From: Macrostomum lignano | Lineage: Eukaryota | DNA: 64,000 nt | NCBI GenBank assembly: GCA_002269645.1 | Contig: NIVC01000176.1 | Location: 248,001-312,000 of the forward strand | Direction of reading: 5' to 3' | In this document: positions 1 to 64,000 of the stretch, in pieces | How the letters are laid out: the number at the start of each line of letters is the position of its first letter | Position numbering within the stretch: the stretch's first letter is position 1 | Program-made: the position numbers and the translations under genes | Notes under the pieces: model-generated | Databases searched by the model: none | The model's input: only the letters and a program-made list of their open reading frames with translations | What the model was told of the DNA's origin: nothing

Positions 1-1023
1 CACCTGATACGGATTAACAAAGAAGTCGTCGTCGACAAACGCCGTGAATCGAGCTCCGGGACACTCGGAGTCGGACCACTGGATGCCCGACATCAGCTTG
101 AGCGTGTTATTGAAGTAGTGATCAACGAACTCGCGCACCAGCAGGTCGCCATGGCGCGAGTCCTCGTCCAGCAGCGATTGGCGCCAGTCGCGCACCCGGC
201 GGAGGATCCGGCGCCTCCGCTTGACGCCGTAGGCAGCCTCGGCGCCAAGCAAAAAGTAGACTCGAACCCGCTGGCGCCAGCAGTCGGGCCGGGCCCAGGT
301 GCGCCGAATGGCCTCGCGGTTGGCCAGATTGGCCGGGTGAGACTTCACCAGCACCAGCAGCTCAGTCGGTTGGCCGCCTGCGGTTCTGTTGCACTCGCCG
401 GAGTGTTGAACCAGCCAGGGCGAACTAAACTGGTTGATGGGGCTAACGGAGACTGGCAGGTCAGAGCGCAGTCTGGCCAGCAGTTCCGGCATGTCGACGC
501 TGAGCGGATAGCGGAAGTCCTGGCTGCCGTAGCCGGCAAATGACCCGGTCTCCGTGAGCACCTCCGGGTCCAGCTGATGCTCCGAGCGCTGACCGTCGCT
601 GCCAGCGTCGCCACCAGGCGATTCGTTAAAGACGTTCTCCTCGACGAACACGTCGTCGACGGATTTCCGTTCGTAGAGCACTTCGCCGTTGCCGCTGCCG
701 CCTCCGATGCTGCTGCCAGCAGCAGCGCCTGCGCCAGCGCCGCCGCCGGTGGCATCATCAGAATCTGCCAGCCCGGCAGATTCAACAGCCGCGTTGGCGG
801 CCTCAGCTGACGCGTCCTTCATGCGAAAGAGCATCGAGTGCTTGTTGGAGCCGCTGCCGTAGCCGCCGCTGCGGACGACAATCGCCAGGATGAATATGAA
901 GCAGAGCACGTACACGAAGGTACAGGTGAAGATGCACAGCAGGCAGTCGGGACTCTTCAATCGGTTGGAGGCTCGATGACAGATGGCCGAGCAGATCCGG
1001 CCGGCCCTTCGAAGGCGCCACAT
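1..1023 (-). CDS. Beta-1,3-galactosyl/GlcNAc-transferase (GT31, Galactosyl_T; brainiac/B3GALT-like), 3'-partial
   Basis: Hand translation from ATG at 1023 (in-frame stop upstream) is open for 341 codons to the window edge. It gives a basic tail, a TM segment CLLCIFTCTFVYVLCFIFILAIVV and a Gly/Ala stem. GT31 motifs follow: LLVLVKSHPANLANREAIRRTW, VYFLLG, HGDLLVREFVDHYFNNTLKLMSGIQW and FVDDDFFVN (DxD). Confidence 0.9.
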   Translation of the reverse strand, partial: MWRLRRAGRICSAICHRASNRLKSPDCLLCIFTCTFVYVLCFIFILAIVVRSGGYGSGSNKHSMLFRMKDASAEAANAAVESAGLADSDDATGGGAGAGAAAGSSIGGGSGNGEVLYERKSVDDVFVEENVFNESPGGDAGSDGQRSEHQLDPEVLTETGSFAGYGSQDFRYPLSVDMPELLARLRSDLPVSVSPINQFSSPWLVQHSGECNRTAGGQPTELLVLVKSHPANLANREAIRRTWARPDCWRQRVRVYFLLGAEAAYGVKRRRRILRRVRDWRQSLLDEDSRHGDLLVREFVDHYFNNTLKLMSGIQWSDSECPGARFTAFVDDDFFVNPYQV

Positions 1024-1579
1024 GAGGCCTGGCAATGCTGCCGCATGCAATGCAAAGGCGGTCGTGGTGGTGACTTAAGAATTATAGCCAGCTAATATTC
1101 GATTTCGGCTGCTCTCTTCGCGCTCAAGCAGAGAAACGGCCTCTTTCCCCCCTTTTTCAAAGCTAGCTGATAAGAACGCCTCGACTCAAAACTGCCCACT
1201 GAGAGTAAAGAGAGGCACGACGGGGGAGGGAGGTCAGAGGGCGGCCCTGCAGTCTGTGCCAGAGTACTTATATAATATAACACACCAGCTCTCTCAGGGA
1301 ATGTGAGCATGATCGATGAAAATAATAGTTTTTGGTGCGCGCAAATTTTCTTATCTATATGATCGAATTGAACTGCAGGGTTTGGTGGTTGACACCCCCC
1401 CCCTTCAGCCTACAGGCGCGCCCGACCGATCCTAAAGTGTCTTTCCGCGTGCACCATCTGTGCCAGTGTGTGTTAATAATAACAATATTAACTGCAGAGC
1501 AAGATATAGGAGTATGGAACTTCCTATATTGTTATCAATATTAATATTATCACTGTATACTTTTACTATTGGTAATGGT

Positions 1580-2070
1580 AGATGAAGAGAGGGGGAGATG
1601 GTGGAGAGAGGGGAGAGGGGGAGATGGTGGAGAGAGGGGAGAGGGGGAGATGGTGGAGAGAGGGGAGAGGGGGAGATGGTGGAGAGAGGGGAGAGGGGAG
1701 ATGGAGATAGAGAGAGGGGAGATGGAGAGATGGGAGAGGAGATAGAGAGAGGGGAGATGGAGAGAGGGGAGATGGAGAGAGGGGAGATGGAGAGAGGGGA
1801 GATGGAGATAGAGAGAGGGGAGATGGAGAGAGGGGAGAGGAGATAGAGAGAGGGGAGATGGAGAGAGGGGAGAGGAGATAGAGAGAGGGGAGATGGAGAG
1901 AGGGGAGAGGAGATAGAGAGAGGGGAGATGGAGAGAGGGGAGAGGAGATAGAGAGAGGGGAGATGGAGAGAGGGGAGAGGAGATAGAGAGAGGGGAGATA
2001 GAGAGAGGGGAGAGGAGATAGAGAAAGAGGAGATAGAGAGAGGGGAGATGGAGAGAGGGGAAATGGAAGC
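1580..2070. repeat. GA-rich low-complexity minisatellite
   Basis: Repeated gagagaggggagatg-type units; explains ORFs 1432..2088, 1566..2072 and 1598..1846. Confidence 0.95.
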
Positions 2071-2310
2071 AAAGCAGAAGAACGTCAAAGCGCGAGGTGA
2101 GGTCAGGTTCGAAGTGCTATAAGTGGAAAGTGAAAGAAAGACGCCTAAATGAAACGATTAGGGGTCGGTAGCGGGGGCGTACAAGTGTAAGCATAGGAGT
2201 CTAGCAACCGAAGGTCTGGAACCGGCGGTCTGATACGTGCGTGAAGAATGGACTCAAGACTGACCTCCCATAATCGCTCTAGCTCAACCTAATCCGAAGT
2301 AACCGAAATC

Positions 2311-2477
2311 AACGGCAAGTCGGAGGAGAGGGAGAAACGCCGGAGACAGGGATGGACTCACAATGGTGATGGGACAGAAGACAAGAGCAGACAAACGGCA
2401 AGTCGGAGGAGAGAATGAAACGCCGGAGACAGGGATGGACTCACAATGGTGATGGGACAGAAGACAAGAGCAGACAA
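2311..2477. repeat. Direct tandem duplication of an ~83-bp unit (2 copies)
   Basis: aacggcaagtcggaggagag...acaagagcagacaa starts at 2311 and again at 2394. It abuts a minus-strand donor-like site (ACAG|GTGAGT at ~2486) that may be a 5'UTR exon boundary of the GT31 gene. Confidence 0.85.
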
Positions 2478-3768
2478 GCAACTCACCTGTCCCGCCCAGC
2501 CTGTCAATAGCACTATAGTTTCGATCATATAGAGTGCCGCCGGGGGCCCGCCTGCTTCCTTCGACTCGCATCCTGAGCCTGCCAAGCGACAATAGGAGTG
2601 CCATTGCATGCCAGGGAGTTACAATGGCCCCCAATAGCAATTAGTTTGACCGGATCTAATCGGGACTGTTCGATTCTGTCTGGCGCAGCCTCTGCAGTTC
2701 CTCTTTCTCGTTGATATATCCCCTCCTCGCATATGGTGGGGAGGAAGTGCAGTGACGGGGGGAGGGTTGAAGCGAAGGGAGCCCCCGCGCCGGCCCAGCG
2801 TGCCGGGGATAAATGCGCGTTCTGGGAGAGCGTGAGTTGGCTACTAATTTCCTCTTGTGCCACCCCAGCAGATCGCATCTGTGTGTGTGTGGGCGGGGGG
2901 GGGAGAAGGGAGTCAGAAGACTCAACGATTGGGAGTTTTGAGCTGGTAAGGGGGGAACCAACTGACTGTGAGGCTGATTTTCTTGGTTTCTGGCTGCCAC
3001 AAAGTGTGGCGCGCACGGGCCCGGTTTATGCTAGGTATAATAGATTGGTTGTGCCGCATTGATGGACATTAACTAGAGTAGATTGGGTGCTACACTTAAT
3101 TATGCCGGATTACTACCTTACATGTACTACGATGGCAAAGGAAGTGAATCTTTTCGAAATTCGCTGCATGGGAAATAGCCTGCATGGGTAGCAAAAGAGT
3201 TTTGAGTTTGGGGCAAATTAACTGCCAAAATTGCTAAATGTAGCGCATGGCTATACTTACCTATACAGTGCGATTCCAGCGCACTGCACGCGTCATGCAG
3301 GCGCACAGTAACATTTTAAACTGTGTGCAGGCACAGATATTTAAGGTAGCTATTCAGGTAGCAAGACCTGACACAGCATGCATGCACAGTAATGCCTATA
3401 GACCAATTGACGTGTATGTGTTTTATGGTCAGGATCGGCTCGAACGCAGAAAAGTTGCTTACATTTGGTGGCTACCCATGCACCAAGCAGAATTGAGACT
3501 TACAGTACTGCAGCGATACAGCGATAAAGCCTAGACTAAAACCACATGTAGCTGTCCCAACTCGAGTCAAACACGAGTAAAGGAAACTCGAACCAAAAGT
3601 AAACGTACATTTACGTTTCAAAGTTGTTATTGTGAATAAACTTGGCAACTATACACATGTACATTGCCATGTATACATGACGTACGAGTCAAGTGGCAAA
3701 TACCTCGTACTAAACTATAGTCATAGATTAAATTAAGAACCAAAACCGATATACATGTATGAGATCGG

Positions 3769-3769
<1 letters not shown>

Positions 3770-3813
<44 letters not shown>
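3770..3813. repeat. (TG)n microsatellite
   Basis: Perfect TG run. Confidence 0.98.
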
Positions 3814-3815
<2 letters not shown>

Positions 3816-6169
3816 TGTTTATTCTAATCAGCATAATATAAAATTTTATAATATGAATAACGCGTACTGTAACAGGCCGTAACACTGCGCAGTATCCTCT
3901 TCTTAGATACTTTGCATTGTATGAACTGTGAACTGCGTTTATAATTTGATTTATAATCGGATACTGTGATTATAAATCGGATACTAGTGTACTGCGCATG
4001 TATATGAACACGCAAACTAATTAAGAAAACGCATTATAATTTTAACGCAAAAACGTACTTGTAACAAACCACGATTCCATAGCATGCAGTCAGTCAAGTT
4101 TACAGCTGTATTGAGAAGAATCCATGATGTGATCGAATGATCAAACCAAATTTTCCTCAACCCAGTATACATATATACACATGCACTCTCGGAATATTAA
4201 AAGTTAACCTTCAGAAGCTTCAAATTAATGATGTTCGTAAAAAAGATCAAATTACATCCAAAAGAGACATATTTGATACAGTAGCTAGTACGTGACACGG
4301 TCCAGCTCGATCCGATTGTAATCTGTGCAATGTACATGTATATCTTTGGGAATCGATCTGTGTCCTACATTGTACATGTACATGCAAGGTCTGCATACCG
4401 TAGTAGAAGTTATAAGAAGTTCTATGTATAGACGATTCTCACAACAAACAGATCAATCATGCATGCACCGCATACTGTACAGAAAGAAGTGCAAAACATT
4501 TGACCAGTTATATGTACATGTACATATACGCATGTACATGTTGTACGAGTATGTTCAGGTAGAAGTCAACAATATATACATGTATGACCAATGTTCATAC
4601 ATGTACAGACGTATGTACGACGAATGAAAAGTATGTAGGCAGTAAGTATTTCATGCATATAGCCATAATTATGTCAAAGCATGAGTACATGTACATGTAT
4701 AGTTATACTCCCGATCGTGCATGGCCCAGCGTCTGCATGCATGTGTAAGTGTAGTGAACGGGATCGAAGATCTGCCAGAGAGTGGCCAGGATGTTTTGAC
4801 CAAGGACTTACTTAAGAACACTAGCGCACTGTGTTCTTACGTACATTAGTCCTTGCTTTTGACGATTTACATGTATGGCTCTTCGATCTCTTTCCGTAAT
4901 TCAGAATTGTGTGGAGTCATATCGATGATTTACGACCTGAATGCTCCATTTTGTTTCTATGTGTATCAATTAGTCGTCCTTGAGACACGTAAGGACTTTA
5001 GTAGGACTTGACTTGAGTTCATTCATGGACTCCACGTAGGTCGCTTTGTTCATGTGGTGTACATGTACATTAAATTGAACTCAAAACTGATAAATATTAA
5101 AACAAATGCAGCCAACTTTTTTCATGGGTTTAATCGAAGGGTGCGAAAAAATGCGGTTTTGTTTCTTAAAAGCTTTATTTTTGCTACGAATAAAGTTACT
5201 GCAGGATAAAAACTGTGTTTAAATTTGTTTATTGTACAAAATTTTGATTCAGCTTTCTCGATAGAATTTTATTTTTGGTATTAGAATAGAACACAAGAAC
5301 AGTGAGTATCAAAGTAAAGTATAAGTAGGCCTAGGCCTAGCTATTTGTTGTACAGGAAGAACATTAACTTATTAAAAATATTATAATAGTTCGTAGACCC
5401 TCTTAACTCATGCAATTTAACTCGTTAACTGATATTGAGGTACTGATATTGAGTAACTGATATTGAGGTATACCTCTCGTTAACTGAAAGAGGTATCTTG
5501 AATATTTTTTTCATATTCTGCTTCTGGATCATTTATGTATTTTATTTTATTAACCAAATGTCCTGAACAAACCTATCCATAGCATCTGACAGTTATTTTG
5601 TGCCCAAAATTATGCAATATAAAATAAGTTTATCCCAAAGCTAGACAAATGAAACTTTGATAGAATAATTGTTGAATATTATTTATTTTAGTAGGATTTT
5701 TTTTCAAATTGACTATATTTTAAATGTAAATTGAAATCAAGAGTCCAAAAGAATGTTTTGTCAAATAAAAAGTACTTTTTCCTGATTTGAAACAGATATA
5801 GGCCTACTAGCATTTTTAAACTTGGTTTGGTTTTTGCTAAATGCCAAATAGAGACAATGTATCAAAAATTAAAAATAAACTAGTGCAAAATATACACAAT
5901 GTAAAAAATTATATTTCTGTTTTTTATAGAAATATTTCTATTAGTTTTTATCTATAATACTACAGTTTGATCATTAATAATAAAATCTTTAAATTGTCAA
6001 GCCTAACTAGGCCTATTCTAAATTTAGAGCTTTATTTTCAATTTTCAAGCTAGTTATATAGGTCTAATAAGTCTTTTTAAGTTAATTTTTTTCATTGAAT
6101 TGTCATGTTATTACATTATTGTCAAGCTTTGTAACAACACAGAATAGTATACTATGCTATGCATGCTAC

Positions 6170-9100
6170 ATGTCCTGCCCAGCCAGTTTCTACAACCTGC
6201 ACCAATGGCAGAAAGAGTGCGGCTTTGCCTTGCCAACCACCAGCGAGGCCACAGCAAAGCTCTACCATGCCACCCTGCACCAGTTTGCCAGCCTCACAGA
6301 TGAGCCATCTCTGGGCGGCCTGGAGGCCTGCCTCACTCGCCTGCTCGAATCTGAGCCCGAGTTTCTGCCTGGCTGTCTGCTCCACGCCTCTCTGGTTTTG
6401 CCCAGTTTAGAGCCCGGCTCGCCTGAGTTCGCCGACGAAATGGCCCGCGTCACCGACCTGGTGGACAGCAAGAGAAGGTGCGAATGTGGGGAGCCTGGGT
6501 AGTGGTTATAACTGAGCTGAGACTTGCTTCGGGTTTGCCCAAAAATACCATAGAGACTGAGATGTTAAGAAGACACGATATATATGAGACTCTGAAAGAA
6601 TAGATGAAAGGATATAAGAAATGAGATTTGATGAGAGATGGGATTCCGATAGATGAGAGATGGGATTCCGATAGATGAGAGATGGCATTCCGATAGATGA
6701 GAGATGGGATTCCGATAGATGAGAGATGGGATGCCGATAGATGAGAGATGGGATGCCGATAGATGAGAGATGGGGTGCCGATAGATGAGAGATTGGATTC
6801 CGATAGATGAGAGATGGGATTCCGATAGATGAGAGATGGGATTCCGATAGATGAGAGATGGGATTCCGATAGATGAGAGATGGCATTCCGATAGATGAGA
6901 GATGGGATTCCGATAGATGAGAGATGGGATTCCGATAGATGAGAGATGGGATTCCGATAGATGAGAGATGGGATTCCGATAGATGAGAGATGGGATGCCG
7001 ATAGATGAGAGATGGGATGCCGATAGATGAGAGATGGGATGCCGATAGATGAGAGATGGGGTGCCGATAGATGAGAGATGGGATTCCGATAGATGAGAGA
7101 TGGGATTCCGATAGATGAGAGATGGGATTCCGATAGATGAGAGATGGGATTCCGATAGATGAGAGATGGGATGCCGATAGATGAGAGATGGGATGCCGAT
7201 AGATGAGAGGAGATTCCGATGGATCAGAGTGGAGACGAAATATTGAAAGAATAGGACCGATATGGATCGATAGATGAAATGAGACACCGAGATGTGAGAT
7301 GAGAAACGGACACACAAAGCCATAGCAATAAGTTATGAAACAAAGAGATTGATAATGAGACCCGCCTTCTCCCAGCAGAGCTGGCTGTCTCACCGATTGG
7401 GAGGACTCAACCTGGTTGAACCTTCAGACCAGCCTCGATGGCGACTGGCTCGCGCTGGAGTCGCTGCTGGACCGCCACTTGCTGAAGTGGCCAGGCGACT
7501 ATGTCGCCTTTCAGAAAGCCTTCATTGTGGCGCTGATGAGCGGCAACTCGTTGCGGATGCGCGACCTCGGTGCTCAGGTGAGAGGCAGATGAGAGAATCG
7601 CCCCTCCCCTGAAAAGAATCGCCCCTCCCCACACGAGAATCGCCCCTCTCCTCACGAGAATCGCCCCTCCCCTGAAAAGAATCGCCCCTCCCCACACGAG
7701 AATCGCCGCTCCCCTCACGAGAATCGCCGCTCCCCTCACGAGAATCGCCGCTCCCCTCACGAGAATCGCCCCTCCCCTCACGAGAATCGCCCCTCCCCTC
7801 ACGAGAATCGCCCCTCCCCTCACGAAAATCGCCCCTCCCCTCACGAGAATCGCCCCTCTCCTGAAGAGAATCGCCCCTCCTCTGAAGAGAATGGTCTTCC
7901 CTGAAAAGAATCACCCCTCTCCCAAAAAAGAGAATCGCCCCTCTCCCGAAGAGAATCGCCCCTCTCCCGAAGAGAATCGCCCCTCTCCCGAAGAGAATCA
8001 CCCCTCTCCCGAAGAGAATCGTCCCTCTCCCGAAGCGAATCGCCCCTCTCCCGAAGAGAATCGCCCCTCCCCTAATGAGAATCGAGAATATGGTATTTCT
8101 AGGAAAGCAAGTCAAACCTGGCGAACAAACCCGCCCGCCAGGTCGTGCCGCACTACTCGAACTCCAATCTGTTCAAGCCGTTCGCCCTGTCCCGTCACGG
8201 GTTCGGCCTAGAGGAGTGTTACCAGTTTCAGCCAGCCACCGACGTGCTGGACAGCGCGCTGCGGCTCAACCCGGCCGACCCGTGGGCCCACCACTCCATG
8301 GCTCACGTGTTCCACTCCACTGGGCGCTACGCTCAGGGTCTCGGCTACATGCTCGGCACCAGGGAGACCGGCTGGCTGCCCGGCAACCATCTGAGCTGTC
8401 ACAACACCTGGCACACTGCGCTGTTTTATATGAACACGGGCCGGACAGACCGGGCTCTCGAGTTGTACGATCAGTTCATGCTGGACGCGCTGACTGCTAG
8501 CAAGGGAGCCTTTCCCGCATCAGACTGCGTGTCACTGCTGTTCAGGTTGCAGGTGAGTGCCATCTGTTTATTGCTTGTCATTTTTAATGTCACAGAGATG
8601 CCTAAAAATAATGCATATGGTTAAGAAAAAATATTAAGGTAAAAGTAAACGTGTAGAGGTCGAACGGAACATTCGAAGGTCAAACAGGACATTAGAAGGT
8701 CAAACGGATCATTAGAAGGTCAAACTAAAATTATTAAGGTCAAAGTAGACACTTAAAGGTCATTTGAAACATTTGAAGGTCAAGCAAAACATTTCAAGGT
8801 CTGACGAAACACTTGAAGGTCAAATCAAACATTTGAAGGTCAAATCAAACATTTGAAGGCCAAATCAAACATTTAAAAGTCAAAGCAAAACTTACTGTCT
8901 TGCTGTAAAAGCAAAACTTTCAATAATTTAAATTTCACCCCACCCCCGCTTCCAGGTGGCCGGCGTTGACGTCGGCAAGCGCTGGCAGGAGCTGTGCGAC
9001 TCCGCCCTGACCGAAATGACCGCCGCCACCGCGCCCGCCTGCAAAGCCGGCGCCACGCCTGGTCACGATTTGCTGTTCTACGATTTCCACCTGGCCCTGG

Positions 9101-9528
9101 CGCTGGCCTGCGCCGGCCGGACTGATCAGTTGGCCGAATTCTCGGACAGACTGGTCGACACTATCAAACAACGTCCGGAGTGGCATCACAGCGTCCGACT
9201 GTGCCGCGGCGTCGCCGTCGACGGTGGCCTCGGCGAGGACGGCGCCGCCGGTCTGGTGGCGGCTACCCAAGATTTCCTCGCCGGTGACCACTCGGCCGTG
9301 TGCCGGCGGCTGCACCCGCTGCGGCACCGGCTGGCCGGCGTCGGGGGCAGCCGGGCTCAGCGGGAGATTTTCACCTGCGTGCTGGCGCAGTCGGCCTGCC
9401 TGGCCAAGGACTGGCCCGTGCTGGGCAGTCTGCTGGCCGCGGCAGAGGCCGAAGGTCGACAGGACGATGCGGCGATGGCTCGCCTTCGTCGGGAGCACCT
9501 GCGTCACGGGGAGACCTGCTCAGAGTGA
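6170..9528 (+). CDS. TTC38: Tetratricopeptide repeat protein 38 (4 exons, ~497 aa)
   Basis: Exons 6170-6477, 7376-7577, 8142-8552 and 8956-9528 are GT-AG and phase-consistent (1494 nt). Motifs match TTC38 throughout: LPTTSEATAKLYHATLHQF..DEPSLGGLEACL, LNPADPWAHHSMAHV, LSCHNTWHTALF, SDCVSLLFRLQ, GVDVGKRWQ, LLFYDFH and GGSRAQREIF. Confidence 0.93.
6630..7215. repeat. 23-bp minisatellite in TTC38 intron 1
   Basis: Unit gatagatgagagatgggattcc(g); source of ORFs 6506..7393 and 6565..7323. Confidence 0.95.
7590..8075. repeat. 21-bp minisatellite in TTC38 intron 2
   Basis: Unit gagaatcgcccctcccctcac and variants. Confidence 0.95.
8655..8890. repeat. Degenerate ~20-bp repeat in TTC38 intron 3
   Basis: Recurrent gaaggtcaaa..aacattt units. 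Confidence 0.8.
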
Positions 9529-9554
9529 TGCTCTGACTCGGACATAAGAGTTGA

Positions 9555-10072
9555 GTAGAGCAGGATTGGGTAGAGTAGGGTAGGATTGGGTAGAGTAGGG
9601 TAGGATTGGGTAGAGTCGGGCAGGATTGGGTAGAGTAGGGTAGGATTGGGTAGAGTAGGGTAGGATTGGATAGAGTCGGGCAGGATTGAATAGAGTAGGG
9701 CAGGATTGGGTAGAGTAGGGTAGGATTGGGTAGAGTAGGGCAGGATTGAGTAGGGTAGGATTGGGTAGAGTAGGGCAGGATTGAGTAGAGTAGGGCAGGA
9801 TTGGGTAGAGTAGGGTAGGATTGGGTAGAGTAGGGCAGGATTGAGTAGAGTAGGGTAGGATTGGGTAGAGTAGGGTAGGATTGGGTAGAGTAGGGCAGGA
9901 TTGGGTAGAGTAGGGTAGGATTGGGTAGAGTAGGGCAGGATTGAGTAGAGTAGGGTAGGATTGGGTAGAGTAGGGCAGGATTGAGTAGAGTAGGGTAGGA
10001 TTGGGTAGAGTAGGGCAGGATTGAGTAGAGTAGGGCAGGATTGGGTAGAGTCAGGCAGGATTGAGTAGAGTA
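9555..10072. repeat. 20-bp minisatellite 3' of TTC38
   Basis: Unit ggattgggtagagtagggta/ca. Confidence 0.95.
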
Positions 10073-10903
10073 GTGTTGGATGTCCTTAGTTGGTTGATAT
10101 CACTGCAGGTCAGGAAGCCGATATTTCATTCAATTGCTTTAGCGCACCTTATTTCGTCAGAAGCTTTTAATTTGAATAATTGATGTTTTTGTTCGCAATG
10201 AATTTTAAATCACTTACCTGTCGCTGCTGCTGTATAAAGTCTGGCAATATCCATCCTTGATTTGTCGTAAGCCCATGTAAATTGGCTGTTTTGTCCGAAA
10301 TAAAATAATGGTGCGATTCGCTTAAGAAATGAAATGAAATCGTTCTGTCTGCTCTTTTATTTCTTATTTTAGTTTCTCGTCACGACAGTTTAGCTTCGCT
10401 TTGCGAAGTTCTCTACTGCCGATAGTAGAAAGTAGCGATTGCGACGCGAATAATTTGCGGCAACTGGTTGAAGAGAGGATTCATCCACAAAGAGAAGTTC
10501 TACATGTACAATCAGGCAAAAGTTGCATTGCAAAGGCTTTCTCCAAACGGCTTGAACGTATTGGCATAAGTTTGACTTGCTTCACAATCAAAGTTTTGAT
10601 GAAGATTGATCAGTTATATTTTAGGCGAGATGTTGTTTTTCGTTTATTTGACCGTCAAAAAAATTGATGATATATGAAAATTAATGAGTGCATTTGTTTT
10701 TTTAACTATTTTGCGTGTTTCAATTGTTGGGATGGCAACCGAAGATGTGTTTTTAGTTTCTAAGCGCGGTAATTAGAAAGACGCTCATGTCGATTTTTTC
10801 AGTTTTCCGCTAAGCCGCGCTCTTTCGACAAGATAAGCGTATAAAAAATATCTGTTTTTGTTTAAAATTAATAAAATTCGCAGCTCATACTACTGGCCAG
10901 TTG

Positions 10904-11800
10904 TCAGTAGACGTAGCGAAACTGGCTAGGCTTGCAATAGTTGGAGCAGATTTTCTTCAAGCCGGCTCTGGCGAAATCGCGATTGCAGTCGCTGTGATGC
11001 CGCCTGTTCTCGTATGCGATGTCGTACAGCATGTTGCTGCCCAGCGGGCGCGGGTTGTTGGGCGCCGACAGGAACAGCCGGCCCCTGCCCGGCACCATGG
11101 CAACCTTCTTGTACAGCGTGGCTACGGGAATCACGCGGCACTCGTTGAACAGAGTCTGTTGGGTCTGTTTGTGCCTGGCTGTTGTGGGACCGCCGCGGAA
11201 AATCCTTGGCCGTTCGATTGGCGGGTATTGGGCCAGCTTCTGCGGCTCGGGAGGCTGCTCCTCCTCGGCCGGCTCCGGCTGCGGTGGCGGCGTCGGCAGC
11301 AGCTTCTCATCCTCCGCCTGCGCTTCGTCGTTATTATCTGGATCGTTGCCGCCGTTGTTCTGCTGCTGGGCCTCGGCAGACGGCGTTGTCGGCGACACCG
11401 GCTTCTTATTCGACACGTTCTCCAGCTTGTCGAGATCGTTCGGCCTTCTGCGTCGCCGAGTGCAGCCGCCGTTCGTCTTGCGACGACTGGCCTCGGCGCC
11501 GGTGCTGTTGCTGACATTCAGCCGGCCGCCTCCGCCTCCGCCGCTGTTCAGCACGGAACGGAAGAATGACCGGACACGGCCTTTGAGCGATCTGGATGAC
11601 TTGCGCTGTTTGTCCATTTCTTGATCGTCGAATTCTTCGGAGTTGCTGCTGTCTAACTCGGCGCTGGCCGCGTCAATTGCGGCTTGGGTTGCTCGCACCA
11701 GCTGCCGGTCGGCCTCGGTGGCTTCGGGCAGCGCCGACGGCGGCGTCCAGCAGGCGGTGGAACGCCGATCGGCCTCGTCGCTAAATCCGTCGGGAAGCAT
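10904..11800 (-). CDS. Hypothetical single-coding-exon protein (~298 aa) with a disordered N-half and a Cys-containing C-terminal ~90 aa
   Basis: Long non-repetitive GC-rich ORF. First ATG is at 11800, and an acceptor-like ttttgctcag lies just upstream at ~11860. Has a basic TRRRRRP patch and acidic/Pro-rich tracts. No family recognised. Confidence 0.7.
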   Translation of the reverse strand: MLPDGFSDEADRRSTACWTPPSALPEATEADRQLVRATQAAIDAASAELDSSNSEEFDDQEMDKQRKSSRSLKGRVRSFFRSVLNSGGGGGGRLNVSNSTGAEASRRKTNGGCTRRRRRPNDLDKLENVSNKKPVSPTTPSAEAQQQNNGGNDPDNNDEAQAEDEKLLPTPPPQPEPAEEEQPPEPQKLAQYPPIERPRIFRGGPTTARHKQTQQTLFNECRVIPVATLYKKVAMVPGRGRLFLSAPNNPRPLGSNMLYDIAYENRRHHSDCNRDFARAGLKKICSNYCKPSQFRYVY

Positions 11801-12867
11801 CGCGGGCGGGTTTAGTTGGTCAAAAATAAATTGCGCGTGTGGAATCTGCGCCAAAAGCTGAGCAAAAGTCTGCTGTAAGCTTCTGAGTGACGTCCTGAGG
11901 CATGGGCCATAGACTATATGTTAATTTAGTAGACAAACGTAGTAAAAGGTGAGCGAGAATTTATTGAACTTTTAGCTATTGAAACACTTCTGATTTTCCG
12001 ATTTTTATAAAACATTTGGGTCAAATTTGCTCTCTTTCTGCAGGTTGTCAATGAGAATCAGCATTTCGATTGAACTTGACCAATAAAATTACATAAAAGC
12101 TAGCCAAGTTTCAATTGTCTGGAAAGGTCAAGGAAATAACTGGATTGGGAAGATCCAACTACAATATTTACTGCAATTACTCTCGTCCACTACGCTCCTA
12201 GTCACAACGTCCCGCATACTGCAGCTATGCAGCAGCAGCTCAACAGCCCATAGTTGAGCAACTTCTGCTAAGACCAAAGCGACTGACTAAAATTACATTA
12301 TACACACATGCGGCAAACATTCTGGCCTGGCGCGGCGCTCTGATGTGCCAGCGGCCCAGACTCGATTCCCAAGTGCAGTCACATTAATCTGAAGCTAAGT
12401 TGGAATCTCGGCTTGGCTCTGGTCGTGCAATTAATAGCCTTGAGGGCCAACACCCCCCCCCCCAAAGGCACAATGAAGTTTACATGCCTAACGATAAATA
12501 GGGTAGTTAGGGTAGCTGTACACTCCTGTGTGAGTGTGTGCCTGCGTACGTATCCGCGCACTTGTGTGCCTGCTCAGGGGGAGTCGGCGGAATGGGCAGC
12601 AATGCCTCTCGCCGGTTGTGTGACAATCTCGCTTAAAGTGCGCCAGGGTGCATGTGCATGCGTCAAAGAAGCACTGTAAGAGTAAAGTCCATTCAGATAC
12701 GAGCCATATGTATGCTCGGGGTATGCAGGCAAAGGGAGAGCGAAACAGTTATGGAGCTCTTTTGACAATATAAGCAGCAAAGTTTAGCTAGTCGTAAAAA
12801 AAAGTTTCGCTAGCTATAATCTGACGCCAATTCGCGTTCGTAAAGTTTGAGCATTTTGAAACAACAC

Positions 12868-13501
12868 CACAGAACTTACACAGAATGCTCAATCAGCGAT
12901 TTAATGAAATTAAACTGCGTAGAAATAGAGATGCGTACAAACTACTAATCCGGTGAAGAAACATAAGTAGCCATAGACTATTACTCAAGTGTGTAGCACA
13001 AGACCGCCTGATTTATTAAGTCAGTAACCAGAAACCATGCAGCAATCGAAACGTAAAACGTGAAACGTAGAAACCAGTTAAACTGGAGCACAAAACGTTT
13101 TGAAGTGATGCAACTCAAAAAGTTGGATAAAAAACGGACAAGTGTCATTAAAGCACTGCCATTAGTTGCCAACGTTCATTCGCAAAAATTTCTTGCTCAC
13201 TGCCCAGCTTGCTTCCTCTTCCTTTGCCTTTGAGTTTCCCGTCGCTGATTGCTGCACCAATGGTGCAGCCGTAGGCGGCAATACAGCGCTGCAAAGCTTC
13301 ACGTTTCACGTTTTACGTTTCGATTGCTGCATGGTTTCTGGTTACTGACTTAATAAATCAGGCGGTCTTGTGCTACACACTTGAGTAATAGTCTATGGCT
13401 ACTTATGTTTCTTCACCGGATTAGTAGTTTGTACGCATGTCTGTTTCTACGCGGTTTAATTTCATTAAATCGCTGATTGAGCATTCTGTGTAAGTTCTGT
13501 G
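12868..13501. mobile_element. Non-autonomous DNA transposon / foldback element with 201-bp TIRs and 8-bp TSD
   Basis: 12868-13068 is the reverse complement of 13301-13501 with 3 mismatches seen. AACAACAC flanks both ends (12860-12867 and 13502-13509). Confidence 0.92.
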
Positions 13502-13525
13502 AACAACACTGCACGGGCCAGCACC

Positions 13526-14902
13526 ATGCCAAATGCAGAGGATGCGGCAAACCAGACGGAGGAAAATGACGAAAACCTTTTGAATTGCCTCGATCCGCAC
13601 TGTGAACCTTTTTTAAATAAAACGGTACAAAACATACGCACTAATAAACTCATTAAAAACTGGATTCCGCCATCCGACTTAAAACCCAAACTGCCGATTG
13701 GAACAATTTTGGCCAAAAAGATACCGATCTGCAACACCAAAGAAGAGAGGTTGCAGCTGCAGCAGGAATATGAGCTACTTTCGCAGTGTAATCACAAAAA
13801 TATTGTAACCACATTTGCTATGAAAGACAACGGCGAGACAATTTTCTTTGTAATGGAAGCTGGTGAGCAGAGTCTGTATGGTTTTCTCTATTCTGAGGTC
13901 CCGACTTTCCCTGGCGATACATCTAATGAAATCGCCACTGGTTACACCATGCGCCGCTGTTTAACATGGCTGAAGCATATCGCTGAAGGTCTGGATTATT
14001 TGCACAGTAAAAATATCCTGCACAGAGACGTCAAGAGTGGCAACGTTCTGCTGTTTGAGGACGGTACAATTTGCAAAGTATGCGATCTCGATTTGAGCAG
14101 AAAAGATGACACCCCTGAAAAGAGCGGGGGCAAAGGAACTGGTCCTTACATGGCACCGGAAATCCAACTGGATAGGAGGTCAAAATACACACTAAAGGTC
14201 GACTGCTTTTCATTCGGCGTCCTCATGCTCGAGTGTCTGATTAGAGAGTTTCCGCAGGAACGACCGACCTATGTAGATGTACCGGGGCGTTCAACTTTCA
14301 GAGAAAAGGTGGACGAGAAGTTCAAATTTGAGTTTCTCAGAGAAGTGATAAAATTACTGCTTTCATCGGAACCCGAGGAGCGACCCAGTTTTAAATTAAT
14401 TGTTAGCCAATTGGAGACATGTCTTCCAAATTCTGACCTGCCACGACTGCAGAAACCATGTGTGCCCGGTGTAGAAAATAAAGAAAATTACCCGTCACCG
14501 GCACCGGAGATTCCAAGCATTCCTAGGACAGGCCTTACATTGTACTATTCTGTCGAGAACTCGCATTCCAATCAAAAGGCAACCAACTCAGAGAAGGAGC
14601 GAATTGCTGAAATTCTCAAAACATTGAGCCGTCAGATCAAGTGGGCGGGCCAAAGAGAAGTGGAGTACTATCAAGTGGAGCACCATTTTAAAGTTTGCAA
14701 TCCGATTTACCCTAAAGAATTCTGTCGACTTGAGCACACAATTGCTAGCAAGAATGATGAAGTGCAGCAGAAATGTTTTAACTATTGCAAGAAACACCCC
14801 GACCATATCGACTGGATGAGAAGAAAGTTCGAAGACGAGCCGGGACTTCTCCTCGACTTCAAAGTTGACAATAAAAACCCAGCTGCACCGGATGAAGAGT
14901 AA
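13526..14902 (+). CDS. Intronless atypical Ser/Thr kinase (TKL/TAK1-like) with unknown C-terminal domain, 458 aa
   Basis: ATG in GCACCATG context. Motifs: LAKK (beta3 Lys), QQEYELL (alphaC Glu), LDYLHSKNILHRDVKSGNVLLFEDGTICKVCDLD, GTGPYMAPE, KVDCFSFGVLMLE and PEERPSF. Confidence 0.9.
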   Translation: MPNAEDAANQTEENDENLLNCLDPHCEPFLNKTVQNIRTNKLIKNWIPPSDLKPKLPIGTILAKKIPICNTKEERLQLQQEYELLSQCNHKNIVTTFAMKDNGETIFFVMEAGEQSLYGFLYSEVPTFPGDTSNEIATGYTMRRCLTWLKHIAEGLDYLHSKNILHRDVKSGNVLLFEDGTICKVCDLDLSRKDDTPEKSGGKGTGPYMAPEIQLDRRSKYTLKVDCFSFGVLMLECLIREFPQERPTYVDVPGRSTFREKVDEKFKFEFLREVIKLLLSSEPEERPSFKLIVSQLETCLPNSDLPRLQKPCVPGVENKENYPSPAPEIPSIPRTGLTLYYSVENSHSNQKATNSEKERIAEILKTLSRQIKWAGQREVEYYQVEHHFKVCNPIYPKEFCRLEHTIASKNDEVQQKCFNYCKKHPDHIDWMRRKFEDEPGLLLDFKVDNKNPAAPDEE

Positions 14903-15681
14903 GGAGGCCTTCAAATTTACTGATTGATTCACTGATCAAATTATTTACAAATTTTCTCGACCTTATAAAGTTTCCTGTGACTACTTTTTGTAGCGTGATT
15001 CCTTTGTAATAATACTGTAATCTACTATATTCCGTGAAAACTGTAGGGTCTCAAACGAAAAGCGTTCGGTCGTAGATACTCGTACTGAAAACGAGTATCT
15101 TTTGCCGGCTATTTAATGAAATATTTGACGCCAATGGCCTTGGCATTCGTTTAAGAATAAATTAAATAAATTACTTTTGTCAGCGTTAAGGCTCTTAATT
15201 ATAGGATTCCCTTCTCAAAAGAGAAATATTCTTATTAATTATTCTGTTCTGTTACCCGAATTTATGACGATTCATGATTTGAATTGGGCGTTGAACTTCA
15301 CATCTGTCATTTTTTTCTTCTTTGAGGATATAACGCAATTGTTAGTTTTAGAAATTAATGTTTATGTTTTCGCGTACGTTTCGTACGGTTTTGTGTAACA
15401 GTGAATATACATGGTGAAGGTTTTCAGTCCTAACTTTGTTTCGACTTTTTTAATTGACAAAAGTTTCCTGCTTAACTATCCTAAATGTATTGTAGCTTGT
15501 ATTCCTGTAGACGCGACAATGGTATGCATACAGATTGCTTCAGTATATGTACCCTGTAGCAGAGTTCAATATTCGCTACAACATACTCGCGCTCGTAATG
15601 GGACGCATGATTAAGCGCGCATGACATAAAGCGCGCATTTTTTAACTAAGCGCAATTAAGCTCTCAGTGACGCAAGCGCGC

Positions 15682-15821
15682 ACTGGCACAAGCGCGCATC
15701 TTAAATGCATGAGTCTGGCACAAGCGCGCATCTTAAATGCATGAGTCTGGCACAAGCGCGCATCTTAAATGCATGAGTCTGGCACAAGCGCGCATCTTAA
15801 ATGCATGAGTCTGGCACAAGC
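15682..15821. repeat. 32-bp tandem repeat (~4 copies)
   Basis: Unit ggcacaagcgcgcatcttaaatgcatgagtct. Confidence 0.9.
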
Positions 15822-16377
15822 TACTGAAGAGCTACTGAACATTTTACCATTTTTAATTGCAACATTTTAACATTTTAAGCCTGAACATTTTAAGTTTGTG
15901 AAAAATAAATATAGAGAAAATAAAGCAATTCCTGACTTGGTGCCGGATAGTCGTAAAAATGGCCTGCGCGCTATTGTGTCTAAGAGCACGAACTCCCATT
16001 TCCAGACCGCAAGTCTGCAGGCTAGGGAACAGATATCAGTGCTCACTTACTGTTGCGGGGCTCATAGTACCGCGGTTCTACGACAACTGCCTGCATGCGG
16101 CGACAGCTGACTGGAGACAACTGCAGACTGCTAGCTGAGCTTGTTCAACAACTCAGAGCGCAACATCACAGTATATTATTATAGCAATTAGAAGAAAATA
16201 CAAAATATCAAACAGAGAAATAAAAAGACAGGTTTTATTAGTGTAATGAATTCAAAAGTATGAAATATATATATATTTAACTGCTCACGCGAAATTCTAC
16301 ATCAACAGAAACTATTTATTTGCTACTAAAGTACATTTGTTCACTTAGTTATTAACTTGAATAAAAGCAGTTGTTTC

Positions 16378-16860
16378 CGCAGGCAGTTGTCGTGCAGGCA
16401 GTTGCCGTGCAGGCAGTTGTCGTGCAGGCAGTTGCCGTGCAGGCAGTTGTCGTGCAGGCAGTTGTCGTGCAGGCAGTTGTCGTGCAGGCAGTTGTCGTGC
16501 AGGCAGTTGTCGTGCAGGCAGTTGTCGTGCAGGCAGTTGTCGTGCAGGCAGTTGTCGTGCAGGCAGTTGTCGTGCAGGCAGTTGTCGTGCAGGCAGTTGT
16601 CGTGCAGGCAGTTGTCGTGCAGGCAGTTGTCGTGCAGGCAGTTGTCGTGCAGGCAGTTGTCGTGCAGGCAGTTGTCGTGCAGGCAGTTGTCGTGCAGGCA
16701 GTTGTCGTGCAGGCAGTTGTCGTGCAGGCAGTTGTCGTGCAGGCAGTTGTCGTGCAGGCAGTTGTCGTGCAGGCAGTTGTCGTGCAGGCAGTTGTCGTGC
16801 AGGCAGTTGTCGTGCAGGCAGTTGTCGTGCAGGCAGTTGTCGTGCAGGCAGTTGTCGTGC
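16378..16860. repeat. 15-bp near-perfect minisatellite (~32 copies)
   Basis: Unit gcaggcagttgtcgt; produces the four spurious ORFs 16345-16988. Confidence 0.98.
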
Positions 16861-17564
16861 TACCCATAATTTCAATGGTTATCGTAATAAATCGTCAATC
16901 AGTAAATCGTCTAATCGAGTATCGGCATCATCGGTCAAAAGGATCCTATCATAGCCAATCCCGTAGGAATATGGCTGAGGCCTATTAAAATTCAAAATTC
17001 AACAGAAATCAATTAATCAGGTTAACAACAATTTATCTCTCGATAATCAAATAACAAAGACGTCACAGAAGGCTTAACAAACGGTACGGATTTGTCTCAA
17101 AGAACCGATCCTCTCGATTGTATAAAACCAAATTAATCTTAATTGGGACTGCTCTGACTCTGAAGTTTTTCGGGCTCTCAGAGTGTTTGTATTTATGTAC
17201 ATGTACATATCTATACACAAATTTTGCGAAAACTGGTTTATCCCGGTTTAATTTGATTGGCCGAAATTAAAGTCAAATCGTAGAAATTCTAGCAAATACT
17301 ATAGGAGAGGACGTTTTTACCATGTACCTTATTTGAGGTCGTGCTACACATGCTTACGCTATCATGATTCATCTCTTGCGCGTCATTGAATATATAGTAA
17401 CATATGATTGATTTTTTTCATTATTACCACGTACCTATAAATGTGTAACATTATTTCTCTCTGTGCGTGGTAGTGTTGCTTTACTAACAGTAGCATTATA
17501 TGAATGAATGAATCTCTACACTTAGTTTTACTGTTACATGTATGTTACAATCCGTCTTTTTTAT

Positions 17565-17656
17565 CGCCAAAATGAGTGCCTGCGGCGCCAAAATGAGTGC
17601 CTGCGGCGCCAAAATGAGTGCCTGCGACGCGAAAATGAGTGCCTGCAGCGCCAAAA
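17565..17656. repeat. 21-bp repeat, same family as 47966-48768
   Basis: Unit cgccaaaatgagtgcctgcgg, ~4 copies. Confidence 0.9.
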
Positions 17657-19076
17657 GTAGCAATGGCATAAGGCATAGCCAGCCAACTCGGCCCGGCCCC
17701 CAATCGAAATTCCTGCAGCTACGCCACTGTGTACGTGTACGTTGTGCATGCAGTGCATGTAAATTAAATCATGTATATGCAGGTTGTTTATGATGAGCTT
17801 TTTTTCTCCTTTTTTGCGATGCGAATAGCGTTCGCCACAGGGAGGCAGTACGGACCCAGTAGCAAAGCCACCGTCGTAGCGATCGGGCGTCCCTTGTTTC
17901 CCTTGTTTTCAATCAACAATAAGGTTTGAAAGACGTTTCTCAAAGTTAAGAGTTCAAATACATTAAACTTTGCTAGACAACTGAAAAAATCAAAAATAGG
18001 AATAATTTTTTTCTTAAAAAATACATGCTTTGTTTTAAAAGTTTTCATTATTTTATAAAGCAATTTTCGATTTTATTGTTTGTTTTTATTACGAGTGACT
18101 TGATTGTATATGAACTCTTTATTTTCTGAGAAAACAATTTTCGTTTTCGATATTACCGTGGCATGACTGTTTTCGAGTCCCTGAATGAAACCAGCTGATC
18201 CAACTGATTCGAGGTTTGCGTCGCGAAGCATAAAAAAGATCTTGGGTGTCACAAAGCTATAGCGTAGCAAACAGATTGTTAAAAAGCAAGTTTGTTCTCT
18301 ATTTTACTCATGTGCCTCTATGGAATCAAGCATATTTCCTCTAATGCTCTTGTTACTTAGTACTACTGCTTTTCATTGGCAAAGCCAAATTTCCTATTTT
18401 ATATTTTAGAACCAAAGATAAATATGCTGCTACTGTTAGCCTGACTGAATGTCTATCTGAATACTGAAGGCACACTGTACTGATTCAAGTTAGCTATCAG
18501 AATTTTCTATATAGGCATAGGCCTAGGCTTAGCTAAGAGTTAGGCCTACATGTATATTATAGGGTATCAATGTTATAGAAGGCAAAAGCATAATTTGAAT
18601 CTCATACTTGTCACATGGAGTTATCATAGCTACACAGGGTACCATCTATAACTTTTATGAAAAATTTTGAATGAAAGCATTGGCGCTTGTTTAATTAAAA
18701 ATGCTAATAGGCCTATTAAAATTCTATTTTATAAAATCTTATTAACAAAATGGAGAACATTATCCATTATCAATTAGAGATTATCTATTTAAGTCTATTA
18801 AACCAAAGGATAAAGCAAAAGATTTTCATAAGCTTCCTAGATTTGTCATAATCATTTTATTGCTTTTATATAATAAATGACAAATAGCTTAAAAATTAGA
18901 AAATTAGAGATGATAGGCAGGCCCTATATCCCTAAAATATAAATTACAATGACTAAAAATTTATTTTGTAAATAGTATCTAATGCCTATATTGTATAACC
19001 CCATGATTTATATTACTTTATAACTTAATTTTTTAACCAAAAATGCAACTTGTCTATTAAAAAAACCTTAATCTAT

Positions 19077-19623
19077 AGTCCAGATCATGGCTTGTACACC
19101 AAATTAATTTGGCATACAGTCACCCCTTGCTAACCCTATTGGCATACATTGGCGTACAACCAAAAAATTGGGCCCTACCTATTGGCCTAAGTGGCATACA
19201 CGCTGTTGCTGTAACAGCTTGCAATGTAATGAACATAAACATTGGTATTTTTTAGGAATTTGCACAATAATTTAAAAAATTGAATTTATGTAAGAAATAC
19301 ATTCACTTTAACAAAATATATTCCCATCTATTGTTGTATGGAATAATTTTAATATTCTAATAAAACCTGCTGCTAGAGGCATTTTATATATTTTACTTGC
19401 TTATAGTATAACAGGGATATATATAACAGGTATAACTATATTTAAATTGTGATATGCTTCATTTTTTGTTAACTATTAACTGGCAGTTAACATCCTTAAC
19501 TGTATGCAACTATTGAAAGTGGCGTACAGTTAGGGAAGGCAGAAAAAATTTGGCATACATTGGCATACAAACTGTGGATCCATCAAGTTTTAGTTTGGCA
19601 TACACCTTGCCATGATCCGGACT
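19077..19623. mobile_element. Putative MITE with short TIRs and TA flanks
   Basis: Left TA|GTCCAGATCATGGC and right GCCATGATCCGGAC|TA (one mismatch). Internal ttggcataca sub-repeats. Confidence 0.55.
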
Positions 19624-21145
19624 ATGGCCCTCAATAAAGTAAATATGTATAAAAAAATTTATAAATGGCAAAAAATAACCCTATTATTAAGGCAAAATGC
19701 CTTTTTTGTCCTATAGTACTATGTTTATATTTTTAGGTTTGCAATTTACCTTGGCTAGATCTTTTGCTAGCAAAATGGGCTAGGTTGGCCAGGTATTAAA
19801 TGTGTATGGTCTCAATATATTTATTCAAAAATTTTGTTCATTTGATCATTTTGCTTCATTTTAAACATTTTTGCATTTTGTAGTAATGTGTTATGATTTT
19901 TATTTAGTTTTTATGTACTTTTTTAAATTTTCACTTTTTCACTTTTTTCCTTTTTTGTTTCTTTGCTTTTTGCTTTCTCATCTTTTGTTTTTGGTAATCA
20001 ATTTCGTAGCTACCTATCCTTGGTTTACCACAATTTCTATTAGTTAGATTGGCTAAGTTAGGAAGTAGTTGGGTATATATGATTTAATAAAATAGTATAA
20101 ATATTGAATGATATGATTTTATCAAATAATCTTATAAACTAAAATTAAAATGATTCCATGTATGTATACAATTGAAAAATTAACAATTTAGAATTTTAAC
20201 TATCTTTAAAAAAGAAAAGATAGTATCAATATCTGTTTCTATTTTTCCATGCATTTTGACTATATAAGTCATCATCATGGTAGGGAATTTGTTTATTTGA
20301 TTGAAATAGTCAGTTTTGATTGAAATTAGGTTCTAATAAAAATGCTTAATATTTTAGAAATATAAACAAGAATTTCATTGTGTAATCAATAATCAATGAT
20401 TTTACAGTAACCAATCTATTTATTCTTACAACATTGTTTACAAAGCAGCAATGATCATTTTATCCAATGTTCCTTTACCTTAGTATAGTATATAGGTGGT
20501 TCTTCATTATTTCTTTGTAACATCTAACATTTTAAACATCTAAATTTGTAAGCAAAATTTATATATAGCATTATAGGGCACATGGAATATTGGAATTAAG
20601 TCTGCAGCAATGTTTGCCATAAATTACCCAACTTTGGAAACAATCTTTTCATAGATTTTTTACCATTTATGGAAGGCTTTTTCTGTTTTTTTACTTTGAA
20701 CTTTTAAATTCCAAAAATGAAAAGACAAATAAACAAATAAAACTAAATGACAAACATATTAAAAGCTTAAGTTAGTAGCAGTTGCACAGTAAAATTTTAA
20801 TAGCTAGAGATAAGAAAAGACAATGACCTTTGTGTGTCACTTGCACTTTTTTACTTTTTCAAAATTACTAAAAAATGTAATCAATTGTACATATATTTTT
20901 GTTCTTTGAGCTATACAATAAACATCTTTTTAAAGCATCTTTATATTTTTAATAAAGATAAGTATCCTAAGTATATTTACCAATAATACAATCTGATTTG
21001 TACTCATATTTATTTGTATTTTTATTTTAACTTACCATGAGAATATTTAATCTGTTTTTTTTGTTAGTTTTGTTCTTAATTAATCTATGATAATTTATTT
21101 TAATTTAGATTTCTTCTTTTTAAAACCCGATTGTTTCAGTCTATA

Positions 21146-21335
21146 ATGGAAACCAATTCTGATGCCAATGGGGAAAATTACCAAAACCAGCAAGCTGCAC
21201 CTGTCTATGCACCTCGGCAATATCAGGTAAAGCTTGTAATGGCTTCGTGTCTATATGTCCTATTGGCTGTCTGTCTGTCTGTCTTTGTGTCTGTCTGTCT
21301 GTCTGTCTGTCTGTGTGTCTGTCTGTCTGTCTGTG

Positions 21336-21432
<97 letters not shown>

Positions 21433-24400
21433 TTGTCTCTCTGTCTGTCTCTCTTTGTCTCTCTGTCCATCTGCATCTGCCTGCCTAACTGCCCCCGCCT
21501 CAGATTGACATCGCCAGCGAAGGCATCAAGCGCAACATCATAGTGAAGCTTGACACGGGCAGCGGCAAGACTTTCATCTCCGTTATGCTTATTCGGTATT
21601 ATCTGGCCAACTCTCGAATTGAATTGGACAAGGGCGGTCAACGGTGTGTGTTTCTGGTGAAGAATGGTGAGTTGGCCTTCTAGTATTTGTTTATAAAGTC
21701 CTTTTTTAGGGTAGGCGAACTGACAAACCCAATCTTGACTTAGCCACCAAAGCCCTCACTCAGCCACCCCAGCCCTAAGCCAACTCAGCTCTCACTCAGC
21801 CACCTCAGCCCTCACTCAGCCACCTCAGCCCTCACTCAGCCACCTCAGCCCTCACTCATCCACCAAAGCCCTCAGTCAGCCACCCCAGCCCTCAGCCAAC
21901 TCAGCTCTCACTCAGCCACCTCAGCCCTCACTCAGCCACCTCAGCCCTCACTCAGCCACCTCAGCCCTCACTCAGCCACCTCAGCCCTCACTCAGCCACC
22001 TCAGCTCTCACTCAGCCACCTCAGCCCTCACTCATCCACTAAAGCCCTCAGTCAGCCACCCCAGCCCTCAGCCAACTCAGCTCTCACTCAGCCACCTCAG
22101 CCCTCACTCAGCCACCTCAGCCCTCACTCAGCCACCTCAGCCCTCACTCATCCACCAAAGCCCTCAGTCAGCCACCCCAGCCCTCACTCAGCCACCTCAG
22201 CCCTCACTCATCCACCAAAGCCCTTAGTCAGCCACCCCAGCCCTTAGTCAGCCACCCCAGCCCTCACTCAGCCACCTCAGCCCTCACTCAGCCACCTCAG
22301 CCCTCACTCAGCCACCTCAGCCCTCACTCAGCCACCTCAGCCCTCACTCAGCCACCTCAGCCCTCACTCAACCACCTCAGCCCTCACTCAGCCACCTCAG
22401 CCCTCACTCAGCCACCTCAGCCCTCACTCAGCCACCTCAGCCACCTCAGCCCTCACTCAGCCACCTCAGCCCTCACTCAGCCACCTGTTTCTGCTGCTCT
22501 CCAGTGCCGCTGGTCCGCCAGCAGGCCGCAGAGATTCGCCGCTGCCTGTTCACCGCCCAAGATTCCAAGGACGTTGGCGAATTCATTGGCGACATGGGTG
22601 GCGAAATGATCGACCTCTGGGCAGGCGACAAATGGCGTCAGATGTTTGAGCAGCACCGGGTCCTGGTGATGACTGCCGACATTTTCAAGGACCTTCTCAA
22701 CCACGCCAAGGCCAGGCCTCACTGGGTGTCTCTGCTAGTTCTGGACGAGTGTCATCACCTTGACAAGGGCGACGCCTATGCCGCAATCTGTCAGCGCCTG
22801 TTGGAGATGTCTCAGAAAGGCTGGGATCGGACTGGAATGCGGCTGGTTGGCCTTACCGCCTGTCTGTTTAATGGCAACATCAAGCGGAACAAACTGCAGG
22901 TAGGGATTAGATAGTGTGATAATCCGATGCTTTAATGTATTAGACACTGGGATAATCTGATCCTAGGAAGGATTAGACTCTGGGATAATCCGATCCTAGG
23001 AAGGATTAGACTGGGATAATCCGATTCTTTAACGTTTTAGGTACAGGGATAATCCGATCCTATGGGGGATTAGACACTGGGATGATCCAATCTTATGAAG
23101 GATTAGACACTGGGATAATCCGATCTTATGGATTATTAGGTGCTGAGATAATCCTGAGTCCTAATGACTGAGTGATATAATGCGATCTTCTGCCTTCAAA
23201 CAAACAAAAACACCGTGGGCTTCAAGATCATGTATGTCCACCCCTCCGTTGCTACGCTGCTTGTACTATTCTAGGCCCTGCCTATTTGCCCATTTCTATT
23301 GTTCTAGCTTAATTTCTAAGCCCTAAAAGTGAATTTTTTAACCTACCTGTTGCGACATTTCAGGAGCGACTTGATGAACTGCAGCGGAAGATGCTGGACG
23401 CTCGCATCGTCACCTCCACCCACCAGGAGGCCGAAGGATTTCGACTCCGCTGCAGCGAAGAGACGCTGCTCTACAAGCCGCTGTACAGCACTGAGGAGGA
23501 GAAGTCCGAGACCATCAGCGACCCGATCTACCTGCTGCTGTGCCGCTCCCTGGCTGACGCTAAACAGCGATTAGATAACGGCAGAGCTAAATCGGGTCGG
23601 AGTTCGAGGGGTCGGAGCTCCGGTTAGTCGCTTCAGATCAAATTATTAATCATATTTGATCAGATGGGTTTGAAGTCATACACTGCAGTGTTTGAGTTTT
23701 TTGAGGAATATGATTCTATAAAGGATTAGACACTGGGATAATCCAATGCTATGAAATATTAGACACTATGATAATCCGATCCTGTTGTGGATTAGACACT
23801 GGGATAATCCGATATTGTTGTGGATTAGACACTGAAATAATTCAATCTTTTTGAAGATTAGACACTGGGATAATCCGATCCTGTTGTGGATTAGACACTG
23901 GGATAATCCGATCCTGTTGTGGATTAGACACTGGGATAATCCGATATTGTTGTGGATTAGACACTGAAATAATTCAATCTTTTTGAAGATTAGACACTGG
24001 GATAATCCAAATATTTGAAGGATTAGACACTGGGATAATCCAAACCTGTGTAGGATTAGACACTGGGATAATCCAGACCTGTGTAGGATTAGACACTGGG
24101 ATAATCCAAACCTGTGGAGGATTAGACACTGGGATAATCCAAACCTGTGGAGGATTAGACACTGGGATAATCCAAACCTGTGTAGGATTAGACACTGGGA
24201 TAATCCAAACCTGTGTAGGATTAGACACTGGGATAATCCAAACCTGTGGAGGATTAGACACTGGGATAATCCAAACCTGTGTAGGATTAGACACTGGGAT
24301 AATCCAAACCTGTGGAGGATTAGACACTGGGATAATCCAAACCTGTGGAGGATTAGACACTGGGATAATCCAAACCTGTGGAGGATTAGACACTGGGATA

Positions 24401-27400
24401 ATCCAAACCTGTGGAGGATTAGACACTGGGATAATCCAAACCTGTGGAGGATTAGACACTGGGATAATCCAAACCTGTGGAGGATTAGACACTGGGATAA
24501 TCCAAACCTGTGGAGGATTAGACACTGGGATAATCCAAACCTGTGGAGGATTAGACACTGGGATAATCCAAACCTGTGGAGGATTAGACACTGGGATAAT
24601 CCAAACCTGTGGAGGATTAGACACTGGGATAATCCAAACCTGTGGAGGATTAGACACTGGGATAATCCAAACCTGTGGAGGATTAGACACTGGGATAATC
24701 CAAACCTGTGGAGGATTAGACACTGGGATAATCCAAACCTGTGGAGGATTAGACACTGGGATAATCCAAACCTGTGGAGGATTAGACACTGGGATAACCA
24801 GTTCAGAATTGCCGCCCTAGCGCTGGTATATAAGAGTACTGTATTCTATATTTTGTGTGAACAATATTTCCGCATTTCAAATTCGAATCGCCAGCCCCAG
24901 GCTCAGGCTCAAGCGAGTCGCCGTTTCGCAGATGCCACCGAGCCCTGTCGGATTCGCTGAGCTCGCTGAAAGAGCTCGGCCACTTCTGCTGCTTCCGGGT
25001 GATGCAGATGTATGTCAAGGAGCTGAGCGATGTCATTCAGGGCGCATCCGGGCCGCTGAAACCGGAAGAGCAGGACGCTTTAAAAGAGACGCAACAGATT
25101 CTGCTGGATGCATCTGAGCAGTACAAGCTGAAGGCGCTATCAGCCCAGACTCCCGAGGATCTGTGCTCGGAGAAGTGTCTGAAGCTGATGGATTCGCTGA
25201 TAAAACATCACAAAGAACTGCCGGATGGTGAGGCTTTTAGAGCCGTGGTGTTCACACAGGAGCGGGTCATTGCGATGGCTGTGAAGGAGTTCATGTGCGA
25301 GGTTGGTGCAGTTACTGTTTGTGTGCAAGTTCGTCTTTGCAATCTAGCATCTGGTATTTGGGATCTGGAATCAAGCATCTGGTATTTGGGATCTGGAAAT
25401 CAAGCATCTGGTATTTGGGATCTGGAATCAAGCATCTGGTATTTGGGATCTGGAATCAAGCATCTGGTATTTGGGATCTGGAATCAAGCATCTGGTATTT
25501 GGGATCTGGAATCAAGCATCTGGTATTTGGGATCTGGAATCAAGCATCTGGTATTTGGGATCTGGAATCAAGCATCTGGTATTTGGGATCTGGAATCAAG
25601 CATCTGGTATTTGCAATCTAGCATCTGGTATTTGGGATCTGGAATCAAGCATCTGGTATTTGGGATCTGGAATCAAGCATCTGGTATTTGCAATCTAGCA
25701 TCTGGTATTTGGGATCTGGAATCAAGCATCTGGTATTTGGGATCTGGAATCAAGCATCTGGTATTTGGGATCTGGAATCAAGCATCTGGTATTTGGGATC
25801 TGGAATCAAGCATCTGGTATTTGGGATCTGGAATCAAGCATCTGGTATTTGGGATCTGGAATCAAGCATCTGGTATTTGCAATCTAGCATCTGGTATTTG
25901 GGATCTGGAATCAAGCATCTGGTATTTGGGATCTGGAATCAAGCATCTGGTATTTGCAATCTAGCATCTGGTATTTGGGATCTGGAATCAAGCATCTGGT
26001 ATTTGGGATCTGGAATCAAGCATCTGGTATTTGGGATCTGGAATCAAGCATCTGGTATTTGGGATCTGGAATCAAGCATCTGGTATTTGGGATCTGGAAT
26101 CAAGCATCTGGTATTTGGGATCTGGAATCAAGCATCTGGTATTTGGGATCTGGAATCAAGCATCTGGTATTTGGGATCTGGAATCAAGCATCTGGTATTT
26201 TGGATCTGGAATCAAGCATCTGGTATTTGGGATCTGGAATCAAGCATCTGGTATTTGGGATCTGGAATCAAGCATCTGGTATTTGGGATCTGGAATCAAG
26301 CATCTGGTATTTGGGATCTGGAATCTAGCATCTGGTATTTGCAATCTAGCATCTGGTATTTGGGATCTGGAATCAAGCATCTGGTATTTGGGATCTGGAA
26401 TCAAGCATCTGGTATTTGGGATCTGGAATCTAGCATCTGGTATTTGGGATCTGGAATCAAGCATCTGGTATTTGGGATCTGGAATCAAGCATCTGGTATT
26501 TGGGATCTGGAATCAAGCATCTGGTATTTGGGATCTGGAATCAAGCATCTGGTATTTGGGATCTGGAATCAAGCATCTGGTATTTGCAATCTAGCATCTG
26601 GTATTTGAGATCTGGAATCAAGCATCTGGTATTTGAGATCTGGAATCAAGCATCTGGTATTTGGGATCTGGAATCAAGCATCTGGTATTTGCAATCTAGC
26701 ATCTGGTATTTGAGATCTGGAATCAAGCATCTGGTATTTGAGATCTGGAATCAAGCATCTGGTGTTTGGGATCTGGAATCAAGCATCTAGTGTTTTGGAT
26801 CTAGCATCTGAGATCTGGGATCTCGAATCAAGCATCTGGTATTTGGGATCTGGAATCAAGCATCTAGTGTTTGGGATCTAGCATCTGAGATCTGGGATCT
26901 CGAATCAAGCATCTGGTATTTGGGATCTGGAATCAAGCATCTAGTGTTTTGGATCTAGCATCTGAGATCTGGGATCTCGAATCAAGCATCTGGTATTTGG
27001 GATCTGGAATCAAGCATCTAGTGTTTTGGATCTAGCATCTGAGATCTGGGATCTCGAATCAAGCATCTGGTATTTGGGATCTGGAATCAAGCATCTGGTA
27101 TTTGGGATCTGGAATCAAGCATCTGGTATTTGGGATCTGGAATCAAGCATCTAGTGTTTGGGATCTAGCATCTGAGATCTGGGATCTCGAATCAAGCATC
27201 TGGTATTTGGGATCTGGAATTAAGCATCTGGTATTTGGGATCAGGAAATCAAGCATCTGATATTTGGGACTTGAAAATCAAGCATCTGGTATTTGGGATT
27301 TGGAAATCAAGCATCGGGGATCTGGAAATAGCCTAAAATAACTGTCGAGTTTTGTTGCTACGCCAATTAAAAGATGACCGGCTACAAAAGCGACCTGAGC

Positions 27401-28895
27401 TTCCTCCGGCCTGAGTTCGTCACCGGTCACGGCCTGTCCAGCGAGCAGTCAAACCAGGTGGCGATGTCTCTATCCCAGCAGGACCGCGTGCTCAAGCAGT
27501 TCCGCACAGGAGAAGTCAACACACTCATTGCCACCCGAGTCATCGAGGAAGGCATGAACGTCCGGCAGTGCAATCTGGTCGTGAAGTTCAACTTCCCGCC
27601 AGAGTTTCGTTCCTACGTCCAGTCGAAAGGACGCGCCAGAGCTGTTAAGTCGCGTTACGTTATGCTGGTAAATGAGGACGAGGAGAACGACTGCAAGTCC
27701 AAGCTGGTCTATTATCAGTGGCTGGACGAAGCGGTTCAACGCAGCCTGCTTAAAATGCGGGCCGCTTTTGATGCCATGTCGGATGAGGACTCTGAGGTAA
27801 GACACTCGCTTTGGCGCCTCTGGTGCTGGCGCCTCTGGTGCTGGTGCCTCTGGTGCTGGCGCCTCTGGTGCTGGCGCCTCTGGTGCTGGCGCCTCTGGTG
27901 CTGGCGCCTCTGGTGCTGGCGCCTCTGGTGCTGGCGCCTCTGGTGCTGGCGCCTCTGGTGCTGGCGCCTCTGGTGCTGGCGCCTCTGGTGCTGGCGCCTC
28001 TGGTGCTGGCGCCTCTGGTGCTGGCGCCTCTGGTGCTGGCGCCTCTGGTGCTGGCGCCTCTGGTGCTGGCGCCTCTGGTGCTGGCGCCTCTGGTGCTGGC
28101 GCCTCTGGTGCTGGCGCCTCTGGTGCTGGCGCCTCTGGTGCTGGCGCCTCTGGTGCTGGCGCCTCTGGTGCTGGCGCCTCTGGTGCTGGCGCCTCTGGTG
28201 CTGGCGCCTCTGGTGCTGGCGCCTCTGGTGCTGGCGCCTCTGGTGCTGGCGCCTCTGGTGCTGGCGCCTCTGGTGCTGGCGCCTCTGGTGCTGGCGCCTC
28301 TGGTGCTGGCGCCTCTGGTGCTGGCGCCTCTGGTGCTGGCGCCTCTGGTGCTGGCGCCTCTGGATATGACTATGAGATAGGGATTGTTTTGAATTCGATT
28401 CTCTGTATTAGAATGAGTTTAGATGGTCTAGAATATCTCCTTTGAGAACGTTACCGTGACAAGAATCGCTAAAGAGTCATTGCTAACAACTCACTGGTGA
28501 CCCTAGAGACTCTGGGGCGACTCTTGTAACTTTTTAATGACTGAAGCGGCTATAAAGCGACGGAGAGGCGACTGTTGAGTCATGGATCTGCACTTCTTCT
28601 TAATCCATTCAGCCCGACGAATCAGGGGCGACGGCTTCAACAGCTGACGCCAGCGAAGGCGCCGCACCGCTGGACCTGAGCGTCCGGAGCGATCACCCGG
28701 CTTATTACGAAGTGGCCTCTACCGGAGCCAAAGTCGGGCTGAAGACTGCCGTGAGCCTGATTAACCGGTGTGTGCTCTGACATGACTGCCGACCTGCAGT
28801 TTTTATAAAAGACAAAGACAGACAGACAGACAGACAGACAGGCAGACAGACATGCAGACAGACAGACAGACAGACAGACAGGCAGACAGACATGC

Positions 28896-28966
<71 letters not shown>

Positions 28967-29049
28967 CAGACAGACTGACTGACAGACAGACAGATAAGCA
29001 GACAGACTGACTGACAGACAGACAGACAGACACAGACAGACAGACAGGC

Positions 29050-29108
<59 letters not shown>

Positions 29109-29177
29109 CAGACAGACTGACTGACAGACAGACAGACAAGCAGACAGACTGACTGACAGACAGACAGACAGACAGAC

Positions 29178-29254
<77 letters not shown>

Positions 29255-29255
29255 C

Positions 29256-29292
<37 letters not shown>

Positions 29293-29309
29293 CAGACAGA
29301 CAGACAGGC

Positions 29310-29364
<55 letters not shown>

Positions 29365-29433
29365 CAGACAGACTGACTGACAGACAGACAGACAAGCAGA
29401 CAGACTGACTGACAGACAGACAGACAGACAGAC

Positions 29434-29510
<77 letters not shown>

Positions 29511-29511
29511 C

Positions 29512-29548
<37 letters not shown>

Positions 29549-32500
29549 CAGTAACATCCGACTGATTCTCCAACCGCTTAGGTACACCACTAGGCTGGCC
29601 TCCATGGGCTGCACCAGGCCCCCATCGCCGTACTTCGACACCGCGCTGAACCCAACCTCGGGCCGCTATCGCTGCCGCCTGTTCCTGCCCAGGCCCTGCC
29701 CCATTGTGCAGCCGGTGCAGTGCCGGGGCGACCGACTCTCCGCCGATGATGCCAGACGATCTGCCGCTCTGGAGGCGGTGCGCCTCCTGCACAAGACGGG
29801 CGAACTGGACGATCACCTGCTGCCGAGTGAGCGGGAGGCTCGCTGCGCCGTGGAAGAACTGCGCAGCTACGAGCCGGGACAGGTGACACTGAGATTGATT
29901 TTCCAAAACCACTGTCTATTGCCTTTAAAAGCTTTTTCAGAAATTCACCTTTCAATATTCTCGGAATTTCCTATTTCTTAGATTCTTCTAAATCTCCTCT
30001 TTTCAAGGTTTTCCTAAATTTCCTCTCCAAGATTCTCTTAATTCCCCCTTCCCAAGATTCTCTTAATTCCCCATTCCCAAGATTCTCTTAATTCCCCCTT
30101 CCCAAGATTCTCTTTATTCCCCCTTCCCAAGATTCTTATAAAATTCTCTCTTTTCGAGGTTCTCCGAAATTCCCTCTTTCCGGAGATTCTCCAAAATTCC
30201 ATCTTTCCGAGATTCCACGACTCCACGGCCCCAGATTCACTTGCTTGAAATCCCCTTCACCAAGATTTGTACAGCACAAATTCTCCACACGTCTCATGCC
30301 TTGCAGGGCACGCGCGGCCGTCACGCCTGGCTGCCGAAACCCGTCGCCAGAGCCAGCAGCTCCTCAGCTGCCATCGGGCACCAGATTGCCTTCGACAGTG
30401 GCAGCGACAGCCACACCTCAACAGCAGCTCCACTGTTCTACTGTCACAGGCTGGACGTGAAGCTGCCGGGCCTTCACCTGCCCCCCTGCGACTGGCAGCC
30501 CGCCCTGCTTACCTGCGGCGCTCCGCTACCCGACAGCCTCGCTTTTCCGCTGTTTCTCGGATGCGAGCCGGCCGAATTCCGTCTAGGACCCGGCCAGGCG
30601 CTGAGGCTGACGGAGGGTCAACTGGCCCAGCTGGTTGCCGCCCAGGCGCCTCTGACCCGCCTGATGCTGCGGTGGCACGAGCCGGTGCAGATGAAGGGCC
30701 TGAGATTTTATTGGCCTCCTAGCGGCGGCGGGTGCGTCCGGAAGGAAGGGAGGAGGAAGGGGGGTTGTAGCCTAGTGGTTGGAGCGTCAGACTCACGACT
30801 GGAAGGTCGGGGGTTCGATTCCCGATCCTACTGGAACAATTTGTATCCTTGAGCAAGACAACTCAACTCTGCATTGCTTCAGTTCTCCCAGCTGTAAAAT
30901 GGGTGCCAGCATTAGCTGGGGTAATTGAGGCTGTGTGTGGCGACCCCCCAGTCCTTGGACTGAACAGCCGTACGCAGCCTTCAGATGCACCGCGCAATAG
31001 CTGCGGCTGAGCTGTCGGTTGCACATCTGCTCACTAAGGCAGATCTGAAGATTTACTGTCACAGCTGATAATAATCAATTATTATTATCATTATCATTAT
31101 TATTACTCTGAACAGCACGCGGATGATGGTAGACATGTTCTTAGGAATCTCAATTAATAGTTGCTTCAGCCCTCCATAAATTAACAGTAAAACAGTTTGC
31201 ATCAGCTCTGACTTTCTTGGTCACTGGCTTTTTACCCAGGCGGTGCTTCTGAACCTTCAAAAGAGGACACCAGACGACTATGAACGTCCTGTTGCGACTA
31301 TGTCAGATTTTTTTATCAAGCTTCTCAATAATGGGGCAAACCTAAACTGCCGGACATCCTTAGCTAGTCTCTTTAGTTCTCTTAAAATCTTCCCTTAGTA
31401 GTTCGACGGGCAGAAAGAAATCGAACCCCCGACCTTTCAGCCGTGGGTCCGACGCTCTAACCACTAGGCTTCAACCCTCCCTAGTATAAACAGTTTTTGT
31501 TTCCCTAAAAAACGTGTTGTACGAAACATATCGGTTTAATAATAATTAAATTGACTTCCTTCCCCATGACAGCCCCAATGAGGCAGAATCAGAGCACCCA
31601 GACGGAGCTGTGGAGCCCATCTGTCAGCTGATTGCGGTGGTTCGGAGCGATTTAGACAACCAGCCCAATGGCAGTATAGACTGGGACCTGCTCAGCCACC
31701 TGACCAGCCCGGACCCACTGATTGGACCGGCCATTGTGGAGGTCGCTGCCAATCGCGACGTGCTGAAGCCTGGAGTTCTGGTACAGCGGCTGCAGGACAG
31801 GGGGACAAAGTCCTGGTGAGTACAAACTACCACAGAGAATCTGTCCCATAAACTACCACAGAGAATCTACCCTAGAAACTACCACAGAGAATCTACCCCA
31901 TAAACTACCACAGAGAATCTGCCCCATAAACTACCATAGAGAATCTGCCCCATAAACTACCACAGAGAATCTGCCCCATAAACTACCATAGAGAATCTAC
32001 CCCATAAACTACCACAGAGAATCTACCCCATAAACTACCACAGAGAATCTACCCCATAAACTACCACAGAGAATCTGCCCCATAAACTACCATAGAGAAT
32101 CTACCCCATAAACTACCATACAGAATCTACCCCATAAGCTACCACAGAGAATCTACCCCATAAACTACCATAGAGAATCTACCCCATAAACTACCACAGA
32201 GAATCTACCCCAGAAACTACCACAGAGAATCTGCCCCATAAACTACCACAGAGAATCTGCCCCATAAACTACCACAGAGAATCTACCCCATAAACTACCA
32301 TAGAGAATCTACCCCATAAACTACCACAGAGAATCTACCCCATAAACTACCACAGAGAATCTACCCCATAAACTACCACAGAGAATCTACCCCATAAACT
32401 ACCACAGAGAATCTACCCCATAAACTACCATAGAGAATCTACCCCATAAACTACCATAGAGAATCTACCCCATAAGCTACCACAGAGAATCTACCCCATA

Positions 32501-35500
32501 AACTACCATAGAGAATCTACCCCATAAACTACCATAGAGAATCTACCCCATAAACTACCATAGAGAATCTACCCCATAAGCTACCACAGAGAATCTACCC
32601 CATAAACTACCATAGTGAATCTACCCCATAAACTACCACAGAGAATCTACCCCATAAACTACCATAGAGAATCTACCCCATAAGCTACCACAGAGAATCT
32701 ACCCCATAAACTACCATAGTGAATCTACCCCATAAACTACCACAGAATCTACCCTATAAATTACCACAGAGAATCTACCCTATAAACTACCTAAGAATCT
32801 GTTACTTATAAAGAATAGCAATTTTAAAATCCTGGCAACCCGGCCACCCCAGGCACTATGTGACCTCTATCCGACCCAACGGCCTGGTTGAGTTCAGCCG
32901 CACGCCCCATCTGGACGCTCTGGTGTACAACCCCAATGCAGCCAAAGGTCGCATGGCTCGCCTGCTATCTCGACAGAACAAGACCAGCGTTGACCGGGTT
33001 AGCCGCCTCTTGGCGATGCCCGGCATTCAAGTGCGACTTTGGTGTCAGCTGAGAGCCATGCCAGCCATTGTGTACCGGATTAACCAGCTGCTGCTAGGCT
33101 GCGAGCTCATGTCCCTGCTTCAATCGGCTCCGCTGTCAACTGGCTGCGCTGTGGATTCGAACCCGCGACTTATCTACTCTGGCTGTAGTCGTGCGGCTGA
33201 TCAGCAACTGTCTGTGGAACAGCGGGCTCTTATGAAGTTTGACGTTATGGAATGGATTGTTGCAAATGGGTGAGACTAGCTGACGGTTATCTATTCACTC
33301 TAATGCCTCATTTGGCCCTCTGACTCCTCAGTTGGCACTCTGATGCCTCACTTGGCACTCTGATCACTTGGCACTCTGATGCCTCACTTGGCACTCTGAT
33401 GCCTCACTTGGCACTCTGATGCCTCACTTGGCACTCTAAATGCCTTACTTGTCACTCTAATACCTCACTTGGCACTCTAAATGCCTTACTTGGCACTCTG
33501 ATGCCTTACTTGGCACTCTGATGCCCTACTTGGCACTCTGATGCCCCACTTGGCACTCTGATGCCTCACTTGGCTCTCTGATTCATCACTTGGCACTCTG
33601 ACTCCTCACTTGGCACTCTAATACCTTACTTGGCACTCTGATGCCTTACTTGGCACTCTAAATGCCCCACTTGGCACTCTAAATGCCTTACTTGGCACTC
33701 TGATACCTCACTTGGCACTCTAAATGCCTTACTTGGCACTCTAATGCCTTACTTGGCACTCTAAATGCCTTACTTGGCACTCTGATGCCTTACTTGGCAC
33801 TCTGATGCCTTACTTGGCACTCTGATGCCTTACTTGGCACTCTGATTCCTTACTTCGCACTCTGACTCCTCACTTCTCTTGCTCTACAGTATTGCATGTA
33901 ATCGCATTCCCAAATCTTTTGTTGCGCCAACTTCACTTCCGCCCCCCCCACCTGCCCCCTCCAGTTTCCGCTCCCCCGACAGCGGGTCAGGTCTGACCCT
34001 CACCGGCTGCCTCCAAGCGGTCACGCTGACCCACGCCAACGACTTTCACAGCATGGAGCTGTTGGAGACCCTGGGCGATGCTCGGCTGAAATTCACCGTC
34101 AGCACCCGCCTGTTCCATGATAGCGACCACACCGTGTCGGAGGGCCGCCTCACCCGGCTGCGAATGCGTGAGATTCGCAATGCTTTCCTGCACTGTGCGG
34201 CCAAGGAGAAGCGTCTGCATCGCTTCGTGTTCGCTCAGGTAGGTTGGGTACAGGTGTGGCTTGATTAGGGACAGGTGTGGCTTGATTAGGGACAGGTGTG
34301 GCTTCATTAGGGACAGATGTGGCTTAGTTAGGGACAGCTGTGGCTTGATTAGGGACAGGTGTGGCTTGATTAGGGACATGTGTGGCTTAGTGAGGGACAG
34401 GTGTGGCTTAGTTAGGGACAGGTGTGGCTTGATTAGGGACAGGTGTGGCTTGATTAGGGACAGGTGTGGCTTGATTAGGGACAGGTGTGGCTTGATTAGG
34501 GACAGGTGTGGCTTGATTAGGGACAGGTGTGGCTTGATTAGGGACAGGTGTGGCTTGATTAGGGACAGATGTAGCTTAGTTAGGGACAGGTGTGGCTTAG
34601 TTAGGGACAGATGTAGCTTAGTGATGGACAGGTGTGGCTTAGTGATGGACAGGTGGGGACCTACTTAAGTCACCTACGGAATAATTAGGTAAGGTGAGGC
34701 ACTGAAGAATTTCTGCTCCGACGCATGCAGGACGCCAACAAGCCGGAGAACTATCAGCCGCCGTGCGCCCGACCCGACGCCGACCCCACCGCCGACGCTA
34801 GCTCTGCCAACCGACGCTGGTGCTGCAATTTGGCCGACAAAAGTGTCGCTGACGTGGCCGAAGCTCTGACTGGCCTCATCCTGTCTGCCTGCGGTGGCGA
34901 CGCCGCCGACGCCTTCTTGCGCTGGCTCGGCGTTCCATCGGCCTCGCTGCCGACCCCGGCGGAACCGGCCGCTACGACGCTTCTGTTGCCGGGCGAAATC
35001 GGCGTCGAATCACCCGATTTTGTTAAGTTTTGGGGGATGGCGGATCTCGACCAGCTGGAGGTGAAGCTCGGCTACAAGTTTCGTCGGCGAGAGTTTCTCC
35101 TGTCGGCTGTGACTCACTCGACATTCACGTGGAATCACGTGACCGACTGCTACCAACGATTGGAGTTCCTTGGCGATGCCGTTATTGATTATTTGGTGAC
35201 GCATTACGCTGTCTGCGACTGCATGGACACTGGCTCGCCGGGTGAGTCCCGCGTGTGACTCTGATTGGCTGTCATTTCAGTTGGACCATTCTGATTGGCT
35301 GTCATTTCAGTTGGACCATTCTGATTGGCTGTCATTCCATTTGGACTATTCTGATTGGCTGTCATTTCAGTTGGACTATTCTGATTGGCTGTCATTCCAG
35401 TTGGACTATTCTGATTGGCTGTCATTCCAGTTGGACCATTCTGATTGGCTGTCATTTCAGTTGGACTATTCTGATTGGCTGTCATTCCAGTTGGACTATT

Positions 35501-37071
35501 CTGATTGGCTGTCATTCCAGTTGGACCATTCTGATTGGCTGCCATTCCAGTTATATCATTCTGATTGGCTGCCATTCCAGTTGGACTATTCTGATTGGCT
35601 GTCATTCCAGTTGGACTATTCTGATTGGCTGTCATTCCAGTTGGACCATTCTGATTGGCTGCCATTCCAGTTATATCATTCTGATTGGCTGCCATTCCAG
35701 TTAGATCATTCTGATTGGCTGCCATTTTAGTTGGAGTATTCTGATTAGCTATTGAAATTTCCTTCAATCAGGTGCCGTCACGGATCTCCGAATGTCGCTG
35801 ACCAACAACAATCTCTTTGCCGCAGTGGCCGTGTCACACGGCCTCGAGTCGCACCTGCTCTCGATGGACGAGCCGCTGCAAGATCTCATTATGGAATATC
35901 GAGAAAGCGCCGCCCAGTTCGATGGCCCGGACCGGTTCCGAAGGCTGAGCGACCAGTTCGTGGCCGATGCTGGAGCCGACGCAGCTCGGGTTGTCCGTCT
36001 GTCCGCCGTCAAGGTGAGTCCAGGGGCGTTCGGTAACTACCGATATGTACAGTTTGACCAATAGACTGGACGAATATGAGTTTGTGTCATGAGTTTAGTC
36101 GGTTGAAGGGTCGCTGTACACCCTGTGTGATTGTGTGCATGAGTAGAGTATCCGTTAAAAACGATACCATGACAATGATCACTAAAAAGTCGTTGCAAAC
36201 AACTCACTGGTGAAGCTAGCGACTGTAGCGTCAAATGCGACGGAGAGGCAAACTGTTGCGTCACAAGCGCGACGCAAATGCGCTTCTTCAAACACAATCC
36301 AGTGACTCTATAGCGACTCTAAGCACGCCTCAGATACGACTCGTGACTCTTGAGCAACTCTTTGATGACTTGCATCGTGACATCTCGTGGTTTGGAGTCA
36401 CTTCTTTCCAATTTTATTTGTGTCATCTGCAACGACCATGAAAAGACTCTGGGAGGGGGGGGGGGAAATTGGACAGAATTCTCACCCTCCTCGTCTCATA
36501 ATCAACCCAGGCTCTTGGCGACCTAGTCGAGTCCCTAGTTGGCGCCGTCTTCGCCGATTCCGGCTGGTCGCTGTCGGCCGCCTGGTCGCTGATCCGCCGC
36601 CTCATGTCGGAGCCGATGCGCGACTTCCTGGCCGAGCCGCCCCGCAACCCGGTGCGCCAGCTGCACGAGACCGCCGCCTCCATGGGCCTGGCCGTCAATT
36701 TCGAGATGCTGCAGTCCATGTCGTCGTCGACAGAGTCGCAGTTGACACCCGACGTGGCTGCCGCCGCAGACGCCCTGGCGGCCACCCGGATGCGCTTGCG
36801 AGTTGGCAGCGGCTTCGTCTACGAGGAGGCGGAGCGCAACAAGCGGCTGTGCCGGGTGGCTCTGGCCAGGCGATTCCTGACGGATCCGGCCGTGTGCAGC
36901 AGCGCCGGCGGCGGTGTCGTCGGCGGCAGCAAGCGTAAATCACCACCGTCAGTCAGCGAAAGCGAGGGTGACGGCGAAGGCGAAGTCGAGGTTGAAACTG
37001 CCGCTGTCAATAATGTTGCCGATGTTGTTGTTGGCGTTAGTTGTACCACGCAGCCAGCTGTTTTGATTTAA
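21146..37071 (+). CDS. dicer: Dicer endoribonuclease (15 exons, ~1610 aa): DExD/H helicase, DUF283, platform, reduced PAZ, RNase IIIa/IIIb, dsRBD
   Basis: Exons 21146-21226, 21504-21666, 22505-22899, 23364-~23622 (donor uncertain), 24901-25301, 27374-27796, 28613-28767, 29582-29882, 30307-30731, 31573-31815, 32853-33269, 33983-34238, 34731-35241, 35772-36013 and 36511-37071 are phase-consistent (4833 nt). Motifs: [26 protein letters not shown]-like [115 protein letters not shown] and [10 protein letters not shown]. Confidence 0.96.
21268..21470. repeat. (TCTG)n microsatellite, Dicer intron 1
   Basis: Visible tetranucleotide run. Confidence 0.97.
21745..22485. repeat. 20-bp minisatellite, Dicer intron 2
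   Basis: Unit ctcactcagccacctcagcc. Confidence 0.95.
22900..24800. repeat. ~33-bp minisatellite family in Dicer introns 3 and 4, spanning exon 4
   Basis: Core ggattagacactgggataatcc is degenerate at 22900-23150 and 23720-23990, and homogeneous at 24000-24800. Confidence 0.9.
25335..27325. repeat. 28-bp minisatellite (~2 kb), Dicer intron 5
   Basis: Unit atctggtatttgggatctggaatcaagc with shorter variants. Confidence 0.97.
27812..28362. repeat. 15-bp minisatellite, Dicer intron 6
   Basis: Unit ggcgcctctggtgct; spuriously extends ORF 27374..28369. Confidence 0.97.
28815..29549. repeat. (CAGA)n microsatellite, Dicer intron 7
   Basis: Visible tetranucleotide run. Confidence 0.97.
30761..30985 (+). 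mobile_element. tRNA-derived SINE with CORE-like body, Dicer intron 9
   Basis: A-box TAGCCTAGTGG and B-box GGTTCGATTCCC, followed by ccttgagcaagac...ctgcattgcttcagtt...ctgtaaaatggg, which resembles the MIR/CORE domain. A second copy is at 45134. Confidence 0.8.
31418..31478 (-). mobile_element. Truncated SINE head (tRNA-like part only), inverted
   Basis: Reverse complement gggttgaagcctagtggttagagcgtcggacccacggctgaaaggtcgggggttcgat aligns to 30761-30822. Confidence 0.8.
31823..32795. repeat. 26-bp minisatellite, Dicer intron 10
   Basis: Unit aaactaccacagagaatctaccccat. Confidence 0.97.
33305..33875. repeat. 20-bp minisatellite, Dicer intron 11
   Basis: Unit cacttggcactctgatgcct. Confidence 0.95.
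34245..34660. repeat. 21-bp minisatellite, Dicer intron 12
   Basis: Unit gattagggacaggtgtggctt. Confidence 0.95.
35258..35755. repeat. 30-bp minisatellite, Dicer intron 13
   Basis: Unit attctgattggctgtcattccagttggact. Confidence 0.96.
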
Positions 37072-37239
37072 GACTGTATTTCTGTATTTTCAGTTTCTTT
37101 CATTGCTTTTGTTCTGCTAAATTAGCAACAAATCTCCAAGGTTGAAAGTCTATAACAGGTGTCCCAAATTAGATCACTGTACTGACTTCTTTTGGGGCTC
37201 TGGGTATTTTGAAGGCCATATTCTGTCCATAAATTGATG

Positions 37240-37612
37240 CACAGGTCATAGATAAACAATAATATTAATGTACATTCAATATATACAATAAATATATTAT
37301 TTTTTTACCCATAAATAAACAATGCTATTATATGTACAGGCCATAGAAAAACAATGATATTGATGCGCAGGCCATAGATAAACAATGATATTGATGCACA
37401 GGTCATAGATAAACAATGATATTGATGCACAGGCCATAGATAAACAATGATATTGATGCACAGGCCATAGAAAAACAATGATATTGATGCGCAGGCCATA
37501 GATAAACAATGATATTGATGCACAGGCCATAGAAAAACAATGATATTGATGCACAGGCCATAGAAAAACAATGATATTGATGCGCAGGCCATAGAAAAAC
37601 AATGATACTGTG
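37240..37612. repeat. 31-bp minisatellite 3' of Dicer
   Basis: Unit caggccatagaaaaacaatgatattgatgca. Confidence 0.93.
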
Positions 37613-38507
37613 TCATCTAAAATTAAAGCTGAATTGAAAACTAAAAACTTATTTTAATTTGTTCCAAGTTTTTGTCTATGGTTGAAATCGACCAATGTGA
37701 CGCGTCATAGCAATAAGCCTTATAAGACCGAATAGTTTGTTTTCTCTGTGTTCAGTCTATTTTAATGATCAAGTTAATTTATCCTATCAATTTTTTAAGC
37801 TTATTACATGTGTGTATCTAAATAAGTACTTGTTAATCCTAAACTGTGTCTAATTTGCAACAGACAATATTTACTCACTGTCTTACTTAAATTTGCCATT
37901 TGCCATTGTATTTTCTCACTAGTGTAGACAAGCGAAGACATTTTCTGATCAGCCTGTATTTGCACTGACTAATTTTGTTTAGTCAAGACAAATTCGAAAC
38001 TAATTTCTCTGCAAAAACTACCATATACGTTCTATTCTCTGCCAGCGGGTAGGTGACAGATATATGATACAGCTATAGCACCGTCCGTTGGTAATAAAAG
38101 CGCCATTTTTTATAATTTTGCTGTTGTTATTTTGCTATAAATTTGTCCTTTTTGTTTATTTATAGAATTTTTCATTTTATTTTTGTCTATGGCCAAATCC
38201 GTGTATGGGGGAGAGCGTTGAATTGAAGACATCGAGTCTTGAATAGAGTGATTATGTGGGCAAGCGTAGGCGACGTCCGACCTCCCAACACTGTTGGTTG
38301 TCCTTGAGCATACCGCCTGGGCGGTGGTAGGAGACTGACTGACTGACTGACTGAATCGCCGCTGTGTCAGCAGATCAGGTCGTCATCGGCGTCAGCTGGG
38401 CAGCTCTGCGACAAAATTTCTAAGAGAATCCAAAGCTGACTCTGGACCCGCGCCATTCGGTTGGGACGAGCATCTGAGACCTCCGAGTGACAGGTGCGAG
38501 CCGAGAG

Positions 38508-39003
38508 TGTAGGCGGATCAGGTGCCCAGGGGATCAGGTGACGAGGGGATCAGGTGACCAGGGGATCAGGTGACGAGGGGATCAGGTGACCAGGGGATCA
38601 GGTGACGAGGGGATCAGGTGACGAGGGGATCAGGTGACCAGGGGATCAGGTGACGAGGGGATCAGGTGACGAGGGGATCAGGTGACCAGGGGATCAGGTG
38701 CCCAGGGGATCAGGTGCCCAGGGGATCAGGTGCCCAGGGGATCAGGTGCCCAGGGGATCAGGTGCCTAGGGGATCAGGTGACCAGGGGATCAGGTGACCA
38801 GGGGATCAGGTGCCCAGGGGATCAGGTGACGAGGGGATCAGGTGACGAGGGGATCAGGTGCCCAGGGGATCAGGTGACGAGGGGATCAGGTGACCAGGGG
38901 ATCAGGTGCCCAGGGGATCAGGTGACCAGGGGATCAGGTGCCCAGGGGATCAGGTGCCCAGGGGATCAGGTGACCAGGGGATCAGGTGACCTAATTCTGA
39001 GCA
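38508..39003 (+). mobile_element. Dispersed minisatellite-bearing element, copy 1 (19-bp array with conserved unique ends)
   Basis: gtgtaggcggatcaggtg..(ggggatcaggtgacc/ccca)n..ggtgacctaattctgagc, followed by an (agtc)n tail. An inverted copy is at 42115-42609. Confidence 0.75.
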
Positions 39004-39269
39004 GTCAGTCAGTCAGCAACTCACTCAAGTCAGTCAGCAACTCACTCAAGTCAGTCAGTCAGTCAGTCAGTCAGTCAGTCAGTCAGTCAGTCAGTCAGTC
39101 AATCAGTGTAGCACTGGCTGAAGCCAACCTGCACTGTGAAGTCAAGTTGCTCACTGTCTGTCAGCACAATCGTCTGCTCTCGCTACATTTTCGCTGTGCT
39201 GCTAGCTAGGATAACCGCTCACCCCTGCCACCACCTCGCCGTCAGGCTCGTCCCTCGCCGCTTAATGAA

Positions 39270-39475
39270 GCCGCCAATTTTGGCTGGTTGGCTGATTGAC
39301 TGTAGTTGCAGCGCTTCACGAGCTGGCGTAGAGAACCCATGAACCGGTCGAAGTCTTCCAATTCTCCTTGCATTCTGGTGCGCAGCTGTTGGCGATCAAA
39401 TGTCTCGTTGGAGAGAGGCTGACAGTAGTCATCAAACTTCTTAATCAGATCCTCGTACTTTTGCGCCTCAGCAGT
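39270..39475 (-). pseudogene. Ty3/Gypsy-type gag fragment
   Basis: Hand translation EAQKYEDLIKKFDDYCQPLSNETFDRQQLRTRMQGELEDFDRFMGSLRQLVKRCNY resembles the KFxxYCxPxxNxxxxRxxxxxRxQxxxExxDxxxxxLRxLxxxCxF gag block of invertebrate Gypsy elements. Not in the ORF track. Confidence 0.7.
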
Positions 39476-39496
39476 ACGAGGTTGAGCTTATTAGAC

Positions 39497-39640
39497 ACGA
39501 GAATCAGTGTGAGCTGAGTTCATTACACACGAGAATCAGTGTGAGCTGAGTTCATTACACACGAGAATCAGTGTGAGCTGAGTTCATTACACACGAGAAT
39601 CAGTGTGAGCTGAGTTCATTAAACACGAGAATCAGTGTCA
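39497..39640. repeat. 30-bp tandem repeat (~4.5 copies)
   Basis: Unit acacgagaatcagtgtgagctgagttcatt. Confidence 0.92.
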
Positions 39641-39911
39641 GCTTCAGGCTCCAGGTGAGGCCGGCAGGATCAGAGAGCCGTGAGAAGTCAAAAAGGTTAT
39701 CAGTAAAATCCAGAATTCAACCAGACGCCAGGTTGATAACAGTTTCCTGTGCTGGCCTGGAATCTCTTGTCCTACTGATAAAACGGCCGATAACCTTAGT
39801 ATGAATAGGCTGTCATGTCACTTAGTTTGTTAGTTTACTTCCTTTAAAAGACTCAATTCGGTCCGAGCAAAGTTGAATAATAATTCTTTGAAACAAGACC
39901 AACAAGCAACA

Positions 39912-42900
39912 ATGGCCCGGTTCTCTCTGCTTTCTGCGATTCTCCTGCACCTGGTGGTTGTCTCCATGCAGCAGGGCTACGATGAGCCCCTCGGTGAGTT
40001 ACCATTGTCTGGCCTTCGTGCTACTTGTTCGATTAGCTTTATAGCTTTATTTGCGATTAGATCGATTAGCTCGTCACAATCCCTTTATAAAGCGCATTAC
40101 TAATTTATAATGCTCTGATGAGTATTGAGAACCCAAGCAGTGGCCATAGAGACAGTGAGAAGCCAATCAGTGGCCACAGAGACAGTGAGAAGCCAAGCAG
40201 TGGCCACAGAGACCATGAGAAGCCAAGCAGTGGCCATAGAGACAGTGAGAACCCAAGCAGTGGCTACAGAAACAGTGAGAAGCCAAGCAGTGGCCACAGA
40301 GACAGTGAGAAGCCAAGCAGTGGCCACAGAAACAGTGAGAAGCCAATAGTAGCCATAGAGACAATGAGAAGCCAAACAGTGGTCACAGAAACATTGAGAA
40401 GCCATATATTCCACCACTGCATCAAACTCTTCATACACTAGATGTGAAGCTACTTATCAAGTAGCATAAGCCACGCATAGCCATTGCTGAACCCCCACAA
40501 TCCGCAGACATTCGACAGCGACTCGGCAGCAGCTCGGTGGCGAAGATCAACGACCAGATCCCAATACAGTTCAATGCTATGTACCTCTACGAAGCTATGG
40601 TAAGTTTTTTTCCTGATTCAAAGTCGCCACCCAACCAACTTACTTCGTGTTAAACCCTAGGCGGAGTGTCAGGGGGTGCGAGCGTACCTTGAGCTCACGC
40701 CCACCCTCAAAGTTGTTCAAAGTTTATGTTTCCTATCAATACTGTAATTTTGTGGAACTCTATCCGTTGAATCCCAGGGTTTTGACCGCGGATTCTTTCA
40801 ATCAAAATCCTTGGCTCAAACGCAAAACACGGGTAATCCGAACGCCCCGTCCGCAGGCCAGCTACTTCGGCAGGCCCAGCGTCGGTCTTCCCGGCTTCAA
40901 GAAATTCTTCAAGAGGGCCGCCGACAAGGAGCGAGAGCGCGCGCACAAACTGATCGACTACCTCAACATGCGGGGCGGCCACGTCAAGCTGAAGCCGATT
41001 ATCGTGAGTGCCTGGTCACCCGGTCACTTACCGTAATACCTGGTCATGGTCACCTAATACCTGGTCACCTAACATCTCGTCACCTAACACCTGGTCACCT
41101 AACACATGGTCACCTAACACCTGGTTACCTAACACCTGGTCACCTAACACCTGGTCACCTAACACCTGGTCACCTAACATCTCGTCACCTAACACCTGGT
41201 CACCTAACACCTGGTCACCTAACCTGGTCACCTAACACCTGGTCACCTAACACCTGGTCACCTAACACCTGGTCACCTAACTCTCGTCACCTAACACCTG
41301 GTCACCTAACACCTGGTCACCTAACCTGGTCACCTAACACCTGGTCACCTAACACCTGGTCACCTAACACCTGGTCACCTAACACCTGGTCACCTAACAC
41401 CTGGTCACCTAACACCTGGGCACCTACCGTAACACCTAGGCACCTACCGTAACACCTGGGCACCTACCGTAACACCTGGGCGCCTACCGTAACGCCTTGG
41501 CACCTACCGTAAAACCTGGGCACCTACCATAACACCTGGTCACCTAACACCTGGGCACCTACCATAACACCTGGTCACCTAACACCTGGGCACCAACCGT
41601 AAAACCTGGTCACCTAACACCTGGTAACCTAACACCTGGTCACTTACCGTAATACCTGGTCATGGTCACCTAACACCTGGTCACCTAGCACCTGGTCACC
41701 TGGTCCTAGTTACCTGGTCACCTAGCTGATCTCCTGGTCACCTGGTCACTTACTCCCCCGGTCCCAGTTTCCAGTGATTAGAACAAATTTACATTTTTTA
41801 ACCTGTAGCTTGAAGCTTTAATGTAGCCCCAAGGACTTTTATCTTTGTTGCAGCCTCCCAGAGATTACGAGTGGTCATCCGCCCCTGACGCAACCAAGGC
41901 GGCTCTTGACACCCAGAAGAACATCACACAGGAGTTGTACATCCTGCGAGATCGGGCCGACATGGAGAGCGACCCGCATGTGAGCCCTCATTCCTGTCAA
42001 ATCAATTAACTCACACTTATATATTGTATTTTGTGCTTCTTTGCTTTCACGCATTGTTCTACTGGCTTATCCATCAAGCCTAACGGTGATAAAATGGTGA
42101 CTGAGTGAATGACAGCTCAGAATTAGGTCACCTGATCCCCTGGGCACCTGATCCCCTGGGCACCTGATCCCCTAGGCACCTGATCCCCTGGGCACCTGAT
42201 CCCCTGGGCACCTGATCCCCTGGGCACCTGATCCCCTGGGCACCTGATCCCCTGGGCACCTGATCCCCTGGGCACCTGATCCCCTGGGCACCTGATCCCC
42301 TGGGCACCTGATCCCCTGGGCACCTGATCCCCTGGGCACCTGATCCCCTGGGCACCTGATCCCCTGGGCACCTGATCCCCTGGGCACCTGATCCCCTGGG
42401 CACCTGATCCCCTGGGCACCTGATCCCCTGGGCACCTGATCCCCTGGGCACCTGATCCCCTGGGCACCTGATCCCCTGGGCACCTGATCCCCTGGGCACC
42501 TGATCCCCTGGGCACCTGATCCCCTGGGCACCTGATCCCCTGGTCACCTGATCCCCTGGGCACCTGATCCCCTGGGCACCTGATCTCCTGGGCACCTGAT
42601 CCGCCTACACACTGAGGCATGTTGCTGATGCTGATTGGTCGGTTGGGTCAGCCCTAGCTGACCCGCTATTAACCTCCGTCCCGACCTCCCCACCATCAAC
42701 CAGCCAATCAGCGACGAGCAGAATTCTTCAATAGACTAATACGAGTATTCTATCCAATTATTTTATTTTCTACAAAAATGCTCACCTTAAACTTAAAAGA
42801 GAATAGCTGCATATGAATATTCTTTAAATTGCTATGTATATTTGTATAGTATAGCTACATATACTCTACGAAATTGCTACTAAAATCTTTAACTTCCAGC

Positions 42901-43034
42901 TGGTGAAATTCATCGAGTCGGAGTTGCTGACCGAGCAGGTGACCGGCATCCGGGATCTGCGGGAACTCATCGCCCGCTTGTTCAGGGCTGGCAGCGGCCT
43001 TGGCGAGGTCATTGTGGACAAGGAGCTCAACTAG
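39912..43034 (+). CDS. Secreted ferritin subunit (signal peptide; 5 exons, 193 aa)
   Basis: Exons 39912-39993, 40508-40599, 40857-41003, 41854-41979 and 42900-43034 (582 nt, phase-consistent). Protein: MARFSLLSAILLHLVVVSMQQG..INDQIPIQFNAMYLYEAMASYFGRPSVGLPGFKKFF..ERERAHKLIDYLNMRGG..AALDTQKNITQEL..DPHLVKFIESELLTEQV..GSGLGEVIVDKELN. Confidence 0.92.
40125..40400. repeat. 30-bp minisatellite, ferritin intron 1
   Basis: Unit agaagccaagcagtggccacagagacagtg. Confidence 0.93.
41010..41750. repeat. 15-bp minisatellite, ferritin intron 3
   Basis: Unit cacctaacacctggt and variants. Confidence 0.94.
42115..42609 (-). mobile_element. Dispersed minisatellite-bearing element, copy 2 (ferritin intron 4)
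   Basis: gctcagaattaggtcacctgatcccc...cacctgatccgcctacac is the reverse complement of both unique ends of 38508-39003. Confidence 0.75.
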
Positions 43035-43424
43035 ATACTGTGGAGATCACTGATGCAATGTCATACGTGTGTGGCTGATTTGCGTGACTGTACAGTAGGA
43101 CTAGCATTATGACGCTCAAGGTTTCAGATTGAATATCGATGACTGAATTTTTCTGATATCAGATCAACCTTGCCAAACTGCACCTCATTTTGTCACCTTG
43201 GTCACCTGATTCGCAATGATTTGAACAACATAATCTGCGTTCACTCCAGCAGGGTCGTATTAGATAGACGGTCGACTTATCTATAATGGAAAATGAATAT
43301 TTTCAATAATTCACCTGGCGCACATTCAATATTTACAATTGCAATAATTTTTCCACGTCCGATCGACAGCCGACCGATCTCGGTCGGGTCGGGAAAAGTG
43401 ACGTTCATTCCTTGCAGGCAGTGG

Positions 43425-44552
43425 TGCCAGACTGAATTCCCCCTGATGCACTGTGTCTCAGCTAGGTTTGCTCAGACTGAATTCCCCCTGATGCATTGTC
43501 TCAGTTAGGTTTGCTCAGACTGAATTCCCCCTGATGCACTGTGTCTCAGTTGGTTTGCTCAGACTGAATTCCCCCTGATGCACTGTGTCTCAGTTGGGAT
43601 TGCTCAGACTGAATTCCCCCTGATGCACTGTGTCTCAGTTGGGTTTGCTCAGACTGAATTCCCCCTGATGCATTGTCTCAGTTAGGTTTGCTAAGACTGA
43701 ATTCCCCCTGATGCACTGTGTCTCAGTTGGGATTGCTCAGACTGAATTCCCCCTGATGCACTGTGTCTCAGTTGGTTTGCTCAGACTGAATTCCCCCTGA
43801 TGCACTGTGTCTCAGTTGGGATTGCTCAGACTGAATTCCCCCTGATGCACTGTGTCTCAGTTAGGTTTGCTCAGACTGAAATTCCCCCTGATGCATTGTC
43901 TCAGTTAGGTTTGCTAAGACTGAATTCCCCCTGATGCACTGTGTCTCAGTTGGGATTGCTCAGACTGAATTCCCCCTGATGCACTGTGTCTCAATTGGGA
44001 TTGCTCAGACTGAATTCCCCCTGATGCACTGTGTCTCAGTTGGGATTGCTCAGACTGAATTCCCCCTGATGCACTGTGTCTCAATTGGTTTGCTCAGACT
44101 GAAATTCCCCCTGATGCATTGTCTCAGTTAGGTTTGCTCAGACTGAATTCCCCCTGATGCACTGTGTCTCAGTTGGGATTGCTCAGACTGAATTCCCCCT
44201 GATGCATTGTCTCAGTTAGGTTTGCTCAGACTGAATTCCCCCTGATGCACTGTGTCTCAGTTGGGATTGCTCAGACTGAATTCCCCCTGATGCATTGTCT
44301 CAGTTAGGTTTGCTCAGACTGAATTCCCCCTGATGCACTGTGTCTCAGTTGGGATTGCTCAGACTGAATTCCCCCTGATGCACTGTGTCTCAGTTGGGAT
44401 TGCTCAGACTGAATTCCCCCTGATGCACTGTGTCTCAATTGGGATTGCTCAGACTGAATTCCCCCTGATGCACTGTGTCTCAGTTGGGATTGCTCAGACT
44501 GAATTCCCCCTGATGCACTGTCTCAGTTGGGATTGCTCAGACTGAATTTCCC
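43425..44552. repeat. ~45-bp tandem repeat (~25 copies)
   Basis: Unit cagactgaattccccctgatgcactgtgtctcagttgggattgct. Confidence 0.96.
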
Positions 44553-45133
44553 CTGTGCTGTCGTACAAAAGTCGCGCCCCTATATGGAAATTCAAATCGC
44601 CCCCGTATTCTGCCTGCAGTTGTCGATAGTTTGAAGAAAGTCAATTTTACCAATAAAATTTCTGTATTGCTACTGCTCAGCGGATAGCAGTAGTATGTCT
44701 TGAGCATAAATGGACAAGCCGTGACTAGGAACTCTCTTAAGAAATGAAATCGTAAACCAAAGCAAACTATGAAGCGAAAAAAACGATTTTTCATTTCTGA
44801 ATGAAGCGGGGCATAAATCAGACAGGAGAAATCTCCCAACTTTTTTTCGGAGCACAGATCGTCAATCTTATTTCAGCTTGGGCTTCGGGGAGCTGAGGAG
44901 ACTCCATGTCACAGGATTTATTACCTATCTGTTAGCTTCAGTAGGTGGCACTAAAACTGGCAGCGTACGAGCTATTTTTTTGTCTTCGAATTCACTGACA
45001 TGAAACAATCAAGATAATTTATGCCTATGAGCTCCAGACTATCCTTGCAGTTTTTTTCTTGAACAATTTATCACAATTTGGACTCGATTCAACTCTTCTT
45101 TTTGCTTTCTGCGCTCTGTTTGTGTGTTAATAA

Positions 45134-45345
45134 GAGGGGTTGAGGCTTAGTGGTATAGAGCGTCAGACTCACGACTAATGAAAGGTCGGGGTTCGATTCT
45201 CGACCCACTCGACTCGGGACAATTTGTGTCCTTGAGCAGGAGAACACTTAACTCTGCATTGCTTCAGTTCACCGAACTGTAAAATGGGTGCCAGCATTAG
45301 CTTGGGTAATTGAGGGTGTGTGTGGCGGCCCCCTTGGACTGAGTC
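45134..45345 (+). mobile_element. tRNA-derived CORE-like SINE, second full copy
   Basis: Colinear with 30761-30985: head, ccttgagcag..ctgcattgcttcagtt..ctgtaaaatgggtgccagcattagc..gtgtgtggcg..ccttggactga. Confidence 0.8.
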
Positions 45346-45384
45346 CATTAGGGCAAGGTGTATTCAGCTATCGAATTGAGCATT

Positions 45385-45657
45385 TGAGCATTGGCATTTC
45401 AGCACCCCATTTCAGCATTGGCATCTCAGCAACCCCATTTGAGCACTGGCATTTCGGCAACCCCATTTGAGTATTGGCATCTCAGCAACCCCATTTGAGT
45501 ATTGGCATCTCAGCAACCCCATTTGAGTATTGGCATCTCAGCAACCCCATTTGAGTATTGGCATCTCAGCAACCCCATTTGAGTATTGGCATCTCAGCAA
45601 CCCCATTTGAGTAGTGGCATCTCAGCAACCCCATTTGAGTAGTGGCATCTCAGCAAC
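45385..45657. repeat. 28-bp minisatellite
   Basis: Unit cagcaaccccatttgagtattggcatct. Confidence 0.93.
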
Positions 45658-45706
45658 AGTAGCTGAAAGTTCGAGCTAAAAGAGGTAATCATCCGCTTAC
45701 GCGACC

Positions 45707-45962
45707 CTAAAAGACTTCTGTAGTGGTAAAAAGCATTAACCCGGATTTCAAATTTCTTGCTATGCTCGAACAGACGCATTTCACTCTCGCCTGCGCGACT
45801 CCCAGGTGAGCCAGGACCCGGCGCTGGGCTGCCGCTTCCAGGCGTTCCTGCAGGGCGCGCAGAAGACGAGCCGCGGCCTCAGGCCGGAGCCCGTCGAACT
45901 GCAGATCAAGGATCATGATTTCCTTAAACCGGTTCATCAGGTCATGAATTTTTGCGTAATCT
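45707..45962 (-). other. Isolated GC-rich exon-like or coding fragment of unknown identity
   Basis: YAKIHDLMNRFKEIMILDLQFDGLRPEAAARLLRALQERLEAAAQRRVLAHLG has coding-like G/C third positions. No partner exons or family were identified. Confidence 0.3.
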
Positions 45963-45964
45963 AC

Positions 45965-46730
45965 CAGTATGGGTGACTCTTCAACTGTCGGAATGAATCC
46001 TGAGCAGTCGGGACGTGTCTTAATCTAACAGTATGGGTGACTCTTCAACTGTCGGAATGAATCCTGAGCAGTCGGGACGTGTCTTAATCTAACAGTATGG
46101 GTGACTCTTCAACTGTCGGAATGAATCCTGAGCAGTCGGGACGTGTCTTAATCAAACAGTATGGGTGACTCTTCAACTGTCGGAATGAATCCTGAACAGT
46201 CGGGACGTGTCTTAATCTAACAGTATGGGTGACACCTTAATCTATCAGTATGGGTGACACCTTAATCTATCAGTATAGGTGACACCTTAATCTATCAGTA
46301 TGGGTGACACCTTAATCTATCAGTATGGGTGACACCTTAATCTATCAGTATGGGTGACACCTTAATCTAATAGTATGGGTGACACCTTAATCTATCAGTA
46401 TGGGTGACACCTTAATCTATCAGTATGGGTGACACCTTAATCTATCAGTATGGGTGACACCTTAATCTATCAGTATGGGTGACACCTTAATCTATCAGTA
46501 TGGGTGACACCTTAATCTATCAGTATGGGTGACACCTTAATCTATCAGTATGGGTGACACCTTAATCTATCAGTATGGGTGACACCTTAATCTATCAGTA
46601 TGGGTGACACCTTAATCTAATAGTATGGGTGACACCTTAATCTATCAGTATGGGTGACACCTTAATCTATCAGTATGGGTGACACCCTAATCTAATAGTA
46701 TGGGTGACACCCTAATCTATCAGTATGGGT
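45965..46730. repeat. Compound array: four 64-bp units followed by ~20 25-bp units
   Basis: Both unit types start cagtatgggtgac and end cttaatcta. Confidence 0.95.
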
Positions 46731-46989
46731 GCAGATCTGTATTCTCTATCTACTGGCGCTACGAACCGAATGCATGAACCCAGCGAAGAGGAGACTAAAT
46801 ACGAATATCAAAGCTAGGCGGCCAGCAGGTGCAACTGTTTTCTGAGCTGATGGATGCCAATCGATTTTTGACACTGAGAATTGCGTCGCACTGGAGCATC
46901 ATTCGCCAGCTTTCAGGTAAGCGATCAAGCCAAAAGTGTTCTTGCCGGCTACCTTGAATTGTTCCAGTCGCATTTATTCAACATCTGCA

Positions 46990-47606
46990 TGTTATTTACT
47001 GCTAAATGTATTTTTACTTCGGTATGCGCAACTAATAAGCTGCCTCTCGAGCGCCCCGGTCAGCGTCCAGGTCTCAGTGTTGTACAGGAGGGCAACAACA
47101 GCCTGGAACAGCTGGGACCTGGCGCTGTCCGACAGGGCCTCCGAGAGCAGCACCGCCCGAACAGATCGAAAGGTGGCCCAGGCAGGCCTTGCCGCGCCGT
47201 CTCGCCAGGTCATCGCTCACGTCCGGCACCAGCCCGCGCCGAGGTAAAGGAACTGACGGCACTTCGGGAGCACCGTCCGAGGGCCATCGCCGGCTCTGAG
47301 TCGAATCTCGGCGGGTAGATCGTGCAAGGGCACCGTCAGCACCTCGGCCTTTTTGGCGTTGATAACGAAGCTGACCCTCGCAGCTGGCGCGGCCGCAGTC
47401 AGGCCATCCAGCACCCGTTGGGCGCCTTCGGCCGTCGAAGGCAGCAGGGCGAGGTCGCTCGCGTAGCCGAGGAAGGACAGCCTCTTCTCCAGGTGTCGCC
47501 GAATGGTGCGTCTTTGCAGTAGAAAGCCGTCCTCTGCGGTCGGCAGGCCGGACCTGAGCACCCAGTCCATCAGCAAAACAACAAAAAAATTAAAGAGGAA
47601 GGGCAC
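46990..47606 (-). pseudogene. Degenerate non-LTR (RTE-like) reverse transcriptase fragment
   Basis: PFLFNFFVVLLMDWVLR..LGYASDLALL..GAQRVLD..INAKKAEVL..FLYLG, then a frameshifted LFQAVVALLYNTETWTLT. YADD has decayed to YASD. Confidence 0.85.
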
Positions 47607-47965
47607 TAGAGTTCGCGCAACTAAAAATAAAGTAATATTCTATTGAAAACCGAAAGCAAGATTTAGAAAACAACTGTTAAAAAACAAGATAAAATGCTAT
47701 TATCCAGCAGGAATAATGTAAATATATTTTTGCACGATTTTTTTTAGTTTTTAGACCAAAATACTAAAATTATGTACGATTAGGTATAAAATGATATTCC
47801 TACATGTATGACGATTGCCAGGCGCGTCGCCACCGGGGGGACAGGGGGGACATGTCCCCCCAGTAAAAGCTCTGGGGGGGACATACCAATTCTTTGTCCC
47901 CCCACCCACCTTGTGAGTCGTTGTGGTAATCAATAGTTTTTCTTCAGGGCGCAAAATATAGCGCC

Positions 47966-48768
47966 TTCGGCGCCAAAATGAGTGCCTGTGGCGCTAAAAT
48001 GAGTGCCTGCGGCGCTAAAATGAGTGCCTGCGGCGCTAAAATGAGAAGTGCCTGCGGCGCTAAAATGAGAAGTGCCTGCGGCGCTAAAATGAGTGCCTGC
48101 GGCGCTAAAATGAGTGCCTGCGGCGCTAAAATGAGTGCCTGCGGCGCTAAAATGAGAAGTGCCTGCGGCGCTAAAATGAGTGCCTGCGGCGCTAAAATGA
48201 GTGCCTGCGGCGCTAAAATGAGTGCCTGTGACGCTAAAATGAGTGCCTGCGGCGCTAAAATGAGTGCCTGCGGCGCTAAAATGAGAAGTGCCTGCGGCGC
48301 TAAAATGAGAAGTGCCTGCGGCGCTAAAATGAGTGCCTGCGGCGGTAAAATGAGTGCCTGCGGCGCTAAAATGAGTGCCTGCGGCGCTAAAATGAGAAGT
48401 GCCTGCGGCGCTAAAATGAGTGCCTGCGGCGCTAAAATGAGTGCCTGCGGCGCTAAAATGAGTGCCTGTGACGCTAAAATGAGTGCCTGCGGCGCTAAAA
48501 TGAGTGCCTGCGGCGCTAAAATGAGTGCCTGCGGCGCTAAAATGAGTGCCTGCGGCGCTAAAATGAGAAGTGCCTGCGGCGCTAAAATGAGTGCCTGCGG
48601 CGCTAAAATGAGTGCCTGCGGCGCTAAAATGAGTGCCTGCGGCGCTAAAATGAGTGCCTGCGGCGCTAAAATGAGTGCCTGCGGCGCTAAAATGAGTGCC
48701 TGCGGCGCTAAAATGAGTGCCTGCGGCGCTAAAATGAGTGCCTGCGGCGCTAAAATGAGTGCCAAAAT
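47966..48768. repeat. 21/23-bp minisatellite
   Basis: Unit cggcgctaaaatgagtgcctg with occasional +GA variants. Confidence 0.97.
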
Positions 48769-49218
48769 TTAGTCATGAACATGTAAATGTTGAATTCTTG
48801 TCTTTATCCCCCGGCCCCACGATAAAACCCATGAAGACGCCTTTGACGATTGGTACTAAAAGTTTTTTTGGAGCGGAACGATTGAAAACAATGGCTTGTT
48901 GGTTGCTAAGCTAAAACAATGAAAAACGCTTTCGAAATATGCAGTGCTGCATGGACAAAAAGTTTTGCAACATTCGCAAAAATACCTCTTTTCCTATTAT
49001 AGCTCTTGGTAAATCAAAACTAATGACCGGCAAATAGCAAAACAGTCAGTTCAGTATATCAGCGTAATAAGAGCACGGCCACCCACCCCAAAGCCACGGA
49101 GTCCAAGCAACCCCCGCCCATGCAGCCTCGCTCGTAAATCAGCTTCAGCAGCAAGTCTACAGTGTGCAGCTCACCTATCCGGTCCACAACCCACGTCTTA
49201 TTGATGATTGACAATAGT

Positions 49219-50588
49219 AGATTTATCCCCTCGGAGGCGTGATGTATGAGAGCACAGCAATGCTTTATTTCATTCCCTGCACTATATATATGAGTGCCTC
49301 ACACGGTGAGGCTCATCAATCCACTCCGACTAACAAAGCCAGTATTGTCCACTTTAAAGCATCTCTACAAGAACTGCAAGACCATGCGTATTCTGGTTGC
49401 GTGTTAACTGTTAACTCACTTTACTACTTCCTTCTCAATGAACTGGGAAGAAGGAATTATTGTAACACAACAATTATTGGTTTTATGCGCAGTTAAAGTC
49501 GTTATAGCGTGTGACGTTGCTAGTTTAAGGTGGTCCCGCAAAAGGGCCGTTGGACTGTAGTTTCCCTTGCAATTTCTCATTTTAATTTCTCCAATAGTTT
49601 ATTTTAACGGTTACTTGTAGTAGCGTGCAAATAATCTGTATCAATTGCTAATTCACTGTGTATTTGGTAGGCCTTGCGTTCGTCTGTAAATTTTAGCACG
49701 ATCGATAATTTCAAATTCTCTCGCCAGCCAATGAAAACTCTCCGTGTTTTATGCTACCCCCGTTTGCGCTCTTTATTAACCCCCGCCTGGCGGCGGGCTG
49801 GGGGCCTCCTCCCTTCGCCCTTCGCGGCTCTTGTTTTCCTTCTCTCTCTCCTGGCTGCCTCGAGCCTCCTTATCTCTCGCCACGGCTCCTCTGTCTGGGC
49901 CAGCCTGTTACACACCGTATTCCACTTGTACTTCTACTACACGGCTAGCGCCACTCTCCGCCACTTCTGGCTACTCACGACCGCTGCTCACCGTTATTGC
50001 CTCATCGCCATCCGCCGTCGCCTACTCATCTTAGCATAACCTCATTGTTGCAGCCGCCAGTGCCCATATTGTTATATCCTCTGTAATTCTATTACTATTT
50101 TTGAGAAAAATATAAAAGCCAAGACCACAACGAATTTAACCAACGGTCTGTTAATCTGTGCCACCGCTACACGAAACTGCTACACCGCCAATCGTTCAAC
50201 TCATCCTTCTTTGGGGACTACGACTCAAAACGTGACAAGCGGGCCTCACTGCTGACAGTCCAACTCTGTGCAGAGTAATCTGGAACCTATTGGTTCCATC
50301 ACTCCTAACTTAGCTATTCTATTTTCGCTTTCCATGACAGGGCGGAGCGCACTGAGCATTAACAGCAGCCGCGAGAGCGGAGAACACGAGCAGAGCAGCC
50401 ACCAGAATACGCATGATCTTGCAGTCCTTGTAGAGATGCTTTAAATTAGACAAAGCTGGCTTTGTTAGTCGGAGTGGATTGATGAGCCTCACCGTGAGGC
50501 ATCATATATAATAGTGCTGTGAAGAGATGAAGCATTGCTGTGCTGTGCTCTCATACCTGTACATCACGCCTCCGAGGGGCATAAATCT
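49219..50588. mobile_element. Element bounded by ~180-bp imperfect inverted repeats
   Basis: 49219-49397 aligns to the reverse complement of 50401-50588 with scattered substitutions and indels. No TSD found. Confidence 0.75.
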
Positions 50589-52199
50589 TTCAGTGAGCAG
50601 TATAGTCAATCATCAATAAGACGTGGTTGTGGACCGGATAGATGAGCACCCTATAGACTTGCTGCTACTACTAGAAGCTGATTTACTATAGCGAGGCTGC
50701 ATATACAGCCGGGGGAATTGCTTGACTCCACCCGTGTAGGGTTGTGTCCGTGGCTTTGGGGTAAGGATGGCCGTGCTTTTAATTCTACGCCTTTTGGGCC
50801 TCACAAGCTCTGATTTTTAGAAGCATGCAGTTGCGGTGTTTTACGTCAGAAAGGGTTAGAACCAAGGACGACTTAAGTAGAAGGACGGGAAACCTCGTTT
50901 CTTAGAAAATTTTTGAAGGCACTCTTTCCCGAAAAAATACACTAAAAAATTTTCATTTTTTCAGCACAAAAATTGCTATAACTTTTGATAGGAGGCAGAT
51001 CCAGTGTTGATCTTTTGATATGTTGTGCCTTTTTTATTGCTTTATCGATATTTATAAAGCTTTCCGTTCAGAAAATTAGGATTCTATGTTAATTTTTTAT
51101 TCTACGTATATTTTCATGTGTCTTGTGCTTGAAATACATTAGAATGCCACGGCTTGGCTCTTTGATTTTATGAGTCTATTTTATCCTTCTTACCTGACTG
51201 TATAGCAAATAGTCGTAACATAGATGATAAAATAGATTCATAAAACCAAATATTAGAGCTGTGTCATGCATTTTTGTGATTTTTAGATACAGGAAATATA
51301 CGTAGAATGGGGAATTGACATAGAATCCTAATTTGCAAATATGCAATATATATATGCAATATCGCCAACTACGAGTACATGTGTAATTAAATTTCACGCA
51401 ATACTTTTTTTAACTCCTTGCTTTTTCTTTCGCTTCGTTAGTCGTCCAAGTTTCGTTAATAACATTTCCGCGTTCTTTCAAATACCATATTGCAAAACTC
51501 GTACTAATCGTAATTAAATAACTAGTGCTAAAATATTGTCTCCTATTCCTGAAGTAATCTTAAATACACAGAAATATATTGGCCAAACAGGCTTCTTGCC
51601 TGAGCCAACTTACTACTACTACTACTACTACTACATCTGCCATTTGGTCATCTGGGTGTCTGGGGTGCTCACCTCGACTTTGGTCACTTCGTCATCTGAT
51701 CTTAATTAGCATGCACTACCTGAAGAGAGTCATTTTTGTCTTCCACCAATTATATTAGTTCCAACTTCAAGTGAATTAACGTGGCAATCAAACATATTTA
51801 CTTGTAAATCCTAATGATCCCAGTCATTTTGTCATCTGGATTGATAAAACCTGTCGATCGATCGGTTCCGCTTGCCGCAGCTTAATAGTTAATAAAAACA
51901 AAAAAATTGTTTACTAACTCGAATCTCACACAGATTAAATTGGTTGATGAAGAAGTATCCAGCATAACTAAATATTTGGTCACTTCGTCATTTTATTTTT
52001 CAAGCTACTTTGCTTCTGGTCACTTTGTCATCCGATATGACGAAATGGAATATGACGATCTGACCAGTGACCTTTTAAAGTACGATTTGGGAACTGGAAC
52101 TGAAAAACCGGTCATCTGCTAGCCGGTTTCTAGCAGATGCATGCAGTAGCCTCTTGCATGGTTCAAATTATATATTAACAGATCTCCCCCCCCCCAGGA

Positions 52200-53830
52200 T
52201 GGAATTCTTGTATGCACTGCGTGCTACCGATCGAAAACTTTACCCCGGCCGAGCCCTCGGCTTTTAACTCCGGCCCGCTGACTGCCTTCGAGGTAAACCG
52301 AGTGCTCAGAACCATGCGCCCCGACGCTGCCGCCGGAGTAGATGGCATTCCACCCAGGGTGCTCAAGCTGCCAGAGCTGACACAGGACATCACAGCTGTG
52401 CTCAACAAGCACTGTCCGCTTGGAGGCAACCCAGGTGCTACTGCTGCTGACAGCTGGCGCACCTCTAAGATCGTCTCCATCCCCAAGAAGGGCGCATCCA
52501 CCAGTCTGGACAACCAACGCGGCATCGCTCTGGAATGCACTCTGGCTAAGCTGCTCAATGCTATACTGCGTAATCGGCTACTGCCTGCAGCCTCAACCAA
52601 ATGATCCTGAGCCTCCAAAGTGGCTTCAGGCCCGGTCGCTCGACAACAGAGCAGATTGCAGCCCTTCGAGCAGTCGTCGAGGCCTGTAAAACTCACCAAA
52701 GAGCTGTGTCAATTGTCTTTGTGGACTTCCGCAAAGCTTTTGACTCAGTGTGCCGGCGCGCGATCGCGTGGCTGCTCGAACACTATGGCGTCCCTCCGGC
52801 TCTTATCGTTGCAGTGATGGACCTCTACAACAACAGCAAAGCCTTTGTCCAAACCAGCGATGGCCCAACTGAGGACTTCTGCACCAGCTCTGGAATCCTC
52901 CAAGGTGACACGTTGGCTCCACTGCTCTTCATCCTTGTCGTCGACTACGTGCTGCGCCGAAGCCTCACAGAGGAGGACAGCTACCTGCTGGCGTCACGCC
53001 GGAGCTCCCGCCGCGGTGCTGCCCCTCTGCCCGCCCTCGCGTACGCCGACGACATCGCCCTGCTGTGCCGCAGTCCGACTGCCGCCCAGAGAGCGCTCTC
53101 GAGACTCTGAGGAGAGCGCCCGAGTCGGACTGCAAATCAACGCACGCAAGACGGAAGTGCTGCACATGGGCACCGATGCAGCACCAATCCTGACCCTACC
53201 AGATGGACAAGTCATTTCAGCCTGCAGAGACTTCCGGTACCTGGGCTCCCTCGTGATGAGCCCTGACTCCATCATCGCCGACCGGAGGTCACAGGCCTGG
53301 CGCGCGGCTCATCTCCTCAGGGAGGTCTTCAGCTCAGCTGCCAAGGACGACCTGAAGATGCGCCTGTTCCGCGCTGCCGTAGAGCCAATCTTCCTGTACG
53401 GACTGGAGGCAGTGCCAATGACCGACTCGAGGTCCCGAGCCCTGGACGCTGCCTACCGATCGCTGCTGCGGTTCGCCCTTGGCATCCATTATCCAGAGCG
53501 GCTTCCGACGGACCAGCTGATGGCGAGAGCCCGTGTGCCTCAGCTCAGTGCCACTCTCCAGCGGCGCCGGCTAATGCTCGTCGGCCACTGCCTTCGCAGC
53601 TACGGCAGAGGGGAGCAAAACCCGCTGGCGCTAACCCTGCTGCATCAGCCAACCGAGCGTCTCCGACGGGGCCAAGGCCGGACCGCCACGCTGACCGCCA
53701 CGCTTGAGTCTGACCTTCAAGCCATTAACCTGACCCCACAATCTGCCACAAACTGTCCTTCTCGTCTCTTCTGCGAGCGCGTGCGCGCAAGACGCCCACC
53801 ATAATATCTTTGCGTCCTTATATATATATA
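52200..53830 (+). mobile_element. 5'-truncated non-LTR retrotransposon (RTE-like RT) with two frameshifts
   Basis: AAGVDGIP, IVSIPKKG, RGIAL, QSGFRPGRST, VFVDFRKAFDSV, GILQGDTLAPLLF, LAYADDI, GLQINARKTEVL and FRYLGS run across ORFs 52212..52604, 52601..53110 and 52845..53804. Shifts at ~52600 and ~53105; (TA)n tail at ~53818. Confidence 0.93.
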
Positions 53831-54245
53831 CTGCGTGCGCTGACAAAGCCTTGCGCACTTGCGTGCACATTTCTGGCAAACTTGCGCAACCCTAAAACTA
53901 ATTAAAAGGTTTACGCGCGTCATGCACGCCATCTATGCCACCTATGCCATCATTGCCATGTTAAATAAATAATTATTAAATAAAATTTAATATAAAACAA
54001 TCTTTCACTTTATGACATATATTTACTTATTTTCTCTAAAATATGCAATTTGAGTATGCCTAGGTATAGCCCTAGTAGTTCAAGTGTTCAACAGGTGCAT
54101 AGCCATGATTTTTTGGGGGGGATAGGCCATCCCAGCTAGGTCTAGGACGAGGTAGGGAGAAAAAAAGAAATTATAAATCTTGAAGTACTGCATGAGCATG
54201 ATTGAGGAAAAACAGACTTCAGCATTTTTAGCCTTAGGCTATTTA

Positions 54246-54297
54246 GGTAGGGGGGATATCCTCCTATCTACCCTCCCTATGGCTATACCTCTGCCCC
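54246..54297. repeat. ~52-bp dispersed repeat, second copy at 56521-56575
   Basis: aggtagggggatatcctcctatctaccctccctatggctatacctctgcccc occurs twice; possibly a MITE terminus. Confidence 0.75.
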
Positions 54298-56286
54298 CGC
54301 CCCTAGTAGGCCTATAAAATGATAAATGCATGACCAAGATGACCACATCTTTTTGGAGCATATTAATTCATAGATATATATTATTCTCATTTGTTATTAA
54401 AGTGGCTATTACCAAAGTGGCTGTTTCTGTTACCAAAATGACTATTACCAAAGTAGACTGTTAGTGTTAGGCCTACTGCCATGGCCACACATACACCAAA
54501 ATAGCCACAGCTCTTCATAGGCCTATTGGTAATAATTAGGCCTAGGGGGATAAATGGCTGTTATTATAATCATTATCATTCTCTTTGGCTTACATTTTTA
54601 TAAGACCTAGCCAAGCTTAATCTATATTTATCCACTAAATAAAGAAATTAGCCTAGCTAAAAATAAATGCTTTTGTATATTTATTCCATTTTTTTGCATA
54701 GCATTATGATTATATTAACTAATAGTGATAGATTTGATAGATATTTATAATGATAAGGAATAAATTAGTGTAAATACTAAAAAGATTATAGTTTTATATT
54801 ATACTTATAAATCAATAATTAGTTTTAAGTCTATTATGTAACGTCGTCGCTTCTGTATTGAAAATGTTCAATTTCGTATTTATGGTTTTTGCAATTAATA
54901 TTTAAAACTATATCTATTTTGGTCTAATGTTGTAACTATTTTTTAGTTACTTTCATCATTTGGTTTAATTTTGTTTTTTCTATTTTCAATTAGTGCGGTT
55001 ATTCAAATTTTGCTTCTTGATAGTTTTTGTGTATTGTCTTGCGCTCTGTGTCTTGGTCTTAGTTCCCGTAGGCTTGGTGGCATTAGCATTATATTATCGT
55101 CTCAGATTACCCTTTGGTAAATAGTTGGCATTGCCATACTGCTTCTGACCTACTCACCATTATTCAGACTAGCAATTGAGTTGTTAAATTAATAATACGT
55201 ATATTGGCCTAGGACAAGATCAACACTCAGACTCAGCACACGCACGCGCATCGGTCCCATGTTCTCGAACTAAATAAACTCGTCACAATTATTATAATAA
55301 TATATATATTCATTAAATATATGATTAAATATAATTATTAATATACCAATGAAAATAAGTGGATATAATAGAGATTCAATGTTGTAACCATCTTGGTATA
55401 TGGCCATCTTGGTCTATACTAAATGATATAGGCCCCCCCCTAGTTAAAAAAATTGTCTTTGGCACAAAGGGAAAAGGTACATAATGATATAGTTTGAAAG
55501 ATTTCTTTTTGGAATAAAGTCTATTAATTGGATTAAATATAGTCTATGTAAGGTAACTATAAATAGCCTTTTAACTTAAGCAGTTTTAGTGTTTAGCAAC
55601 TCAATTATCTTAGTCTTTTATCTAAACCATTGCAAGCTACCTATTTGCATTTAATTAAAATTATTATACTAGTTAGTGTCGGTGACTTATCTAACTGTGT
55701 TTAATTATAATTATGATATAATAATGTTAGCTTGCTTATAATAATCTATTGGCTTATAAATGTTAAAAGATTAGCCCCCTGTTTATTAACAGATGAGCAA
55801 CATTATACTTACAATTTATGCTTAGGGGGTTACTTAGCCATTATTTCCAATAATAGAATGGTAATTAGTCTATAGACAACTATGTCTAGGCATGTCTAGA
55901 CTATTGTATGCAAACAAGTTTATTTGACTTTGAGCTAGATATTAGACCTAGTATATTAGTAGTCAACTGAAGCAAATACCTCAGGGGTATCATACTTATG
56001 TAATAACATTTTTAGCTATAAACTTCAACTATTGTAGGAAATATATCTAGTTCCTAGAAGACCATCAAGTGTTGTTAGAGGATATAAAAAAATATGATAC
56101 TAATATTGACAACTCCAACTTTTTTATTATAAATAATAAATACCATGGGGGAACTTTTCATCCAGGCTAATGGGGCCTACCAACTGTGCTTTGGTTTGTA
56201 TTGCCAATTTTTCTATTGGAACACTGCTGCCAATTATCTAGTGGCATGTCTTTCTTTGCACAAGGAATATAATAGATAAGTAATGG

Positions 56287-56458
56287 CATATATGCGCAAC
56301 TTTGGGATTCACCTTGCCATTTCTATTGGCAACACACACATGTAAGTCGCTATTGGCTGAGAGCAGTCACATGACTACTATTCCATCTAATAGTGACTTA
56401 CATGTATATGTTGCCAATAGAAACAGCCAGATGAATCCCTAGGTTGCGCCTAAGCATG
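56287..56458. mobile_element. Palindromic 172-bp MITE, copy 1 (decayed 8-bp TSD)
   Basis: Self-complementary arms with CAT..ATG termini. Flanks agtaatgg and agtgatag match at 6/8. Confidence 0.8.
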
Positions 56459-56807
56459 AGTGATAGACTTATAACCAATTGCCAAATCATACTATGATAC
56501 TATACTACTAGTATAGTCATAGGTAGGGGGATATCCTCCTATCTACCCTCCCTATGGCTATACCTCTGCCCCCGCAGAGTATACTTTCAATTGTATAGTT
56601 TTTCATAGTTAAAAACTATGAACTATTGTTTCCACTTTTTGAACCCCAATGACCGTCATATTTATACTAATAGAATTGAAAGTATATAGACAAATGCCAA
56701 AGCAAGAATTTAGAATATGCTTAAACTATTAAGATGTTTGATAGCCACTTAGATAGAGTTTCTCTTTCTAAAATGAAATTTGTCTTACCCCAAACTTTAT
56801 AGACAAC

Positions 56808-56979
56808 CATGCTTGGGTGCAACCTTGGGATTCACCCGGCTGTTTCTATTGGCAACACACACATATAAGTCGCTATTGGCTGAGAGCAGTCACGTGACTA
56901 CTGTTCCGTCCAATAGCAACTTACATATGTGTGTTGCCAATAGAAACGGCTGGGTGAATCCCAAAGTTGCGCATGTATG
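56808..56979. mobile_element. Palindromic 172-bp MITE, copy 2 (perfect 8-bp TSD TAGACAAC)
   Basis: TAGACAAC at 56800-56807 and 56980-56987; long self-complementary arms. Confidence 0.88.
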
Positions 56980-57094
56980 TAGACAACTGTCTAAAAAAGC
57001 TATTTAGCAACCTAGGTGACCTACTTCGGGTGTTGTGAAAACAGACGAACTTGCAATCGCAGATGAACAAAACTGTACCACTCAATAACATAGA

Positions 57095-57860
57095 GTCCCC
57101 CAATATCAATCACCCTCTGGCAGTGCTTATACAGCTTGTCCACCTCAGCCTGCAGGTGTTTTTCCTCTAACTGCCATAACCAATGCAACGCGGCCTGTTT
57201 GACCTCTTCATGGTTTGCAAAACTCTTCTTGGAAAAGTCAGCCTTCAGCCATTTGAACAGGAATCTCTTGCAAAAGTTGAAGTCCGGGCTATAAGGACTC
57301 TGTCAGAGCATATTCACTCGCTGTGCAGGCAGAAAATTCGAAACAGCCTTCAGGTGTGCAGCCGTGTGGTGTCCATCTGCCACAGAACCTCGTCCAGATG
57401 ACATGGATTTGACTGGAGAGTGCGCCAGAGGTCCCCAGTGTGCCGGACAAAGTCAATAAAGTACTGGCCATTGACCTTGGTGTTCGGTGGAGTTGTGCAG
57501 ATGGAGACTCGTTTGTTTGGTGTGAAGGCTACCAGCAGCATGGTCTTCTTGTCCAAGATGGACTTCCTAGTCACCATCGGCCTGGAGTCCTCAGCTCCCA
57601 ACTAGCAGCGATTGTCTGCCTTGCTGCCCTTGCCATCCAGGTGGAGCCAGCTTTCATCCTCAGCAACCAGGCAGTTTAGGATGTCATTCAAGCCCCGGCT
57701 GCTGAACACCTTGCGAATCTGCTTGGTGCAGGCATCTTGTTGAGATTCATGGTGATTTTTGTTTGCTGCATGGACAATTTTTCATCGCGTTGCACTTGCT
57801 AAATCTGCTTGGCATATTCTTGCGATAGCTTGGGCCATAAACAACCTATGCACATCTCAA
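57095..57860 (-). pseudogene. Mariner-type transposase remnant
   Basis: Hand translation across stops and shifts gives VAEDESWLH (first D), KKTMLLVAF, TKVNGQYF, LWQMD..RLHT (second D), QSPYSPDFN, FLFKWLK and CQRVIDIGGLYVIE. Spacing is consistent with DD34D, with the third D lost. Confidence 0.85.
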
Positions 57861-58818
57861 ATGCACTGCTATTGCTTCACTAAGTATACTTTGCAGCTAC
57901 ACTACCCACAAGTCCATGTGCCTACATAGTACATATTTTAGACAGAGGCCTGCAGTGACATTGCTTATGACACACCCGAAGTATTATTGCTATCTATGGT
58001 CAATAATTTTATTTTTCTTTTGGATTACCTATTCACCAGTTTTACTAGTTGATAATTAAAAAGTTATGTTACTAATTGTTAAACTGAATCAAAGTTGCAA
58101 ATTTTCAAAGAAAACAATTCAATTTGTTAAATTAAAAGAATATAACTCATATAAATATATGCACTTTGGCATATACATATTATATTTATTGTTTTAAATT
58201 TGATTTATATAGAATCTATAAAATTCAAATTAAGATTGGATTTGCATGGGTTAGGATTAATAGCCTTTATTAGCACCGCATATAACATATAAGCATTGCA
58301 TATGGGTAAGATACTAATTTAGACTTTTAATGAAGTTTCCATGTGATAAGGTAGACAGACTGACTGATCCATTAGGGATATTTATATAATGTTTAATGTT
58401 TAATATAATGTTGCATTCTGTTTTTATTGTTGCTCTTTGTTTGTTTATTGGCTGCTTATTTATTGGCTCTTACCCCCTAAGCTTTAACCTTCAAACTCCA
58501 CACAGAACCTCTACCCCTGCCTCACTACCCAATTTTTATTACCTTCCTTGGTTGTTCCAGCCTAAATTTGCCTTGTATATTTCAGTGGTTGACCAATTAG
58601 CAAGCTGTTTATGCCTGCAAGCTTGGCTTTTTTAAACTTATCAAAGCTACCCTTTATTCTTATAAAATAGCTTATGTATTCTTCTTTGCTACTGAACTGA
58701 AAGTAGAAAGCTGTTTATATATATATATGCCTGAGTGGCCCATCCTGTGGTTTAGACTAACAAAATAAAACTTGCACAATTTCTGTCTTGTAAAAAACAG
58801 CTTTAACAGACAGAAGCC

Positions 58819-60936
58819 ATGCGCAGTGCCCAGCTAGGCCTTGTGCAATCGGCCAGTGGCTCCTGTCTCTATCGATCCGATGGCACCGCCAGTCTGGCCT
58901 ACATCAATGGCCCAGTTGGCCTCGGCTCCGGTGGTGGAGCCGGCGGCGCCAGGTTCCGCGCCACGCCAGGCCAGGCCGACCTGCGCCTGTCGCTAATCTC
59001 TGCTGGCGGCTCCGGTGCCAGCGCTCGCTCGCTGAAATGTGTGGAATCGCTGGTGTTGGACTGTTTGAAACGCTGTTTAATCCTTACTGATTATCCTAAT
59101 ACGGCAATCTGCGTTATTGTTGCTCTGATTGAAACGCCGCCGCCAGTTGCCGCAGGCGGTTCCGGTTCGGCGGAGGTCGCCGCTGCCGCCGTGCTGAACT
59201 CGTGCGCTCTGGCAATGCTTGATGCCGGCCTGTCTATGCAGAGAGTGCCGCTGGCTGTCACAGTGTAAGTGCCCGGCCTGGCCTCGCTCAGGTGCCAGTC
59301 AATCATGAAAATGTTCAGCGCCGATGTGCACCCTGTGAGAGCGTGTGTGTGCTTAAGTGTCAGCGGAACGGGCAGGTGGCCATAAAGGCGCTTTATTTAG
59401 TCTTATTTTAGAGGTCCTTAGGTTTGGCTTCGTTTAGACACAAAAATTTAACTTTTTTATTTCTACTATAAGTAGCTCATTTCGCTGGAAAATTCGTCGT
59501 TTGACTACCACTGTTTCACTGTGTGCAGTACAAGGTTGGGTTTGGGTTTCGATTAGGGTTATTAATGGATTGTGTTTACGTTGGTTTGTGTTTAGGTTTT
59601 TTGGATTTAGGTTGGTTTGTGTTTAGGTTGATTTAGGTTTAGGTTGGTTTGTGTTTAGGTTGATTTGTGTTTAGGTTGGTTTGTGTTTAGTTTGATTTGT
59701 GTTTAGGTTGATTTGTGTTTAGGTTTGTGTTTAGGTTGGTTTGTGTTTAGGTTGATTTGTGTTTAGGTTGGTTTGTGTTTAGGTTTTTTGGTTTAGGTTG
59801 GTTTGTGTTTAGGTTGGTTTGGGTTTAGGTTGGTTTGTGTTTAGGTTAGTTTGTGTTTAGGTTGATTCGGGTTTAGGCTGGTTTGTGTTAAGTTGATTCG
59901 AGTTTAGGTTGATTTAGGTTTAGGTCGGTTTGTCTTTAGGTTGGTTTGTGTTTAGGTTGATTTGTGTTTAGGTTGGTTTGTGTTTAGGTTGATTTGTGTT
60001 TAGGTTGGTTTGTGTTTAGGTTGATTTGTGTTTAGGTTGATTTGTGTTTAGGTTGGTTTGTGTTTAGGTTAGTTTGTGTTTAGGTTGATTCGGGTTTAGG
60101 CTGGTTTGTGTTAAGTTGATTCGAGTTTAGGTTGATTTAGGTTTAGGTCGGTTTGTCTTTAGGTTGGTTTGTGTTTAGGTTGATTTGTGTTTAGGTTGGT
60201 TTGTGTTTAGGTTGATTTGTGTTTAGGTTGGTTTGTGTTTAGGTTGATTTGTGTTTAGGTTGATTTGTGTTTAGGTTGGTTTGTGTTTAGGTTTTTTGGT
60301 TTAGGTTGGTTTGTGTTTAGGTTGATTTGTGTTTAGGTTGGTTTGTGTTTAGGTTGGTTTGTGTTTAGGTTGGTTTGGGTTTAGGTTGGTTTGGGTTTAG
60401 GTTGGTTTGTGTTTAGGTTAGTTTGTGTTTAGGTTGGTTTGTGTTTAGGTTGGTTTGGGTTTAGGTTTGTTTGTGTTTAGGTTGGTTTGTGTTTAGGTTG
60501 GTTTGTGTTTAGGTTGGTTTGTGTTTAGGTTTTTGGGTTTAGGCTGGTTTGTGTTTAGGTTGATTCGGGTTTAGGTTTGGGTTTATTTTTAAGTTTAGGT
60601 TTTTGGTTTGAATTCGGGTTTAGTTTAGGTTTAGGTTTGGGTTTATGTCAGCAGTCAAATGTCGTAGACAGGATTTCCGAAAATGTTTATTATATTGCCA
60701 ATTTTTCTATTGCCAACAGTGGTGGCAGCGGTGTCGATGGCGGCCTTCTAGTCGGCGACAACACGTGCAATGACCGGGGCGGGCGCCGCCTGCTGGCCTG
60801 CTGGGGCGCGCCGCCGCCCGATCCGCAGCTCCTAGCCGACGGCGGCTCCGTCGCGGTGCAACTGCAGACGCTCGAAGATTTCATCCGGCGCGTTTGTCGG
60901 CGGCGACTGAAACGGCCCGGCTGCGGCGGTCAGTGA
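58819..60936 (+). CDS. EXOSC5: Exosome complex component RRP46-like (RNase PH fold; 2 exons, ~220 aa)
   Basis: Exons 58819-59264 and 60720-60936 (phase 2, 663 nt). LGLVQSASGSCLYRSDGTASLAYINGP, YPNTAICVIV and VLNSCALAMLDAGLSM match the Rrp46/EXOSC5 pattern. Paralog assignment (versus Mtr3 or Rrp41) was made by eye. Confidence 0.75.
59575..60640. repeat. 16-bp GT-rich minisatellite in RRP46 intron
   Basis: Unit gtttaggttggtttgt and variants. Confidence 0.95.
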
Positions 60937-61189
60937 GCGGCTGGCTGACCCAATGGTGAACTGGCTTTAGCATTTGACAGAATGACGTGTACTTGTACAG
61001 TTGCTGCAGTGCCACTTCATTATACAAGCAAGTTAAACTGCTGTGCCATTTTGCAGTTGAATTCAAAATTACTTATTAAAATGTTCGTTTTGAGTTATTT
61101 TTTGTCTGAATTATTTTCACTACTCGTAGTAATATAGTTGGTATTTTGTGACAAAAATTACTGATGCTCTTTATATTTAAGGGCATTCC

Positions 61190-61545
61190 TCCACCAATCT
61201 GGGTATTTCCCTACCAATCTGGGTATTTCCCTACCAATCTGGGTATTCCTCTACCAATCAGGGTATTCCTCTACCAACCTGGGTATTTCCCTACCAATCT
61301 GGGTATTCCCTACCAATCTGGGTATTCCTCTACCAATCAGGGTATTCCCCTACCAATCAGGGTATTCCCCAGCCAATCTGGATATTCCCCTACCAATCTG
61401 GGTATTCCCCTACCAATCTGGGTATTCCTCTACCAATCTGGGTATTCCCCTACAAATCTGGGTATTCCCCTACCAATCTGGGTATTCCCCAGCCAATCTG
61501 GATATTCCCCTACCAATCTGGGTATTCCTTTACCAATTAGGAAAA
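61190..61545. repeat. 20-bp minisatellite
   Basis: Unit ctaccaatctgggtattccc. Confidence 0.94.
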
Positions 61546-62385
61546 ATCCCTACCAATTATCAATTCCCATAAACGTTATGGTTTTCGATCTGCAACATTA
61601 GGTAATCTCCTTTACAAATTGATTTTTTTCTGTTTAGACAAATTTTTTATAAATATGATATTTTTGATAACCTAAAAATAAGCTTTCAGTAGTCTGCAGA
61701 TACTACTAAAATAGTTTTAAGTAGAACCTGTTGAACTTCTCATTTAGGAAAGAAAATATAAAGACAGAAATCTGAGACTGTGTTTATCCTGACAGTCAAA
61801 ACCTGTGTTTTTTCGGTGCATAATATTTCTTGTAGCAAAACTCGCGTGGTGTGGATCGACTTTGGAGAATAGACAGGCAGACAGACAGACAGAGAGACCG
61901 GCTTGCTGGAGTCCGTTAGTATATTTGTTAATGTTCCACGGGGTCGGTATTCGCCGCAGGCAATAATATAATAAGGGTATTTGAGTAGGTTGTTGATATA
62001 CAATCAATGAGACAGCAACATAAGAGCAAGCAATCAGGTAAACTGTAGGAGAATCAGAGATTAGACAGAAAATAAAAAGACTAGATTGCAACAGATTGGA
62101 TTAGACAGTCAGTGTCCGATTTGGGGTCTATATATAGAGAGGGTGCCTGTTAATTGAAAAGGTGCGAATATTATGGTGTCTCGTTTTTATCTGCATTAGC
62201 GAGCAGTAAGCGTGGGAAGGGTCAAAGTTGGTTGCCAAGCAGAATTTACGAGAAAAGCTACACAATGATTGAAAAATCATTCTCTTAGTCTCGGTCTGAT
62301 CTATCTTGTTTTGCTAATGAAAAGTGCAGATTTCAAATATTCAGAAGATTGGAAAATTCCTTTGGTTTCCGAGAAATCCTGTTGC

Positions 62386-63413
62386 TCAGGTGAGCTCCGT
62401 GAAGGTCATGCCGCCTTCCTGTGACGACGACGCGTGACTGCCGGCAGAGGAGCCGGTGGCCATCGGGTAGCTGTCGTAGATGGCGGCGGAGGCGGCTGCC
62501 GCAGCGGCCGCTTGCATCATGTGGAAGTTGTCGTAGTGGTGACGCATGTCTCTGCAAATGGCCGGTGTAAGTTGAAGTTGAAGGTGGAAGCGCGTGGACA
62601 CTTTAACAGGCTTAAATTGGATGTATCCTAATTCCTACAGAGCTAACGGCTACTGCAGGACAGAAGGGTTGCGGCAGTGGCTACTGCAGGACAGAAGGGT
62701 TGCGGCAGTGGCTACTGCAGGACAGGCGGGGTTGCTGCGGCAGTGGCTACTGCAGGACAGGCGGGGTTGCTGCGGCAGTGGCTACTGCAGGACAAGAGGG
62801 GTAACTGCGGCAGTGGCTACTGCAGGACAGGCGGGGTTGCTGCGGCAGTGGCTACTGCAGGACAAGAGGGGTAACTGCGGCAGTGGCTACTGCAGGACAA
62901 GAGGGGTAACTGCGGCAGTGGCTACTGCAGGACAGGCGGGGTTGCTGCGGCAGTGGCTACTGCAGGACAAGAGGGGTAACTGCGGCAGTGGCTACTGCAG
63001 GACAAGAGGGGTAACTGCGGCAGTGGCTACTGCAGGACAGGCGGGGTTGCTGCGGCAGTGGCTACTGCAGGACAAGAGGGGTAACTGCGGCAGTGGCTAC
63101 TGCAGGACAAGAGGGGTAACTGCGGCAGTCGCCACTGCAGGACAGGCGGGGCAGCTGCGGTGACTACACAGGAATGCACAATACCACTCCAGTTCTGCAT
63201 CTATTGAGTCGGTAACTCTTTCTCGTCAAAAAAGATTCTTCATAAGCTCAACTTAGTCAATCAAGCACCCGGTTAGTTCTCACCCGGTCATTGCCGGCTT
63301 GTAGTCAATCTTGCCCAGGTAGCTGGCGTGGATGGCCGCCTCGTCCGCCGTGGCGACGCCGTAACCGGAGATTGGCGACGGCTGCTGCATCGGCAGCTGC
63401 AGCTTCTTCAGGT
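62386..63413 (-). CDS. Two 3'-terminal exons of an unidentified gene; 5' part upstream or outside the window
   Basis: Exons 63413-63284 and 62551-62386 join in phase 2 (ttcattccag acceptor, GG|gtgaga donor, ccatttgcag acceptor). Product: DLKKLQLPMQQPSPISGYG..HASYLGKIDYKPAMTGDMRHHYDNFHMMQAAAAAASAAIYDSY..EGGMTFTELT*. Confidence 0.7.
62645..63162. repeat. ~31-bp minisatellite in the intron of the terminal gene
   Basis: Core gcggcagtggctactgcaggaca with alternating spacers. Confidence 0.94.
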
Positions 63414-64000
63414 CTGGAATGAAATTTCGGTTTTCAAGTATCGAAGAGATTGCAAAACGCTGAATATCCTTTTCTCGGGGCTTTACAAGAACCACGGGAA
63501 GCTCGGTGTCTTATAAAGCGTCAAATAAAGTCGCTAATTGGATTTGTAGAATGCGTGACAAAGCCTCTGCACCTGCCATCTGGTATTCGATTTATAGACT
63601 TGGCATTGAATCATTACGAGCATTTGTATCGGCAGATTTATTTTGAACAACGATGGACACCAAAATATGAGCAAAACTATCTGACGATAATCCTCGTGTT
63701 ATTTGGGAGCTTCCCCGTTTCCAACGAACATGTCATCAGCTGGCACACTGGGATTTTCTATTCAAAGGAGGCCAATTTGGATCAGGTGCGCTTGTGAACA
63801 AAAAACTGTTTCCAAATTCTACCGTAAAGAAAAGACAGGAAGCAGCTTCTTTGGAGAAAGAAAAAAATTCAAAAGGCTCCTCCATCTGCCTATTCATCAA
63901 CAGCTCGAGTTTGCGCACGAAAGGAACGTTTATGAATTTGTTCGCACACCTGAGCTTCGCGCTGTTGCGCAGCTACCTCTGTCGGGTCTTTAATTTGCGG

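Follow-up and report, generated by a model that had tools for sequence, protein, structure and literature searches.

A Dicer-2 paralogue of Macrostomum lignano in which alignments place an in-frame deletion within the PAZ domain

The length of Dicer products is explained by the distance between the RNA end that is gripped by the PAZ domain and the enzyme's catalytic centre, and the helix tyrosines of PAZ structures take part in the pocket for the 3' end. Fly Dicer-2 has a complete PAZ domain including the 3'-overhang pocket. In this enzyme even the end of a threaded dsRNA is handed to PAZ. Described for the fly protein are initiation on blunt dsRNA by the helicase and on 3'-overhang dsRNA by platform-PAZ, and that it processes long dsRNA in a helicase-initiated, ATP-dependent manner is given there as established (PMC7668257; PMC10328071). 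Its phosphate pocket is described as needed for length fidelity (Kandasamy and Fukunaga, 2016, as cited in PMC10328071).

In budding yeast, Dcr1 carries a single RNase III domain and no helicase. It reportedly works by an 'inside-out' mechanism, ascribed to Weinberg et al. in 2011, in which length is measured by cooperative packing of dimers. The Dicers of budding yeast, S. pombe, Dictyostelium and Tetrahymena do not rely on a canonical PAZ anchor to produce small RNAs, and S. pombe Dcr1 retains a hidden PAZ-like fold (review PMC10328071). Among the flatworms, the domain-level analyses of Fontenla (2017, 2021) found no PAZ by hmmscan in cestode and trematode Dicer-2/Dicer-3 proteins; the cestode proteins keep the helicase, and those of trematodes lack the helicase half as well. 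The gene described here is itself part of the published phylogeny, where Mlig002075g1 was entered as M. lignano DCR-2. In that tree, as presented by Fontenla et al. (2021), Mli02075g1 is grouped with Dcr-2 sequences, on a long branch (1.52) that comes between fly Dcr-2 and the clade of flatworm Dcr-2 proteins, and Mli11615g2 lies inside Dcr-1. Both the gene and the existence of flatworm Dicer-2 proteins without a PAZ domain recognisable at the domain level are, therefore, already known.

The window analysed, a stretch of 64,000 nucleotides of M. lignano DNA, contains a Dicer gene that corresponds to GenBank BOX15_Mlig002075g1 / PAA88747.1 (P0126), its spliced 1618-aa protein being 100% identical. 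The gene extends from ATG to stop over 21146-37071 and, like its parts given below, lies on the forward (+) strand. Its 15 exons, located by projection from P0002 with tblastn and a splice-site search, are at 21140-21226, 21504-21666, 22505-22899, 23364-23622 and 24895-25301 (exons 1-5), 27374-27796, 28613-28767, 29582-29882, 30307-30731 and 31573-31815 (exons 6-10), and 32853-33269, 33965-34238, 34731-35241, 35772-36013 and 36511-37071 (exons 11-15). Pfam searches of the protein identified ResIII/DEAD, Helicase_C, Dicer_dimer and two Ribonuclease_3 domains. The RIG-I-like helicase is encoded by exons 2-6 (21504-27796), with motifs I (DTGSGKT), II (DECH) and VI (QSKGRAR) all present in the alignment columns and the sequence, and the Dicer dimerisation domain/DUF283 by exons 7-8 (28613-29882; PF03368, E 1.7e-15, residues 622-713). 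Exons 12-15 (33965-37071) encode RNase IIIa and IIIb together with a dsRBD-like end, which is divergent, and an acidic tail; PF00636 was matched twice (E 3e-28), and the four catalytic E/D pairs are complete in the alignment columns (8/8 residues; e.g., RLEFLGD/GDLVESL). An earlier sequence-only reading of this DNA had taken the protein for a catalytically intact, helicase-bearing Dicer, and with all eight RNase III residues and the helicase motifs present it is predicted to be one.

The protein is probably the siRNA-type paralogue of M. lignano, an expressed enzyme with helicase, DUF283 and a pair of RNase III domains that look active. Tick Dicer-2-like proteins were the best full-length matches, with 27% identity across 91% of the query. 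The protein resembles fly Dicer-2 (PDB 7W0B/7W0E), likewise an siRNA-type paralogue beside a Dicer-1, in having a RIG-I-like helicase, DUF283, a putative platform-PAZ-connector cassette and tandem RNase III domains; unlike the fly enzyme, it lacks the helix module as well as the residues of the pocket. Compared to the yeast Dicers, it represents a full-length metazoan Dicer in which PAZ is partly deleted. A non-canonical Dicer of the budding-yeast type was ruled out by the two RNase III domains and the helicase found with Pfam.

The stretch from IDWDLL (I = residue 905) to the tryptophan of the connector helix (residue 1014) comprises 110 aa in M. lignano Dicer-2. This had been noted before, in comparison to about 157 in human Dicer, and the latter value was confirmed for a mammalian Dicer (157); among 120 other Dicers the median is 157 and the next shortest span is 140. 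MAFFT alignments with 12-13 other Dicers placed one gap of 34-35 columns right after HYVTSIRPN, facing LTPxSxFPxxxxxTFxxYYxxxYxLxxTxxxQ of the other proteins. Within exon 11, HYVTSIRP directly abuts NGLVEF (32854-32895), and the deletion point falls on the codons AAC-GGC (N960-G961, 32878-32883; MAFFT, AlphaFold), where other Dicers have 34-35 extra residues forming a loop, the aromatic helix and a short strand. On the N-terminal side, half of PAZ with IDWDLL remains in exon 10 (31573-31815; sequence, alignment), and its stretch from IDW to the FYV strand measures 47 aa, as compared to 46-48 aa in tick Dicer-2-like proteins. Exon 11 (32853-33269) encodes the HYVTSI strand, an RPNG tight turn, the hairpin remnant, the Dicer insertion helix, the last barrel strand and the connector helix. 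The beta-hairpin (32881-32934) is kept and matches PLLDV...LNLLTP and the polyclad PLVEVCRLPTLHDTAVYRQP in BLASTP and the alignments; as had been proposed for the equivalent of PLLxV...LNLLxP, it is contiguous with HYVTSIRP. The connector (ruler) helix (33031-33126), located by phmmer against mouse/human Dicer and by AlphaFold (helices 267-298), is well conserved in phmmer and alignment. The claimed absence of the aromatic TFxxYYxxxY module was borne out by the MAFFT gap and also by BLASTP against the polyclad protein Pvi60657, in which the only significant alignment (E 7e-5) begins with LVEF = LVEV, the first hairpin strand. According to these alignments, the loop-helix module (TFxxYYxxxY) is removed by a 34-residue in-frame deletion, and the beta-barrel core, the hairpin and the insertion and connector helices remain.

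In the spliced protein, exons 10 and 11 are joined after DRGTKSW. The gap is only 9 codons away from this junction, at which it could be placed equally well. An alternative hhalign alignment of low confidence kept a 'helix' and dropped the hairpin. Whichever placement is used, about 34-47 residues are missing from the alpha/beta module.

The closeness of the gap to the junction could point to an artefact, in which the exon with the helix module was lost in the assembly or missed in the annotation. Intron 10 (31816-32852) consists nearly entirely of a 26-bp satellite (31824-32791, 37 copies), of a kind that assemblies collapse, and a weak look-alike of the module occurs inside intron 9 (31252-31347). 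However, three loci on different contigs agree in this junction and in their coding sequence, although their satellite arrays differ in length, a paralogue showing an identical exon 10/11 junction next to a shorter array. Intron 10 has no open reading frame of at least 40 aa, its satellite carrying stops in all frames, and the GenBank exon models, which derive from RNA-seq (PMC5730564), give the annotated junction of exons 10 and 11. The intron-9 look-alike is marginal (2/200 shuffles, five queries tried), does not appear in the transcript models, lies within an element bounded by inverted repeats and, being upstream of exon 10, would be in the wrong order. We consider an artefact extremely improbable. 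The earlier argument against a missed exon, that the gap lies in a continuous exon, is itself weakened by the nearby junction, but its conclusion is upheld by the satellite intron without reading frame and the RNA-seq exons. As the deletion is common to three paralogues, the exons are derived from RNA-seq and pN/pS between the paralogues is 0.11 overall (<1, p 8e-10), the gene is real and constrained.

For the helicase and RNase III parts, pN/pS is 0.05-0.06, compared to 0.23 (<1, p 0.004) for the cap region. The cap region is thus under purifying selection, indicating that it does something. Amino-acid changes between the paralogues are, at the same time, 6.6-fold enriched in the cap (p 0.007), which had no relative outside M. 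lignano among 1.84 billion representative proteins. Together with the long branch in the tree of Fontenla et al. (2021), this would fit a protein that is no measuring Dicer, either a decaying duplicate or a helicase re-used for dsRNA sensing or unwinding, or a non-specific dsRNA nuclease. Such a role appears very unlikely in view of the 1618-aa reading frame intact in three copies, the strong constraint on the helicase and RNase III parts and the full set of catalytic and ATPase motifs in transcript-derived models.

As residues of the end-binding pockets, those mutated in human Dicer (Y926F/R927A; R778/R780/R811/H982/R986/R993; PMC8038994) were mapped onto M. lignano Dicer-2 via a multiple alignment (A1). 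In the 3' pocket, Y926 is replaced by L and R927 by Q (exon 10), and the helix tyrosines are absent from the alignment. Among the six basic residues of the 5'-phosphate pocket, five are either deleted (R778 and R780, whose loop is missing from the exon 9 platform) or replaced (R811 by G, R986 by H and R993 by N), and the sixth, human H982, is Arg. The platform domain in exon 9 (30307-30731; alignment A1; AlphaFold strands 27-84, helix 87-107; Foldseek) is divergent, and the Platform Pfam domain was not matched even at E<=10. The PAZ domain was searched with the PF02170 profile, as the sequence-only reading had suggested, and gave no match at E<=10 either, whereas the polyclad Dcr-2 (30.2 bits, 4.9e-7, above the Pfam threshold) and tick Dicer (22.8 bits, 9.5e-5) did match. 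By itself, the Pfam negative is weak, since sequence conservation among PAZ domains is poor and a PAZ-like fold is hidden in the Dicer of S. pombe.

The cassette was also modelled with AlphaFold (pLDDT 66, pTM 0.70), from an alignment with distant Dicers that already contained the gap. In this moderate-confidence model, strands 205-213 and 218-223 are predicted back to back as strand-turn-strand, and no helix separates them. Structure and profile comparisons still recognise the cassette fold, Foldseek matching the model to Dicer platform-PAZ-connector cassettes (E 1e-7 to 1e-5, TM about 0.5; 0.51 for Drosophila melanogaster Dicer-2) and hhalign aligning the cassette with Dicer cassettes at a probability of 96.6%. 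This, the purifying selection on the cap, the conserved connector helix and the generally low sequence conservation of PAZ, with PAZ-like folds hidden in fungal Dicers (PMC10328071), would be expected if the remnant still anchored dsRNA ends through a rebuilt pocket and measured from the end like any Dicer. We regard this as unlikely, as an entire pocket wall of 34 residues including three Tyr and one Phe is gone, Y926/R927 read L/Q and only one of the six residues of the phosphate pocket is not counted as missing or altered, whereas the polyclad Dcr-2, the closest available relative with the module, keeps all such residues. Candidates for a rebuilt pocket are the R at the H982 position, W950, Y953 and Y975.

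This polyclad protein, Prostheceraeus vittatus Dicer-2 (Pvi60657), falls into one flatworm Dcr-2 group with M. lignano Dicer-2 in the tree shown by Fontenla et al. (2021). It has the hairpin (LVEVCRLPTLHDTAVY) in common with the M. lignano protein and is similar to it in the connector helix and the dsRBD-like end, but retains NLTPRSPFPYPDEASTFEEYFYKRYGTHISLNNN and the H-Y-R strand, and its PAZ exceeds the Pfam threshold. The deletion, whose conservation in related species had been raised earlier, is shared by the three M. lignano paralogues and not by the polyclad, which places the loss of the module on the Macrostomum lineage. Within M. lignano, Dicer-1 (BOX15_Mlig011615g2) has a canonical PAZ including the hairpin, with PSYRN, SFEEYYLKKY, QPLLDVEQSSSRYNVLTPR and IPELC kept, and differs from Dicer-2 in that its helicase region is degenerate in the published alignment.

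The explanation we favour, and hold to be probable, is that of a constrained Dicer-2 with a hollowed platform-PAZ cap, which is unable to anchor ends canonically and is driven by its helicase, next to a Dicer-1 for pre-miRNA. The deletion has taken away the loop and the aromatic helix and with them one wall of the 3'-overhang pocket, and the other wall carries Leu-Gln in place of the Tyr-Arg pair. Canonical anchoring of 2-nt 3'-overhang ends is most likely missing. Long dsRNA would probably be engaged by the helicase and threaded in an ATP-dependent manner, similar to fly Dicer-2 on blunt dsRNA. The PAZ remnant may then be no more than a steric stop or scaffold, perhaps aided by a dsRBD partner, and product length would consequently be less sharply set. 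The processing of pre-miRNAs depends on end anchoring and would fall to the separate Dicer-1 with its canonical PAZ. Anchor-free measuring with helicase threading of blunt dsRNA and unusual product sizes, as put forward in the sequence-only reading, would be plausible for M. lignano Dicer-2. Helicase threading alone does not explain how length is measured. A stronger version, a helicase-bearing metazoan Dicer devoid of both end-anchoring pockets whose siRNA length comes from another ruler, we consider rather doubtful; if true, the ruler could be a length counted from the helicase/DUF283 ring or from a blunt steric stop, or else the packing of neighbouring enzymes, and siRNAs of unusual or broader length would be expected, as would a strict need for ATP and for blunt or long dsRNA.

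M. lignano Dicer-2 is a modestly interesting natural variant and no new kind of enzyme. A Dicer-1 with canonical PAZ in the same species, the published reduced Dicer-2 proteins of flatworms and PAZ-poor Dicers elsewhere lower the surprise, and the previous knowledge of the latter two limits the value of the finding. It nevertheless provides a natural deletion mutant, a full-length and constrained Dicer-2 from which the pocket-forming module and the anchoring residues are cleanly gone, in an animal amenable to RNAi by dsRNA soaking and to transgenesis. This could separate the contribution of the pocket to measuring from that of the helicase and connector helix. The comparison of the polyclad with and Macrostomum without the module also dates the domain loss in flatworm Dicer-2 evolution, and the case illustrates that 'no PAZ' calls by hmmscan can mask a precise sub-domain deletion.

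The Dicer-2 gene of the window lies on the forward strand, with its ATG at 21146 and its stop at 37071, and comprises 15 exons encoding a product of 1618 aa. To obtain the exon structure, a near-identical database protein was mapped to the window, and GT/AG pairs that preserve the frame were selected; the DNA is eukaryotic, with GT-AG introns rich in minisatellites. The product is 100% identical to GenBank PAA88747.1, annotated as 'hypothetical protein BOX15_Mlig002075g1' of M. lignano (g1), and two more annotated copies differ from it at 3 (g2) and 9 (g4) residues. Pfam recognized ResIII/DEAD, Helicase_C, Dicer_dimer and two RNase III domains in the protein, and no match to PAZ, Dicer platform or dsRBD was obtained even at E<=10. 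Helicase motifs I (DTGSGKT), II (DECH) and VI (QSKGRAR) are intact, as are all four E/D pairs of RNase IIIa and IIIb, so that the description of a catalytically intact, helicase-bearing Dicer in the sequence-only reading holds. Exon 15 (36511-37071) encodes a C-terminal dsRBD-like region (NPVRQLHE...), which aligns by eye with Dcr-2 of the polyclad Prostheceraeus vittatus (Pvi60657) but contains an insertion, is followed by a Gly/Ser/Glu-rich tail and is not recognized as a dsRBD by Pfam.

Counting from I905 of IDWDLL to W1014 of the connector helix gave 110 residues, exactly as had been read. The same interval measures 157 residues in mammalian Dicer, which is also the median over 120 Dicers from the search, the next shortest being 140. 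MAFFT alignment with 12-13 diverse Dicers produced a single gap of 34-35 columns between HYVTSIRPN and GLVEF, facing the consensus LxPxSxxxxxxxxTFxxYYxxxYxLxxTxxxQ of the other proteins. Here, the polyclad Dcr-2 reads ...RWIVKSAS NLTPRSPFPYPDEASTFEEYFYKRYGTHISLNNN LPLVEVCRLPTLHDTAVYRQP... (Fontenla et al., 2021, supplement). BLASTP aligned the two proteins from LVEF (LVEV in the polyclad) onward through the connector helix (E 7e-5), indicating that the hairpin is retained and that the loop-helix module is the missing part; within the hairpin, LVEVCRLPTLHDTAVY of the polyclad protein lies opposite a 15-residue segment of the window protein. The polyclad comparison bears out the earlier claim that the aromatic TFxxYYxxxY module is absent and that the hairpin directly follows HYVTSIRP. 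The PAZ profile PF02170, proposed with that claim as a check, gave a concordant result: it scored nothing in the window protein, 30.2 bits in the polyclad region, which is above the Pfam PAZ threshold, and 22.8 bits in a tick Dicer-2-like protein.

Two other placements of the gap were considered. Alignment by hhalign of the single sequence to a profile of other Dicers recognized the whole platform-PAZ-connector cassette (probability 96.6%) and kept a degenerate 'helix' while dropping the hairpin; this placement was rejected, as its per-column confidence was near 0 and the match to the polyclad hairpin is much stronger. Pairwise MAFFT moved the shortfall upstream into exon 10; this placement was likewise rejected, as the N-terminal half is no shorter than in tick Dicers, 47 residues separating IDW from the FYV-type strand in the window protein versus 46-48 in the tick proteins, and the hydrophobic strands match, including WHYVTSI.

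The sequence-only reading had further stated that the gap lies inside continuous exon 11 and that no missed exon could fill it. Exon 10 (31573-31815) ends in ...DRGTKSW, and exon 11 (32853-33269) starts as it had been read. The exclusion of a missing exon stands on four grounds: intron 10 consists almost entirely of a 26-bp satellite (31824-32791, 37 copies), in which every frame contains stops and no ORF was found; g4, on another contig, has the identical exon 10/11 junction with a shorter satellite array; all three copies (g1, g2, g4) encode the same sequence at the gap region; and the GenBank gene models were built on RNA-seq data assembled with the genome as guide (Wudarski et al., 2017, PMC5730564). 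The claim that the gap lies inside exon 11 is weaker, since no more than nine codons separate the gap from the exon 10/11 junction and alignment alone therefore cannot place it within the exon. This closeness to the junction suggests that the deletion could stem from loss of a small exon. A search for a hidden exon by tblastn with five versions of the module gave only a marginal look-alike ORF in intron 9 (31252-31347, forward strand), with 31% identity to the polyclad module over 32 aa, a score reached by 2 of 200 shuffled queries, with five queries tried. This ORF precedes exon 10, thus in the wrong order, sits inside a repeat-bounded element and occurs in no transcript model; the resemblance, though odd, is probably due to chance.

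A model of the cassette was predicted by AlphaFold2 for residues 745-1045 from a 14-row alignment, from which the gap was inherited (pLDDT 65.8, pTM 0.70). In model numbering, platform strands and a long helix are followed by strands 194-199 (VLVQRL), 205-213 (KSWHYVTSI) and 218-223 (LVEFSR) and the connector helix; the last two strands are joined by an RPNG turn, and the helix between them is absent. Foldseek matched this model to mouse, human, fly, plant and Giardia Dicers and to the isolated human cassette (4NGB and related) with E of 1e-7 to 1e-4 and TM of about 0.45-0.5, and returned no significant match other than Dicers or the Dicer cassette. In the prediction, the cassette fold survives minus the module; less probably, a pocket could be formed by other residues in the PAZ remnant.

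In human Dicer, the 3' pocket of the cassette has been probed by the mutant Y926F/R927A and the 5'-phosphate pocket by R778A/R780A/R811A/H982A/R986A/R993A (PMC8038994, citing Tian 2014 and Park 2011). These residues were mapped onto the window protein through the MAFFT alignment with other Dicers. Y926 and R927 correspond to L and Q, whereas the polyclad Dcr-2 keeps H-Y-R at strand 925-927. The loop bearing R778 and R780 is absent from the window protein, and R811, H982, R986 and R993 are replaced by G, R, H and N, respectively. Y971/Y972, also considered as pocket residues, clashed with the numbering anchored on H982/R986/R993 and were dropped. Together with the loss of the module, the mapping indicates that both anchoring sites are degenerate and not the helix alone. 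Overall, we consider it highly probable that the module has been lost and that the pockets have degenerated.

Between g1 and g4 (contig DNA L001), introns are about 92-96% identical and coding sequence is 99.3% identical, with 26 synonymous and 9 non-synonymous changes. The resulting pN/pS was 0.11 (p 8e-10 versus neutrality), with 0.05-0.06 in the helicase and RNase III parts and 0.23 in the platform-PAZ-connector region, still below 1 (p 0.004); these figures may be distorted by gene conversion between copies, at which the mosaic nature of g2 hints. On these ratios and the intact ORFs, a pseudogene was rejected. Six of the nine amino-acid changes fall in platform-PAZ-connector (6.6-fold enrichment, p 0.007), and the coding changes point to a cap region that is relaxed yet not free of constraint. 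The third copy, g2, shares K289N, L821P and N1495K with g4 and the other six differing residues with g1, which suggests recombination or gene conversion among duplicated copies in this neopolyploid genome.

BOX15_Mlig002075 and BOX15_Mlig011615g2 have been assigned as DCR-2 and DCR-1 of M. lignano, and Mli02075g1 was placed on a long branch beside fly Dcr-2 and the flatworm Dcr-2 clade (Fontenla et al., 2021). An earlier study did not find Dcr-2 in the older M. lignano assembly and described flatworm Dcr-2 as 'drastically reduced', with cestode proteins lacking PAZ and dsRBD by hmmscan and trematode proteins consisting of RNase III domains only (Fontenla, 2017); 'turbellarians' were later found to be heterogeneous, with fragmentary transcriptomes suspected (Fontenla et al., 2021). 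In UniProt, the models that represent this gene in the older ML2 assembly (P0001, P0003, P0122-P0124) are frameshifted fragments crossing intronic satellites, misleadingly named 'Ig-like domain-containing' or 'ADF-H domain-containing', which is probably why Dcr-2 was reported missing in 2017. When the PAZ region served as query in a word-indexed protein search, one such frameshifted model was the sole match, and HMMER, run exhaustively with the cap region on 1.84 billion representative proteins, returned only five M. lignano fragments and nothing outside the species. Unlike the window Dcr-2, M. lignano Dcr-1 has a canonical PAZ in the Fontenla alignment (PSYRN, SFEEYYLKKY, QPLLDVEQSSSRYNVLTPR, IPELC). 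The animal therefore retains one end-anchoring Dicer, presumably serving pre-miRNAs, and the deletion lies in the siRNA-type paralogue. The gene, its family assignment and, in general, flatworm Dcr-2 without detectable PAZ are already known. What appears undescribed is that the loop-helix sub-module has been cleanly deleted and both pockets have degenerated, that this has happened in a full-length, helicase-bearing, constrained enzyme, that it is specific to the Macrostomum lineage relative to the polyclad, and that the same genome retains a canonical Dcr-1.

According to PMC10328071 and PMC7668257, Dicers measure their products along the connector helix, from the end anchored in PAZ to the catalytic center; long dsRNA may alternatively enter via the helicase for processive, ATP-driven cleavage. 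In fly Dicer-2, the same sources state, processing starts at the helicase for blunt ends and at platform-PAZ for 3' overhangs, and a threaded end is passed to PAZ, where a phosphate pocket improves length fidelity. As both pockets are gone while helicase, DUF283, connector helix and catalytic core are conserved, the most economical reading, which we put forward tentatively, has three parts: RNA entry would depend on the helicase, the PAZ remnant would act as a steric stop or scaffold, and length control would be less exact or different, perhaps aided by a dsRBD partner.

Nearly every intron of the gene (21267-35750) bears its own long minisatellite, mostly with different units (CTGT, 20 bp, 33 bp twice, 28 bp in 73 copies, 15 bp, AGAC in 185 copies, 25, 26, 20, 21 and 30 bp), and the arrays vary in length between paralogues while exons stay 99% identical. 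Intron 9 carries a pair of 62-bp inverted repeats (30759-30820 and 31419-31480, 88.7% identical) of tRNA-like look bracketing some 720 bp; a further copy of the first arm with its flank lies at 45132-45342 (82.6%). The repeat-bounded element is probably SINE- or MITE-like, and scanning the window with ARAGORN yielded no tRNA. A single-exon protein kinase ORF of 473 aa (13481-14899, forward strand; Pkinase, E 1e-33) precedes the Dicer gene by about 6 kb, and as the same neighbor occurs upstream of g4 (L001 702-1495), the duplication was segmental. Other forward-strand coding pieces are a TPR-repeat protein (8103-9525), a ferritin-like gene of at least two exons (40617-43031), an RVT_1 reverse-transcriptase fragment (52179-53801, E 3e-20) and an RNase PH / exosome-like exon (58807-59265).
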